NCBI GenBank assembly: GCA_963978445.1
Contig: CAXBRT010000001.1
Span: forward strand, 1-58,983
Direction of reading: 5' to 3'
DNA: 58,983 bases
DNA from: an uncultured Flavobacteriales bacterium
GTDB taxonomy: Bacteria > Bacteroidota > Bacteroidia > Flavobacteriales > Schleiferiaceae
Shown here one piece after another: positions 1 to 58,983 of this stretch. Within the stretch, counting starts at the first letter, position 1. Each line of letters begins with the position of its first letter. The notes beneath the pieces are model-generated. The model worked only from the letters and a program-made list of their open reading frames with translations, did no database searches and was not told where the DNA came from. Both the position numbers and the translations under genes were made by a program.

Positions 1-383
1 GCGGCAACCGGGTGGGCGATATCGGATATGCGATCCAGCGACACTGTGAAAGCCATGGCTATGGTGTCGTCCGCGAGCTCGTAGGGCACGGCCTTGGCAA
101 AAAGCTGCACGAAGACCCCCAAGTGCCTAACTATGGCAAACGGGGCAGCGGCAAACTCCTCCAAGACGGTATGGTGCTGGCCATTGAGCCGATGATCAAC
201 ATGGGCACCCACCGTGTTCGACAACTCAATGATGGCTGGTCCATCATCACGGGTGACAAGAAACCTTCAGCGCACTTTGAGCACGATGTCGCGTTAATCG
301 ATGGCCGTCCTGTAGTATTGAGCACCTTTGATTATATCTATGAAGCCTTGGGCATGCCTAAGAACGATCCTGTATTCAAATGA
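1..383 (+). CDS. map: Methionine aminopeptidase type I, C-terminal part (5' end outside window)
   Basis: The frame of ORF 12..383 stays open to the window edge (GNRVGDIGYAIQ...). VRELVGHGLG, LAIEPMIN and SAHFEHDV match the MetAP-I metal-ligand core. Confidence 0.9.
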   Translation, partial: GNRVGDIGYAIQRHCESHGYGVVRELVGHGLGKKLHEDPQVPNYGKRGSGKLLQDGMVLAIEPMINMGTHRVRQLNDGWSIITGDKKPSAHFEHDVALIDGRPVVLSTFDYIYEALGMPKNDPVFK

Positions 384-1147
384 TTCGCTGGGCCCTCAAA
401 TACATCCCTCGCCCTTGGCTCATACGCATGAGTGCGCTCGTGCGCCTATTGGGTCCCATCCTGTACGCGGGCAGTCGCTTTACCGATCCTATTGACGGTC
501 GGAGCTACCGAAAATTCCTCCCCTATGGCTATGGCGGTCGACTCCGCGAAAATGCGCTGAGTCCGGGTACCAATTCTTTGGAGCGCCATCGCTTGCTCTA
601 CCTCTATCTCCAGCGGTATACAGACTTCTTTGAGGCGCCTCTATCCGTTCTTCACATCGCGCCGGAGCAATGTTTCCACCAGCGATTTAAGGCCCAAAAG
701 AACCTCAACGTTCTAACTGCCGATATCGAGTCTCCATTGGCGGACATGCACTTCGATTTGCACCAAATTCCGCTCGAGGACAACCGATTTGACGTAGTTT
801 TCTGCAACCATGTCCTGGAGCATGTCACCGACGATGCACAATGCCTACGTGAGTTGTACCGCGTCATGAAGCCCGGCGGTTGGGGCATCTTTCAAGTGCC
901 CTGGGTTCCGGGCATCAAAGTCACTGATGAGGATCCGAGCATTACCGACCCTGCCGAGCGTGAACGCCGCTTCTTGCAATACGACCACGTGCGTCTTTAT
1001 GGAGCGGATTACCCAGAACGTCTCACCGCCGCTGGCTTCCAAGTTGAAAAAGTAGAGCTCTTTAAAACCCTCCCAAAGGCCGAGGTAGAGCGCTTTAGAC
1101 TGCCAGCTGATGAGCCGCTCTACGTGTGCCGAAAACTAGCTTCCTAA
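380..1147 (+). CDS. Class I SAM-dependent methyltransferase, substrate unknown
   Basis: 255-aa ORF. VLHIAPE, DVVFCNHVLEHV and YRVMKPGGWGIF resemble Methyltransf_11-type motifs. Its start overlaps the map stop in an ATGA. Confidence 0.7.
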   Translation: MIRWALKYIPRPWLIRMSALVRLLGPILYAGSRFTDPIDGRSYRKFLPYGYGGRLRENALSPGTNSLERHRLLYLYLQRYTDFFEAPLSVLHIAPEQCFHQRFKAQKNLNVLTADIESPLADMHFDLHQIPLEDNRFDVVFCNHVLEHVTDDAQCLRELYRVMKPGGWGIFQVPWVPGIKVTDEDPSITDPAERERRFLQYDHVRLYGADYPERLTAAGFQVEKVELFKTLPKAEVERFRLPADEPLYVCRKLAS

Positions 1148-1184
1148 CCTTGGAGCAAATACCCTTTCGGCGCCCTTGCCACAT

Positions 1185-1216
1185 AAAAAAAGCCGCCCTT
1201 TTGAGGCGGCTTTTTT
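1185..1216. terminator. Bidirectional rho-independent terminator between convergent genes
   Basis: AAAAAAAGCCGCC-cttttga-GGCGGCTTTTTT: a 7-bp GC stem flanked by an A-run and a T-run. Confidence 0.8.
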
Positions 1217-1231
1217 AGTACTAAGAGTCTT

Positions 1232-2029
1232 TTAGACCAGTGCAGCTAACTCAGCAGCCATCTTTTCTTCCTCTTCGCGGGCCAAAGCGGAATCTACCAG
1301 GATACGACCAGAGTGCTCGTCTACCATGATTTTCTTGCGCTGGGCAATTTCCATCTGACGCTGGGGAGGAATGGTGAAGTAAGAACCTGAAGCAGCACCA
1401 CGCTCAATGCTCACAATGGCCAAGCCATTGTTCACCTTCCCACGGATGCGGTTGTAGGCAGACAACAAGCGCTCATCGCCCAAGTTTTCTGATAAAGCAC
1501 TAGAACGCTCCAAAAGAACCGCCTCTTCCTTCTCAGTTTCTTTGATGATGGAGGCCAATTCACCTTGCTTGAATTCCAGGTGACCCTTGCGCTCCGCCAA
1601 TTTCTCTTGCACGCCCGTCAAAACAGATCCACGGTTTTCCACCGTAGCTTCAAATTCACGGATGTGCTTTTCTGCCAATTGAATTTCCAATTCTTGAAAC
1701 TCAATTTCCTTGGCAATGGCATCAAACTCGCGGTTGTTGCGGACGTTTTTCTGCTGCTCTTCGTACTTGCTAATTTTCTCCTGGCAGCCTTTGATCAATT
1801 GCTTGTGGCCTTTGATCTCCGTTTTTGCCGAGTTTACTTCTTCTTCAATACGGGCCAAACGGGTTTCCAAACCGGCGATTTCATCCTCCAGGTCTTGCAC
1901 CTCCAAGGGTAATTCACCGCGCAAGTTGCGGATCTCGTCAATGCGACGATCCACGATTTGCAAGTTGTACAAAGCGCGTAGTTTATCTTCTACCGTGGCC
2001 GTAGCCGCTTGAGTGGTCTTTTTTGCCAT
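1232..2029 (-). CDS. COG1579/DUF164-family coiled-coil protein with a cysteine-less C-terminal ribbon region
   Basis: 265 aa. A long heptad-rich E/K/Q/L region is followed by GLAIVSIERGAASGSYFTIPPQ...IMVDEHSGRILV, which aligns to the zinc-ribbon tail of this family with no Cys. Confidence 0.7.
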   Translation of the reverse strand: MAKKTTQAATATVEDKLRALYNLQIVDRRIDEIRNLRGELPLEVQDLEDEIAGLETRLARIEEEVNSAKTEIKGHKQLIKGCQEKISKYEEQQKNVRNNREFDAIAKEIEFQELEIQLAEKHIREFEATVENRGSVLTGVQEKLAERKGHLEFKQGELASIIKETEKEEAVLLERSSALSENLGDERLLSAYNRIRGKVNNGLAIVSIERGAASGSYFTIPPQRQMEIAQRKKIMVDEHSGRILVDSALAREEEEKMAAELAALV

Positions 2030-2030
2030 A

Positions 2031-3128
2031 TCAAATCGTGATCATGGGATTGGTAACCGACGTTGTTGTAAGGACGGCAAAATTAGGGAATTTCCGCCGA
2101 ATGTAATCGGCTAAAAGTGCAATCGTGAACTGCTCACTTTCCCAATGCCCTACATCCATCATGACAAGGGCGTTTTTTGCTTCAAAATAGCGGTGATAGG
2201 TAATGTCAGCGGTGAGGTAGACATCCGCCTTCTGGGCCACGGCATGAGGCAGTAAGTCTACACCGGCTCCCCCACAAAGGGCAACTTTTTGAACGGTGCT
2301 TCGGCATACTGGGCTATGTCTCAACGCCACGAGACCAAGGGTCTGCTTTACATGTCCCACAAAGTCTTCCCAAACCATCGGGGTATGAAGTTTACCAACC
2401 ACCCCATAGCCCACATCGTTTCGCGCATTTTCGACAGGAACCCAGGAATGTGCGACCACCTCATAGGGATGACAACGCTCCAAGGCCGCTTGTACCGCAT
2501 TTCGCGCCTCTACCGGGACCATAAAACTTTGCCGAACTTCCTCTACTGAGCTGCGCGTTCCCACACTCCCGGTATGTGGCTGTGCACCTTCCAAAGGCCG
2601 AAAAGTCCCTGTGCCAGGACTAGAAAAATGGCATTCATCGTACGCGCCAATCTTCCCAGCACCCGCGGCGAAGAGCCCTTCGGCCACTTCGGCCGCTTTC
2701 TCCTTTGGCGTGTAGACCGTCAATTCCAACAAGCTCTCTGTACGAGGTTCTAATATTCGCAAGCCGGTTAGCCCAAGGCGCTCCGCAAGCGCATGGCTCA
2801 CGCCTCCATCAATGCTATCTAGGTTGGTATGGGCCGCATAGAGGGCCACGTTGTGGTGCAGGGCTAGCATAACGCAGCGCTCGACTTCGGTGTGACCTAT
2901 AAGACGCTTGAGCCCTTTGAAAATAATGGGGTGATGCGTCAAAACCACGTTACAGCCCTTTTCAATCGCCTCCAAGATGACTTCTTCCGTCACATCCAGG
3001 GCGACCAGTACGCCTGTCGCCTCTTGCTCCGGCTCCCCGACCAGCAATCCCGAATTGTCATAGCTCGCCTGCAGCGCCAAAGGCGCCCAGGCCTCCAAGG
3101 CCTGTGCAATATTTTTTACCGTTACCAT
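2031..3128 (-). CDS. Nif3-like dinuclear metal centre protein (GTP cyclohydrolase 1 type 2 homologue)
   Basis: 365 aa. SYDNSGLLVG, VLTHHPIIFKG, YAAHTNLD and ADITYH...DVGHWESE are typical of the NIF3 family with an inserted middle domain. Confidence 0.85.
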   Translation of the reverse strand: MVTVKNIAQALEAWAPLALQASYDNSGLLVGEPEQEATGVLVALDVTEEVILEAIEKGCNVVLTHHPIIFKGLKRLIGHTEVERCVMLALHHNVALYAAHTNLDSIDGGVSHALAERLGLTGLRILEPRTESLLELTVYTPKEKAAEVAEGLFAAGAGKIGAYDECHFSSPGTGTFRPLEGAQPHTGSVGTRSSVEEVRQSFMVPVEARNAVQAALERCHPYEVVAHSWVPVENARNDVGYGVVGKLHTPMVWEDFVGHVKQTLGLVALRHSPVCRSTVQKVALCGGAGVDLLPHAVAQKADVYLTADITYHRYFEAKNALVMMDVGHWESEQFTIALLADYIRRKFPNFAVLTTTSVTNPMITI

Positions 3129-3139
3129 GGTATGAAGAT

Positions 3140-3168
3140 AAAAAAAGGGCCACCCTTGCGGGTAGCCC
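3140..3168 (-). terminator. Rho-independent terminator of rpsA
   Basis: On the minus strand: GGGCUACCC-gcaa-GGGUGGCCC followed by U7. The single G:U pair exists only in the minus-strand RNA. Confidence 0.75.
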
Positions 3169-3190
3169 TCTCAAGTATAAAGGAAATGGA

Positions 3191-5188
3191 TTACTCGTTG
3201 TTCTCCATTTCTTCTTTCAAACGAGCCAAACTGTCAAGATCACCCAAGGTGGCCTTTTCAACGGCATTGTTCACAGCGCTTACGGCAGAAGATCCGCCTT
3301 TGTTGCCACCCTTGGACTTCTTGCCTCCTTCATTGCTGTCGGAAACTTGCTTGAACGATTGGGTGTGTGAAACGAGGATACGGCGGTTGTCGCGATTGAA
3401 CTCAATCACGACAAAGCCCAATTTCTCGCCCACAGCAATAGAAGAACCGTCTTCCTTAGACGCATGGCGTGCAGGACAGTACGCCTCCAACTCTTGGTCA
3501 GCAAACCATACATTGAAGCCCTTATCTGCTGCAGTCTTAACCTCGCCTTCGTGTGTGCTGCCTTCTTCAAATACAACCTCGTAGTTGTCCCATGGATTCT
3601 CAGAAACCTGCTTGTGGCCGAGGCTCAAGCGGCGGTTCTCTACGTCGATATCCAACACTTGAACGCCCAGCTCAGCGCCCACAGAGGTGAACTCTGAAGG
3701 ATGCTTCACTTTCTTGGTCCAAGAAAGGTCAGAGATGTGCACCAAACCATCGATACCCTCTTCCAACTCCAAGAACACACCGAAGTTGGTGAAGTTGCGC
3801 ACCTTACCGGTGTGGGTAGAACCTACAGGATACTTGCTGGTAATTTCAGACCAGGGGTCTGGAGTCAATTGCTTCACGCCCAAAGACATCTTGCGCTCTT
3901 CGCGGTCGATGCTGAGTACTACAGCTTCCACATCGTCGCCTGCCTTGTAGAAATCGTTGGCAGAACGGAGGTGTGAACCCCAGCTCATTTCGGACACGTG
4001 GATCAAGCCTTCTACACCTGGAGCGACTTCTACGAATGCACCATAGTCGGCCAAAACAACCACCTTACCCTTGATCTTGTCGCCGGCTGCCAAGTTGGCA
4101 TCCAACGCATCCCATGGATGAGCAAACAATTGCTTCAAGCCCAACTGGATACGCGTCTTAGCCTCATCGAAGTCGAGGATAACCACGTTGATCTTTTGAT
4201 CGAGCTCAACCACTTCAGAAGGATGGTTGATGCGGCTCCAAGACAAGTCGGTGATGTGCACCAAACCGTCCACGCCACCCAAGTCGATGAATACACCGTA
4301 GCTGGTGATGTTCTTGACAACGCCTTCCAAAACTTGGCCTTTTTCCAATTGGCCAATGATCTTGCGCTTTTGTTCTTCCAAATCCGCCTCGATGAGCGCC
4401 TTGTGAGAAACTACAACGTTCTTGAACTCGTGGTTGATTTTAACAATCTTGAATTCCATCGTCTTGTCTACGTAGATATCGTAGTCACGGATGGGCTTCA
4501 CGTCAATTTGTGATCCGGGCAAGAAGGCTTCCAAACCGAATACGTCTACGATCATACCACCTTTGGTACGGCATTTCACATAGCCTTGTACGATTTCTTC
4601 TGCGTCGAAGGCCTCGTTTACGCGGTCCCATGCTTTGATGGAGCGTGCCTTGCGGTGCGAAAGCACCAACTGGCCCAACTTGTCTTCCTGCTTGTCTACC
4701 AATACCTCTACGGTATCGCCTGCCTTCAGGTCAGGGTTGTAGCGGAATTCGTTCAGAGATACAACACCTTCTGACTTTGAACCGATGTCAATGATAACAT
4801 CACGGTCAGATAGGCTGATTACTTTACCTGAAACTACTTGGTGCTCTACAGAAGTCACGAGGGTGTCCTCGTACATCTTTTCCATCGCCAAAACAGCTTC
4901 AGACTTTACTTTAGAACCGGCTTCGTAGGCGTCCCAATCGAATGGAGCTTCCTCCTCGTCAGATTCCAATACCAATTCTTCTTCGTCGCCCTCTTCTTCC
5001 TCAGACGCTTCAACGTCGTTCTTGGCAGCTTTCTTAGGGGCTTTCTTCTCCTTTACAGGAGCTTCCTCTGCAACGACTTCTTCCGTAGCATCCTCGGTGG
5101 ACGCTTCTACAGTTTCCGTTACTTCTACAGGGGTTTCTAGGGTTTCAAGCTCTTCCGCTTGAACTTCAGGCTTGGTCGATTTGGCCAT
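3191..5188 (-). CDS. rpsA: 30S ribosomal protein S1 with an ~80-aa acidic N-terminal extension
   Basis: Six S1-type repeats (G.V....G..VD.G..G.....). FDWDAYEAG aligns with the usual N-terminus of Bacteroidota S1. I chose the start at MAKSTK (5188); the ORF also has an in-frame ATG at 5236. Confidence 0.93.
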   Translation of the reverse strand: MAKSTKPEVQAEELETLETPVEVTETVEASTEDATEEVVAEEAPVKEKKAPKKAAKNDVEASEEEEGDEEELVLESDEEEAPFDWDAYEAGSKVKSEAVLAMEKMYEDTLVTSVEHQVVSGKVISLSDRDVIIDIGSKSEGVVSLNEFRYNPDLKAGDTVEVLVDKQEDKLGQLVLSHRKARSIKAWDRVNEAFDAEEIVQGYVKCRTKGGMIVDVFGLEAFLPGSQIDVKPIRDYDIYVDKTMEFKIVKINHEFKNVVVSHKALIEADLEEQKRKIIGQLEKGQVLEGVVKNITSYGVFIDLGGVDGLVHITDLSWSRINHPSEVVELDQKINVVILDFDEAKTRIQLGLKQLFAHPWDALDANLAAGDKIKGKVVVLADYGAFVEVAPGVEGLIHVSEMSWGSHLRSANDFYKAGDDVEAVVLSIDREERKMSLGVKQLTPDPWSEITSKYPVGSTHTGKVRNFTNFGVFLELEEGIDGLVHISDLSWTKKVKHPSEFTSVGAELGVQVLDIDVENRRLSLGHKQVSENPWDNYEVVFEEGSTHEGEVKTAADKGFNVWFADQELEAYCPARHASKEDGSSIAVGEKLGFVVIEFNRDNRRILVSHTQSFKQVSDSNEGGKKSKGGNKGGSSAVSAVNNAVEKATLGDLDSLARLKEEMENNE

Positions 5189-5205
5189 GCGCTTGTTTGC
5201 TTGTA

Positions 5206-5241
5206 TTCTGATGGCTTTGCAGGCTTCAGCGCCCATCAGAA
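5206..5241 (-). promoter_or_regulatory. Hairpin in the rpsA 5' leader
   Basis: Perfect 9-bp inverted repeat TTCTGATGG/CCATCAGAA with an 18-nt loop, ending 17 nt upstream of the chosen ATG. The stem contains the upstream in-frame ATG (5236). Confidence 0.4.
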
Positions 5242-5247
5242 GGAGTC

Positions 5248-5302
5248 AAAAAAAAAGCAGTCCTTTTGGGCGCCTGCAAAAACGCTTCCCAAAAAGGACT
5301 GC
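5248..5302 (-). terminator. Rho-independent terminator of gltA
   Basis: On the minus strand: GCAGTCCTTTT, a 24-nt loop, AAAAGGACTGC, then T9. It begins 36 nt after the gltA stop. Confidence 0.7.
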
Positions 5303-5309
5303 AAAAATA
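5302..5309 (-). promoter_or_regulatory. Candidate Bacteroidota -7 box (TATTTTTG) for rpsA
   Basis: Matches TAnnTTTG. The following bases give TTTGCAGTCC, identical to the rpsL promoter candidate. No clear -33 TTG. Confidence 0.4.
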
Positions 5310-5337
5310 AGGTAAAATCCTGATTTACACAGGAAAA

Positions 5338-6648
5338 TTACGCGTTCTCAAACCGCTTTTTCAGCAATTCCGTCGTGGTTGAGCCCGGGCGTTCCAAAGG
5401 CATCGCCAAAGCACGGTCCCAAATGAGGTTGGTTAGCGTACCGATGGCCCGTGAAACGCCGAACAATACCGTGTAAAAGTCATACTCCACAAGGCCGTAA
5501 TGCATGAGCAATTGACCGGAATGGGCATCCACGTTTGGCCAAGGATTTTTCACCTTCCCCGTGGCCTCCAAAATACCAGGTACCACCTCGTAAATGGTGC
5601 TAATCACCTGGAACAAGGGGTCTTCGGGCATGTGCTTCAAGGCAAATTCGCGCTGTGCTTCGTAACGAGGATCCGTTTTGCGCAATACCGCGTGCCCAAA
5701 TCCAGGAATCACCTTACCGCCATTCAGTGTGTCGTGACAGTACTGCGTGATTTGTTCTTTGGTCGGCTGTTCGCTTCCGATAGACTCCATCATTTCAAGG
5801 GTCCACTTGATGACCTCTTGGTTTGCCAATCCGTGCAGAGGACCTGCTAGGCCGTTCATGCCTGCGGCAAAACTCTGGTAGGCATCGGACAAAGCTGAAC
5901 CGACCAAGTGAACGGTATGCGCAGAGACGTTACCGCCTTCGTGGTCCGAGTGGATGGTCATGTACAAGCGCATCAACTCGCGGAACTCTTCGTTGTCGTA
6001 CCCGAGCATATGCGCAAAATTGCCCGCCCAATCCAATTTGGTATCGGGTTCAATGTGCTCGCCGTTTTTGTAGGCGCGGCGATAGATATACGCCGCAATA
6101 CGTGGCAAGCGCGCGATCAAATTCATCGCATCTTCATACGTTGTCTCCCAGTACTCCGACTTGTGAACGCCCGCGGCATAGGCCCTGGCAAATTCACTTT
6201 CCGTGCGTAGGGCCATGATTCCCACCACAAATTGCGTCATGGGATGGGTATAGCTTGGCAGGGCATCTATAGCCTTGAAAACGTGAGGAGGAACAATGGC
6301 GCGACGGGCCCAGTTGTTGCTCACTCGGCGAACGTCTTCATCCGTAGGAAGTTCATTCATCAAAATGAGGTAGAACAAACCCTCGGGCAGCGGCTCCTCA
6401 GACCCCGGGTAGGCAGGGAGAAGCTTTTGAAGCTCCGGGATGCTATATCCGCGGAAACGGATACCTTCTTCTGGGTCCAACTTGCTCGTTTCACAAATCA
6501 ACGCCAGCATGCCACGCATGCCTTGGTAGATTTGGCTCACCTTAATATCCCCAATGGTCTTTTCGCCGTGTTCTGCCAAAAAGGCCTTTACATCGGCTTG
6601 AGCCGCGGGGATTTTAGTGGCAAAATGCTCTCGAATACGATCCATCAC
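5338..6648 (-). CDS. gltA: Citrate synthase
   Basis: 436 aa. [13 protein letters not shown] and [13 protein letters not shown] are active-site motifs. Start could be either of two adjacent Met codons (6648 or 6645). Confidence 0.95.
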
Positions 6649-6654
6649 AAAGGG

Positions 6655-9038
<2,384 letters not shown>

Positions 9039-9061
9039 ATACAGGTATTTACGTTTAGACA

Positions 9062-9094
9062 CAAAAAAAGGATAAGAGCGAACCCTTATCCTTT
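9062..9094 (-). terminator. Rho-independent terminator of rplQ (end of the ribosomal array)
   Basis: On the minus strand: AAAGGATAAG, an 8-nt loop, CTTATCCTTT, then TTTT. Confidence 0.75.
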
Positions 9095-9127
9095 GCAAGT
9101 TAGAAGAGAATTCACGCTTTTACTCGT

Positions 9128-9655
9128 TTATTCTGCCTCGTGTTCGTTATTTTCAGCTGGAGCCGCGTCTGCACTTTCAGCCGCCTCTTCAGCCACCACT
9201 TCCGCGGGTGCTGCAGCAGGAGCTTCCGTTCCTACCGTCGCCTTCTTGCTACGACGGGTAGACTTCTTCGCTTCCTTCTTTTCATTGCCGTAGATATCGT
9301 TGAAATCCACCAACTCAATCATGCACATTTCGGCGTTGTCACCCAAACGGTTGCCCGTCTTGATGATGCGTGTGTACCCACCTGGACGATCCCCCACCTT
9401 CACAGCCACTTCACGGAAAAGTTCCGCAACGGCTTCTTTGTTCTGAAGGTAGCTGAATACCATACGACGGTTGTGCGTGCTATCTACTTTAGAACGGGTC
9501 ACCAAAGGCTCCACGTACTTCTTCAATTCTTTTGCTTTCGCTACCGTAGTGTTGATGCGCTTATGGGTAATCAAAGAGGCAGCCATGTTGCTCAACATCG
9601 CTTTGCGGTGTGAAGCCGTGCGGCCCAAATGATTAAATTTTTTGCCGTGTCTCAT
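9128..9655 (-). CDS. rplQ: 50S ribosomal protein L17 with an Ala/Glu-rich C-terminal tail
   Basis: [21 protein letters not shown] is the L17 N-terminus. Gene follows rpoA. Confidence 0.97.
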
Positions 9656-9661
9656 TGCAAA

Positions 9662-10654
9662 TTATTCCTTATCCAGTTTGTATTTGGTGGTATCCATGCC
9701 GAAAGAAAGGCCCAAGTGGGCAACTAGATCTTCCAACTCCGTCAAAGACTTCTTACCGAAGTTGCGGAACTTCATCAAATCCGCTTTCGTGTATGAAACC
9801 AAGTCGGCTACCGTCTCAACTTCCGCTGCCTTCAAGCAGTTCAAGGCGCGAACGCTCAATTCGAGTTCCGTCAGTGGCTTGAGCAACAATTTGCGCATTT
9901 CCATGACTTCTTCATCGTAGCTCTCTACTTCCTGAACGGGCTCCGCATCGGGAATCATGCGCTCATCCGTGAAGAGCAAGAAGTGCTGGATCAAGATTTG
10001 AGCGGCATCCGTCAAGGCATCCTGAGGAACTATGCTGCCGTCCGTGTGGATTTCCAAGATCAACTTCTCAAAGTCGGTCTTCTGCTCAACGCGGAAGTTT
10101 TCAATGCTGTAGTTTACGTTCTTGATGGGGGTGTAAATCGCATCCAAGGCGATGGTTCCCAAAGCTGCGTCTACTTTCTTGTTCTCTTCAGCAGGAACAT
10201 AGCCGCGGCCCTTTTCAATGGTCAACTCCATTTCGACCTTCACAGAAGCGTCGAGGTGGCAAAGAACCATATCTGGGTTTAAAACTTGGAAATTGGCCAT
10301 GAATGAACCGAGGTCGCCCGCGGTCAATTGGTCCTTGCCCGTGAAGTTCACTTTCACCACTTCAGCATCTGCTGAATCGATTTGACGCTTCAAACGAACT
10401 TGCTTCAAGTTCAAGACAATTTCCGTTACGTCTTCAACGACTCCTTTGATGGTCGAAAACTCGTGGTCGACTCCAGAGATACGAACCGAAGTGAAGGCGA
10501 AACCTTCCAAAGAGTTCAGAAGAACGCGGCGCAAGGCATTTCCTACCGTCAAGCCATACCCTGGCTCCAACGGACGGAATTCAAACTGTCCGTGTGTATC
10601 AGTCGTTGCGTTGACAATAACCTTCTCAGGCTTTTGGAATTGAAGAATAGCCAT
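9662..10654 (-). CDS. rpoA: DNA-directed RNA polymerase alpha subunit
   Basis: 330 aa. GNALRRVLL in the N-terminal domain and [12 protein letters not shown] in the alpha-CTD. Confidence 0.98.
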
Positions 10655-10657
10655 GGC

Positions 10658-11266
10658 TTATTTCGAGTAGAGTTCGACAATCAATTGCTCCTTAATGTTC
10701 TCAGGGATCATGTCACGAGAAGGAACGCTATCAAACGTACCTGTCATCGTGGCGTCGTTCCAGGTTACCCAGCCATATTGATTAGCTGAGGTACCGGTCA
10801 ATGAGGCCGTGATAACCTCCAAGGTCTTTGACTTTTCGCGGACCGAAATAACATCACCAGGCTTCACTTGCATAGAAGGAATGTTACAAACCTCTCCATT
10901 TACCGTGATGTGACGGTGGGAAACCAACTGACGAGCAGCGCGTCGCGTGGGAGCTACGCCCAAACGATACACCACGTTGTCCAAACGGCTTTCGCACAAC
11001 TGGAGCAACACTTCACCGGTTACACCTTTAGAACGTGAAGCACGATCAAACAAGATGCGGAACTGACGCTCCAAAATACCGTAGGTGTACTTTGCTTTTT
11101 GCTTTTCAGCCAACTGAATAGAATACTCGGACTTCTTGCCGCGCTTGCGCTGAAAACCGTGCTGCCCCGGAGGGTAGTTACGCTTCTCCAACGCGCGATC
11201 AGGACCAAAAATGGGTTCACCAAATCGGCGGGCAATTTTAGTAAGGGGACCTCTATAACGTGCCAT
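10658..11266 (-). CDS. rpsD: 30S ribosomal protein S4
   Basis: MARYRGP..K..RR start and an S4 RNA-binding domain ([10 protein letters not shown]). Confidence 0.98.
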
Positions 11267-11286
11267 TTCTTTCTCTCAGTTAAAAA

Positions 11287-11685
11287 TTATACGCGACGGC
11301 GCTTGGGTGGACGGCAACCATTGTGAGGAATGGGCGTGATATCCACGATTTCCGTCACTTCAATACCGCTGTTGTTCAAACTGCGGATGGCGCTTTCACG
11401 ACCATTACCGGGTCCTTTAACATAGACCTTCACCTTGCGCAGGCCGGCTTCAACAGCAACTCCAGCAGCATTTTCAGCAGCCATCTGAGCGGCGTAGGGC
11501 GTGTTCTTTTTGGAACCACGGAAGCCCATTTTACCGGCAGAAGACCAGGAGATTACTTGACCTTGCGTATTGGTCAAAGCGATGATGATGTTGTTGAAGG
11601 TAGAAGTTACGTGAGCTTCCCCCACGGCTTCCACTTTAACCTTGCGCTTTTTCGTCGTCTTGGTAGACTTGGTAGACTTAGCCAT
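11287..11685 (-). CDS. rpsK: 30S ribosomal protein S11
   Basis: [18 protein letters not shown] and [13 protein letters not shown]. Confidence 0.98.
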
Positions 11686-11695
11686 CAGTTATGGA

Positions 11696-12073
11696 TTATT
11701 TCGTTGCCTTCTTCTTGTTTGCAACCGTCTTACGCTTACCCTTACGAGTACGCGAGTTGTTCTTGGTGCGCTGACCACGAAGGGGCAGACCCAGACGGTG
11801 ACGGATACCGCGTTGGCATCCAATGTCCATCAATCGCTTGATGTTCATTTGTGTTTCGGAACGGAGTTCACCTTCCACTTTTACATTGTCGGTGATCCAG
11901 TTACGGATGTCCTGCAGTTGATCATCGGTCCAGTCTTGGACTTTGATGTTAAAATCAACCCCAGCCGCTGTGAGGATTTCACGCGAACGGGAACGACCAA
12001 TTCCGTAGATATAGGTCAGACCAATTTCTCCACGCTTGTTTTTCGGGAGGTCTATGCCAGCTATTCTCGCCAT
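11696..12073 (-). CDS. rpsM: 30S ribosomal protein S13
   Basis: [10 protein letters not shown] start and [14 protein letters not shown]. Confidence 0.98.
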
Positions 12074-12092
12074 TTCTTCTTTCTAAATGGGT

Positions 12093-12209
12093 TTAACCTT
12101 GTCGTTGCTTCAACTTGGGATTCTTCTTGTTGATGATGTACAAGCGGCCCTTACGACGGACAATCTTGCAATCAGCGCTACGCTTTTTAAGTGATGCTCG
12201 AACTTTCAT
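12093..12209 (-). CDS. rpmJ: 50S ribosomal protein L36 (not in the ORF track, 38 aa)
   Basis: My translation of the minus strand gives [38 protein letters not shown]. It sits between infA and rpsM as expected. Confidence 0.95.
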
Positions 12210-12231
12210 GGTGTGTTTCTAAACAAATCTT

Positions 12232-12447
12232 TTAATAACGGTAGGTAATGCGTGCCTTGGACAAATCATAAGGGCTCAATTCCAATTTCACACGATCGCC
12301 AGGAAGGAGCTTGATGTAGTGCATACGCATCTTGCCTGAGATGTGAGCGATAACCACGTGACCGTTTTCCAATTCAACGCGAAACATTGCGTTTGAAAGG
12401 TTTTCGGTGATGGTACCGTCTTGGGTAATTCCTCCTTGTTTGGCCAT
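12232..12447 (-). CDS. infA: Translation initiation factor IF-1
   Basis: [41 protein letters not shown]. The start at 12447 avoids overlap with the secY stop. Confidence 0.96.
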
Positions 12448-12448
12448 G

Positions 12449-13780
12449 TTAGAAGGCATTAGTTCGGCCAGACAAACGACCGCCGTCCATGAGACCGTCG
12501 TAGTGGCTGTTCAACAAATAGCTTTCTACCTGCATCAAGGTGTCTAAGACAACACCCACGATAATGAGCAGGGATGTTCCGCCGTAGAACTGGGCCCACT
12601 GCATATTCACTCCTGCTTTCATTGCCAGCGAAGGAAGAATAGCAATCAAAGCCAACAGAATAGCTCCAGGAAGCGTAATCTTCGCCAAAACATCATCAAT
12701 GTAGCTGCCCGTTGCCTCACCAGGTTTGATACCAGGGATGAAGCCGCCGTTGCGCTTGAGGTCATCGGCGATTTGGGTCGTATTGATTTGAATGGCCGTG
12801 TAGAAGTACGTGAAGACCAAAATCAATACAGCAAATACAAAGTTGTACCAGAAGCCTTGGATGTTTCCAAACACGTCCACCATCCACGTAGCACCCGCGC
12901 CCTGAAGGCCCGTGTACTGAACAACGGTCAAAGGAATGAACATCAATGCTTGAGCGAAGATGATCGGCATTACACCGGAGGCGTTCACGCGGATGGGCAA
13001 GTAGCTGCGACCGATGGTCTTGCTGCTTCCTCCAGCGACACGCTTGGCGTATTCCAAGGGGATTTGACGCACGGCCTGCGTGATCGCAATCGCGAACAAG
13101 AAGACTATGTAAATAGCAACTATTTCCAATAGGAACTTAATCCAGCCACCTCCAGCGGGGCTCAGCTGAGTGACAAGCTCTTGGAAGAAGGCTTGAGGCA
13201 AGGTGGCCACAATACCAATCATAATCAAGAGGGAGATACCGTTGCCGATGCCTTTCTCCGTGATGCGCTCACCGAGCCACATCGCGAAAATGGTTCCAGC
13301 GATGATTACCGTCCAAGCAGCGAACCAGAAGGTTCCCATAGGCAAGGTTACGGTTACCCCTTGCATGAGCAAGTTGGTGATGTATCCTGGAGCCTGTGCT
13401 GCCACAATCAAGATAGTGAGGTAGCGCGTGATTTGGTTCAATTTGCGACGTCCTGACTCTCCTTCCTTCTGCATCTTTTGGATGCTAGGAACGGCCAAAC
13501 CTGCCAACTGAATGACGATTGACGCGGAGATGTACGGCATGATACCCAATGCCAAGACAGATGCGTTGGCAAATGCACCGCCTGAGAAGGCGTTGATCAA
13601 ACCAACCAAACCTTCAGAGGCTTGGTTCTGGAGCTGACCAAGTGAGCTAGGATCGATACCAGGAAGGACCACATTCGAACCCAAACGGTACACCAAGAGC
13701 AAACCAGCCGTAACGAGAAGCTTCTCGCGCAGCTCGGTAATCGCCCAGATGTTTTTAAGAGTTTGGATAAAACGATTCAT
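12449..13780 (-). CDS. secY: Preprotein translocase subunit SecY
   Basis: 443 aa polytopic membrane protein. Contains [17 protein letters not shown] and occupies the conserved position after rplO. Confidence 0.97.
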
Positions 13781-13789
13781 GGTCTATGC

Positions 13790-14236
13790 TTACAGAGTTT
13801 CAACAGAACCACCCGCTGCTTCGATTGCGGCCGTAGCAGAGGCGCTGAATTTGTGTGCAGACACTTTCAAGGAAGCCGTCAGGGTGCCACGACCCAAAAC
13901 TTTTACCAGATCATGCTTACCGGCCAAGCCATTTTGCATGAGCGTCTCCAAATTGATTTCTTTAACCTGCTTTTCGTCCGCCAAAAGTTGGAGAACGTCC
14001 AAGTTGATCGCGCGGAATTCCACACGGTTCGGGTTTTTGAAACCGAACTTGGGTACACGACGCTGAAGGGGCATCTGGCCACCTTCAAAACCGATCTTCT
14101 TGCTGTAGCCAGAGCGAGACTTCTGTCCCTTGTGACCGCGTCCTGCGGTACCAGCTGCACCACTACCCTCACCGCGACCTAGGCGCTTCTTGGTGAACGT
14201 AGAACCCGCTGCGGGCTTGATATTATGAAGTGACAT
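13790..14236 (-). CDS. rplO: 50S ribosomal protein L15
   Basis: [22 protein letters not shown]. Confidence 0.97.
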
Positions 14237-14245
14237 ATCTATGCG

Positions 14246-14428
14246 TTATTTAACTTCTTCAACATTCACGAGGTGGCTCACAGTACGAACCATACCAGCG
14301 ATTGCGGGGGTATTCTCGTGTTCAACACTTTGATTCATCTTACGCAGACCCAAAGCAACCATGGTTGCGCGCTGATTGGGAGGGCGGTTGATGACGCTGC
14401 GAACTTGGGTAATCTTAATACGTGCCAT
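14246..14428 (-). CDS. rpmD: 50S ribosomal protein L30
   Basis: [30 protein letters not shown]. This is the 60-aa C-terminal part of the 143-aa track ORF; the rest overlaps rpsE. Confidence 0.93.
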
Positions 14429-14438
14429 GATCGATATA

Positions 14439-14957
14439 TCAGCCGTTAAACACTTTAGAAACTTCAACGCCACGTGTGCGAGCCACTTGCTTGGCGTCGC
14501 GCATTTGGTGCAAGGCCATAAACGTAGCTTTAACCAGGTTGTGGGGATTGGAAGAACCCTTGGACTTAGCCAATACGTCGTGGACACCAACGCTCTCCAA
14601 CACGTGACGCATAGCGCCTCCCGCGATGACACCGGTACCTGAAGAGGCAGGGCGCAAGAATACACGTGCACCACCAAACTTGTATTCCTGCTCGTGAGGG
14701 ATCGTGCCCTTCACGACGGGGAAACGGTACAAGTTCTTCTTCGCATCTTCGATACCCTTGGTAACTGCTTCAGAAACTTCCTTGCTCTTGCCCAAGCCGT
14801 AGCCGCCGATGCCATGCTCGTCACCCACTACCACGATGGCGGTGAAACCGAACGCACGACCACCTTTGGTCACTTTGGTTACGCGCTGGACCCCTACAAG
14901 GCGATCCACCAACTCCAAGCCACTGGGCTTAACTTTCTTTGCGGTAATCTCTTTCAT
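14439..14957 (-). CDS. rpsE: 30S ribosomal protein S5
   Basis: [31 protein letters not shown]. Confidence 0.98.
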
Positions 14958-14963
14958 CTCTAT

Positions 14964-15320
14964 TTAGAATTTCAGTCCGCCTTCGCGAGCGCCTTCAGCC
15001 AAAGCCTTGACACGTCCGTGGTACAAGAAACCACCGCGGTCAAATGCTACAGTGTCGATACCCTTTGCCAGAGCGATTTCTGCAATTTTCTTTCCTACAT
15101 GAGCGGCCTTTTCGGTTTTGTTACCGGACAAGCCTTCGCCCTTCTTAACCAATGAAGAGGCCGTTCCTAAGGTGGTGCCGTTCTCGTCATTAATCAATTG
15201 AGCATAAATCTCCTTGCTGCTGCGGAATACTGCCAAACGAGGGCATGCTGCAGTGCCTTGAACAACCTTGCGGATGCGCATGTGGATACGGTCTCTACGA
15301 GTGATATTTTTCGTTGCCAT
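14964..15320 (-). CDS. rplR: 50S ribosomal protein L18
   Basis: [16 protein letters not shown] and [24 protein letters not shown]. Confidence 0.97.
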
Positions 15321-15326
15321 ACTTCC

Positions 15327-15881
15327 TTACTTTTTACCGCCTGATTTACCAGCTTTCTTGCGAACGATCTCACCCACGTAGCGAACACCTTTTCCTTTGT
15401 AAGGCTCAGGCTTGCGCATAGCACGGATTTTAGAAGCGATCATTCCCACCAATTGCTTGTCATGAGACGTCAATTCGATAACAGGGTTCTTACCTTTTTC
15501 ACTGATGGTGTTCACCTTCACCTCCGAAGGCAACTGGAACATTACGTTGTGCGAGAAGCCCAAAGACAGATCCAATACTTGACCTGCATGGCTTGCACGG
15601 AAACCAACGCCCACCAGCTCCAAACGCTTAGTGAAACCTTCCGAAACACCAACCACCATGTTGTTGATCAACGCACGGTACAAACCGTGTGCTGCGCGGT
15701 GGCTCTTTGAGTCAGAAGGACGAGTAACCGTCAATACATTCTCCTCGATGGTTACGCCGATCTCAGAAGAAATCACTTGTGAAAGTGTACCCTTAGATCC
15801 TTTAACAGTAACCACGTCATTCTCCACGGTGACAGTAACACCGGCGGGAATTGTGATGGGGGATTTACCAATACGTGACAT
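15327..15881 (-). CDS. rplF: 50S ribosomal protein L6
   Basis: MSRIGKSPI start and PEPYKGKGVRY. Confidence 0.97.
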   Translation of the reverse strand: MSRIGKSPITIPAGVTVTVENDVVTVKGSKGTLSQVISSEIGVTIEENVLTVTRPSDSKSHRAAHGLYRALINNMVVGVSEGFTKRLELVGVGFRASHAGQVLDLSLGFSHNVMFQLPSEVKVNTISEKGKNPVIELTSHDKQLVGMIASKIRAMRKPEPYKGKGVRYVGEIVRKKAGKSGGKK

Positions 15882-15891
15882 GTCTGTCTGT

Positions 15892-16290
15892 TTAGTATAC
15901 GTAGCAGATTACTTCACCACCAATGTTCTTGGAACGAGCGTCTTTGTCCGTCATCATACCCTGAGAGGTGCTGATGAAAGCGACACCCAAACCGTTCTTT
16001 ACACGGGGTAGCGTAGTTGCTGATTTATAATTGCGCAAACCGGGACGTGAGGCACGATCGATGCCGCGGATAACGGGGCGCTTGGATGATTTTTCGTACT
16101 TCAAAGCCACCTTCAACGTGCCCTGGGGGCCGTCCTGGTCAACTTTGTAGCTGGCGATATAGCCTTGCTCTTGCAAAAGACGAGCGATTTCCACCTTCAT
16201 GTTGCTAGAAGGAACCTCTACGACCGCGTGGCCAGCCTTAGCGCCGTTGCGGATGCGAGTCAAGAAATCTGCGATGGGATCGGTATACAT
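15892..16290 (-). CDS. rpsH: 30S ribosomal protein S8
   Basis: TDPIADFLTRIRNG and GGEVICYVY. Confidence 0.98.
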   Translation of the reverse strand: MYTDPIADFLTRIRNGAKAGHAVVEVPSSNMKVEIARLLQEQGYIASYKVDQDGPQGTLKVALKYEKSSKRPVIRGIDRASRPGLRNYKSATTLPRVKNGLGVAFISTSQGMMTDKDARSKNIGGEVICYVY

Positions 16291-16310
16291 GTTCTATACA
16301 ATTCAGTAGG

Positions 16311-16580
16311 TTACCAGCTGCTCTTCTTAACGCCTGGAATCATTCCATTCAAAGCCATTTCACGGAACGTTACTCGAGAGATGCCGAATTGACGCATGTA
16401 GCCACGTGGACGACCGGTCACTTTGCAACGGTTGTGCAAGCGTACAGGAGATGCATTCTTGGGCAACTTCTGGAGGGCTTCATAGTCACCAGCTTCTTTC
16501 AGAGCCTCACGCTTCGCAGCGTACTTGGCTACCAGAGCTTCGCGTTTGCGCTCACGCGCTTTCATTGATTCTTTTGCCAT
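16311..16580 (-). CDS. rpsN: 30S ribosomal protein S14 (long, non-zinc form)
   Basis: [12 protein letters not shown] start and [19 protein letters not shown], with no CxxC pairs. Confidence 0.96.
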
Positions 16581-16585
16581 GTCTC

Positions 16586-17125
16586 TTACTTTTTGAAGGG
16601 CATTCCGAATGCGGCGAGAAGTGCTTTACACTCCTTGTCGGTGTTGGCGCTCGTCACAAACGTGATGTCCATACCGGCAATGCGATTTACTTTATCGATT
16701 TCGATCTCTGGGAAGATGATCTGCTCGGTGATACCCATGGTGTAGTTACCACGGCCATCAAATCCTTCCTTCACACCCTGAAAATCTCGGATACGGGGAA
16801 GTGCAGACACCAACAAACGCTCCAAGAAGTCGTACATGCGCTCACCACGAAGGGTAACACGTGCCCCAACGGGCATGCCTTTACGCAACTTGAAGTTTGA
16901 GATATCTTTCTTTGACTTGGTAGCTACCGCGCGCTGACCAGCGATAATGGTCATCTCCTCAACCGCATTGTCTACCAATTTCTTGTCAGCTACAGCTGCA
17001 CCAATACCTTGGCTCAATACGATTTTCTGCAGGCGTGGAACTTGCAAATCGTTCGTGTACGCAAACTGCTCCTTCAAAGTAGGAACCACTTTGCTGTGAA
17101 AATCAGTCTTCAGTTTTGGTTCCAT
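16586..17125 (-). CDS. rplE: 50S ribosomal protein L5
   Basis: [19 protein letters not shown]. Conserved position. Confidence 0.97.
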
Positions 17126-17445
17126 TACTTCGTGAGGGGTTTGCCAGATTTAACAGAAACGCGAACCGCTTGTCCATTCTCGTTACGCTCGATGCGTGTA
17201 CGAGTGGGCGTGCCAGCAGCGTCCATAACCATCAGGTTTGAAACGTGCACAGGGGCTTCCATGGACTCAATGCCCCCTTGGGGATTGCTCGCGGAAGGCT
17301 TGAGATGCTTGGTGATCATGTTGATGCCCTCAACAACAGCGCGCTGTTGCTTGGGGATCATGCGCACGACGCGACCGGACTTGCCCTTTTCGCGACCGGC
17401 GATGACCATCACCATATCACCTGTCTTAATGTGAAACTTTGCCAT
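17125..17445 (-). CDS. rplX: 50S ribosomal protein L24
   Basis: [26 protein letters not shown] contains the KOW motif. Start trimmed so it does not overlap rplN. Confidence 0.95.
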
Positions 17446-17458
17446 TGTATTCTGATTC

Positions 17459-17827
17459 TTAAAGCACTTCAGGTGCCAAGGAAACAATCTTCATGTACTG
17501 CTTGTCGCGGAGCTCACGGGCAACGGGACCAAACACGCGGGTACCGCGCATTTCACCGTTGGCGTTCAACAACACACAAGCGTTATCGTCAAAACGGATG
17601 TACGAGCCATCTGGGCGACGAACTTCTTTCTTAGTACGAACGACTACGGCCTTGGAAACCGTGCCCTTCTTAGCGTTACCAGAAGGAGTAGCATCCTTGA
17701 TGGTCACCACAATCTTATCGCCTACAGAGGCGTAACGACGGCGAGTACCTCCCAAGACACGGATCACCAAAACTTCTTTGGCACCGGTATTGTCCGCAAC
17801 GCGGAGACGTGATTCTGTCTGTAACAT
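17459..17827 (-). CDS. rplN: 50S ribosomal protein L14
   Basis: [19 protein letters not shown]. Confidence 0.98.
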
Positions 17828-17829
17828 GA

Positions 17830-18090
17830 TTACTTAGCTCTTTCAATGATTTCGACCACGCGCCAAACCTTGGTTTTGCTCAAAGGGCGGGTTTCCATGA
17901 TGCGAACGGTATCGCCGTTGTTGCAATCGTTGGTCTCATCGTGTGCGTGGAACTTCTTAGAGAAGGTGATAAACTTGCCATACTTGGCGTGCTTCACGCG
18001 ACGAGCGACACTTACGGTGACCGTTTTGTCCATAGCCGAACTGGTGACTACACCAATTCGCTCTTTGCGGAGGTTGCGTTGATTTTCCAT
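17830..18090 (-). CDS. rpsQ: 30S ribosomal protein S17
   Basis: [22 protein letters not shown] and HDE.N....GD.V.I.E.RPLSK.K. Confidence 0.97.
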
Positions 18091-18099
18091 CGACCTCTA

Positions 18100-18291
18100 T
18101 TATTTACCTTGACGGTTAGTGACTTCTGTGGACAAACGTGCCACAATCTTGCGAGTGGACTGGATGACCATAGGGTTATCCATAGGGCTGATACGGTGCT
18201 TGCGCTGCATATCGGCCAAATCTTTCTTGTGAGAAGACAATTGGTTCATCAACTCTTCTTGGCTCAAGCCTTGAATTTCTTTCATTTTCAT
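18100..18291 (-). CDS. rpmC: 50S ribosomal protein L29
   Basis: 63 aa with a typical L29 helical hairpin. It lies between rplP and rpsQ. Confidence 0.93.
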   Translation of the reverse strand: MKMKEIQGLSQEELMNQLSSHKKDLADMQRKHRISPMDNPMVIQSTRKIVARLSTEVTNRQGK

Positions 18292-18305
18292 GACTAATCC
18301 CCAGA

Positions 18306-18728
18306 TTAAGCGTTAACCAAATCACGACGGGTAACCAACTTGGTCTTGACCGGAAGCTTCTGAGCTGCCAAGCGCAATGCTTCTACAGCGATATCCTCGG
18401 GTACTCCATCGAGTTCAAACAACATGCGACCTGGGCGAATAACAGCTGCGTAGTATTCTACACCACCTTTACCCTTACCCATACGTACTTCCAAAGGCTT
18501 CTTGGTGATAGGCTTGTCTGGGAACACGCGAATCCACAACTGACCTTCACGCTTCATGTAACGCGTTGCAGCGATACGAGCAGCTTCGATCTGGCGGGCG
18601 GTCATCCAAACCTCTTCCAAGGATTTGATGCCATAGGATCCAAAGGCCAAGGTTGCGCCGCGCTGAGCGACACCCTTCATCTTGCCTTTGAAGGTCTTAC
18701 GGTACTTAGTTCTTTTCGGCTGTAACAT
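18306..18728 (-). CDS. rplP: 50S ribosomal protein L16
   Basis: [11 protein letters not shown] start and RMGKGKG. Confidence 0.98.
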
Positions 18729-18742
18729 GATCTATATCCGAA

Positions 18743-19486
18743 TTAAGCTTTGCGATTGTTAGGACGGCGACGAGCGGGTCCACGACCAGGAGCACCAGCA
18801 CCAGGACCGCCAGCTGCAACAGGTCGCTTAGAAGCACCCAATACATTTGTCAAGTCACGCTTGCCATATACTTCGCCTTTCATGATCCATACTTTGATAC
18901 CGATACGGCCATAGGTCGTATGCGCTTCAGCGATATGGTAATCGATGTCCGCACGGAAAGTGTGCAAAGGCGTACGGCCTTCCTTGAACTTCTCAGAACG
19001 TGCGATTTCAGCACCGTTCAAACGACCGCTCAATTGAACCTTGATACCTTCAGCACCCATGCGCATGGTTGAGCCCATGGACATCTTAACAGCGCGACGG
19101 AATGAAATACGGCCTTCGATCTGGCGAGCGATAGAGTCAGCTACCAATTTGGCATCCAACTCAGGGCGCTTGATCTCGTGGATGTTGATTTGAACATCCT
19201 TTTTGGTCAACTTCTTCAATTCTTCGCGCAGCTTGTCCACCTCTGTTCCGCCTTTGCCGATGATCACACCAGGACGAGCCGTAGCGATAGTCACCGTCAC
19301 CAACTTAAGCGTACGCTCAATGATGATGCGAGAAACGTTGGCACGAGACAAACGTGCATACAAGTACTTGCGGATCGCTGCATCTTCAGCGATTTTGTCA
19401 CCGTAGTTACGGCCACCGTACCACTGAGAGTCCCAACCGCGGATGAAACCAAGGCGATTGCCGATAGGATTTGCTTTTTGTCCCAT
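18743..19486 (-). CDS. rpsC: 30S ribosomal protein S3
   Basis: [13 protein letters not shown] start, KH domain and a G/P/R-rich tail. Confidence 0.98.
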
Positions 19487-19917
19487 TATTTAGCTTCGTT
19501 TACGTCGGTTACTACAGGAGCTTCGTTGGCAGCGCCTACCACGATGGTTACGTGATTAGAACGCTTGCGTACACGGTGTGCACGACCTTGGGGGGCTGGT
19601 TGAACGCGCTTGAGCATTCGGCCACCGTCTACAGAGATAGACTGCACCACTAAATTGGCTTCGTCCATAGAAACGCCTTCGTTCTTGGCTTGCCAGTTGC
19701 TCAACGCAGACAACAAAAGCTTCTCCAAACGGATGCTCGCTTCTTTGCCGCTGTGCTTCAATACATACAAGGCTTTTGCTACCTCCATGCCGCGAACCAT
19801 GTCCGCAACCAAGCGCATTTTGCGAGGAGAAGTGGGGCAGTTATTCAACTTAGCCATAGCCACGCTCTTGCGGGCTTCTTTCATGGCTTCTGCCGAGGAG
19901 TGTTTACGATTTCCCAT
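19486..19917 (-). CDS. rplV: 50S ribosomal protein L22
   Basis: [14 protein letters not shown] and [17 protein letters not shown]. Confidence 0.97.
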
Positions 19918-19923
19918 GGCCTA

Positions 19924-20202
19924 TTAACGTTTGCCCTTGTCTTTCTTACCAGCGTGACCACGGAAGGTGCGCGTAGGAGCGAATTCGCCCAACTTGTGTC
20001 CTACCATGTTCTCGGTAACGAATACAGGGATGAAAGTTTTACCGTTGTGTACTGCAATGGTTTGTCCCACGAAGTCGGGGCTGATCATAGAGGCGCGAGA
20101 CCAAGTCTTAACAACCGTCTTCTTGCCTGATTCTACGTTGTCCATGACACGCTTCTCAAGCTTGAAATGGATGTAGGGTCCTTTTTTTAGTGAACGTGCC
20201 AT
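19924..20202 (-). CDS. rpsS: 30S ribosomal protein S19
   Basis: [10 protein letters not shown] start and [15 protein letters not shown]. Confidence 0.98.
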
Positions 20203-20205
20203 TGC

Positions 20206-21027
20206 TTACTTACGTTTTTCAATGATGTAACGGTTGCTCGCTTTCTTCGGCGTGCGCGTCTTGTAGCCCTTCGCAGGGATACCCTTGCGTGAACGTGGGT
20301 GACCACCAGATGAACGGCCTTCACCACCACCCATGGGGTGATCGACAGGGTTCATGGCAACACCACGAGTGCGAGGACGACGGCCCAACCAACGGCTGCG
20401 ACCTGCCTTACCACTTTCAATTTGCTGGTGATCGCTGTTAGAAACAACGCCCACCGTAGCCAAACACTCTACCAAGATCATACGGGTTTCACCTGAAGGC
20501 ATTTTCAACGTGGCATACTTGCCATCGCGCGCTGCCAACTGAGCGAAAGCACCCGCACTACGTGCAATGATGCCACCCTGACCAGGACGGAGTTCAATGT
20601 TGTGGATGATGGTACCCAAGGGAAGTTCAGACAACTTCAAGGTGTTACCCAGCTCAGGAGCTGAACCCGCACCAGAAACGATGGTTTGACCCACCTTCAA
20701 GCCATTGGGCGCAATGATGTAACGCTTTTCTCCATCCGCATACACCACCAAAGCGATAAATGCAGAACGGTTGGGATCGTATTCAATGGTCTTAACCGTT
20801 GCGGGGATGCCAAACTTCTCACGCTTGAAATCCACAACACGGTAGCGCTGCTTAGCACCGCCACCGATGTAACGCATGGTCATCTTACCTGAGTTGTTAC
20901 GACCGCCAGAACGCTTCTTTGAAACCGTCAAAGATTTCTCGGGAGCGGTAGCCGTGATCGCCGCAAAGTCATTCACTGAGCGAAAACGCTGCCCAGGAGT
21001 GATTGCTTTTAGTTTACGTACAGCCAT
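20206..21027 (-). CDS. rplB: 50S ribosomal protein L2
   Basis: [14 protein letters not shown] start and [20 protein letters not shown]. Confidence 0.98.
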
Positions 21028-21032
21028 GATTC

Positions 21033-21326
21033 TTAGAGATTACCGTAGATGTCGATGGATTCACCAGAACGTACATCAATGATGGCCTTCTTGAATGAAG
21101 ACTTCTTGCCCTCCAACATACCCGCCTTGGTGTAACGCACAATGTGCTTGGCAGGAACGATGATGGTGCGAACGCTTTCCACGTTCACGTTGTACGCAGC
21201 CTCTACGGCCTTTTTAATTTCAACCTTATTGGCCTTTTTATCTACGACGAAGGTGTAGCGATTCCGCCCCTCAGCCTCAGCTGAAGCCTTCTCCGTGATC
21301 ACCGGGCGAATGAGAATGCTTTCCAT
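21033..21326 (-). CDS. rplW: 50S ribosomal protein L23
   Basis: [10 protein letters not shown]...[19 protein letters not shown]. Confidence 0.96.
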
Positions 21327-21958
21327 TATTTCGTAGTTAATGCCGTTTGAATTTTCTCAATTGACCCCTCTGTCAAGACCAAAGTGCCACCGTTCAAAAT
21401 TGCGTAAGTGCTTAATTCAGAAGCGGTTACCACATTTGACCCCTCAAAATTGCGGGAGGACAAATATACGTTTTTATCCTGCTCAGCCAACACTACTGTA
21501 GATTTCTTTCCGTTCAGACCCAGAGCGTTCAGCACTTGGCTGTAGGCCTTGGTCTTGGGAGCATCCATAGTAAGTGCCTCGAGGACAATAACTTGATTCT
21601 CTTTTACAAGCGTAGAGAAGGCGGATTTACGCGCCAAATTCTTTAGCTTTTTATTGAGTTTGAAGCCGTACTCGTGGGGAACGGGGCCGAATACACGACC
21701 ACCACCGCGGTATAAGGGAGACTTCATGCTACCATGACGAGCGCCACCCGTACCTTTTTGACGGTGCAGCTTCTTCGTGGTGCGAGCAATTTCTGCACGT
21801 TGCTTAGCCTTGTGCGTTCCCTGGCGCTGGTTGGCCAAGTATTGCTTCACGTCCAAGTACATGGCATGCTCGTTGGGCTCGATGCCGAAAACGTCATCGC
21901 TCAAGATCGCCTTGCGACCTGTGTCCTTGCCCTCTAGGTTAATAATGTTCAATTCCAT
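21326..21958 (-). CDS. rplD: 50S ribosomal protein L4
   Basis: RQKGTGGARHGS..SPLYRGGG..FGP. Confidence 0.97.
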   Translation of the reverse strand: MELNIINLEGKDTGRKAILSDDVFGIEPNEHAMYLDVKQYLANQRQGTHKAKQRAEIARTTKKLHRQKGTGGARHGSMKSPLYRGGGRVFGPVPHEYGFKLNKKLKNLARKSAFSTLVKENQVIVLEALTMDAPKTKAYSQVLNALGLNGKKSTVVLAEQDKNVYLSSRNFEGSNVVTASELSTYAILNGGTLVLTEGSIEKIQTALTTK

Positions 21959-22572
21959 TATTTCTCCACAATTACGAGTGACTGCTTGGCGCCGGGGACA
22001 GAGCCCTTAACGACGAGCAAGTTCTGCTCAGTATCAACTTTCAAAACGAGGAGGTTTTGGATCTTCACACGCTCAGCGCCCATACGGCCACCCATACGAG
22101 TGCCCTTGAATACACGTGAGGGATCTGAACCAGCACCGATAGAACCTGGTGCGCGAAGGCGGTTGTGCTGACCGTGAGTGCTTTGTCCAACACCACCAAA
22201 ACCGTGGCGGCGAACAACACCTTGGAAGCCTTTACCCTTCGTGGTTCCTGCGATATCTACATATTCGCCTTCTTCGAACATGTCAACGGTCAAAACGTCA
22301 CCGAGCTTAACAGCGTCAGCATCGAAGTCTTTGAACTCGACATACTTCTTTTTAGCGGTAGTGTTCGCATTCTTGGCGTGGCCGGCGGCAGCTTGTACGG
22401 GATTTTTTTGATCTCCGTAACCGATCTGCACGGCTGCGTAACCATCGACATCTTCTGTTTTGACCTGAGTCACCACACAGGGACCCAACTCGATGACCGT
22501 ACACGGCTGGTTCTTACCATCCGCGTCGAAGATGCTGGTCATTCCGATTTTCTTGCCAATTAATCCAGGCAT
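21958..22572 (-). CDS. rplC: 50S ribosomal protein L3
   Basis: [15 protein letters not shown] start and [14 protein letters not shown]. Confidence 0.98.
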
Positions 22573-22590
22573 GATTTCAAAAGGAATTGA

Positions 22591-22896
22591 TTAAACTTTG
22601 ATTTCTACTTCAACCCCACTTGGCAACTCCAACTTCATCAAAGCATCGATAGTCTTGCTAGATGAAGAGTAGATGTCCAACAAGCGCTTGTAGCTAGACA
22701 GCTCAAACTGCTCACGGGCTTTCTTGTTTACGTGAGGTGAACGCAACACCGTGTAGATGCGCTTGTTCGTGGGAAGGGGGATGGGACCGTTAACAACAGC
22801 ACCCGTGCTCTTCACCGTTTTCACGATTTTCTCAGCACTCTTGTCTACGAGCATGTGGTCGTAAGACTTGAGTTTAATGCGAATTTTCTGGCTCAT
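22591..22896 (-). CDS. rpsJ: 30S ribosomal protein S10
   Basis: [12 protein letters not shown] and [13 protein letters not shown]. Confidence 0.98.
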
Positions 22897-22910
22897 AACT
22901 TGAAAAAGAC

Positions 22911-25040
22911 TTATTTGCTACCCTTCACTTTCTCGATCACAGCCTCAGCGATGCTAGAAGGCGTTTCGGCGTAGTGACTGAATTCCATAGAGGAACTGCC
23001 GCGACCAGACGTGATCGTACGCAAAGTGGTTACATATCCAAACATTTCACTCAAAGGCACTTTAGCACGAACGACAGAGTCGCCTTCTTTCGTGTCCATA
23101 CCCTCAACGATACCGCGGCGCTTGTTCAAGTCACCAACGACGTCACCCATGGAAGATTCGGGCATAACTACCTCCAACTTCATCATAGGCTCTAGAATTA
23201 CAGGACGAGCCTTCTTACCAGCTTCCTTGAAACCAATCTTAGCAGCCAATTCAAAAGACAAAGAGTCCGAATCCACAGGGTGGAAAGAACCGTCTGTCAA
23301 GGTCACTTTCATGGTGTCGATCGCGTAGCCAGCCAATGGGCCGTTCTTCATCGCGTCCTTGAAGCCTTTTTCAACGGCAGGAATATATTCCTTGGGAACG
23401 TTACCGCCTTTGATCTGGTTGTCGAACTGAAGAGATCCCGTGAAGCCTTCGTCGGCAGGGCCGATGGTGAAGACGATGTCCGCGAACTTACCACGACCAC
23501 CGGTTTGCTTCTTATACACTTCGCGGTGACCGAAGTTCGCCGTAAGTGCTTCTTTATACTGAACCTGGGGGGCACCTTGGTTACACTCAACCTTGAACTC
23601 GCGCTTCAAGCGGTCCACGATGATTTCCAAGTGCAATTCACCCATACCGGAGATAACCGTTTGGCCCGTCTCCTCGTCCGTGTGAACACGGAAAGTGGGA
23701 TCCTCTTCTGCCAACTTGGCCAAAGACATGCCCAATTTGTCCACGTCCGCTTGGGTCTTAGGCTCCACCGCCAAACCGATAACGGGCTCAGGGAAGCTCA
23801 TAGATTCCAAAATGATAGGACGCTTCTCGTCGCACAAGGTGTCACCCGTACGGATGTCCTTGAAACCAACGCCTGCACCGATATCACCCGCCTCGATCAT
23901 CTCGATTGGGTTCTGCTTATTGGAGTGCATTTGGAAGATACGAGAGATACGCTCCTTGTTTCCAGTACGCATGTTTTTCGTGTACGAACCTGCGTCAATC
24001 TTACCAGAGTAGACACGGAAGAAGCACAATCGGCCTACGAAGGGGTCGGTAGCAATCTTGAACGCCAACGCTGCGAAGGGCTCGTCGGGGTCTGGCTTGC
24101 GTACTTCTTCCTGCTCGGTATCAGGGTTTGTGCCGGTGATAGCCTCTACGTCAACAGGAGAAGGCATGAAAGACATAACGGCGTCCAACATAGTCTGTAC
24201 GCCCTTGTTCTTGAAGGCAGAGCCGCACAATACGGGGGTGATCTTTTGAGCGATGGTGGCCTTGCGGATAGCTGCTACCAATTCTTCCTTGGTGATGCTA
24301 TCAGGATCGTCAAAGAACTTCTCCATCAAATTGTCGTCGAATTCAGCTACAGCCTCGACCAACTTCTCGCGGTATTCTGCCACGGTATCCACCAAATCAG
24401 CGGGGATATCAACGACCTTGTAGGTCATGCCTTGGGTTGCATCTTCCCAAATGATCGCCTCATTGGTCAACAAGTCTACCACACCTTGGAATTCCGTTTC
24501 AGCACCGATAGGTACCTGCAATGGAATAGGATTGCCTTTCAACTTTTCGTCGATCTGACGAACTACATTGAAGAAGTCAGCACCCGTACGATCCATCTTG
24601 TTCACGAAAGCGATACGAGGTACAGAGTACTTCGTCGCTTGACGCCAAACGGTCTCCGTCTGTGGCTGAACACCACCTACGGCGCAAAGCAATGCAACGG
24701 CACCGTCCAAAACGCGCAATGAACGCTCTACCTCAACGGTAAAGTCTACGTGTCCTGGGGTGTCGATAATGTTGATCTTGTACAGCTGCGTGTCGGCTGT
24801 ATCCTTACCTTGAACGGTTGGGAAGCGCCAGAAGCACGTCGTAGCAGCTGAAGTGATGGTGATACCGCGCTCCTGCTCCTGAACCATCCAGTCCATAGTT
24901 GCAGCACCGTCGTGTACCTCGCCAATCTTGTGGCTTACACCTGTGTAGTAAAGAATCCGTTCCGTGGTAGTCGTCTTGCCCGCATCGATGTGGGCCATGA
25001 TACCAATGTTTCGTGTGAATTTTAAATCGCGCTTAGACAT
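22911..25040 (-). CDS. fusA: Elongation factor G
   Basis: 709 aa. [33 protein letters not shown] and NKMDR are the GTPase motifs. Confidence 0.99.
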
Positions 25041-25052
25041 GATATCAACAGA

Positions 25053-25523
25053 TTAGAAACGGAAGTGTGAGAAGGCCTTGTTTGCCTCAGCCATTTTGTG
25101 AACGTCCATACGCTTCTTCACTGCTGCACCTTCTTCTTTAGCGGCAGCCATGATTTCGCCGGCCAACTTAGCAGCCATGCTCTTTTCGTTGCGTGAGCGA
25201 GCGTATCCAATCATCCACTTCATAGCCATGGAGATTTTGCGCTCGGGGCGGATTTGCTGGGGGATTTGGAACGTAGAACCACCTACACGACGGCTGCGAA
25301 CCTCTACGTGAGGCATCACATTGGTCAAAGCGGTCTTCCACTGGTCCAGGCCGTTGGCCTCGCCAGACTTTTCAGAAACGATGTCAATCGCATCATAGAA
25401 GATGGTGAAAGCGGTAGACTTCTTGCCGTCATACATCAAGTTGTTGACGAAACGAGTTACCAAGGGATCATTGAAGCGGGGATCCGGTAATAGGGGGCGC
25501 TTCTTAGCACGCGTCTTTCTCAT
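25053..25523 (-). CDS. rpsG: 30S ribosomal protein S7
   Basis: MRKTRAKKR start, VEVRSRRVGGSTFQIP and a C-terminal HFRF. Confidence 0.98.
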   Translation of the reverse strand: MRKTRAKKRPLLPDPRFNDPLVTRFVNNLMYDGKKSTAFTIFYDAIDIVSEKSGEANGLDQWKTALTNVMPHVEVRSRRVGGSTFQIPQQIRPERKISMAMKWMIGYARSRNEKSMAAKLAGEIMAAAKEEGAAVKKRMDVHKMAEANKAFSHFRF

Positions 25524-25532
25524 GATTTCCGA

Positions 25533-25913
25533 TTATTTTTTTGCTTTGGGGCGCTTAGCACCATACTTAGAACGACGTTGCATACGACCGTTCACACCTG
25601 CCGTATCTAGGGCACCGCGAACGATGTGGTAACGTACACCTGGCAAGTCTTTCACACGACCGCCACGTACGAGTACGATAGAGTGTTCTTGCAAGTTGTG
25701 GCCTTCACCGCCAATATAGGCGTTGACTTCGTTGCCATTGGTTAGACGCACACGGGCGACTTTACGCATGGCCGAATTCGGCTTCTTAGGAGTGGTGGTG
25801 TACACACGCGTGCACACGCCTCGACGCTGGGGGCAGGAGTCCAACGCTGCGGACTTGCTCTTCTTTTCCAGCTTGACTCGTCCCTTACGTACGAGCTGTT
25901 GAATGGTAGGCAT
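25533..25913 (-). CDS. rpsL: 30S ribosomal protein S12
   Basis: [12 protein letters not shown] start, [15 protein letters not shown] and [13 protein letters not shown]. Confidence 0.99.
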
Positions 25914-25976
25914 TCTTTTTAATTGTGTTGGTTGTCGTCGCTACAATAAACTATACCCCTAGTTTTTAGGGGACTG

Positions 25977-26006
25977 CAAATGTAGACCTTTTTTCGCTAC
26001 GGACAA
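25977..26006 (-). promoter_or_regulatory. Candidate Bacteroidota-type promoter of the rpsL array (-33 TTG, 19-nt spacer, -7 TACATTTG)
   Basis: The minus strand reads cagcgTTGtccgtagcgaaaaaaggtcTACATTTGcagtcc. This matches TTG-N19-TAnnTTTG about 60 nt upstream of the rpsL ATG. Confidence 0.55.
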
Positions 26007-26055
26007 CGCTGATTTTCTTGCAGTTTTTAAACTTTTTCGCACCGGACGCGAATGT

Positions 26056-26063
26056 TACCTTTG
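26056..26063 (+). promoter_or_regulatory. Candidate -7 box (TACCTTTG) for the helicase-DUF4290-murA operon
   Basis: TAnnTTTG match only 10 nt upstream of the ATG at 26074, which would give a very short leader. The -33 region is weak. Confidence 0.3.
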
Positions 26064-26073
26064 AACCCTCCCC

Positions 26074-28422
26074 ATGTCAGCCTATTTATCCGCCCTTAAT
26101 TCGGTCCAGCAAGAAGCCGTCAAACAGACCGAAGGTCCCGTGATGGTCATCGCCGGCGCAGGATCCGGTAAAACCCGCGTCCTAACCTTCCGAATGGCCT
26201 ACCTTATGGATAAGGGGGTGGATCCCTTTAACATATTGGCGCTCACCTTCACGAACAAAGCCGCGCGGGAAATGAAGGGACGTATTGAAAAGCTACTGGG
26301 AGGTACAGAGGCTAAGAATTTGTGGATGGGTACCTTCCACTCCATTTTTGCGCGCATTCTACGCATTGAAGGCCATCGCCTCGGCTATCCGTCAAATTTT
26401 ACGATCTACGACACCGAGGATGCTCAAAAAGTGATTTCAGGGTTGATTAAAGACCGTGGCCTCGACAAGGACATTTACAAAGTCAAGGCCGTTGCCTCGC
26501 GCATCTCAGCGTTCAAGAACAATTTGATCACCCCCAAGGCCTACCAGAACCGGGCAGACCTTCAGGAGGCCGATGCCTCAGCGCGCATGCCCCAGCTGGG
26601 TGAGCTTTATGGCGCCTACATGGAGAAGTGTTTTCGGGCAGGCGCCATGGACTTTGACGACCTCTTGCTCAAAACCAATGAGCTCTTCACCAAGTTTCCC
26701 GATGCCCTAGCGCGTTACCAGGAGCGGTTCAAATACATCTTAGTAGATGAGTACCAAGATACCAACCACTCGCAGTACCTCATTGTCAAGGCGCTGGCCT
26801 CGAGGTTTGAAAACCTTTGCGTGGTGGGAGATGATGCACAAAGCATTTATGCGTTTCGGGGGGCGAACATTCGGAACATTCTCAATTTCCAAAAAGACTA
26901 TCCCGACGCGAAGCTCTTTAAACTCGAACAGAATTACCGAAGCAGCGGCTGCATCGTTCAAGCGGCAAATTCATTGATCAAGCACAACCAAGATCAGTTG
27001 GAGAAGAACGTTTGGACCAGTAATCCGCAAGGCGAGCGCATTGTGGTGCACAAGAGTGTGAGCGATGCGGACGAAGGCAACTACGTCGCGCAGACCATTT
27101 GGGAATTGAACATGCGCGAACATTTAGCGCATGATGCCTTTGCCATTCTGTACCGAACGAACGCACAATCCCGCGCCTTTGAAGACGCGCTCCGCCGACG
27201 CAATATTCCCTACCGTATTTATGGAGGCCTGTCCTTCTATCAGCGCAAAGAAGTGAAGGATTTGATGGCCTATGTGCGGCTGACCGTCAATCCCAAAGAT
27301 GAAGAAGCCTTCCGCAGGGTCATCAATCTGCCGGCGCGCGGCATTGGGGATACCACCCTCGCCCGCCTGACCATTGCTGCGGATGAGCGCAAGGCCACGA
27401 TTTGGGAAGCGGCGGAAAATGCAGGCGAATGGGGCATTGCCATCAACAAGCCCACGCAAGAGCGGCTTTTGGCCTTTACCGACTTGATCAAATCCTACCG
27501 AATTATTGCGCAGGACAAAGATGCCTTTGATGCAGTAGAGCACATTTCGCGCAGCAGTGGTTTGATAAAATTGCTCGCTGAAGACAAGACGCCCGAGGGC
27601 ATTTCACGCTACGAGAACCTGCAAGAATTGCTCAACGGCATCAAGGATTTTGTGGAGCAGCAGCAGCAAGTCGAAGATGGAGACCCCAGCCTGGGCGCCT
27701 TCTTGCAGGACGTGGCTTTACTCACGGATGCAGACCGCGCGGATGAAGATGACCGCCCCAAGGTCAATCTCATGACCATACACTTGGCTAAGGGCCTGGA
27801 GTTTCCCGCTGTTTTTGTTGTGGGCATGGAGGAGAACCTCTTTCCGTCGATGATGTCCATGGGGTCCCGTTCGGATTTGGAAGAGGAGCGCCGCCTATTT
27901 TATGTCGCCCTCACACGAGCCGAAAAGCGCGCCTTCCTGACGTATGCACACGTGCGCTACCGCTGGGGAAAATTGATCGATTGCGAGCCAAGCCGTTTTT
28001 TGGAGGAATTGGACGAGGCGCATTTGGACATTCACGTCCCCGAATTCCAGCCGACCTATTCCGTACCCAAAGAGCTGATGGACGCCTTTGACGTACCTTC
28101 GACCCGGAGAACCGCAGGCCAAACGCGCCCAGCTGCCCCCAAGCCAGCGAAGCCCAGTCCTCCTCCGGCTCCTGTGCGTTTCCGCCGGCCCACTGCGCTC
28201 AAACCCATGAACCAAGCCACGCAAAGTGGGGGAAGTTCCGGGAGTAACGCCCTGGAGCTTGGCCTAGAAATTGGATTTAAAGTGGTTCACGACCGCTTTG
28301 GGATTGGAAAAGTGACAGAATTGACCGGGGACGGCACCGAACGCAAAGCCACCATTATCTTCGACAACGCGGGCGAGAAAAAATTGCTGCTCAAGTTTGC
28401 TAAATTGCAACTCCTTTCATGA
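26074..28422 (+). CDS. ATP-dependent DNA helicase, UvrD/PcrA/Rep family, with Pro-rich linker and C-terminal Tudor-like domain
   Basis: 782 aa. Contains AGAGSGKTRVLT (Walker A), ILVDEYQDTN, VGDDAQSIYAFRGA, TIHLAKGLEFP and YVALTRA. The tail reads VVHDRFGIGKVTEL. Confidence 0.93.
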   Translation: MSAYLSALNSVQQEAVKQTEGPVMVIAGAGSGKTRVLTFRMAYLMDKGVDPFNILALTFTNKAAREMKGRIEKLLGGTEAKNLWMGTFHSIFARILRIEGHRLGYPSNFTIYDTEDAQKVISGLIKDRGLDKDIYKVKAVASRISAFKNNLITPKAYQNRADLQEADASARMPQLGELYGAYMEKCFRAGAMDFDDLLLKTNELFTKFPDALARYQERFKYILVDEYQDTNHSQYLIVKALASRFENLCVVGDDAQSIYAFRGANIRNILNFQKDYPDAKLFKLEQNYRSSGCIVQAANSLIKHNQDQLEKNVWTSNPQGERIVVHKSVSDADEGNYVAQTIWELNMREHLAHDAFAILYRTNAQSRAFEDALRRRNIPYRIYGGLSFYQRKEVKDLMAYVRLTVNPKDEEAFRRVINLPARGIGDTTLARLTIAADERKATIWEAAENAGEWGIAINKPTQERLLAFTDLIKSYRIIAQDKDAFDAVEHISRSSGLIKLLAEDKTPEGISRYENLQELLNGIKDFVEQQQQVEDGDPSLGAFLQDVALLTDADRADEDDRPKVNLMTIHLAKGLEFPAVFVVGMEENLFPSMMSMGSRSDLEEERRLFYVALTRAEKRAFLTYAHVRYRWGKLIDCEPSRFLEELDEAHLDIHVPEFQPTYSVPKELMDAFDVPSTRRTAGQTRPAAPKPAKPSPPPAPVRFRRPTALKPMNQATQSGGSSGSNALELGLEIGFKVVHDRFGIGKVTELTGDGTERKATIIFDNAGEKKLLLKFAKLQLLS

Positions 28423-29081
28423 TGGATACTTCAAATATTGCCGCTCTTTCCCTGGACTACAACACGGACCGTGAACAATTGCGCATGCCCGAATACGGGC
28501 GCCACGTGCAGTCCATGATCGAGTACTGCTTGACGTTGCCCGATCGCGACCACCGCACCAAAGTGGCCAACAGCATCATTGATGTCATTGGCAACCTTAA
28601 TCCCAGCCTGCGCGACAATCCCGATTATCGACACAAGCTCTGGGATCATCTGTTTGTGATGTCAGATTTCCTGCTGGATGTAGACTGCCCCTACCCCACC
28701 CCTACACGGGAAAAGTTGGGCGAAAAACCTGAGGCTGTCCCCTATCCCCAAAAGAGCCGCAGCCATCGCTACTATGGAAACATCATACAAAGTTTGATCT
28801 CGACGGTTTCTGCCATGGAACCTTCTGAGGAGCGCGATGCCATGGAATTGGACATTGCCAACCAAATGAAGCGCGCCTACCTCTCCTGGAACAAGGACAG
28901 TGTGGACGACGCCGTCATTTATGCCGAACTGCGCATCCTCTCCGGTGGAAAGTTGGGACAAGAAAAAACGACACTCTCTGTGAACCGCGGCGTAGTCTCC
29001 CAAAACGCCCCGCTCCACACGCGGAACAAGAAAAAATCGAAGGCCAACTTCAAACGAAAAGGCCCCTTTAAACGCAAATAA
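28419..29081 (+). CDS. DUF4290-family protein of unknown function
   Basis: 220 aa. LRMPEYGRHVQSMIEYC...RDNPDYRHKLWDHLF matches my memory of the DUF4290 family, which sits upstream of murA in Bacteroidota. ATGA overlap with the helicase stop; basic C-terminal tail. Confidence 0.7.
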   Translation: MMDTSNIAALSLDYNTDREQLRMPEYGRHVQSMIEYCLTLPDRDHRTKVANSIIDVIGNLNPSLRDNPDYRHKLWDHLFVMSDFLLDVDCPYPTPTREKLGEKPEAVPYPQKSRSHRYYGNIIQSLISTVSAMEPSEERDAMELDIANQMKRAYLSWNKDSVDDAVIYAELRILSGGKLGQEKTTLSVNRGVVSQNAPLHTRNKKKSKANFKRKGPFKRK

Positions 29082-29093
29082 CCCCTTTACTAC

Positions 29094-30413
29094 GTGTCAT
29101 CCAGCTTTCGCATCACTGGTGGTCGCCGTCTCAAAGGCGACGTGCACCCTCAAGGCGCCAAAAACGAAGTTCTCCAAATCCTCTGTGCCGTTCTGCTGAC
29201 GGAAGATACGGTCCGAGTTTCCAACATTCCGGACATCGTCGACGTCAACAAGCTCATTGAGATTTTAGGGGACTTTGGCGTGGCCGTGATCAAGCACGGT
29301 CATGGAGATTACAGCTTCTGCGCCAAAGACGTGGATGCGAACTTCCTCTTTTCAGACACCTACAAAAAGAAAGGTGCTGCGTTGCGTGGCTCCATTATGC
29401 TCGTTGGTCCGCTTTTGGCGCGATTCGGCAAAGGCTATATCCCCAAACCCGGGGGTGATAAAATTGGCCGCCGCCGTTTGGACACCCACTTCCTGGGCTT
29501 CATGAAACTTGGAGCGGAATTTAAATACGAGGAGAGTTCACACTTTTATGGAGTAGAAACGCCCGCTTCTGGCCTGAAGGGGGCCTACATGCTTCTAGAC
29601 GAGGCTTCCGTAACGGGCACCGCGAATATTGTGATGGCGGCGGTGTTGACGCCCGGCGTGACTACGATTTATAACGCGGCATGCGAACCCTACCTCCAGC
29701 AATTGTGCAGCATGCTCGTGCGTATGGGCGCAAAAATTGAGGGCATTGGAAGCAATTTGCTCACCATCACCGGCGTAGAAAAACTGGGCGGCACTGAGCA
29801 CCGCTGCTTGCCGGACATGATTGAGATTGGCTCCTGGATTGGCCTCGCTGCCATGACGCAGAGCGAACTCACCATTAAAAATGCCGGAGTTCAGCACTTG
29901 GGTATCATTCCCGAAGTCTTCCGCAAATTGGGTATTCAATTAGACATCCAAGGGGACGACATTCACATCCCCGCGCAAGAATCCTATGAAATTGGTGCCT
30001 ACTTAGATGGCTCCATGGTGACCGTTGCGGATGCTCCTTGGCCCGGCTTTACGCCCGACCTACTGAGCATCGTGCTTGTCACGGCTACTCAGGCGAAAGG
30101 ATCTGTGCTCATTCACCAGAAAATGTTTGAAAGCCGCTTGTTCTTTGTGGACAAATTGATTGACATGGGTGCTCAAATTATTCTCTGTGATCCACACCGC
30201 GCTACCGTCATTGGTCTGGACCGAAAGTTCAGCCTGCGCGCCACCACCATGACATCGCCTGACATACGTGCCGGAATTGCCTTGCTCATCGCTGCATTGA
30301 GCGCAGAAGGCACCAGCACTATCCACAACATTGAACAAATTGACCGCGGCTACGAACGCATCGACGAACGCCTCCGAGCACTGGGCGCTCAAATCGAACG
30401 CATTCCTGCCTAA
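29094..30413 (+). CDS. murA: UDP-N-acetylglucosamine 1-carboxyvinyltransferase
   Basis: 439 aa with a GTG start. F.I.GG..L.G.V...GAKNEVLQILCA at the N-terminus and IDRGYERIDERLRALGA at the C-terminus. Confidence 0.95.
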   Translation: MSSSFRITGGRRLKGDVHPQGAKNEVLQILCAVLLTEDTVRVSNIPDIVDVNKLIEILGDFGVAVIKHGHGDYSFCAKDVDANFLFSDTYKKKGAALRGSIMLVGPLLARFGKGYIPKPGGDKIGRRRLDTHFLGFMKLGAEFKYEESSHFYGVETPASGLKGAYMLLDEASVTGTANIVMAAVLTPGVTTIYNAACEPYLQQLCSMLVRMGAKIEGIGSNLLTITGVEKLGGTEHRCLPDMIEIGSWIGLAAMTQSELTIKNAGVQHLGIIPEVFRKLGIQLDIQGDDIHIPAQESYEIGAYLDGSMVTVADAPWPGFTPDLLSIVLVTATQAKGSVLIHQKMFESRLFFVDKLIDMGAQIILCDPHRATVIGLDRKFSLRATTMTSPDIRAGIALLIAALSAEGTSTIHNIEQIDRGYERIDERLRALGAQIERIPA

Positions 30414-30422
30414 CTTTACCCC

Positions 30423-30974
30423 ATGATGAAAAAAGTACTTGCCTCTCTTCTGATTGCCTCTGCCCTGCTTTGGACAGCGGCTCGACCTGCTGAAAGCACG
30501 TATCGCCCCGACCGTATGGCTCAATTGGCCAATATCAATGTTGGCGACCAAGCTCCAGAACTCGCATTTCCCAATCCCAATGGGGACATTGTCAAATTGA
30601 GCGATTTGCGTGGTAAAGTGGTTCTTATTGACTTTTGGGCTTCCTGGTGCGGTCCCTGCCGAATGGAAAACCCCAACGTAGTCCGCATTTACAACGAGTA
30701 CAAAGACAAGAAATACACGGCGGGCAAAGGCTTTGAAATCTACTCCGTGAGCCTGGATCAGGCCAAGGACCGCTGGGTTCAAGCCATTGAAAAGGATGGT
30801 CTCGCATGGTCTAGCCACGTGAGCGACTTGCGCGGCTGGCGCGCTCAAGGCGCCGCCCTCTACGGGGTCAACGCCATTCCGATGACCTTCTTGGTAGACG
30901 GCAAAGGCAAAATCATCGCAAAAGGATTGCGCGGCGCTCAGCTTGAGGCCGCCCTCAAGTCCCTTCTACCCTAA
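30423..30974 (+). CDS. Secreted TlpA-like thioredoxin-fold thiol:disulfide oxidoreductase
   Basis: Signal peptide, then KVVLIDFWASWCGPCR (WCGPC active site). Confidence 0.85.
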   Translation: MMKKVLASLLIASALLWTAARPAESTYRPDRMAQLANINVGDQAPELAFPNPNGDIVKLSDLRGKVVLIDFWASWCGPCRMENPNVVRIYNEYKDKKYTAGKGFEIYSVSLDQAKDRWVQAIEKDGLAWSSHVSDLRGWRAQGAALYGVNAIPMTFLVDGKGKIIAKGLRGAQLEAALKSLLP

Positions 30975-31020
30975 GGTCGGACAGTTCGTCACGACAGGCT
31001 GGCCAAAGCCGGGCCGAGCA

Positions 31021-31055
31021 ATCTGCCATTCTGACACGAATTCAGTTTGGCAGAT
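31021..31055 (+). repeat. Inverted repeat upstream of grpE-dnaJ (ATCTGCCA-N19-TGGCAGAT)
   Basis: Perfect 8-bp arms plus an inner CTGA/TCAG pair, 40 nt upstream of the grpE ATG. Confidence 0.5.
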
Positions 31056-31094
31056 TGTTTGCTTTTAGGGCAACACAGAATACTACGTGCACAG

Positions 31095-31640
31095 ATGGCA
31101 AAAGAATCTAAAAAACAGCAGGAGGCCGAAGAGCCTATAGTGGATGGGGAACCCACCACCTCAACGTCTACCGAGGAAACTGGCGAATCTGCCGCTGATC
31201 CCGCTGAGGAAATTCAAGCCCTCAAGGAACAAAACTTACGTCTTTATGCCGAGTTTGAGAATTTCCGTCGACGCAACGCACGAGAGCGCCTGGACCTCAT
31301 GGCAACCGCCAACGAAAAGGTCATCAAAGCCGTCCTCCCCGTGGTAGATGACTTTGAGCGCGCCCTTAAAAATATTGCCGCTGATTCGCCGGAGCGCGTG
31401 GGTCTTGAATTGATCTACACGAAGCTCTTGAATACCCTCAAAGCGGAAGGCCTCAAAGAAATGGAACCTACCGCAGGTCAAGTTTTTGACGTGGAGACCA
31501 TGGAGGCCATCACCAATATCCCCGCCCCCAGCCCAGAACTAGCTGGAAAGGTGGTAGACCAGATTGAGAAGGGCTACCGACTGGGTGAGAAAATAATCCG
31601 CTATGCCAAAGTGGTGGTGGGCGAACAAATGGCCTCCTAA
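31095..31640 (+). CDS. grpE: Nucleotide exchange factor GrpE
   Basis: YAEFENFRRR..RE and KGY.LGEKIIRYAKVVV. Start set at the first ATG (MAKESKK); the track ORF begins at an upstream TTG. Confidence 0.93.
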   Translation: MAKESKKQQEAEEPIVDGEPTTSTSTEETGESAADPAEEIQALKEQNLRLYAEFENFRRRNARERLDLMATANEKVIKAVLPVVDDFERALKNIAADSPERVGLELIYTKLLNTLKAEGLKEMEPTAGQVFDVETMEAITNIPAPSPELAGKVVDQIEKGYRLGEKIIRYAKVVVGEQMAS

Positions 31641-31643
31641 ACT

Positions 31644-32750
31644 ATGGCTAAGCGCGACTACTATGAGGTTTTAGGCGTTTCCAAGTCTGCCTCTGCCGAC
31701 GAGATTAAAAAGGCGTACCGCAAGCTCGCTATCCAATACCACCCGGATAAAAATCCAGGGGATGCAGCTGCGGAGGAAAAATTTAAGGAGGCTGCGGAGG
31801 CTTACGACGTGCTCTCCAACGCGGAAAAGAAACAGAAGTATGACCAGTTTGGCCACCAAGCCTTTGGCGCCGGAAGCGGCGGATTTGGCGGCGGCATGAA
31901 CATGGAAGACATCTTCAGCCACTTTGGGGACATTTTCGGCGGTGGAGGTTTTAGCGGATTTGGCGGCGGCCGTGGCGGCGCGGCGCGCGGAGCCAACTTG
32001 CGTGTCCGCGTCAAACTCACGCTGGAGGACATCGCCAACGGCGTCGAAAAGAAAATTAAAATTCGCCGCGCGGTGCCCGCCGACGGCTTGACCTTTAAAA
32101 CCTGTACGGTTTGCAATGGGTCCGGTCAGATCACCCGCGTCCAAAACACCATCCTCGGCCAAATGCGCACGGCTTCGGCCTGCCATGGCTGTAATGGTTC
32201 AGGCAAAATGATCGACATGCGTCCCGATGGTGTGGGAGCGGATGGTCTGGAGCGCGTGGACGAAGTAGTCAGCGTAAAAATCCCCGCTGGGGTTCAAGAC
32301 GGTATGCAACTTCGCGTAGGCGGAAAAGGAAACCACGGACCCACCGGAGGACCTGCAGGGGACCTCATCGTGTCCATCGAAGAAGAAGCACATGATGAAC
32401 TCGTACGCGAAGGACAAAACCTGCACTATGACCTCTATCTATCCTTCCCGGATTGTGCATTAGGCACCACGGTGGAAATCCCCACGATTCAGGGCAAAGC
32501 GCGCATGAAAATTGACGCCGGTACCCAGAGTGGGAAAACCTTACGCCTAAAGGGCAAAGGCTTGCCCAGTGTGGAAGGCTATGGAACGGGTGATCTCTTA
32601 GTCCATGTATCTGTTTGGACTCCTAAATCGGTCACTAGCGAGGAGAAAGCCCTATTGGAGAAACTGCAAGAAAGCGCCAACTTCCAACCCAATCCCGGAA
32701 AGTCCGACAAGGGTTTCTTTGACCGGGTGCGCGACATGTTCAACGGCTAA
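31644..32750 (+). CDS. dnaJ: Molecular chaperone DnaJ carrying only two CxxCxGxG motifs
   Basis: J domain (DYYEVLGV...YHPDKNPGD), G/F region, then CTVCNGSG and CHGCNGSG, then the C-terminal substrate domains. Confidence 0.95.
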
Positions 32751-32790
32751 AACCAACTTAGCACCTGAAAACGCGCGCCGCGCGTGAAGC

Positions 32791-32825
32791 AAAAAGCCCC
32801 GGCCGATGGCCGGGGCTTTTATTTT
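32791..32825. terminator. Bidirectional rho-independent terminator (dnaJ and T9SS cassette converge)
   Basis: AAAAA-GCCCCGGCC-gat-GGCCGGGGC-TTTTATTTT: a 9-bp GC-rich stem. Confidence 0.85.
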
Positions 32826-32858
32826 GTCTCTAGTTGGAGCTGGTGGACGACCAGTATC

Positions 32859-34760
32859 TTATCGAACAATCGTCACCGGACCTCCATAGCGGAGTTCCTT
32901 TCCACAATGCAAGAGAATGTAGTAGGTTCCGGGAGGTAAGGGATTTCCATTGGCGTTTGTCCCACCCCAGGTATCATCATAATTGTCTTGCATGAAGACC
33001 TGGCCACCCCAACGGTTCAGGACACGGAGGGTGCATTGGTCTCCAAAGGTGACTTCCGAAAGGTCCAAAACGTCGTTCATTCCATCACCATTGGGGGTCA
33101 TGGCGTTTTGAACGTTGGAGAGATCGGGGTCGGTTTGGTCTGGCAAATAGTAGACAAATACTGTATCAATGCCTTTACAGCCCAGCGAATTCGTCACAAT
33201 GGCATAGAAGGTGGTGGAATCTTGGTAGGTCCAAGCCTGAGGGTCCTGCTGTCGGTAATTGTTGAAGTAAACGGGTTTATCCGCAAACCACCGGTAGGCG
33301 GCGCCAGGCGTCACATTCAAATACGCGGTATCTCCACGGGCGATAGCCGTATCGTTCCCCGCAAAAACAGGGAGCGACCATTGCACCACATCGATGGTGT
33401 CATAGGTGGTATCGGGACAAGTCTTTGAATAAACAATGAGTTGCACAGGGTATTTGCCGGGTTGCGACCAACTCACATGTTCCACCGTATCTCCTGTGGC
33501 ACCGTACACATTGGCCAGATTTCCAAAGTCCCAGGAGAAAGTGGCATCGTGGGGAGTGGTTCCACTGGCGTAGAAGGTCAAGTCCTGCGCTTCAAAACAG
33601 CTTTGGCCGTTGTACTGAATGACGTAATCGGGTGCATCGTAAATGTGGAAGCTTTCGTACACTGTGTCCGTACACACCAATCCGGGATTGATGACTAACA
33701 TGACCGTGTAGGCACCCGTGTCAGGATAGGTCCAGGAAGGGGAAGGCGAAGAACTCGTATCTAATGTCGTGGTCGTATCGCCAAAATCCCAGTAATAGCT
33801 AATGGCTCCAGAGGTCTGCGCTTGGAAGGGCATGGTACGTCCCCCGCAGAGCAGGCTGGGCTTCTCCATTTGGGTCAACATGTCTGCGACCACATTACTG
33901 ACGCAGTTGGTGATATTGAACTGGTAGTCGCGGCGCACAGTGGATTGGAAGACACCGTTGCGGTATTCGCTGACACAAATACCCACCACAAATTGTCCCG
34001 TTGTATTGGCCGATCCCGTGATGTACCCGGTGTTTGGGTCGATGGTCAATGCGGGATTGCCTGGAACCGGTGAACTGCTGGTCTGAGGCGCGATAAAGGA
34101 AATGGCCGTGTAAGGAGGCGCCGAAGCAGGATTGGGAGAGGCATTGCCGCTTGAGCCCCCGTTGAGGATGTCACAAAACTCATAGTACAGCGAATCTCCA
34201 TCTGCATCCGTGGCCGAGGCATTGATGTTTTGTAGGTCATTCAAGCACAAAACAATGGGAGGCACCGTGGTAAACTGAGGGGAGTTGTTGCAGTTGTCCA
34301 TGGACGGGATTTGCACCGTGTAGGTATTGCCCTTTCCGCTTGCCACTATGTTTGAAATGGTGGCATTTCGACAGCAGCGCTGGTACGAAATGGTGTAGCC
34401 GCCGACCCGGGCAGGCAAATTCATGGTATGCACGTAGTCCGCGTATTCCGTACAAATGTTGGGAGGCGTGGTCAAACACGGATTTCCCGTACCGGCTGGC
34501 ACACTCACCGTAGGGCCTTTGTTGACCGTGGGATTGTACAGCTGTGCCCCCGTATTGTCAAAAATGGTGAAGGTCACCGTGTTGTCAAATTGTGCTCCAC
34601 CACTGTTACAATCGCGATAAATGCGGAGTTTGATGGTGTAGTTGTTGCCGCCGTTACAGGTGTAGGTGATTTCTCCCCCCACCAGGTGAGCGGCTTGAAC
34701 ACTTCCTGCCGAAAGCAGCAGGAAGAGCCCAACCATCCATTTGAAGAAGTGTCGCTGCAT
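32859..34760 (-). CDS. Secreted multidomain surface protein with a T9SS type-B (gliding-motility-associated) C-terminal domain: cargo B
   Basis: Signal peptide. Cys-rich N-module (AHLVGGEITYTC...YRDC), cadherin/He_PIG-like motif (ATDADGDSLYYE...IDPNTGYITG) and two PKD-like motifs (YYWDFGD, FSWDFGN). CTD reads MTPNGDGMNDVLDL...LNRWGGQVF...PLPPGTYYILL. Confidence 0.85.
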   Translation of the reverse strand: MQRHFFKWMVGLFLLLSAGSVQAAHLVGGEITYTCNGGNNYTIKLRIYRDCNSGGAQFDNTVTFTIFDNTGAQLYNPTVNKGPTVSVPAGTGNPCLTTPPNICTEYADYVHTMNLPARVGGYTISYQRCCRNATISNIVASGKGNTYTVQIPSMDNCNNSPQFTTVPPIVLCLNDLQNINASATDADGDSLYYEFCDILNGGSSGNASPNPASAPPYTAISFIAPQTSSSPVPGNPALTIDPNTGYITGSANTTGQFVVGICVSEYRNGVFQSTVRRDYQFNITNCVSNVVADMLTQMEKPSLLCGGRTMPFQAQTSGAISYYWDFGDTTTTLDTSSSPSPSWTYPDTGAYTVMLVINPGLVCTDTVYESFHIYDAPDYVIQYNGQSCFEAQDLTFYASGTTPHDATFSWDFGNLANVYGATGDTVEHVSWSQPGKYPVQLIVYSKTCPDTTYDTIDVVQWSLPVFAGNDTAIARGDTAYLNVTPGAAYRWFADKPVYFNNYRQQDPQAWTYQDSTTFYAIVTNSLGCKGIDTVFVYYLPDQTDPDLSNVQNAMTPNGDGMNDVLDLSEVTFGDQCTLRVLNRWGGQVFMQDNYDDTWGGTNANGNPLPPGTYYILLHCGKELRYGGPVTIVR

Positions 34761-36253
34761 TATTCGACGACTTTAATCCAAAGCTTGCCGGTGTATTGTC
34801 CGTTCAATCCGGATCCCTTCGCGCGATCTGCTTCCTCGTAGTTACGGAACTTCAAGAGATATACGTAGTACATGTTGTTGCGGTTATCGCGGAAGACCTT
34901 GGCATTGATGCCTTTCTTGGACAGGCTGCTGGCCATGCGGTCGGCATTGGCAGCTTCTCCATAAACACCGGCTGTCACATAGTACCCAGGTGAGCCCGGC
35001 GCCACATTGTTAGCGTACTCTTCCGAGCGGTAGCCGCGAAGCGCACCGCCTGCATTTGGATCGGTGCCACCGTTCCATGAACCGCTTTGACCATTGTCTT
35101 GGTTCCAGCCTGTTCCTCCGGCAGTGCCACTTGAATTACCGCCGTTTCCACGTAGGCCACCATTCTGCGCACCGGCCTCTTGAAGTTGCAAACCTTCTTG
35201 CTTGAGGGCTTCTTTTTGCTTCTCCAATTCAGCTGCTTGGGCTGCGCCCATTTCTTCCTTGAATTCTTCAAAACGCTCGTTGAGCAATTTCTCCGTCTCT
35301 TGTGCAGAGCTGCGTTGCTTGTCCTTCAAACGCTTTATTTCAGCTTCCAAACGCTCATTGCGCTTATTGTCGCCAAACTTATACGACAAAATGAACTCAT
35401 TGGACATGCCCAAATACGAAGCATAGGTGTTGGTGCTGAACTCATGCGCGTAGCCCAAAGAAAGTACGGGAGTCAGATGGACGCCTACATTCATGGTCGC
35501 TGCATAGTTAGAGCGGTACATCGCACCGATGTAGCCGTATTCCTTCATATCGAACATCAACCCGGCATCCACCTGAGGCTTCACAAAAGCAGCTGCACGA
35601 ACGGTCACCATGGGAGACAAGACCATGCGGTCTTTTTGTACGTTAATGTCGTACTGGGTACGGGCCACATAGTGACGAATCAAATGGTACGCCACTGGGC
35701 CGTCGTAGTTATTGCTGTAAGTGATGGTCGGATTGAGCAATTGGGGAACGCTTAGGCCAAGGTTGAAATCCGCCACGCGCAAATTCACACCCAAGATCAT
35801 GTCCAAGGTGCCGTTTTGATTGGCTGGAATCAAGAAAGGATCACCCAGGTTCTTGACTCGGACCGATGCCATGTCAAAGGAGTTGTTCACATAACCTGCG
35901 CCTACGCCGAAACTGAGCACGGAAGTCTCGGACAGCTGTGCATGGTAGGCATAGTTGCCATAAATACCCGAACGGCTAACGATATCCGTCTTGTCCGTGT
36001 AGGCATAGACAGAATAGCCAATTCGCTCCTTGTTAAGGGCGCCATTGAAGACCAATGCCGAAGTCTCGGGAGCTCCTTCCATACCTTGCCATTGCTGACG
36101 GTGCATGGTCGTTAACTCACTGAAGCCTTCTGCACCAGAAACAGCAGGGTTGGTCATTTGAGGAGCGAAGAAATAGTTGGCGTATAGGGGAAGTTGCTGG
36201 GCTTGAACCATGCAAGCTCCCGAAATCAAAGCCAGAACGAGCGTCTTTTTCAT
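34760..36253 (-). CDS. PorP/SprF-family T9SS outer-membrane protein fused to a C-terminal coiled-coil, Gly/Asn linker and SPOR-like domain
   Basis: Start at MKKTLVLALISGACMVQAQQ (signal peptide). LPLYANYFFAPQMTNPAVSG...WQGMEGAP is the PorP/SprF signature. The tail ends YYVTAGVYGEAANADRMASSL...YYVYLLKFRNYEEADRAK (SPOR pattern). Confidence 0.8.
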   Translation of the reverse strand: MKKTLVLALISGACMVQAQQLPLYANYFFAPQMTNPAVSGAEGFSELTTMHRQQWQGMEGAPETSALVFNGALNKERIGYSVYAYTDKTDIVSRSGIYGNYAYHAQLSETSVLSFGVGAGYVNNSFDMASVRVKNLGDPFLIPANQNGTLDMILGVNLRVADFNLGLSVPQLLNPTITYSNNYDGPVAYHLIRHYVARTQYDINVQKDRMVLSPMVTVRAAAFVKPQVDAGLMFDMKEYGYIGAMYRSNYAATMNVGVHLTPVLSLGYAHEFSTNTYASYLGMSNEFILSYKFGDNKRNERLEAEIKRLKDKQRSSAQETEKLLNERFEEFKEEMGAAQAAELEKQKEALKQEGLQLQEAGAQNGGLRGNGGNSSGTAGGTGWNQDNGQSGSWNGGTDPNAGGALRGYRSEEYANNVAPGSPGYYVTAGVYGEAANADRMASSLSKKGINAKVFRDNRNNMYYVYLLKFRNYEEADRAKGSGLNGQYTGKLWIKVVE

Positions 36254-36261
36254 AACGACGA

Positions 36262-38343
36262 TTAATTGCGAATTACAGTAATGGCGCCGCGGTAACGGGG
36301 TTCTCCGTTGCAAAGCAGCAAATAGTAGTAGGTTCCATCGGGCAGTGGGTCGCCTCCGGTATTTGTTCCATCCCAGCCTGAGATGTACCGAGGCTCTTCG
36401 TAGACTTGAGCGCCCCAACGATCTAGGATTACCAGATCACAAGAGTCTGCTTGGACTACTTCCGATAGATCGAATACGTCATTAAAGCCATCGCCGTTGG
36501 GCGTAATGACGTTCATGACATTGGAAATATTTGGCAAAAGGGTGGCGGGGTCAAACTGAACCACCATCATGGAATCAATGCCCCAGCAGCCCAGTGCACT
36601 GCGAACTTCGACAAAGTACCACGTCGTATCGCTAGTGGGTCGCGTTTGTGCGTTGGGATTGTAGGGGTCGCTGAAGTATGCAGGCTTATCTGCATACCAG
36701 TAGTATTGCAAACCACCGGTGGCGTTCAGTTGCACGACGTCCCCGGGCATGACCACCTGATCTGGACCCGCGTTGGGGGTCACGACAATTTGCGTGATTT
36801 TCAACGTGTCGTAGCTGGTGCAATTGTTTGGACCGGTTGCTTCAACGACGTAAGTTCCAGGTTCCTTCGCATAGAAAGAAACACCCGAGTAGGCACCTGT
36901 TGGCCACGTCCACTGATAGCTTAGGCCGTTACCCGTCGCCCCAATAAGAACCGAGTCACCGGCACACAAAGCCAAGCTATCCTTGGGTGCAACGTTTACG
37001 GTAGGCAACGGAATGACATTGACTTGCAAAGGAGCGGTAGTGAAATCGCAGTTTTCGCTGTTAATCACCAAACGGTACTGCGCCGATCCAGCTATCAAGC
37101 CCGTATCCACTGTAAGGTCCGATTGATCTTGACCGGGTATCGCTTGCCAAGACCCAGTTGTGATGGGATATTTCACCTCCCACTGGAAGGTCCAATCATT
37201 GGTCAAACTGGTAGCATTGCTTCGGAGCAACGTAGAATCTCCGGGGCAAATGTCCAGCGAGGCAGCCGATTGCCAAGCCCACTGGATGTTTTCAATGAAG
37301 GTGTCCGGCACTGTGTCTACAAAAAGTTCCACCGAATAGCTCGTATCCGGGCAACCACCAGGGAACCAATAGGTCACCAAGGAATACAATCCCGATTGAT
37401 TGGTGATGTAATCTCGGTTGGTCGCACCATTGATGGTCACCTTGAGCTTTTGTCCAAACTGATCCACAGAATCCTTCAACCATTGGTAATCCACGCTCGT
37501 ACCTGGCGCAAAGGAAACCGGTCCGCGCAGGGTGATGGATTCCGTTTCACAGAAAGCCAAAGAGTCGACTTGACTGTCCTTGTCCAAAACATTCAGCGTG
37601 AACATACCCGCAGGAATATGGGTAATAGTCGTTTGAGGCGCATAGACGTTGATGGTCGTATCCGCACTCATGACGTCACAGTTTCCAGAAGAACCTGTTA
37701 CGGCATAAACTCCACTGGCAAAAACGATGAGTGAATCTGCCGTTGCTCCCGTGATCACAGAGCCACCATTGGTCCACTCGTAGCTGTCTAATCCTTTCGT
37801 GGCGTAAATAACGACGGTATCCCCCTCACACATGCCCCAGTCGGGTGCACCACTGTAGAGGTTTTCGAATCCTCCCACGATCGAATCTATCTCCACCGTA
37901 GGGGCGACATTGACCGTCATTTGAATCGTGTCAGACCACAATACGGGAGATGTGGAACGCACGGCAAGGCCGTAAAAATTGTTGGTGGTGATAGTCACTG
38001 GGACAACGACCCACGCATACTTCACACCGGCAGAAATGGTGTCTGCTATGGTGCCTGTTGGTGCTGGCGTGATAGACTGCCACTTCACAATTTCGAGGGT
38101 ATCGCTGTTGGCTTGGGTAAAAGCCGACTTCATACCCGGAGCAAGCAACACATAAAAATCATTGGTAGCGGTCATGCCTGGCGCACCGATGGTCATGGTC
38201 AAGCGGAGCGAATCACCCGTACACTTTGACAAGTTTGGGGCCTGAACGAGATCTAACGTCTGGGCGCCGAGAAAGGAAGGGGCGGCCAGCAGGAGCGCTA
38301 GAGAAATGCGTCGAATCCAAGACATACGTCGAGTAGTTTTCAT
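36262..38343 (-). CDS. Secreted surface protein with tandem Cys-pair Ig-like repeats and a T9SS type-B C-terminal domain: cargo A
   Basis: Signal peptide. Repeated C.GD[ST] motifs each followed by a closing [NG]C. CTD reads ITPNGDGFNDVFDL...LDRWGAQVY...PLPDGTYYYLL. Confidence 0.85.
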   Translation of the reverse strand: MKTTRRMSWIRRISLALLLAAPSFLGAQTLDLVQAPNLSKCTGDSLRLTMTIGAPGMTATNDFYVLLAPGMKSAFTQANSDTLEIVKWQSITPAPTGTIADTISAGVKYAWVVVPVTITTNNFYGLAVRSTSPVLWSDTIQMTVNVAPTVEIDSIVGGFENLYSGAPDWGMCEGDTVVIYATKGLDSYEWTNGGSVITGATADSLIVFASGVYAVTGSSGNCDVMSADTTINVYAPQTTITHIPAGMFTLNVLDKDSQVDSLAFCETESITLRGPVSFAPGTSVDYQWLKDSVDQFGQKLKVTINGATNRDYITNQSGLYSLVTYWFPGGCPDTSYSVELFVDTVPDTFIENIQWAWQSAASLDICPGDSTLLRSNATSLTNDWTFQWEVKYPITTGSWQAIPGQDQSDLTVDTGLIAGSAQYRLVINSENCDFTTAPLQVNVIPLPTVNVAPKDSLALCAGDSVLIGATGNGLSYQWTWPTGAYSGVSFYAKEPGTYVVEATGPNNCTSYDTLKITQIVVTPNAGPDQVVMPGDVVQLNATGGLQYYWYADKPAYFSDPYNPNAQTRPTSDTTWYFVEVRSALGCWGIDSMMVVQFDPATLLPNISNVMNVITPNGDGFNDVFDLSEVVQADSCDLVILDRWGAQVYEEPRYISGWDGTNTGGDPLPDGTYYYLLLCNGEPRYRGAITVIRN

Positions 38344-38351
38344 TTAAACAA

Positions 38352-38359
38352 CAAATGTA
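38352..38359 (-). promoter_or_regulatory. Candidate -7 box (TACATTTG) for the T9SS cassette
   Basis: Same octamer as the rpsL box, but it ends only 8 nt before the ATG, which would make the mRNA nearly leaderless. No -33 TTG. Confidence 0.3.
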
Positions 38360-38364
38360 CGCCC

Positions 38365-38530
38365 GATTGTCCGGGCAGCCGCCACTTTTAACTCACCGAA
38401 AGGCCCTGTTGTCTCATTGACGGGGACTGTCTTGCGTGAATTGGTGAGGCCTTCGACTCACGAGCGAACAGTCCGTATCGCCAGATTTCACACCAGTTTG
38501 GCCCGAAATTTGTGCGCATTCCGGACAATC
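38365..38530. repeat. Nested inverted repeats spanning the divergent cargo A / dgkA intergenic region
   Basis: Outer repeat is a perfect 10 bp, GATTGTCCGG (38365-74) / CCGGACAATC (38521-30). Middle repeat is GGACTGT (38424-30) / ACAGTCC (38468-74). Inner repeat is GTGAG (38444-48) / CTCAC (38457-61). Confidence 0.6.
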
Positions 38531-38540
38531 CTTGAAACCG

Positions 38541-38924
38541 ATGAAAGACTTAGAACCTATGCCTTTCCTTAAAAGTTTTTGGCAGACCAGCATGCATGCA
38601 CTCAATGGCATTGCTCTGGCTTTTGAAAGTGAACGCAGTTTTCGCATCCACACCCTCGCCATGGTCCTCGTTTCCGCAACGGGCGCCTACCTGGGAATGG
38701 ACCTCATGGAATGGGCCATTTTGTTCTTGACGTATGTGGTTATGTTGGGCTTTGAGCTCCTAAACACCGCCATGGAGTCTTTTGCCAATTTTTTACATCC
38801 CGATGAGCACCCAGCGATAAAACGCGTCAAAGACATAGCCGCAGGCGCTGTTCTTGTCGCATCCATTTTTTCGGTAGCTATTGCAATTATCCTTTTCGGG
38901 CCTAAAATTGCGGCCCTCTTATAA
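38541..38924 (+). CDS. dgkA: Diacylglycerol kinase / undecaprenol kinase family membrane protein
   Basis: 127 aa from the first ATG. Three TM segments; E.LNTA.E (GFELLNTAMES) and KD.AAGAVL motifs. Confidence 0.85.
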   Translation: MKDLEPMPFLKSFWQTSMHALNGIALAFESERSFRIHTLAMVLVSATGAYLGMDLMEWAILFLTYVVMLGFELLNTAMESFANFLHPDEHPAIKRVKDIAAGAVLVASIFSVAIAIILFGPKIAALL

Positions 38925-38935
38925 TCCATCCCTGT

Positions 38936-39358
38936 ATGGCGCTGTATCCCACCCTAGCTGACCATTTTGATTTACATCTGGCCATCTGCCAGAAACTTCA
39001 GCGCGAAAATCCCCATTACAATTGGGTCGGTTTTTATTGGATGGATGACGCGGATCAGGCCTTGTATATTGGGGCCTACGTGGGCGCAACGACGGACCAT
39101 ACTCGCATACCATATGGACGAGGAATTTGCGGACAAGTGGCCCAAAGTGGAGAGACCTTTGTCGTCCCCGATGTTCACGCTCAAGACAATTATTTAGCCT
39201 GTTCTATCCAGACCAAAGCCGAAATCGTAGTCCCCATTTACAAGGACGGAAAATTGGTGGGTCAACTCGATATTGACAGCCACAAGCGCGATCCATTTAG
39301 TGCCGATGACCAGGCCTATTTGGAGCAGGTTTGCGCTGCGGTCGCGCTGCTTCTTTGA
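38936..39358 (+). CDS. GAF-domain protein resembling free methionine-(R)-sulfoxide reductase (YebR/MsrC-like)
   Basis: NWVGFYWMDD...IPYGRGICGQVA...VPDVHAQDNYLACS...EIVVPI...G.LDIDS aligns with my memory of E. coli YebR, including the conserved Cys positions. Confidence 0.8.
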   Translation: MALYPTLADHFDLHLAICQKLQRENPHYNWVGFYWMDDADQALYIGAYVGATTDHTRIPYGRGICGQVAQSGETFVVPDVHAQDNYLACSIQTKAEIVVPIYKDGKLVGQLDIDSHKRDPFSADDQAYLEQVCAAVALLL

Positions 39359-39362
39359 GAAT

Positions 39363-40613
39363 TTATTGATTGAAGCGAATCGCTTCCACGGGGTCCATCT
39401 TTGCCGCCATAGACGCTGGGGCAAGGCCCGAAAGCAGACCAATCACTGCCGATAGAATGACGCCAGTGAGGACATTGTTGGCGCTCATGGCGAGTTCAAA
39501 ACCGGAAATCGCTGTGCCGGCGGCCATGAGGATAGCTACGAGGACAAGCCCTGCCAGCCCACCTACGACAGATAGCAAGGTGCCCTCCAACAAAAACTGA
39601 GTGAGAATAAAGGCGCGTGTTGCCCCCAACGCTTTCTGGATGCCGATTTGCCCCGTTCGCTCGCGAACAGAAACGAACATGATGTTGGCAATTCCGAATC
39701 CTCCAACCAGAATGGAAAAACCGCCAATCACGGTTCCTGCGAGGCCAATGGCGCCAAACATTTGGTCCAAGCCTTGCGAAAACACGGAAGATTCATTCAA
39801 GCTAAAATCATCTTCCGCGATAGGTTTTAGGCGGCGGATAGCTCGCATGTGCATGCGCAAGTCTTCCTTCATTTCCAGGGTCGTGTAGCCCGGCTTGGCT
39901 TTGGCTTGAATGGCCGAACCTCCGAGTTCATCTCCCTTGAGCGCAACAAATAAACTAGCCGGCAGTAACACTTTGGTGTCATGCGATTGTCCCACCATGC
40001 GGGACCCCTCTTTGGGAAGGATGCCAATGACTGTAAAACGGCGGCCTAAGGTTTGGATGGAAGCGCCCAATGCATTCCCGGCAGGAAAGAGGCCTTCAGC
40101 TATTTCTGCACCGAGTACCACCACATTTTTAGCGGAGGCCATTTCTCCTTCTGAGAAGTAGCGACCCGTCTCCATGTTGAGGGAATTGAGCGAACCATAG
40201 AGGTAGGTTACGCCGTTGACTTCCACATTTTCGACCGATGAGTTGCCGTTCTTGACCGTTTCGCCAGACCCAGCGATGTACGTGATATAATCTGCCGTAC
40301 GCGGACTGCGGGCTGAAAGCCGCTTAAAGTCATTCATGCCCACTTCTGGACGCTGGAAATACTTCCACCACGCAAACTCTCCCCCATCGCCGCCCCATGG
40401 CCATTTTTGGATGTAAACCACATCGCTTCCAAGGCTTTCTACTGAATTCCGAATATTCCGTTCCAAGCTGTCCACAATGGCGTAGACGGCAATGATGGCA
40501 AAGATGCCAATCGTAATACCTAATAAACTGAGAAACGTCCTCAACCTATTGGAAACCAATGCCATCCAAGCAAAACGCAAGGATTCCGAAAGGAGAGCAA
40601 CAATTTTCCGCAT
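39363..40613 (-). CDS. FtsX/MacB-type ABC transporter permease with no adjacent ATPase gene
   Basis: 416 aa. One N-terminal TM segment, a large periplasmic domain and three C-terminal TM segments (IGIQKALGA...). Confidence 0.85.
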   Translation of the reverse strand: MRKIVALLSESLRFAWMALVSNRLRTFLSLLGITIGIFAIIAVYAIVDSLERNIRNSVESLGSDVVYIQKWPWGGDGGEFAWWKYFQRPEVGMNDFKRLSARSPRTADYITYIAGSGETVKNGNSSVENVEVNGVTYLYGSLNSLNMETGRYFSEGEMASAKNVVVLGAEIAEGLFPAGNALGASIQTLGRRFTVIGILPKEGSRMVGQSHDTKVLLPASLFVALKGDELGGSAIQAKAKPGYTTLEMKEDLRMHMRAIRRLKPIAEDDFSLNESSVFSQGLDQMFGAIGLAGTVIGGFSILVGGFGIANIMFVSVRERTGQIGIQKALGATRAFILTQFLLEGTLLSVVGGLAGLVLVAILMAAGTAISGFELAMSANNVLTGVILSAVIGLLSGLAPASMAAKMDPVEAIRFNQ

Positions 40614-40651
40614 GGGACCTGAAAATTACAAAGTCCATGCCATGGAATTCC

Positions 40652-40659
40652 TACCTTTG
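40652..40659 (+). promoter_or_regulatory. Candidate -7 box (TACCTTTG) for purH-mreBCD-mrdA-rodA
   Basis: TAnnTTTG match 25 nt upstream of the purH ATG. Identical octamer to the helicase candidate. Confidence 0.4.
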
Positions 40660-40683
40660 TTTTTTAGATTTTTTCCCAGGTAC

Positions 40684-42207
40684 ATGTCCGTTTTTACTCC
40701 TGTTCAGTCTGCGCTAATTTCCGTCTACCATAAAGAAGGTCTTGCCCCTATTTTGCATGCTTTGCACGCAGCAGGCGTCAAGCTCTACTCCACGGGCGGC
40801 ACGCAGACTTTTATCGAATCAGAGGGCTTGCCTGTCACGGCCATTGAGCAGGTAACGGGTTTCCCGAGCATCTTAGACGGGCGAGTAAAAACCCTACATC
40901 CGAATGTGTTTGGGGGGATCCTTTGGCGTCGTGATAACGCCGAAGATGCGAAGACCGTTGAGGAACGCGCCATCCCGAGTTTTGACCTGGTAATCGTGGA
41001 CCTCTACCCGTTTGAGGATACGGTCGCATCAGGTGCTTCAGAGGCGGACATCATCGAAAAGATTGACATTGGCGGCATTTCATTGATTCGTGCGGGTGCC
41101 AAAAATTTCCATCATGTTTGGATGGTTTCCTCCCGAGCGGAATACCCTGAGGTATTGAGCATCCTGCAGTCGCAAGGCGCTCAGACAAGTCTGGAACAGC
41201 GAAAGGCATTTGCTGGCCGCAGCTTTAAGGTGAGTAATCACTACGACGGAGCCATTGGGGCTTGGTTTGCGGGAGAAACCAAACCATTCCCCGGTCTTCC
41301 AGGCGAGCGACGGGCGCTTCGCTATGGCGAGAATCCACACCAACCCGCGTGGTTCATTGGAGACTTGGATGAGCTCTTTATCCAACACAACGGCAAAGAG
41401 CTGAGCTACAACAACCTTTTGGACATCGATGCGGCTATGCTCTTTTGTGCTGAAGGGGGTGAAGACCCTACTGTCGCCATTATTAAACACAACAATGCCT
41501 GCGGCATGGCCTCTGCCGACACCTTGAGCAATGCTTGGGATCGGGCATTGGCCGCCGATCCGGTATCTGCCTTTGGTGGAGTAATTGCCTGCAACGAAAC
41601 GGTTGACGAAGAAACCGCCCTCAAAATGAACGACCTGTTCTTTGAAGTCGTTATTGCCCCCTGGTACAGTGTTGGTGCGTTGGAAATCTTAAAGAGCAAA
41701 AAGAACCGCATCATTCTGGAAAGCCAGCCCTGCGAATGGCCCCAGTACCTCGTGCGCTCAACCTTGAATGGCGCACTGTTGCAAGCCCGCGACAGCCACC
41801 GGGATAGTGAATCTGACTTGCAAGTGGCTACGAAGCGCGCTCCCTCAGAACAGGAGGTAGATGACTTGCTTTTCGCTTCGGCGGTATGCAAGCACACCAA
41901 GAGCAACACCATTGTTCTTGCGAAAGACCGTCAGCTTATCGCCAGCGGAACAGGTCAAACCTCCCGCGTCGACGCCCTCAGACAAGCCATTCAGAAGGCG
42001 GAATCTTTTGGGATTTCACTCGAAGGAGCCGTCATGGCGTCAGATGCATTTTTTCCTTTCCCCGATTGTGTGGAAATTGCATACCAAGCTGGCATTCGGG
42101 CCGTTATCCAACCAGGCGGCTCTATTAAGGATCAACTAAGCACCGATTTTTGCGATGCTCATGACCTAGCCATGGTCATGACGGGCATCCGTCACTTTAA
42201 ACACTAA
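40684..42207 (+). CDS. purH: Bifunctional AICAR formyltransferase / IMP cyclohydrolase
   Basis: ALISVYHKEGL...LYSTGGT, GRVKTLHP and YGENPHQ. Start trimmed to MSVFTP so it does not overlap the permease. Confidence 0.96.
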   Translation: MSVFTPVQSALISVYHKEGLAPILHALHAAGVKLYSTGGTQTFIESEGLPVTAIEQVTGFPSILDGRVKTLHPNVFGGILWRRDNAEDAKTVEERAIPSFDLVIVDLYPFEDTVASGASEADIIEKIDIGGISLIRAGAKNFHHVWMVSSRAEYPEVLSILQSQGAQTSLEQRKAFAGRSFKVSNHYDGAIGAWFAGETKPFPGLPGERRALRYGENPHQPAWFIGDLDELFIQHNGKELSYNNLLDIDAAMLFCAEGGEDPTVAIIKHNNACGMASADTLSNAWDRALAADPVSAFGGVIACNETVDEETALKMNDLFFEVVIAPWYSVGALEILKSKKNRIILESQPCEWPQYLVRSTLNGALLQARDSHRDSESDLQVATKRAPSEQEVDDLLFASAVCKHTKSNTIVLAKDRQLIASGTGQTSRVDALRQAIQKAESFGISLEGAVMASDAFFPFPDCVEIAYQAGIRAVIQPGGSIKDQLSTDFCDAHDLAMVMTGIRHFKH

Positions 42208-42216
42208 CCTGGCTCT

Positions 42217-43245
42217 ATGGGACTGTTTGATTTTTTAACTTACGATATTGCGATTGACCTCGGAACGGCCAATACGCTGATTATTCACAACGACAAGGTC
42301 GTGGTAGACGCCCCGTCTATTGTCGCCATGGACCGGACCACCAACGCCATTCTTGCCATTGGCCATGAGGCCATGCAGATGCATGGAAAGACGCATGAGA
42401 ACATTCGGACCGTTCGCCCCTTGAAAGATGGCGTCATCGCTGACTTTGTGGCATCAGAGCACATGATTCGGGAAATGATTAAGAGCATTCCCGTGCTGAA
42501 GAACAAGTGGTTGACGCCCTCCTTGCGAATGGTAATCTGCATCCCCTCAGGCATTACCGAGGTAGAGAAGCGCGCTGTACGAGACTCGGCCGAACACGCC
42601 AACGCTAAAGAGGTCTACCTCATCCACGAGCCCATGGCAGCTGCCATTGGTATCGGCGTCGACGTCCTGGAGCCCAAAGGCAACATGATCATCGATATCG
42701 GTGGTGGTACCACAGAAATTGCGGTTATGGCCTTGGGCGGTATTGTATGTGACAAGAGTGTAAAAGTGGCCGGTGACGTCTTCACCAATGACATCGCATA
42801 CTACATGCGTTCCCAGCACAACTTGTACGTCGGGGAGCGCACTGCAGAAATGATTAAGATCAACGTGGGTGCGGCGATAGAAAATTTGAGCTCTCCTCCC
42901 GATGACATGAGTGTTCAGGGACGCGACTTGATTACCGGCAAACCTAAGCAAGTGGATATCTCCTACAAAGAGATCGCTCGTGCTCTGGACAAATCCTTGA
43001 CGCGTATTGAAGATGCGGTCATGGAGGCTTTGTCGATGACCCCTCCCGAACTCTCTGCGGACATCTACAATTCAGGAATTTACATGGCCGGTGGCGGCTC
43101 CATGCTGCGCGGCTTGGATCAACGTATTTCTTCCAAAACTGACCTCCCCGTATATGTCGCGGAAGATCCTTTGCGTGCGGTGGTTCGCGGCACAGGCATT
43201 GCCCTCAAAAACCTGGAGAAATACCGCACCCTTTTGATGCGCTAA
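42217..43245 (+). CDS. mreB: Rod shape-determining protein MreB
   Basis: DIAIDLGTANTLI, DIGGGTTEIAV and GIYMAGGGSMLRGLD. Confidence 0.98.
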   Translation: MGLFDFLTYDIAIDLGTANTLIIHNDKVVVDAPSIVAMDRTTNAILAIGHEAMQMHGKTHENIRTVRPLKDGVIADFVASEHMIREMIKSIPVLKNKWLTPSLRMVICIPSGITEVEKRAVRDSAEHANAKEVYLIHEPMAAAIGIGVDVLEPKGNMIIDIGGGTTEIAVMALGGIVCDKSVKVAGDVFTNDIAYYMRSQHNLYVGERTAEMIKINVGAAIENLSSPPDDMSVQGRDLITGKPKQVDISYKEIARALDKSLTRIEDAVMEALSMTPPELSADIYNSGIYMAGGGSMLRGLDQRISSKTDLPVYVAEDPLRAVVRGTGIALKNLEKYRTLLMR

Positions 43246-43248
43246 GGC

Positions 43249-44046
43249 ATGCGGAACGTCCTGCGGTTCATCCTTCGCTACCGCATCCTCCTCACTTTGC
43301 TACTGATGCAGGTGAGCGGGCTCTACCTGACGTACCGCTCCTCACCCATGCATGAAAGTTTCTATTGGAGCCGTGTCCTAGGGGCGCAGGCCGAATGGAA
43401 CCGCACCCGCGACGGTTGGAAAGCCTATTTTGCCCTCGAACAGACCAACCAAGCCCTTCAAGCGGAGAATGCGATGCTCCGCGCGCAACTCAGCCAACCT
43501 GCTGCCCGACCCATCAACGCCGTCGACAGCAACCAATTTGTCTGGGTCTCTGGGCAGGTGATATACGGCACCTCGCATCTATTGAATAATGTTCTCATCC
43601 TAAACCGAGGTCGCGCAGAAGGCGTTGAGCCCGGACAAGGCGTCCTATCTCCGACTGGAGTGTTGGGGGTTGTCAGTCAGGTCAATGAGCATTTTGCCAA
43701 GGTGACCTCCCTGCTGCACGCGGAGTCCCGAATTTCAGGTACGGTAGCCCGAACTGGATACTTTGGCACGGTGGTCTGGTCGGGAGGTGCCCCCAATTTG
43801 GTCGATTATATTGACTTACCCATTGAAGCTCAAGTAGTGGTGGGCGATACCATTGTAACGGATGCACGTTCCGCTCTCTTCCCTTCCGGATGGCCCATTG
43901 GCCGAGTCGTTGGAGTGGAAACGGACTCCTCCCTTTTCACGCAAAGCGCTGTGCTCGAAGTTTGGGGCAGCATCAGCCGTCAGCAGCCCGCCTACATTGT
44001 GAAAAACGTGCTTGAAGAAGCACAAAATTCCCTCTTAGCACCATGA
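43249..44046 (+). CDS. mreC: Rod shape-determining protein MreC
   Basis: N-terminal TM segment, coiled coil (LEQTNQALQAENAMLRAQL) and a beta-rich domain. Lies between mreB and mreD. Confidence 0.88.
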   Translation: MRNVLRFILRYRILLTLLLMQVSGLYLTYRSSPMHESFYWSRVLGAQAEWNRTRDGWKAYFALEQTNQALQAENAMLRAQLSQPAARPINAVDSNQFVWVSGQVIYGTSHLLNNVLILNRGRAEGVEPGQGVLSPTGVLGVVSQVNEHFAKVTSLLHAESRISGTVARTGYFGTVVWSGGAPNLVDYIDLPIEAQVVVGDTIVTDARSALFPSGWPIGRVVGVETDSSLFTQSAVLEVWGSISRQQPAYIVKNVLEEAQNSLLAP

Positions 44047-44552
44047 AGCGCTGGACAACTTGGCTCCTGTGGTCATTAGGCATCCTGCTCTTTCAGAGCT
44101 TCGTGTTGAGCCAAGTTCAGCTCTATGGCTACTTGAATCCTTACCTCTATATCGCTTTAGTATTACTCGCTCCAGCCACTTGGAGCCGAATGCAACTCCT
44201 CTGGCTGGGTGCCGTTCTAGGTGGATGGATGGACTTCCAGATGCACAGTGGCGGCATGCACCTCATGGCGAGCACCCTCTTGGCCTATTTCCGTCCTGCC
44301 ATCCTCTCCTCTGTATTGCCTCGGGCTGCGGAAGAAGGCTTGGGCTTCACAATCCATGAAATGGGTGCGGGCAAATGGTTAGTTTACACGGCTGTAGCCG
44401 TGGCTACGCACCACGGATATCTCTTTGCCGTGGATGCCCATGGGCTCTACAATTTTTGGGGCTTTGTTTGGCGTACCATCGTTTCTGGAGCAGCGACCGT
44501 CCTCTTGCTCTATCTCCTGGGCTTATTGATTAAACCCGAAGAAGGGCGATGA
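44043..44552 (+). CDS. mreD: Rod shape-determining protein MreD
   Basis: 169-aa polytopic membrane protein with ATGA overlaps on both sides, in the expected position. Confidence 0.75.
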   Translation: MKRWTTWLLWSLGILLFQSFVLSQVQLYGYLNPYLYIALVLLAPATWSRMQLLWLGAVLGGWMDFQMHSGGMHLMASTLLAYFRPAILSSVLPRAAEEGLGFTIHEMGAGKWLVYTAVAVATHHGYLFAVDAHGLYNFWGFVWRTIVSGAATVLLLYLLGLLIKPEEGR

Positions 44553-46384
44553 AGCGGACCAACCTGTACTTCTTCTTACTCATTGGGGCGACGCTCATTT
44601 TTGTCGCGCGTTTGTTTTACATCCAAATCATCGACGAGCGCTACACCCTAAGTGCCGCAAACAATGCCCAGCGCATTGAAAAGATTTTTGCCCCGCGCGG
44701 GGTGATGTTGGATCGAAATGGCGAAGTCATGGCCTCCAACCAAATGGCCTATGATGTCGAAGCCACCCCTCGATTGATGCACGACATCGATACTGCTCGG
44801 CTAGCCCGTCTCCTCGGAGAAGACCTCGATCGCTTGCGCCGAAGCCTTCATCGTGCGAAGGTGTATTCCCCATTTCGCCCCAGCCCGATTCTCCGGGGAT
44901 TAACCGCCAACGATTATGCCCGCATTCAAGAAGAAGTCTCATTTTACCCTGGCATTGCCCTTCGGCGCCGCATCCTTCGGAAATATTTAAAGCCCACGGG
45001 TGGCAACGTGTTAGGCTATGTCTCAGAGGTGAATGACTACATCTTGAGCCGTAAGCCCGAATACGAATTAGGCGATTACATCGGCATCTCCGGGGTGGAA
45101 GCCAGTTATGAAGAGGCACTACGCGGTAGAGCAGGCCGACGCTATATCACCGTTGACAATCTCAACCGAGATGTGGGGCCCTTCCAAGGGGGTAAGTACG
45201 ACGAGAAGCCTGTACCTGGATCAAATTTGACCCTAACCTTGGACGCTACGCTTCAGGCCTACGGAGAGCTACTCATGTCCGGGAAACGCGGCTCCATCGT
45301 GGCGATAGAGCCTTCTACCGGCGAGATATTGGCTTTGGTCTCCTCCCCAAGCTATGATCCCAACGCACTGGTGGGACGGTATCGCTCGCGCAATTATTCC
45401 CTCCTGTACCGCGATTCCATCAACAAGCCTCTGTACGACCGGGGCATTCTGGCTGAATACCCACCCGGTTCGCCTTTTAAAGTACTTAACGCGCTGATTG
45501 CCCTGCAAGAAGGGGTCGTCTCCCCCGAAACCCAGTATACGTGCATCGATGGCTACCATTTTGGTCGTCTACACGTGGGCTGCCACTGCAAAGCAGGGAC
45601 CTTGAATTTACGCGGTAGTATTTCAAAATCCTGCAACAACTACCACTGTCAAATTTTGAAGCGAACTTTAGACAAGTACCCCACGGCCTCGCAGGGTATT
45701 GACGCTTGGAACAAGCACGTGACCAGCTTTGGTCTAGGCGCATTCCTGGGGGTAGACCTCCCGACGGGACGAAAAGGCTTTGTCCCCGACGGCAGTTACT
45801 ACAACCGGGTGTACCGCAGCGACCGGTGGAAATCGCCCACGGTCATTTCGCTCGCCATTGGCCAAGGAGAATTGGTGGTCACCCCCATACAGTTAGCCAA
45901 TTTGGCAGCGGCCGTGGCTAACCACGGCTATTGGTATACCCCGCACGTGGTGCGCCAAGTGGGCATGGACCCCGTCGACCCCGAAATCTACGGTTTCAAA
46001 CATATCACGACCATTGATTCCGAAAATTTTGACGTCATCATCCAGGGCATGGCCGATGTCTTTGAATCGGGTACCGCCCGTGCATCCCGACTCGAGGGTC
46101 TACCTATGGCAGGAAAAACGGGAACGGCCGAAAACCCTCACGGCCAGGACCACTCCATCTTTATGGCCTTCGCCCCTGTCGAAAACCCCAAAATTGCCCT
46201 TGCCATCATCGTCGAAAATGGTTACTGGGGTTCGCGTTGGGCAGCCCCTATCGCCAGCCTGATGATGGAGAAGTACATCCACGGCGAAATCAGCCGTCCC
46301 GCCATGGAGCAAAACATGGTCGAAGGCAATCTCCACGGTGAATACCGCGTCCACAGTGTAAAAACCGAACTCCCCCCCTTTTGA
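44549..46384 (+). CDS. mrdA: Penicillin-binding protein 2 (elongasome transpeptidase)
   Basis: SPFK (SxxK), SKSCN (SxN) and KTGTAE motifs. N-terminal TM anchor. Confidence 0.93.
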   Translation: MKRTNLYFFLLIGATLIFVARLFYIQIIDERYTLSAANNAQRIEKIFAPRGVMLDRNGEVMASNQMAYDVEATPRLMHDIDTARLARLLGEDLDRLRRSLHRAKVYSPFRPSPILRGLTANDYARIQEEVSFYPGIALRRRILRKYLKPTGGNVLGYVSEVNDYILSRKPEYELGDYIGISGVEASYEEALRGRAGRRYITVDNLNRDVGPFQGGKYDEKPVPGSNLTLTLDATLQAYGELLMSGKRGSIVAIEPSTGEILALVSSPSYDPNALVGRYRSRNYSLLYRDSINKPLYDRGILAEYPPGSPFKVLNALIALQEGVVSPETQYTCIDGYHFGRLHVGCHCKAGTLNLRGSISKSCNNYHCQILKRTLDKYPTASQGIDAWNKHVTSFGLGAFLGVDLPTGRKGFVPDGSYYNRVYRSDRWKSPTVISLAIGQGELVVTPIQLANLAAAVANHGYWYTPHVVRQVGMDPVDPEIYGFKHITTIDSENFDVIIQGMADVFESGTARASRLEGLPMAGKTGTAENPHGQDHSIFMAFAPVENPKIALAIIVENGYWGSRWAAPIASLMMEKYIHGEISRPAMEQNMVEGNLHGEYRVHSVKTELPPF

Positions 46385-46385
46385 T

Positions 46386-47663
46386 ATGCGAACGCAGAGC
46401 GGATGGTTTGGCAAACTCGACGGGCTCACGGTAGGGCTCTTTACCTTTCTGGTGGTATTTGGCTGGATGAATATTTATGCCACCGTCAATCCCGAATTGA
46501 ATTCCTTTGGCTGGGACTGGAACAACGAAGCGGGCCGCCAACTGCTATTCATGGGCTTGAGCGGATTGCTCATTTTCATTGTACTCCTCAGCGATGGCCG
46601 TCTGTACGAGGTGCTTACGGTTCCCATTTACATCGTCACCCTCCTTTTGCTCCTAGCCGTTCTCGCGGTGGGCAAGGAAGTAGGGGGCAACAAGAGCTGG
46701 TTGGCCATTGGCAGTTTTGGCTTGCAGCCCTCCGAATTTGCCAAACTCGGTACCGCCCTGATGACCGCTCGCCTCCTATCTCAACGCGGGGTGAGCTTGA
46801 AAAACTGGAGTTCGCGATGGATTCCCGCGGCAGCAGCCTTCTTGCCCATGGGCCTCATTCTGCTGCAACCTGACACCGGTTCCGCGCTCGTTTTCTTGGG
46901 TTTCATGCTCGTTTTTTACCGCGAAGGACTGCCCGGATACTTCATCTTTCTGGGCTTGGGAGCCATCGTCGTGGGGGTTCTAGCCCTAGCCTTTTCAAGC
47001 CAATTGGTTTTGAGCCTCATCGGGGTAGCTATGGGCATTGCCCTCCTACTGGACCGACTTACTAGGCGTCTAAAGTTTTCTGTCATTGTGCGCCACCCTG
47101 CTATTTGGTACGGGGTGCTTGCCATGATTTGGGCGCTGGGGGTGAACCAAATCTTTAATTCTGTCCTCCAACCCCACCAAAAATTGCGCGTTCAGCTCCT
47201 GCTCGGCCAGGTGGATCAACCAAGTGCAGCTGGATATCAAACGGCCCAATCGCTCATCGCCATTGGTTCAGGGGGCTTTATCGGCAAGGGGTATACCAAT
47301 GGCACCCAGACCAAACTCAACTTTGTTCCCGCCCAAACGACCGACTACATCTTCTGTACGGTGGGCGAAGAATGGGGATTCCTCGGGTCTATCGCTGTGC
47401 TTTTGGCATTTGCTGGCCTGATCGCACGCATCCTTTACCTGGCCGAACGCCAAAAAGAGGCCTTTTCTCGCATTTACGGCTTTGGAATCGCCTCCATTCT
47501 TCTCATTCACTTCTTGGTGAATATTGGCATGACCTTGGGGCTTGTGCCCGTTATTGGTATTCCTCTCCCCTTCTTTAGCTATGGGGGATCCTCCCTCTGG
47601 GCCTTCACGCTGATGCTCTTCCTCTTCTTGCGCATGGATGCCTTCCGTTGGCAAACCTTGTAA
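46386..47663 (+). CDS. rodA: Rod shape-determining SEDS protein RodA
   Basis: FtsW/RodA/SpoVE family (QPSEFAKL, TDYIF..VGEEWGF, PLPFFSYGGSS). Confidence 0.93.
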   Translation: MRTQSGWFGKLDGLTVGLFTFLVVFGWMNIYATVNPELNSFGWDWNNEAGRQLLFMGLSGLLIFIVLLSDGRLYEVLTVPIYIVTLLLLLAVLAVGKEVGGNKSWLAIGSFGLQPSEFAKLGTALMTARLLSQRGVSLKNWSSRWIPAAAAFLPMGLILLQPDTGSALVFLGFMLVFYREGLPGYFIFLGLGAIVVGVLALAFSSQLVLSLIGVAMGIALLLDRLTRRLKFSVIVRHPAIWYGVLAMIWALGVNQIFNSVLQPHQKLRVQLLLGQVDQPSAAGYQTAQSLIAIGSGGFIGKGYTNGTQTKLNFVPAQTTDYIFCTVGEEWGFLGSIAVLLAFAGLIARILYLAERQKEAFSRIYGFGIASILLIHFLVNIGMTLGLVPVIGIPLPFFSYGGSSLWAFTLMLFLFLRMDAFRWQTL

Positions 47664-47732
47664 GTGCAAGGGTTAAAGCGTTACAGGACTGTCCCGAAAG
47701 ACTGAACTCGAGGAGAACGTAGTGTCCAAATG

Positions 47733-47764
47733 AAAAAGGGGCGCCCTGCGGGCGCCCCTTTTCC
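47733..47764. terminator. Bidirectional rho-independent terminator (rodA and the PpiD-like gene converge)
   Basis: AAAAA-GGGGCGCCC-tgc-GGGCGCCCC-TTTT. Confidence 0.85.
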
Positions 47765-47799
47765 TATTATCATCACGGAAATCCGCGTAAACCTTTGGC

Positions 47800-49881
47800 T
47801 TAGTAGAACTTACCGCGGTAGTCCTCTATGTCCGCACCTTCAATCAAAGCTTGGAACAGGGCCGATTGCACGCGGCTGCGGAGCTGGTTGTTCTGCTGAG
47901 CAACATCCCCTGCGGTTGCGGCTACTCCGGGGTTCTCGATAACGTTCAAGACCTTGTACTGGTAGACGCCGTTCAATCCTTCAAGGACATCGGATTGGAA
48001 GCCCACTTTAGAACCAACAGCAGCACCAACGATGGCCGCTTCACGGCCTGCACCTGGAAGGAACAAGCTAGACAGACTCACCGTAGCTTTTTGGAAGGCA
48101 GGAGATTTGGCAGACCATTGACCCTTGAGGTAGGCTACCTTGGCATGATTGGTGGCAAGCATTTGCAATTCATCGCGTACTTCGTCCACGGTCTTATAGC
48201 CAGGCTCATATACGGCGGTCAACTGAGCCACCACATAGTTTTGATAGTTGTTGTTGATCACACCTACCTCATTTACTTCACGCTCTTCATTGAAGGCCCA
48301 ACGAACTACTTCACGGCTCTCACCCAAACCTACAATCTGCTGATCAACGGCAGAAGTATTTTTGTTGGGCAAAAGGGCTACGCCAAAGCGGTTGGCCACC
48401 GTTTGAGCATCCTCACCTGCCTGAAGGGCTTTAGCAAACTCTGCTGCTTGGGTATAGATGCCTTGCTCGGTCTCCTTGGAAACGTTTACGCGGCGGAAAA
48501 CTTGTGCGAGCTGTACGGAGGGCACGGCACCTTTTTGGCCCGTGACATTGATGATGTGGAAGCCAAAGTTGGTAAACACAAGACCCGTAGTGCCCGTGCT
48601 GTTGCGGAAACAGTAATCTTCAAATGGCTTAGCCATCATGTTGGGCTTGAACCAACCTAAGTCGCCACCCTTTGAACCCGCTACCACATCATCATTGAAG
48701 GTGGTTGCCACGTCATTGAAGTTCAGGCTACCCGACTTGATGCCTGCGAGCAAAGAGTCAGCTATCGTCTTAGCGGTCTGGAAATCACGTGTAGCCTGTG
48801 AACGCTCGGCGCCGGCAAAGGCAACCAAGATGTGACGCGCGGATACAGAGTCCGGCATGTTGCGGCGGCTCATCACCTTAACAATTTGGTAGCCAGGACC
48901 AATAGCTATTGGATCGCTTACGAATCCTGCACCTAGACCTTCAATTGCGGTGGAGAGGGACTCGTCGAGTAACTCCAAACTGTAATAATTGTCTTGGAAG
49001 GGAACGTCGCTGTTCGCCATCACATAGGCGGAGTCATCCGTTGAAGCGGCGAGTTCGGCTTTCATTTCACCCAATTCAGCCAAAACTGCATTGCGATCCG
49101 CATCAGAAGGCTCAATTGGGAAGTTGGCAAAGTAGATATCGCGCAATTCGTTGACCACCTTGAAGTTTTCCTTGTTCTCGGCGTAGACGGCTTTGAAATC
49201 TGCTTCTGTGACTTCAACCAAGGAATCCGCCGTTGCTTGGACCAGCAAACCGGCCCATTCGATTTCTGCTTGGCGCGTTTTGCGGGCCAAGTTGTGCTGG
49301 TAGATGCTCACAGGGGTGCGCAAACCTTGCTTCACGGCCATGTAGAATTTGTTGGAAAGAGCCTCGTTGCGGACATCGCTTTCAAAATTCACCCAGTTCA
49401 ACCACTGGTCGGTTGCTTCTTGGCTCGCGTCTTTGTTGTCGCGAAGATTTGCCAAGGCAGACTTCAAAAGCTCGGGGTTGAACGCGCCCGTGTTGGGATC
49501 GCGGAAACCTTCCATGGATTGGATGCTGGGGTTGCTAACAATGGCATCCCACAACTCATCGGTCGTCACGGTAAAGCCCAATTCCTCTTGCAGATCACCG
49601 ATCAAGCGGTTCTGCAATTGTTGGTTCCACACCATCTGTGAAAGCTGCATGGTGCCCATGTTGGCCATGTTGGGGTTATTGATGCGGAGGTCTTCCATCT
49701 CGCGATTGAAGTCCATCGCGGAGATCTTTTCACCGTTGATAAAACCCACGGCGTCTTGGTCCCCATTAAACAGAACACTGCCAGACGAAAAGAATTCACC
49801 TAGGATAAAAGCGCCGAGTGCAAAACCGATAGCGATGATTACAAGGCCAGAGCGGCGGCGGAGTTTGTCAAACATTCCCAT
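47800..49881 (-). CDS. PpiD-like periplasmic chaperone / peptidyl-prolyl isomerase (SurA-N plus parvulin domains)
   Basis: 693 aa. N-terminal anchor (FDKLRRRSGLVIIAIGF) and parvulin motif (ARHILV...GGDLGWF......FGFHII). Confidence 0.85.
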   Translation of the reverse strand: MGMFDKLRRRSGLVIIAIGFALGAFILGEFFSSGSVLFNGDQDAVGFINGEKISAMDFNREMEDLRINNPNMANMGTMQLSQMVWNQQLQNRLIGDLQEELGFTVTTDELWDAIVSNPSIQSMEGFRDPNTGAFNPELLKSALANLRDNKDASQEATDQWLNWVNFESDVRNEALSNKFYMAVKQGLRTPVSIYQHNLARKTRQAEIEWAGLLVQATADSLVEVTEADFKAVYAENKENFKVVNELRDIYFANFPIEPSDADRNAVLAELGEMKAELAASTDDSAYVMANSDVPFQDNYYSLELLDESLSTAIEGLGAGFVSDPIAIGPGYQIVKVMSRRNMPDSVSARHILVAFAGAERSQATRDFQTAKTIADSLLAGIKSGSLNFNDVATTFNDDVVAGSKGGDLGWFKPNMMAKPFEDYCFRNSTGTTGLVFTNFGFHIINVTGQKGAVPSVQLAQVFRRVNVSKETEQGIYTQAAEFAKALQAGEDAQTVANRFGVALLPNKNTSAVDQQIVGLGESREVVRWAFNEEREVNEVGVINNNYQNYVVAQLTAVYEPGYKTVDEVRDELQMLATNHAKVAYLKGQWSAKSPAFQKATVSLSSLFLPGAGREAAIVGAAVGSKVGFQSDVLEGLNGVYQYKVLNVIENPGVAATAGDVAQQNNQLRSRVQSALFQALIEGADIEDYRGKFY

Positions 49882-49948
49882 AATGCGTAGAAAATAAGGG
49901 TGCGAATATACAAATCAGAATGCCCGCATGCACGAAGAAATGCAGGGT

Positions 49949-51199
49949 TTAGTCCTGATCTTTGGACACGATGACGCAAGCAATGCGCTGGGCGTCCATG
50001 GTTTGGATCGTAAAGACCCAATTTTCGAGCTGAAGGGTCTCGCCTTCGACCGGCAAATGCCCCAAATGATCGGCAATCATACCCCCCAAGGTGCTGTACG
50101 CTTCATCTTCGGGCCAATCGAACCCATAGGTCTCATTGAGGTAGTCCACTTCCAGGGAGGCGTCCAGTTTCCACGTGCCATCCGGCAGCGCTTCTTCCGT
50201 TCGGACATCGGTGTCGTGCTCATCGTCAATCTCTCCGAAAAGTTCCTCTACAACGTCTTCCAAGGTGACAATTCCGGTCAGCGAACCTAAGTCATCCACC
50301 ACGGAGGCCATGGAGCGCTTGTCCCGAATCAGCATTTTGAAGACCTCCTGGGCGCTCATGGTTTCAGGCACAAAGGATAAAGGGGTCAAGATGGAGGCCA
50401 GGCGCTTGGGACGGCGGAAGAGACCAAAAGCATGCACATAGGCGAAGGCATCGTCCACGGTGTCACGGTAAACGACCAGTTTGGAGAAGCCGGTCTCCGT
50501 GAACTTTTCTCGAAGATCTTCCATAGAAATGCTAGCCGGGACGGCGCAAATCTCCGTCCGGGGCACCATGCAAGAGCGAACCTTCACATCGCCAAAATCC
50601 AATGCATTGCGGAAGAGTTCAATCTCCGGCTCTACTTCTTCGGCAGTGCTTCCCTCTTCGAGGTAGTGGTCCAGGTCCGCGCGGCCAAAGACTACAGGTT
50701 CGGCGCTGGCTTTGACGTCGCGGCCCATTCGGCGCAAAAAGGCCTTGCTCAAACGCGTCAGCACTTCCACCAAGGGCCATAACAGCCAATAGACGAGCGT
50801 CAATGGCAACGTAAACCAGCGAAGAGAATCATTGGCTCGGTTGCGGAAAAAGGCCTTGGGTAGGTATTCGGCCATGAAGAGAACGACCAGGGTGGAGGCT
50901 AAGGTTTGGAGCGCTACCGCCAGACCAGGCCCTAAGTTCCATTGTCCAATGAATACTGGGTCCAGCAAGGCGGAAGTTTGAAGACCTACCACCACAAGGG
51001 CTATGGTGTTGCCCATCAGCATAGCGCCAATGAAATGCGAAGGATGGTTGATCAGATAGGCTAAACGTGCACCCGACCAGGTGGCTCGCTTCGTTTCAAT
51101 TTCAATCTGAAGGCGGCTGGCACTTAGATAGGCGATTTCCATGCCTGAAAAAAAGGCAGACAATAAAAGTGCCGCGAGGAGGATGAGCGCTTCGTTCAT
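49949..51199 (-). CDS. CNNM/CorC (hemolysin-family) transporter: DUF21, CBS pair and CorC_HlyC domains
   Basis: Start at MNEALILLAALLLSAFFSGMEIAY. CBS region and C-terminal transporter-associated domain. I cannot tell whether this is the GldE orthologue. Confidence 0.85.
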   Translation of the reverse strand: MNEALILLAALLLSAFFSGMEIAYLSASRLQIEIETKRATWSGARLAYLINHPSHFIGAMLMGNTIALVVVGLQTSALLDPVFIGQWNLGPGLAVALQTLASTLVVLFMAEYLPKAFFRNRANDSLRWFTLPLTLVYWLLWPLVEVLTRLSKAFLRRMGRDVKASAEPVVFGRADLDHYLEEGSTAEEVEPEIELFRNALDFGDVKVRSCMVPRTEICAVPASISMEDLREKFTETGFSKLVVYRDTVDDAFAYVHAFGLFRRPKRLASILTPLSFVPETMSAQEVFKMLIRDKRSMASVVDDLGSLTGIVTLEDVVEELFGEIDDEHDTDVRTEEALPDGTWKLDASLEVDYLNETYGFDWPEDEAYSTLGGMIADHLGHLPVEGETLQLENWVFTIQTMDAQRIACVIVSKDQD

Positions 51200-51429
51200 G
51201 ATGGATTGGAAGCGTCGTCGCTGGATTCCCAACGCGCTTCCATGGTCTTGCGCTGCTTTCGACGCAGACCAAACATGAAGAAGCCCAAAAAGGCAAAAAG
51301 CACGAACATGTAGGCCCGATTGCGGTCCACGTTCCAATTGCTGTAAATGGTCTCCAAAGACAGTAGTCCAATCACGAGCCAGACCCATTCAACGGTCTTC
51401 AAACTGCGGCGAGCAATGGTGGGTTTCAT
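51196..51429 (-). CDS. Small hypothetical membrane protein (77 aa, two predicted TM segments)
   Basis: It fills the gap between lptC and the CorC gene exactly. ATGA overlap with the downstream start, and 6 nt after the lptC stop. No family recognised. Confidence 0.45.
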   Translation of the reverse strand: MKPTIARRSLKTVEWVWLVIGLLSLETIYSNWNVDRNRAYMFVLFAFLGFFMFGLRRKQRKTMEARWESSDDASNPS

Positions 51430-51435
51430 GCGTGC

Positions 51436-52008
51436 TTAATCTTGTCCTTCAAAATGTCCGGACACTGCAAAGATGGTGTATTGTGAGAGATCTTCTTTCG
51501 CTTCAAATCCTTTTCCGCGCACTTCCTCGCCTTTATCGATGATTCGAACCTCTGAATCGCTTGTAAAAACTTGATGAATACGGTCCCATTCCATGGCATC
51601 CGTGTACAAGGCATTTCCGCCCTCTTGGATCACCTCTACCTCACCGGTGAGCACCCATACTTGGTCACTCATGCGTCGAACGGCCTTTTGCGCTTTGAGG
51701 TATCCCGTGACGCGACCGCTTGCATTCAAGATTTCCACGCGAAATCCCTGCCGAAACACCTGGCGAGGATGCTCTTCATCGGAGGTAAAATCTTCCCAAA
51801 CTCCCGCAGTAACGCGGATTTTGGCCATGCCACTATCGCTGTAGACAATATTCACCTGATGCTGTTCAATCATGGCACCCGTAAACTGCTGTCGAAGGGC
51901 GTTGACCGCTTGCTCATCGTTGGAGCAGGCGATAAAATGCACCCACCCAAAGAACACAAAAGGAGCCCAGCGGGCTCCTCTCTGTGTGCAATATTTGAGC
52001 GTGATCAC
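51436..52008 (-). CDS. lptC: LPS export periplasmic protein LptC (lipoprotein-like signal)
   Basis: 190 aa with a GTG start 2 nt after the TPR gene stop. Possible lipobox HFIAC, then a beta-jellyroll-like sequence as in Bacteroidota LptC. Confidence 0.7.
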   Translation of the reverse strand: MITLKYCTQRGARWAPFVFFGWVHFIACSNDEQAVNALRQQFTGAMIEQHQVNIVYSDSGMAKIRVTAGVWEDFTSDEEHPRQVFRQGFRVEILNASGRVTGYLKAQKAVRRMSDQVWVLTGEVEVIQEGGNALYTDAMEWDRIHQVFTSDSEVRIIDKGEEVRGKGFEAKEDLSQYTIFAVSGHFEGQD

Positions 52009-52010
52009 GT

Positions 52011-53414
52011 TTAGAAACGAACGGTAACCGTCTCGTTGATCCAGCAGCCAATCGCGTAGCGGTCGCCTTCTTTCTTGCCAAACTGGAAAGAGATGGACTT
52101 GTCGGGGATGCCCACGCGAAACTTAGCGATGGTCTTGTCGGCACGACCGGTGATAGACGTGTCTACCTGCTTAGCTCGGGTAGCCTTGTCAATAGCCGCC
52201 CAATAGACCGCATTCTTCTCGAAGACGTTGTTACCGCAAGAGCCCGCAGCCGCTGCATAGACGTTTGCCCACATCAAATACGCTTCTCCTGAGTTCTCGT
52301 TGTTGCGCACAGCGGCAGCACAATCACTCTTGGCCGCAGACAAGTTACCCGTCTTCAAGTGGATAGCCGCCAAACGGAGGTAGTCACGTGACTTCTTCAT
52401 GGGGTCCGCTTCTTGTGCGATAGCATCCGTGAAGTACATGACGGCATCGTCGTATTTCTCGTTTTTGATGCTCAAGACACCCATAGAACGGGCTGCCTGG
52501 GGAGTTGGCTCCAAGTTGTAGAGAGATTGCGCCACCAAGTAATAAATGGGGTTGTCGGTACAATCAGACGTTCCAGCCGTGTCCGTACGCTCCTTAGAGA
52601 GCATTTTCTCCGCACGTCGCAACCATGCAGCATCGCCGAAATGCTTGTCGAAGTTGTCCTGGTTGTAGATAAGTCCCAAGCGATCGCAGGTCAAAAGGGG
52701 CGCCAAACCACGCTCAATGTTGGTAATCAACTTCGTGGACTGCTCCAAAAGGCGCTTATCAATATCCAAAACGCGCTTCTCACGAGAAGAAATCGTGCCC
52801 AGCGTATCTTTCTCCGTCAGGGCGGCGATTTCTCGGTTCCAGTTGTCTGTTTGAAGCTCGATAGCTTCACCTACTGCACCGTAGGCGTTGAGCAATCCTT
52901 CAGAATCCAACGTGTCAATCTTGTAGAGAGCGATGACCGCATTGAAGTAGTTGTTCAAGTACAAAGGCTGAATGTCCCCAGGATTTACTTCCAAAGCGGC
53001 ATTAAACATTTGGTAAGCTGTGTATGCATCCTCCGGATAGTAGTCGTAGAAGTCGTTGGCTTTTTGCCCCAATACTTTGGCCTCGCTGCCGGGGTAGTAG
53101 GTATTCCAATCGTCGTACATCTTCATCAAGGCTGCAATCAATTCCGTCTTTTTAGCGGCATCTTTTTCAGCTTTAATCTTCGCATCAAAAATCTTGGGCG
53201 CGAACTTGTAGACCACCTCGCTAGCCTGTGGGCAGGTGGTGTACACGATCATCCAAGGCTCATAGGCCTGTAGATACTCCTTGCCATTGCAGAGTTGGCC
53301 AAAGTTGTTATAGTTCTCAAAACAACGAATACTGTCTGCTTCAGAACTGCCCCAATTCTGGGCGTTTGCAAAGAATGCGCTGAATGCGAAGAGTACAATT
53401 AGTAGACGCTTCAT
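52011..53414 (-). CDS. Secreted TPR-like repeat protein of unknown function
   Basis: 467 aa. Signal peptide MKRLLIVLFAFSAFFANAQ and helical-repeat composition (A..Y...A/L.....Y..A). Confidence 0.65.
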   Translation of the reverse strand: MKRLLIVLFAFSAFFANAQNWGSSEADSIRCFENYNNFGQLCNGKEYLQAYEPWMIVYTTCPQASEVVYKFAPKIFDAKIKAEKDAAKKTELIAALMKMYDDWNTYYPGSEAKVLGQKANDFYDYYPEDAYTAYQMFNAALEVNPGDIQPLYLNNYFNAVIALYKIDTLDSEGLLNAYGAVGEAIELQTDNWNREIAALTEKDTLGTISSREKRVLDIDKRLLEQSTKLITNIERGLAPLLTCDRLGLIYNQDNFDKHFGDAAWLRRAEKMLSKERTDTAGTSDCTDNPIYYLVAQSLYNLEPTPQAARSMGVLSIKNEKYDDAVMYFTDAIAQEADPMKKSRDYLRLAAIHLKTGNLSAAKSDCAAAVRNNENSGEAYLMWANVYAAAAGSCGNNVFEKNAVYWAAIDKATRAKQVDTSITGRADKTIAKFRVGIPDKSISFQFGKKEGDRYAIGCWINETVTVRF

Positions 53415-53419
53415 GGGTA

Positions 53420-54778
53420 TTACCGGTATTTAAATTTGACAAACCACTGGTCGTTGAGGGTTACCCCAACCGTAGCTTGCGTGTAGAATTCTTGAATCAA
53501 TCCGTTTGTTTTTGTTCCCCAACTACCGACTTGTGCGCCGATGTGGAGGGTGGCAAATTTAACATCTCCTGGCAAAATAGCCCGACCTCCTATGGGCAAT
53601 CCCATGCCCAAGTTTGCTTGCCATGCTTTTACAGGGGTCTGATTTAGAACCAATCCCGTGTTTTCATAGCTGAATGCCGCGCGGTAGGCGATGTCATTTT
53701 TGAAACCCTTCAAACGCTTGTCAGGGAAAGCCAGTGAGGGAATCAAACTAGCCGATGCTGATATGCGCTGACTGTTTTCCAAGTAGGGGCCGCTCCATGG
53801 TTCACTCGTCAACCATGGCAAGGTTCCCGTTGAAAATGGAAGGAGCATCTGCGTTTCAGTCACTTGATATTGGACCCCTATTGACCATGCTGAAACAGGC
53901 AGGTCTTTGGCGGGTTTACTGATTTCCAGTCCGACCGAAACCTGGGTGGGCACGTAGATGTAGCCTTCCTGATTGAGCACGGCTAAGCCCGTATCTAATG
54001 GAGTTTCCGATCCTGAGCCGCTCGCGATGTAGGTGTAGCTCAAATCGTTGAACGTGCTTGAAACCGCTGAACCATTTCGGAGGGTAGCTCCAGCTACCAC
54101 TTTGACTGCGCCCAAGGGGATTCTAAGCTGCGCTCCAGCATCCCAGCACCATCCACTCGCCAAGGTGCGCTGAGCCACTCGGACCGAATTGAACTGGTTG
54201 TCGCTGAAAATCATGCTGGTTTTTTGGTCCAAGGAGCCAAACAGATAGTTGGCATTAAAGCCTAGCGCCAAAAACTCGACAGGCTTAAGGCCCATGCCTA
54301 CGTGTAACTTAGTGTAGCCACCGCTGCCTTTAAATTGCTGGGTAAAATCTCCAAAATTGGCATCTGTGCCCTTGGTCAACATGTCATAACCCGTCAAAGA
54401 ATACGGCATCAAACCCGCAGAGGCGCCCATCCATTTTTTCAATGGAACAGCTATACCCATATTTTTAAATCCGCCCGTCGTATTCCAGAGGCTCGCGTTT
54501 TCATTCGCTTGGTGCACTCCCATGTAGCTGCCGCCCAAATCCAAGGTGGTGTAACGCAAATCCGCATAACTAGCAGGTTGCGCTGGATTCACATACAAGC
54601 CAGACGTGGCAGCCGCCTGGGTCCCGCCCAGAATAGAATGGTAAGTAAAACCATTGGGTTGCAACAACCCATGGCCATAGATAGAATAAGGACTCACCCC
54701 ACCGCTCTGCCCAAATAGCAGGCTTGGACCTAGCAGTAGGCCAGCGAGGAGGGAGAGGGTTCTAAGGGTGCGTTTCAT
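53420..54778 (-). CDS. Predicted outer-membrane beta-barrel protein of unknown function
   Basis: Start at MKRTLRTLSLLAGLLLGPSLLFGQ. SPYSIYGHG N-terminal motif, alternating hydrophobic strands and an aromatic C-terminus (WFVKFKYR). Confidence 0.6.
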   Translation of the reverse strand: MKRTLRTLSLLAGLLLGPSLLFGQSGGVSPYSIYGHGLLQPNGFTYHSILGGTQAAATSGLYVNPAQPASYADLRYTTLDLGGSYMGVHQANENASLWNTTGGFKNMGIAVPLKKWMGASAGLMPYSLTGYDMLTKGTDANFGDFTQQFKGSGGYTKLHVGMGLKPVEFLALGFNANYLFGSLDQKTSMIFSDNQFNSVRVAQRTLASGWCWDAGAQLRIPLGAVKVVAGATLRNGSAVSSTFNDLSYTYIASGSGSETPLDTGLAVLNQEGYIYVPTQVSVGLEISKPAKDLPVSAWSIGVQYQVTETQMLLPFSTGTLPWLTSEPWSGPYLENSQRISASASLIPSLAFPDKRLKGFKNDIAYRAAFSYENTGLVLNQTPVKAWQANLGMGLPIGGRAILPGDVKFATLHIGAQVGSWGTKTNGLIQEFYTQATVGVTLNDQWFVKFKYR

Positions 54779-55466
54779 AGAGGTATTGAGCCAGGAGCCC
54801 AAGTGCTTCAAGATTGGAAGCCGCAAAGATGCCGCTTTCATATGGTTTAGCAAAAGCCGGGCCATCTCCTCCAGTGATAAAAACGGCAATTCCTGCAAAT
54901 TCCTGCTGCCAACCCGCGATCCAGTGGTCAATTTCCGCTTGCATACCCGCATAGGCACCTTCATGCATGCCTTCCGCTGTTGATACACTGCCCGAAGGAT
55001 AGAAGGGTCGTTTCACGGGCTCTAAGGCCGGCAGTGCTGGCGCAAAATGGGCCATTGCCTTGAGACGCATCGACCAGCCGGGAGAGATAGGACCCCCTTT
55101 CAAGAAATTGTTCCCATCGAGGAGTGTTCCCGTGAGGCAGGTTCCACAGGATATGACGGCCAAAGGGCCCTTCGGATGAAGCTGACGAGCGCCCAAGGCC
55201 GCTAGGCAGCGATCCACGCCAATGGTAGGAGCGCAAGCCAGGGTGAACGGCCAAGGAGCATCGAGTGTGACCTGATGGCCGAGAAGAGCAGGTGGAAGAT
55301 TTCGGCGGGCCGTGTTCGCTACGCGGATGGGGGCATTCGGGTCGATCGCATCCAGCCACGAGAAATCATCGGGTGCAAAAAACTGGGTTTCCACCGCGTT
55401 TGCGTCTTCCGCTTTAACGAATGACACTTTTGTTCGGGTATTCCCGAGCTCGACCGCCCAAATCAT
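54762..55466 (-). CDS. coaX: Type III pantothenate kinase
   Basis: 234 aa. N-terminal ELGNTRTK (DxGNT-like) and GVDR motifs. 17-nt overlap with the next gene. Confidence 0.8.
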   Translation of the reverse strand: MIWAVELGNTRTKVSFVKAEDANAVETQFFAPDDFSWLDAIDPNAPIRVANTARRNLPPALLGHQVTLDAPWPFTLACAPTIGVDRCLAALGARQLHPKGPLAVISCGTCLTGTLLDGNNFLKGGPISPGWSMRLKAMAHFAPALPALEPVKRPFYPSGSVSTAEGMHEGAYAGMQAEIDHWIAGWQQEFAGIAVFITGGDGPAFAKPYESGIFAASNLEALGLLAQYLYETHP

Positions 55467-55493
55467 GGCGCAAAAATAGCCCCTAGCCTTCCC

Positions 55494-57677
55494 TTATACG
55501 TTTAAAAAACTGACCTTTTTGTCGGAAGCCATTTGGGCATACACGGCGTCTTTGTAGTAGGATTCCACCACGTTCCGCTTAATTTTCAACGTAGGCGTTA
55601 GAAATCCATTTTCAACGGACCAATCTTCTTGCACCCAGAGAACTTTGTCCATTTTTTCATGGGACGGGAGGACCTGATTGACCTGTCGAAGCAGTTCCTC
55701 AGTGGCCTTCAAGACTTCCGCTTCGGGGAGCTTACGGGCGTCTTCCGTGAACACGGCCAAGGCTACTGGCTGAGCCAAATCCAAGCCTACCACGCAGACT
55801 TGCGCCATGTGCTCCGAGGCCATAAGCCGGTTTTCGATAGGTGCAGGTGCCACGTACTTGCCTTTGGACGTCTTGAAAATGTCCTTGATGCGTCCCGTGA
55901 TGGTGAGATAGCCTTCCGAATCTATGGCACCGCAATCTCCCGTATGAAGGGCGCCACCCGCATAGAGTTCGGCCGTTTTTTCCGGCTCCTTGTAGTAACC
56001 TTGGGTGCAGGTAGGTCCCTTGACGAGGACTTCGTCCCCTTCGCCCAGAAAGACCTCTACCCCCGAAAAAGCCTGGCCTACGGTACCAATTTTTACTTTG
56101 CCGCGGAAATTCACCGTGGAAATTCCCAAGTTTTCCGTCATGCCATAGACCTCCTGAATGGCAATGCCCATCTTGGAAAAATCTTCCAAAAGTGACGCCC
56201 GAATGGGGGCCGCCCCTGAAAGCACCAGACGCGCTCTGGAAAGTCCTAGTTTCTTGCGCAAAATGGGTGCAAGTAATTGGCGCAAAAAGGCTGCAGGAAT
56301 CTTGGCGTGAATGGTTTCCCCAAACTTTTCCCAAATACGCGGCACCGCCATGAAAACGGTGGGTTGGGCGGCCTCCAAATTCTGGGCAAACGTATCCAGG
56401 GCTTGGACGAAATGAATTCGGCCTGTTAGGTAGACGCCCGCAGCAGAAATGATCATGCGTTCAGCCACATGGCTGAGCGGCAAGTAGGAAATAAAGACCT
56501 CTTGATGGAGGAAGTTAAATTGCTCCAAAATCATGCGGAAGGCGGCCTGAAAATTGGCGAAATTGTGCATGACGCCCTTGGGCATCCCCGTCGTGCCGGA
56601 GGTGTAAATAATGGTCATGAGCACCTCGGGATCCATGGGAATCGGCTCAAAATCTGGCCGACCCTTGGCCTTCAACGCCTCCCAAGTGAGCCCCGATGCA
56701 TCCGGCTGCATGTATGGGATGAAGACCCGCTGAACTCCAGCTGGGCAATGCTGTATGTAGACACTTGCATCGTCTAACTTGCCGATGACAAGCACTTTAG
56801 ATTCCGAGTGTTCCAGAATTTTTTGCGCGGTTTCCCCGTCAATGGTGGGGTACATGGGAACAGAAACGGCGCCCGCCAAGGCACAGCCATAGTCCGCTAT
56901 CAGCCAATGCGCCGAGTTTTTACCGATGATGGCCACCTTATCTCCCGGTTGAATTCCGAGGGCCACCAAGCCACTTGCAAAGGCTTTGGCTTCGCTGAAA
57001 ACTTCTCCATGGGTGAAACGAATATGACCGGCTTCCGCGTGCGGCTCGTCTAGAAAGCGTCTATTCGGGAAACGCGATGCGTTCCAGGCCAATTGTTCAG
57101 GCAAGGTGCGTTGAGCCCGATCCGGGGTGACGTGCTGAAGTCCGAGTTCTGGCTTTGCCCCTTCCAAGGGCCCTAAAATTTCTAAGACATGGGCATCATC
57201 CTGTGCTTGGGTCGTAGCCGAAAAAGGTTGTGCCACACTGATGACCTTTCGGCCAAAATCCATCCCCAAAGTCACTATGGGTACGCCCGCCTTTTCGGCA
57301 ATGTTTCGGTACCCCGATTTGAGCCCGTTCACCTTACTTCGCGTCCCCTCTGGAGACAGGCCGAGCTTAAAATTGGGGTTTTTGGAGAAGTGCTCAGCCA
57401 TTTGGTCCACTACCCCATGGCTGCTGGAACGGTTGACGGGAATCGCCCCAAAGGCCCGAAGGATGCCCCCCAAGGGCCACCAGAACAGGCTGTGTTTGGC
57501 GAGGAATTTTATGTCGTGAAGGCCCAAATCTTCTCGAATACACAAGGCGACAAAAAAGTCACGCCAGGAGGTATGTGGGCCTGCAATAAGCACATACTGA
57601 GGCAAATGATGCGGAAAGGAATCGCGGTATTCCCAGCCTTTTCGGGAAAGGCGACCCTTGAGGAACGGTAACTTCAT
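55494..57677 (-). CDS. Fusion protein: N-terminal lysophospholipid-type acyltransferase plus C-terminal long-chain acyl-CoA/acyl-ACP synthetase (Aas-like architecture)
   Basis: Single 727-aa ORF. PHTSWRD (Hx4D) and SPEGTRS lie in residues ~30-115. IIYTSGTTGMPKGV, the hinge (GYLTITGRIKD) and GKYVAP lie in the ANL half. Confidence 0.85.
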   Translation of the reverse strand: MKLPFLKGRLSRKGWEYRDSFPHHLPQYVLIAGPHTSWRDFFVALCIREDLGLHDIKFLAKHSLFWWPLGGILRAFGAIPVNRSSSHGVVDQMAEHFSKNPNFKLGLSPEGTRSKVNGLKSGYRNIAEKAGVPIVTLGMDFGRKVISVAQPFSATTQAQDDAHVLEILGPLEGAKPELGLQHVTPDRAQRTLPEQLAWNASRFPNRRFLDEPHAEAGHIRFTHGEVFSEAKAFASGLVALGIQPGDKVAIIGKNSAHWLIADYGCALAGAVSVPMYPTIDGETAQKILEHSESKVLVIGKLDDASVYIQHCPAGVQRVFIPYMQPDASGLTWEALKAKGRPDFEPIPMDPEVLMTIIYTSGTTGMPKGVMHNFANFQAAFRMILEQFNFLHQEVFISYLPLSHVAERMIISAAGVYLTGRIHFVQALDTFAQNLEAAQPTVFMAVPRIWEKFGETIHAKIPAAFLRQLLAPILRKKLGLSRARLVLSGAAPIRASLLEDFSKMGIAIQEVYGMTENLGISTVNFRGKVKIGTVGQAFSGVEVFLGEGDEVLVKGPTCTQGYYKEPEKTAELYAGGALHTGDCGAIDSEGYLTITGRIKDIFKTSKGKYVAPAPIENRLMASEHMAQVCVVGLDLAQPVALAVFTEDARKLPEAEVLKATEELLRQVNQVLPSHEKMDKVLWVQEDWSVENGFLTPTLKIKRNVVESYYKDAVYAQMASDKKVSFLNV

Positions 57678-57802
57678 GCCCTAAAATACCTCAATTATTA
57701 GTCGCATGTAACTCATGTGATGAAGAAAGTTTCCAAGGAGCTGCGAAAAATCGCGAAGGAAGAATGAAGAATTGGTCTTAACTTCGCGCCTCCAAATAAG
57801 GA

Positions 57803-57875
57803 GGTTCGGTAGCTCAGTTGGTAGAGCAATGGACTGAAAATCCATGTGTCGGCGGTTCGATCCCGCCCCGAAGCA
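57803..57875 (+). tRNA. tRNA-Phe (anticodon GAA), CCA not encoded
   Basis: Manual cloverleaf: acceptor GGTTCGG/CCGAAGC, D arm GCTC-AGTTGGTA-GAGC, anticodon arm ATGGA-CTGAAAA-TCCAT, variable loop GTGTC, T arm GGCGG-TTCGATC-CCGCC, discriminator A. Confidence 0.9.
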
Positions 57876-57881
57876 CGGAGG

Positions 57882-57907
57882 ACCCGCCCCACCAGGCGGG
57901 TTTTTTA
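57882..57907 (+). terminator. Rho-independent terminator after tRNA-Phe
   Basis: ACCCGCC-ccacca-GGCGGGT followed by TTTTTT. Confidence 0.8.
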
Positions 57908-57947
57908 TTCCCTGCCTCAGCCCTACCAAGAACTTCATTCTGGGGTA

Positions 57948-58983
57948 ATGGAGGTTATACAAAAATGCTGTTTCTTGCGGCCCGTGAATGCTCGCTACCT
58001 ACTCTATTTCGGCTTCCTCGCCATCAGCGCTCGCCAATTGGAGGCACAAACCCCCTTTGCCTACGGTGTAGCCTCCGGAGACCCCTATTCGGAATCGGTC
58101 GTCTTGTGGACCGCCGTAGATGGGGTGACGCAGCCGGAAATTCTCACATGGGAATGCAGTTTGGATCCGGATTTTAGGACCATCTTCACAAGTGGCACGG
58201 TAGAAACAGGCCCCCAACGCAATGGCACGGCCAAAGTGGTGGCCCGGGGATTGGAGGCAGGAACCACCTACTTCTATAGATTCTGGTGGCGAGAACATGT
58301 ATCCCCCATCGGCCAGACCAAAACAGCTCCCCTGCCAAATGCCCTGGCACCCGTTAAAATGGCCGTGGTTTCTTGTGCCCATTACGAAGCCGGGTATTTC
58401 TATGGCTATGGGGAAATTGCTCAGCGCCCGGACGTAGACGTCGTCGTTCATTTGGGCGACTATATCTACGAATACGGCCCGTGGAAAGCCCAGTGGAAAG
58501 TCCCCGGGCGGGTTCACCAGCCCGATTATGAAATCGTGAGCCTGTCCGATTACCGCACCCGCTATGCACAATACCGCCGGGATCCCAACTTGCAGGCCAT
58601 GCACGCGGCACACCCGATGATTGCCATTTGGGACGACCATGAAATTGCCAACAACAGCTACGCCACAGGTGCTGACAACCACCAGGAGAACGAAGGAGAC
58701 TATCATGCTCGCAGGCAAGCAGCTATGCGTGCCTACTATGAGTGGATGCCTGTTCGCGAAGACCATCCGGAAGGGTATCGCGCGTTTCGCTACGGCCAAA
58801 TGGTAGAGCTTATTATGCTGGAAACCCGCTTGGATGGTCGCACGGATGTACCGCACACAGAAGAGGGCCGGCATGCGCCTTTGTCGCAGCACCGATTGAT
58901 GAGCGACGATCAGCGTCAATGGGTGAAAGACCGCTTGACATCGAGTCAAACGGCCTACCGCGTTTTAGGCAACCAGACCATTT
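57948..58983 (+). CDS. phoD: PhoD-family alkaline phosphatase/phosphodiesterase, N-terminal part (3' end outside window)
   Basis: My translation of the +3 frame (codon starts divisible by 3), which is not in the track because it runs off the window: PFAYGVASGDPYSESVVLWT...TTYFYRF...VVSCAHYEAGYF...VVHLGDYIYEY...IAIWDDHEIANN. Start is uncertain (ATG 57948 or GTG 57984). No twin-arginine motif seen. Confidence 0.85.
   Translation, partial: MEVIQKCCFLRPVNARYLLYFGFLAISARQLEAQTPFAYGVASGDPYSESVVLWTAVDGVTQPEILTWECSLDPDFRTIFTSGTVETGPQRNGTAKVVARGLEAGTTYFYRFWWREHVSPIGQTKTAPLPNALAPVKMAVVSCAHYEAGYFYGYGEIAQRPDVDVVVHLGDYIYEYGPWKAQWKVPGRVHQPDYEIVSLSDYRTRYAQYRRDPNLQAMHAAHPMIAIWDDHEIANNSYATGADNHQENEGDYHARRQAAMRAYYEWMPVREDHPEGYRAFRYGQMVELIMLETRLDGRTDVPHTEEGRHAPLSQHRLMSDDQRQWVKDRLTSSQTAYRVLGNQTI

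Follow-up and report, generated by a model that had tools for sequence, protein, structure and literature searches.

The window analysed here is a 58,983-nucleotide stretch of DNA from an uncultured bacterium of the Flavobacteriales (Schleiferiaceae), and the locus of interest is a three-gene unit on its reverse strand. The middle gene (34760..36253, minus strand) encodes a 497-residue protein of the PorP/SprF family with a C-terminal tail, as established from the ORF list, the gene junctions, Pfam/NCBIfam profiles and a 41-sequence alignment; we call it the carrier. Its ORF is unbroken according to the ORF list and the junction sequences, beginning with an ATG 8 nt past the stop of the upstream gene and ending with a stop codon at 34760-34762 (minus strand). 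The original prediction described an in-frame tail of about 200 residues after the barrel, and translation of 34760-35365 (minus strand) gave exactly the tail quoted there.

The upstream gene, cargo 1 (36262..38343, minus strand), encodes an Ig-rich protein of 693 residues with a type-B CTD (CHU_C, E=1.1e-20, and TIGR04131). The downstream gene, cargo 2 (32859..34760, minus strand), encodes a protein of 633 residues in which Pfam/NCBIfam profiles identified PKD domains and a type-B CTD, and its ATG overlaps the carrier stop at the junction (TAATG). The flanking genes are thus both cargo genes, as had been proposed, since each product has a type-B CTD (CHU_C/TIGR04131). Cargo 2 shares 44% identity with cargo 1 over its last ~200 residues, a stretch that includes the CTD. 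A genome scan yielded 149 species genomes with a carrier homologue. In nearly all of the best 80 loci whose contig extends far enough, a cargo gene sits directly upstream of the carrier, 3-35 nt away. Cargo 1 is orthologous over its full length in other genomes (35% identity), and it shares just 23-25% identity with the upstream cargos of Flavobacteriaceae. Cargo 2 was found mainly in the loci closest to the window (~28/80). A 13-bp G+C-rich palindromic hairpin with A/T-run flanks (32792..32820) likely closes both the three-gene unit and the convergent dnaJ as a bidirectional terminator. A sigma-70 promoter scan of the cassette gave nothing above chance, and the sigma-70 consensus does not apply to Bacteroidota.

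The carrier begins with a signal peptide (residues 1-18; 36200..36253, minus strand), MKKTLVLALISGACMVQA followed by QQ, whose cleavage site was read by eye. In the 41-sequence alignment, Q19 and Q20 are invariant and the hydrophobic stretch before them is variable. The sole Cys of the carrier, C14, lies inside the signal peptide, and no Cys occurs in the mature protein of the window carrier or of any of the 41 family members checked. The signal peptide is followed by a 14-strand PorP/SprF beta-barrel (residues 19-293; 35375..36199, minus strand), supported by PF11751, TIGR03519, AF2 and Foldseek. PF11751 (PorP_SprF) matches residues 16-291 over model positions 1-273 of 273 (E=2.6e-55; 188.3 bits against a cutoff of 22.3), and TIGR03519 matches residues 1-293 over its full length (model positions 1-292 of 292; score 199.7 bits, cutoff 90.55). 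AF2 places the 14 strands at residues 45-293, with pLDDT mostly 80-93. The top Foldseek PDB matches of the barrel are the PorV chains 8gl6_F and 6h3i_F; OmpG and FadL come next, and Veillonella OmpM1 is also among the fold matches. The normal PorP/SprF barrel expected in residues 1 to ~295 is therefore confirmed by Pfam, TIGR03519 and the AF2 strands, which end at residue 293. By its profiles, its PorV-like barrel and the adjacency of a type-B cargo gene, the carrier belongs to the PorP/SprF family.

The tail opens with a long charged amphipathic helix (residues 297-352; 35198..35365, minus strand), recognised from AF2 and the alignment. It starts 3 residues past the last barrel strand, and AF2 models it as a single helix of 56 residues with pLDDT 57-77. 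If straight, it would measure ~8 nm, close to the length of Lpp, the outer-membrane-to-wall tether of E. coli. Half of its residues (50%) are D, E, K or R, and hydrophobic residues are kept at positions 302, 306, 309, 323/324, 328, 331, 335, 343 and 350. Conservation across the 41-sequence alignment is strong over the first ~40 residues of the helix, and a helix-specific HMM built from the carrier family matches that family only. Column-wise hydrophobicity across the 41 sequences peaks at a periodicity of 3.6-3.8, not 3.5, with at least two register shifts. These features do not support a canonical coiled coil, and we name the segment a charged amphipathic helix instead. Of the heptad-like coiled coil of ~65 residues first suggested, the long charged helix stands, whereas the length is 56 and the coiled-coil assignment is unproven. 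The helix leads into a disordered G/N/Q/S-rich spacer (residues 353-402; 35048..35197, minus strand), likewise defined by AF2 and the alignment. Its pLDDT is 30-38 in the AF2 model, and among 41 homologues it is 32-76 residues long with variable composition. The G/N/S-rich linker described between the helix and the terminal domain is thus borne out as a low-complexity, AF2-disordered segment.

The tail ends in a SPOR-like module (residues 403-497; 34763..35047, minus strand), assigned with PF05036, AF2 and Foldseek. It consists of an ordered 20-residue lead-in, GY....YA.NV.PGS, and a core at residues 423-496, for which AF2 gives the order beta-alpha-beta-beta-alpha-beta. Modelled alone, the module reached pLDDT 95.2 and pTM 0.86. 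SPOR PF05036 scores 35.3 bits at residues 421-479, above its cutoff of 21 (E=1.4e-8), and covers only positions 2-61 of the 76 in the model. In the Foldseek PDB search the CwlC SPOR domain (1x60) was the single best match (E=3e-4); further matches were RlpA SPOR (6i09, prob 0.95), DedD (6ztg, 0.94) and FtsN (1uta, 0.87), and solved SPOR domains other than CwlC stood at ranks 8-21. The TM-scores against solved SPOR domains stay low at 0.4-0.55, and the fold, which is ferredoxin-like, is a generic one. Tail profiles compared with the sequences of solved structures gave weak SPOR matches (CwlC, E=2e-4; DamX, 0.35). Matches of the same profiles to HtpG and TatB were rejected as spurious, that to HtpG being judged a chance match. 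The profile match to PF05036 and the fold match to CwlC together demonstrate the SPOR-pattern C-terminal end that had been read from the sequence. Across 390 subfamily domains, the signature is GYYxxA(N/G)V(F/Y)...F.(N/D)..N...YVYL...A...Y....WI.

The original prediction extended to this tail the ability of SPOR domains to bind denuded glycan. In FtsN, we take four conserved residues of the sheet, Q251, S254, W283 and R285, to be required for binding glycan and for localising to the septum. The FtsN sequence in our alignments was confirmed as 1uta. The hhalign and HMMER alignments pair YYVTAGVY of the module with WMVQCGSF and YKVQIGAF. The hhalign alignment to FtsN (probability 9%) covers strand 1, helix 1 and strand 2, and W283 and R285 lie outside it. 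The position of Q251 is T427 in the carrier and is I in 62% and V in 34% of the 390 subfamily domains (96% together); that of S254 is V430 in the carrier. The two alignable glycan-binding residues of FtsN are thus replaced in the module, Q251 by T/I/V and S254 by V. Because of these replacements, the binding of denuded glycan cannot be assumed for the module.

The fusion is widespread. A single ORF encodes barrel, helix and SPOR-like domain together in 79/80 loci (the best 80 of the 149 species genomes), and both PF11751 and PF05036 were found in nearly all of the top 120 homologue clusters, which come from independent assemblies at 47-92% identity. The carrier's own family comprises at least 291 clusters (90% identity) with the fusion. 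A second barrel-plus-tail family comprises 950 clusters at E<=1e-10, with barrel and tail in 116/116 of the top matches checked; it was sampled mostly from marine Flavobacteriaceae and has 2-3 copies of the same SPOR-like subtype. A carrier with a built-in tail of helix, spacer and SPOR-like domain is therefore real, conserved and common in Flavobacteriales. UniProt names some fusion members "SPOR domain-containing protein", and most members of the long family are currently labelled just "PorP/SprF". We found no paper describing a PorP/SprF and SPOR fusion in the accessible literature on PorP/SprF, SPOR, Bacteroidetes and SprD, key sprD papers not included. The view that the architecture is undescribed is consistent with this search; it is not rare, since hundreds of clusters share it. 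The architecture thus proved to be common, but it is not functionally annotated.

PorE links PorP to peptidoglycan (PMC9143113), and in F. johnsoniae a PorE-like gene, a type-B cargo gene and a SprF-like gene occur together in five operons (PMC12618676). The suggestion that PorE is a separate-protein analogue acting through its OmpA_C domain agrees with these reports (PMC9143113, PMC12618676). No OmpA or PorE-like gene was found within ~8 kb of the carrier in the window and three genomes, and the TPR, beta-propeller, CRD and OmpA_C domains of the PorE type were absent from the carrier and the neighbouring genes. Because the carrier has none of these domains, it can only be a functional analogue of PorE. 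An Aestuariivivens operon contains a cargo gene, a plain PorP of 308 residues and a PorE-like protein that has two copies of the same SPOR-like subtype behind its OmpA domain. This arrangement provides a Rosetta-stone-type link between the SPOR-like subtype and PorE-like proteins. PorE-like proteins with a SPOR-like tail were found in only 2/120 relatives, and the link is therefore useful although the design is uncommon.

The same subfamily also leads to gliding motility. We found sprD through a published F. johnsoniae sprD primer, and the part compared here is its last 723 codons (the 3' 2.1 kb). One contig matches the published sprD 3' primer exactly; the ORF on it stops at the "final 33 bp" given for the gene and is followed by a SprB-repeat gene of >3,600 aa. 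The last ~86 residues of this sprD-type ORF match the SPOR-like HMM of the window family (27 bits, E=2.5e-10). In BLASTP comparison they show 25% identity to the window domain (E=5e-5), and their identity to the SPOR-like domains of barrel-bearing proteins is 28-35%, with E down to 1e-11. Pfam SPOR was not detected in the sprD-type ORF. These matches indicate that SprD of F. johnsoniae closes with a domain of the same SPOR-like subfamily as the carrier. We suggest that this is a previously unrecognised, T9SS-specific SPOR-like subfamily. Hundreds of carriers bear 1-3 copies of its domain, which also occurs on some PorE-like proteins and forms the end of SprD.

We tentatively propose, at a little under an even chance, that the protein is a dedicated type IX carrier and that its tail holds the carrier-cargo complex to peptidoglycan by non-covalent docking. 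The carrier, or "shuttle", would serve the Ig-rich, type-B-CTD cargo 1 encoded immediately upstream. In F. johnsoniae, PorP/SprF-like genes adjoining type-B cargo genes encode the cognate carriers (PMC12618676). In the window lineage the carrier probably serves the paralogous cargo 2 as well, because carriers can serve cargos with similar CTDs and the CTD ends of the two cargos are 44% identical. As other PorP/SprF carriers do, the barrel would pick up the cargo CTD at the SprA translocon and would then hold the cargo on the cell surface. The even number of barrel strands and the location of the SprF C-tail (PMC12635249) suggest that the tail is periplasmic. There the helix of ~8 nm, the spacer of 32-76 residues and the SPOR-like domain may dock to peptidoglycan, which we infer to be the ligand of the tail, just as we infer the service to the neighbouring cargo. 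The carrier would thereby supply its own wall anchor, whereas for other PorP-like carriers a separate PorE-like OmpA_C protein is believed to do so. A point against anchoring is that a wall-tied carrier could approach the translocon only as far as the slack of its spacer allows.

The main rival to wall docking is a gliding module of the SprC/SprD type, in which cargo 1 and the carrier correspond to SprC and SprD, the tail engages the moving track (GldJ/K/N) or another motility part and the cargo is mobile; we regard this as possible but doubtful. The homologous pair of Sediminicola sp. YIK13 and of a JGI genome, an Ig-rich CHU_C cargo of ~740 aa followed by a PorP with 2 SPOR-like domains, lies directly upstream of a SprB-repeat gene of 5,634-6,801 aa. 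This agrees with the published order sprC-sprD-sprB-sprF (PMC5879114), the PorP gene standing in the position of sprD. The size of sprC, less than 2.1 kb (PMC9870892), fits that of the cargo. The SPOR-like end of the sprD-type ORF with its following SprB-repeat gene, and the absence of the canonical glycan-binding residues from the domain, also favour a motility role, as does the movement of HaloTag-SprC along the gliding track (PMC12635249). Because SprD shares the end domain and its likely cargo SprC, encoded just upstream of sprD, is reported to travel on the track (PMC12635249), a simple static wall staple fits poorly. Of the direct tether between cargo adaptor and sacculus envisaged at the outset, the chain of barrel, helix, spacer and SPOR-like domain thus holds, whereas the simple static staple is argued against. 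On the other side, SprD was compared by its last 723 codons, a stretch that does not include the N-terminal part, where a PorP barrel would lie. The sprC-sprD-sprB-sprF arrangement was not found in the window, where the gene after the carrier is the 633-aa PKD cargo and no sprB-like giant gene follows. Cargo 1 is only distantly related to the upstream cargos of Flavobacteriaceae, and Sediminicola has neither SprC nor SprD homologues according to a genus study (PMC12613372). The invariant CxC of the SprF tail is disulfide-bonded to Cys343 of GldK on the moving track (PMC12635249), a linkage that is impossible for this family because none of the 41 mature carriers contains a Cys. Finally, the domain also stands behind the peptidoglycan-binding OmpA_C domain of a PorE-like protein, which fits wall binding better.

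Docking of a cargo carrier to the wall, our preferred reading, should also be set against a general envelope staple, that is, a carrier that mainly ties the outer membrane to the sacculus as OmpA, Lpp or the OmpM porins with their coiled-coil stalk do and for which the cargo is secondary. The layout of barrel, helix and binding domain mirrors that of OmpM1, itself a fold match of the barrel, and the gene has a conserved core-genome position beside purH-mreBCD-pbp2-rodA and near murA. The 80/80 loci of the scan are distinct, with no second tailed gene nearby in any of them, and in Robiginitalea the homologue stands alone, with no cargo gene beside it. Nevertheless, the barrel is that of a true PorP/SprF carrier, almost always translationally linked to a type-B cargo, and the synteny with elongasome genes may be coincidental. 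We therefore consider the staple improbable.

Targeting to the septum or new pole, in which carrier and cargo would gather at division sites because the tail recognises the denuded glycan present there, seems to us slightly less probable still. Classical SPOR domains, including one from Cytophaga hutchinsonii, reportedly localise to septa, and the module has both the Pfam SPOR membership and the SPOR fold. Against this, the alignable septal-localisation residues of FtsN are replaced (Q251 by T/I/V, S254 by V), and the tandem of 2-3 copies in relatives is atypical of divisome SPOR proteins. An artefact, in which a frameshift, a mis-assembly or stop-codon read-through joined a PorP gene to a separate SPOR gene, is virtually ruled out, because 79/80 independent loci, nearly all of the top 120 clusters and hundreds of clusters at 47-92% identity share the same single ORF without a stop or frameshift between barrel and tail, and the conserved helix starts 3 residues after the last barrel strand.

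This study also provides insights into how type-B surface proteins may be positioned. A speculative extension, which we consider rather unlikely, is that the periplasmic tails of PorP/SprF proteins are interchangeable address tags deciding where a type-B surface protein goes: CxC to the GldK track, a PorE-like partner to the wall via OmpA_C, and the SPOR-like domain to a third address, which may be a particular peptidoglycan state or a track component. If true, this would give a molecular role to SprC and SprD, whose genes are needed for normal gliding. Whether a surface protein is fixed, mobile or localised depends on how its carrier is positioned. Besides the covalent track linkage of the SprF tail and PorE, which is thought to tie PorP to the wall, the built-in SPOR-like tail represents a third, testable solution. 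As a natural "fusion experiment", the carrier class also bears on the PorP-PorE-peptidoglycan model. The same cryptic, Pfam-missed domain at the end of SprD offers a concrete handle on a motility gene, and the subfamily signature, in the form GYYxxANVF...F.NP.N...YVYL...A...Y....WI, could improve the annotation of members labelled "PorP/SprF" alone.

The carrier resembles SprF and the Fjoh_3951 and Fjoh_1677 carriers in its TIGR03519/PF11751 barrel and in the position of its gene directly downstream of a type-B cargo gene (PMC12618676). As in SprF, whose C-tail is periplasmic (PMC12635249), the C-tail is placed in the periplasm, although for the carrier this placement is a prediction. SprF has a short CxC tail; in contrast, the carrier has no Cys past the signal peptide and a 200-residue tail of helix, spacer and SPOR-like domain. 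With SprD (Fjoh_0980, UniProt A1E5U4) it shares the SPOR-like end, a charged helical region before it, very long in SprD, and a gene position after a gene of ~2 kb (sprC). The SprD tail has >600 residues of A/K/E/D-rich repeats, whereas the carrier has a 56-residue helix; this comparison covers the last 723 codons of sprD alone, and any PorP barrel of SprD would lie outside the compared stretch.

As in the PorP-PorE-PG1035 system of P. gingivalis and the F. johnsoniae operons, a type-B cargo is proposed to sit on a barrel tied to peptidoglycan (PMC9143113, PMC12618676). The PorE systems bind the wall through a lipoprotein of its own (TPR, beta-propeller, CRD, OmpA_C), a part that the fused SPOR-like domain would play in the carrier. 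The module resembles the classical SPOR domains of FtsN, DamX, DedD, RlpA and CwlC in its PF05036 match above the gathering threshold and in its RNP-like fold. It differs from them in the loop of ~10 residues, GSGLNGQYTGK, before the last strand, in the ordered 20-residue lead-in and in the replacement of the alignable glycan-contact positions. Moreover, it is joined to an outer-membrane barrel, whereas classical SPOR domains are joined to an inner-membrane anchor or an enzyme. Like OmpM1 of Veillonella and OmpA, the carrier unites a barrel, an extended helical stalk and a candidate wall-binding domain in one chain. The domain order of OmpM is the opposite (SLH, stalk, barrel), its barrel family and binding domain are unrelated, and it has no link to secretion.

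The interval 34763–35365 (−) comprises the final 201 codons of a 497-codon carrier gene at 34760–36253 (−). A mechanical ORF list puts the start at a TTG further upstream; the ATG, at 36253, opens a typical signal peptide and lies 8 nt past the stop of the preceding gene. Translation of the window DNA reproduced every peptide quoted in the original prediction, which had described a PorP/SprF barrel, a coiled-coil, a Gly/Asn linker and a SPOR-like wall-binding tail in one chain. Pfam PorP_SprF matched carrier residues 16–291 (E=2.6e-55), NCBIfam TIGR03519 spanned residues 1–293, and the anticipated SPOR match was found in the tail (PF05036, residues 421–479, E=1.4e-8; 35.3 bits, where the gathering score is 21). 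In the AF2 model, predicted with a 41-sequence alignment of close homologues, a barrel of 14 strands (residues 45–293, pLDDT mostly 80–93) is followed by a single uninterrupted helix (297–352, pLDDT 57–77), a disordered stretch (353–402, pLDDT<40) and a compact beta-alpha-beta-beta-alpha-beta domain (423–496, pLDDT 83–93). Among PDB folds, the full-length model was closest to the PorV chains of SprA translocon complexes (8gl6_F, 6h3i_F), and next to OmpG and FadL. The tail presumably lies in the periplasm, because the strand count of the barrel is even and SprF has been described with a “periplasmic C-terminal tail” (PMC12635249).

The fusion is conserved. A protein search with the carrier reached 291 clusters (E<=1e-5). 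Members of the top 120 were 47–92% identical and 480–520 aa long, nearly all carried PF11751 and PF05036 together, and their only source name was “PorP/SprF family type IX secretion system membrane protein”. In a genome set with a single representative for each species, the tail profile matched 149 genomes, and the best 80 of these were almost all Schleiferiaceae, Cryomorphaceae, Owenweeksia, Phaeocystidibacter, Croceimicrobium, or broader Flavobacteriales/Bacteroidota labels, with one labelled Polaribacter; the nearest relatives of the window among them were Schleiferiaceae MAGs. HMMs built locally from the alignment located the barrel, helix and SPOR-like domain in a single ORF at 79 of these best 80 loci, which confirms the continuous barrel-to-tail reading frame. 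With hundreds of clusters showing the same, a frameshift or assembly join is excluded.

The carrier is flanked by two genes whose products end in a type-B CTD (CHU_C/TIGR04131): cargo 1 upstream (693 aa, 36262–38343, −) and cargo 2 downstream (633 aa, 32859–34760, −), the latter translationally coupled, its ATG overlapping the carrier stop (TAATG). This three-gene unit is closed by a strong palindromic terminator, a perfect 13-bp G+C-rich hairpin at 32792–32820 (AAAAGCCCCGGCC-GAT-GGCCGGGGCTTTT) between the convergent dnaJ and cargo 2; given the A and T runs that border it, it could stop transcription on both strands. At the best 80 of the 149 loci, wherever the contig extends far enough, a type-B cargo gene ends 3–35 nt upstream of the carrier, and cargo 1 is orthologous between genomes (35% identity, full length). 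Type-B cargos are reported to remain bound to a dedicated carrier, a PorP/SprF-like protein whose gene follows immediately downstream, and one carrier may serve several cargos with similar CTDs (PMC12618676). The best-supported reading is that our protein would be the dedicated carrier for cargo 1; a general envelope staple is less likely. It probably also serves cargo 2, since the two cargos are 44% identical over their last ~200 aa; elsewhere they differ, with Ig-like repeats in cargo 1 and PKD domains in cargo 2. This similarity confined to the C-terminus, the coupling, and the presence of a downstream second cargo at only about 28 of the best 80 loci, mostly the most window-like ones, suggest that cargo 2 was recently acquired or that its C-terminal region was duplicated.

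The window itself is core genome, and the surroundings of the cassette are conserved. On one side (38532–47663) are dagK, GAF, an FtsX/MacB-like gene, purH, mreB, mreC, mreD, PBP2 and rodA, and on the other murA, grpE and dnaJ; the purH-mreBCD-pbp2/FtsX-like/GAF/dagK neighbourhood is the same in genomes only ~50% identical. Elsewhere in the window, a CorC/CNNM-type transporter gene and an acyltransferase/AMP-binding fusion gene flank a pair of neighbouring ORFs, 467 aa (52011–53414, −) and 522 aa (53420–54988, −), for which Pfam gave nothing at E<=1e-5.

The end domain belongs to the SPOR family and fold. Residues 403–497 modelled separately reached pLDDT 95.2 and pTM 0.86, with an ordered 20-residue lead-in packed onto the domain. 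The sole fold match at E<0.001 was the CwlC SPOR domain (1x60), followed by the SPOR domains of RlpA (6i09), DedD (6ztg) and FtsN (1uta) with probabilities of 0.87–0.95; TM-scores were just 0.4–0.55, and other ferredoxin-like folds were interleaved. HMMER and hhalign aligned carrier YYVTAGVY to WMVQCGSF of FtsN (sequence verified as 1uta) and YKVQIGAF of CwlC. At the positions of Q251 and S254, which are among the residues that matter in FtsN, the window carrier has T427 and V430, respectively. Among 390 non-redundant SPOR-like domains of the wider class, position 427 is I in 62% and V in 34%, and G423, Y424, Y425, A428, N429, V430, F440, L444, G448, F454, N459, Y463, V464, Y465, L466, A475, S481, Y487, W492 and I493 are invariant. 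The domain represents a distinct aromatic-rich SPOR-like subfamily. Binding to peptidoglycan is plausible from family and fold; with both FtsN residues replaced, the predicted specificity for glycan devoid of stem peptides cannot be assumed, and septal targeting by the tail is less likely.

The helix had been taken for a coiled-coil; because its periodicity peaks at 3.6–3.8 residues, not 3.5, with register shifts, we term it a charged amphipathic helix. It is 50% charged, would extend ~8.4 nm if straight, and has conserved hydrophobic positions at 302, 306, 309, 323/324, 328, 331, 335, 343 and 350. In the 41-sequence alignment, few parts of the carrier are as well conserved as the first ~40 residues of this helix, which suggests that it does more than space the domains passively. 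The segment that follows, rich in G/N/Q/S, 32–76 residues across homologues and not conserved in sequence, behaves as expected of a flexible linker.

The architecture proved common. The tail profile, run against 1.8 billion representative proteins, gave 901 clusters at E<=1e-3, of which 230 had E<=1e-10. At least 65 of the best 150 matches (445–1393 aa) combined a PorP-like barrel, confirmed by Pfam, with one to three C-terminal SPOR-like copies, including proteins of Robiginitalea biformata, Ichthyobacterium seriolicida, Flavobacterium kingsejongi, Polaribacter aestuariivivens and Aquimarina acroporae. A search seeded by the protein of F. kingsejongi yielded 950 clusters at E<=1e-10, and all 116 top matches examined (from Arenibacter, Maribacter, Sediminicola, Eudoraea, Saonia, Costertonia and others) had a barrel with two or three SPOR-like domains; precomputed Pfam gave PF11751 alone for most of them. 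The conserved 56-residue helix is confined to the window's family; other members have longer charged helical or low-complexity regions. The family is already in databases under a generic name, and its two domains are visible in Pfam/UniProt for some members, UniProt calling some “SPOR domain-containing protein”. The literature searched yielded no description or functional study of the fusion. In R. biformata (CP001712.1, L087:8001–9461) a 486-aa PorP with a SPOR-like domain has no type-B cargo gene within 8 kb, a situation reminiscent of Fjoh_1677, an orphan that carries several unlinked cargos. Further matches of the tail profile (P0181, P0187, P0212, P0251 and P0132/P0140; 560–1010 aa) carry one to three SPOR-like copies and neither a PorP barrel by local HMM or Pfam nor any other Pfam domain; the subtype is therefore present in uncharacterised architectures as well.

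We propose that the tail would dock the carrier–cargo complex to a periplasmic structure, and tentatively favor peptidoglycan because of the SPOR family and fold, the adjacency to OmpA_C in a PorE-like protein, the lack of an adjacent PorE and the lack of cysteine. PorE binds peptidoglycan via OmpA_C and links the wall to PorP (PMC9143113), and five F. johnsoniae operons with a PorE-like gene, a type-B cargo gene and an SprF-like gene have been speculated to form static wall-anchored complexes (PMC12618676). No PorE-like/OmpA gene was found within ~8 kb of the carrier locus, and none of the 41 family members has a cysteine past the signal peptide. One representative of the SPOR-like subtype is itself PorE-like (PD40, CarboxypepD_reg, OmpA), with two copies behind the OmpA domain. 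Its homologue in Aestuariivivens sp. NBU2969, an 888-aa PorE-like OmpA protein ending in two copies of the window-type subtype, is encoded in an operon (L085:1–5616) behind genes for a type-B cargo and for a plain PorP_SprF of 308 aa; such extensions occur in just 2 of 120 PorE-like relatives. Since both carriers and the Aestuariivivens-type protein bear it, the module occurs on either protein partner of the type-B attachment complex.

The main rival, to which we give a lower probability, is a module of the SprC/SprD type, with the tail engaging the gliding track; it would explain both the mobility of SprC, as HaloTag-SprC reportedly moves on the track (PMC12635249), and the lost canonical glycan-binding residues. 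Normal gliding requires SprC and SprD, two proteins whose role has been described as unknown (PMC9389320). In Sediminicola sp. YIK13 (L088:4713–16082) and a JGI genome (L089:4789–16208), a homologous pair, an Ig-rich CHU_C cargo of ~740 aa and a ~700-aa PorP with two SPOR-like domains, directly precedes an SprB-repeat adhesin gene (5,634 and 6,801 aa, respectively). This order corresponds to sprC-sprD-sprB in the published F. johnsoniae order sprC-sprD-sprB-sprF (PMC5879114). Primer design implies an sprC of <2.1 kb (PMC9870892), and a study of the genus Sediminicola reported that neither SprC nor SprD has a homologue there (PMC12613372). Between window cargo 1 and the cargos encoded upstream in Flavobacteriaceae, similarity is weak (23–25% identity).

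Metagenome contigs were searched with a published F. johnsoniae sprD primer beginning at the “final 33 bp of sprD”, and one, PJTT01000089.1 (L091), matched exactly. Its sprD-type ORF (L091:2–2173) has GKMAIVKVEN as its last residues, ends at a distance of exactly 33 bp from where the primer begins, and is followed from L091:2300 by a gene of >3,600 aa with eight SprB repeats. The last 723 residues of this SprD consist of a TolA-like, A/K/E/D-rich repeat region of >600 residues, capped by a terminal domain of ~86 residues; no Pfam domain was detected in this fragment. The terminal domain matched the SPOR-like HMM of the window's family (27 bits, E=2.5e-10) and the SPOR-like domains of barrel-bearing proteins (28–35% identity, E down to 1e-11).

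The observation is thus confirmed and its interpretation partly supported. The main yield is that a SPOR-like subfamily associated with the T9SS has been recognised, that it is broad, and that it is found at the end of SprD. The likeness of SprD to the carrier, compared over the C-terminal 723 residues of SprD alone, lies in the SPOR-like C-terminal domain. In PorE-like operons the wall binder is a separate protein, whereas in the window carrier the SPOR-like domain is fused to the barrel.
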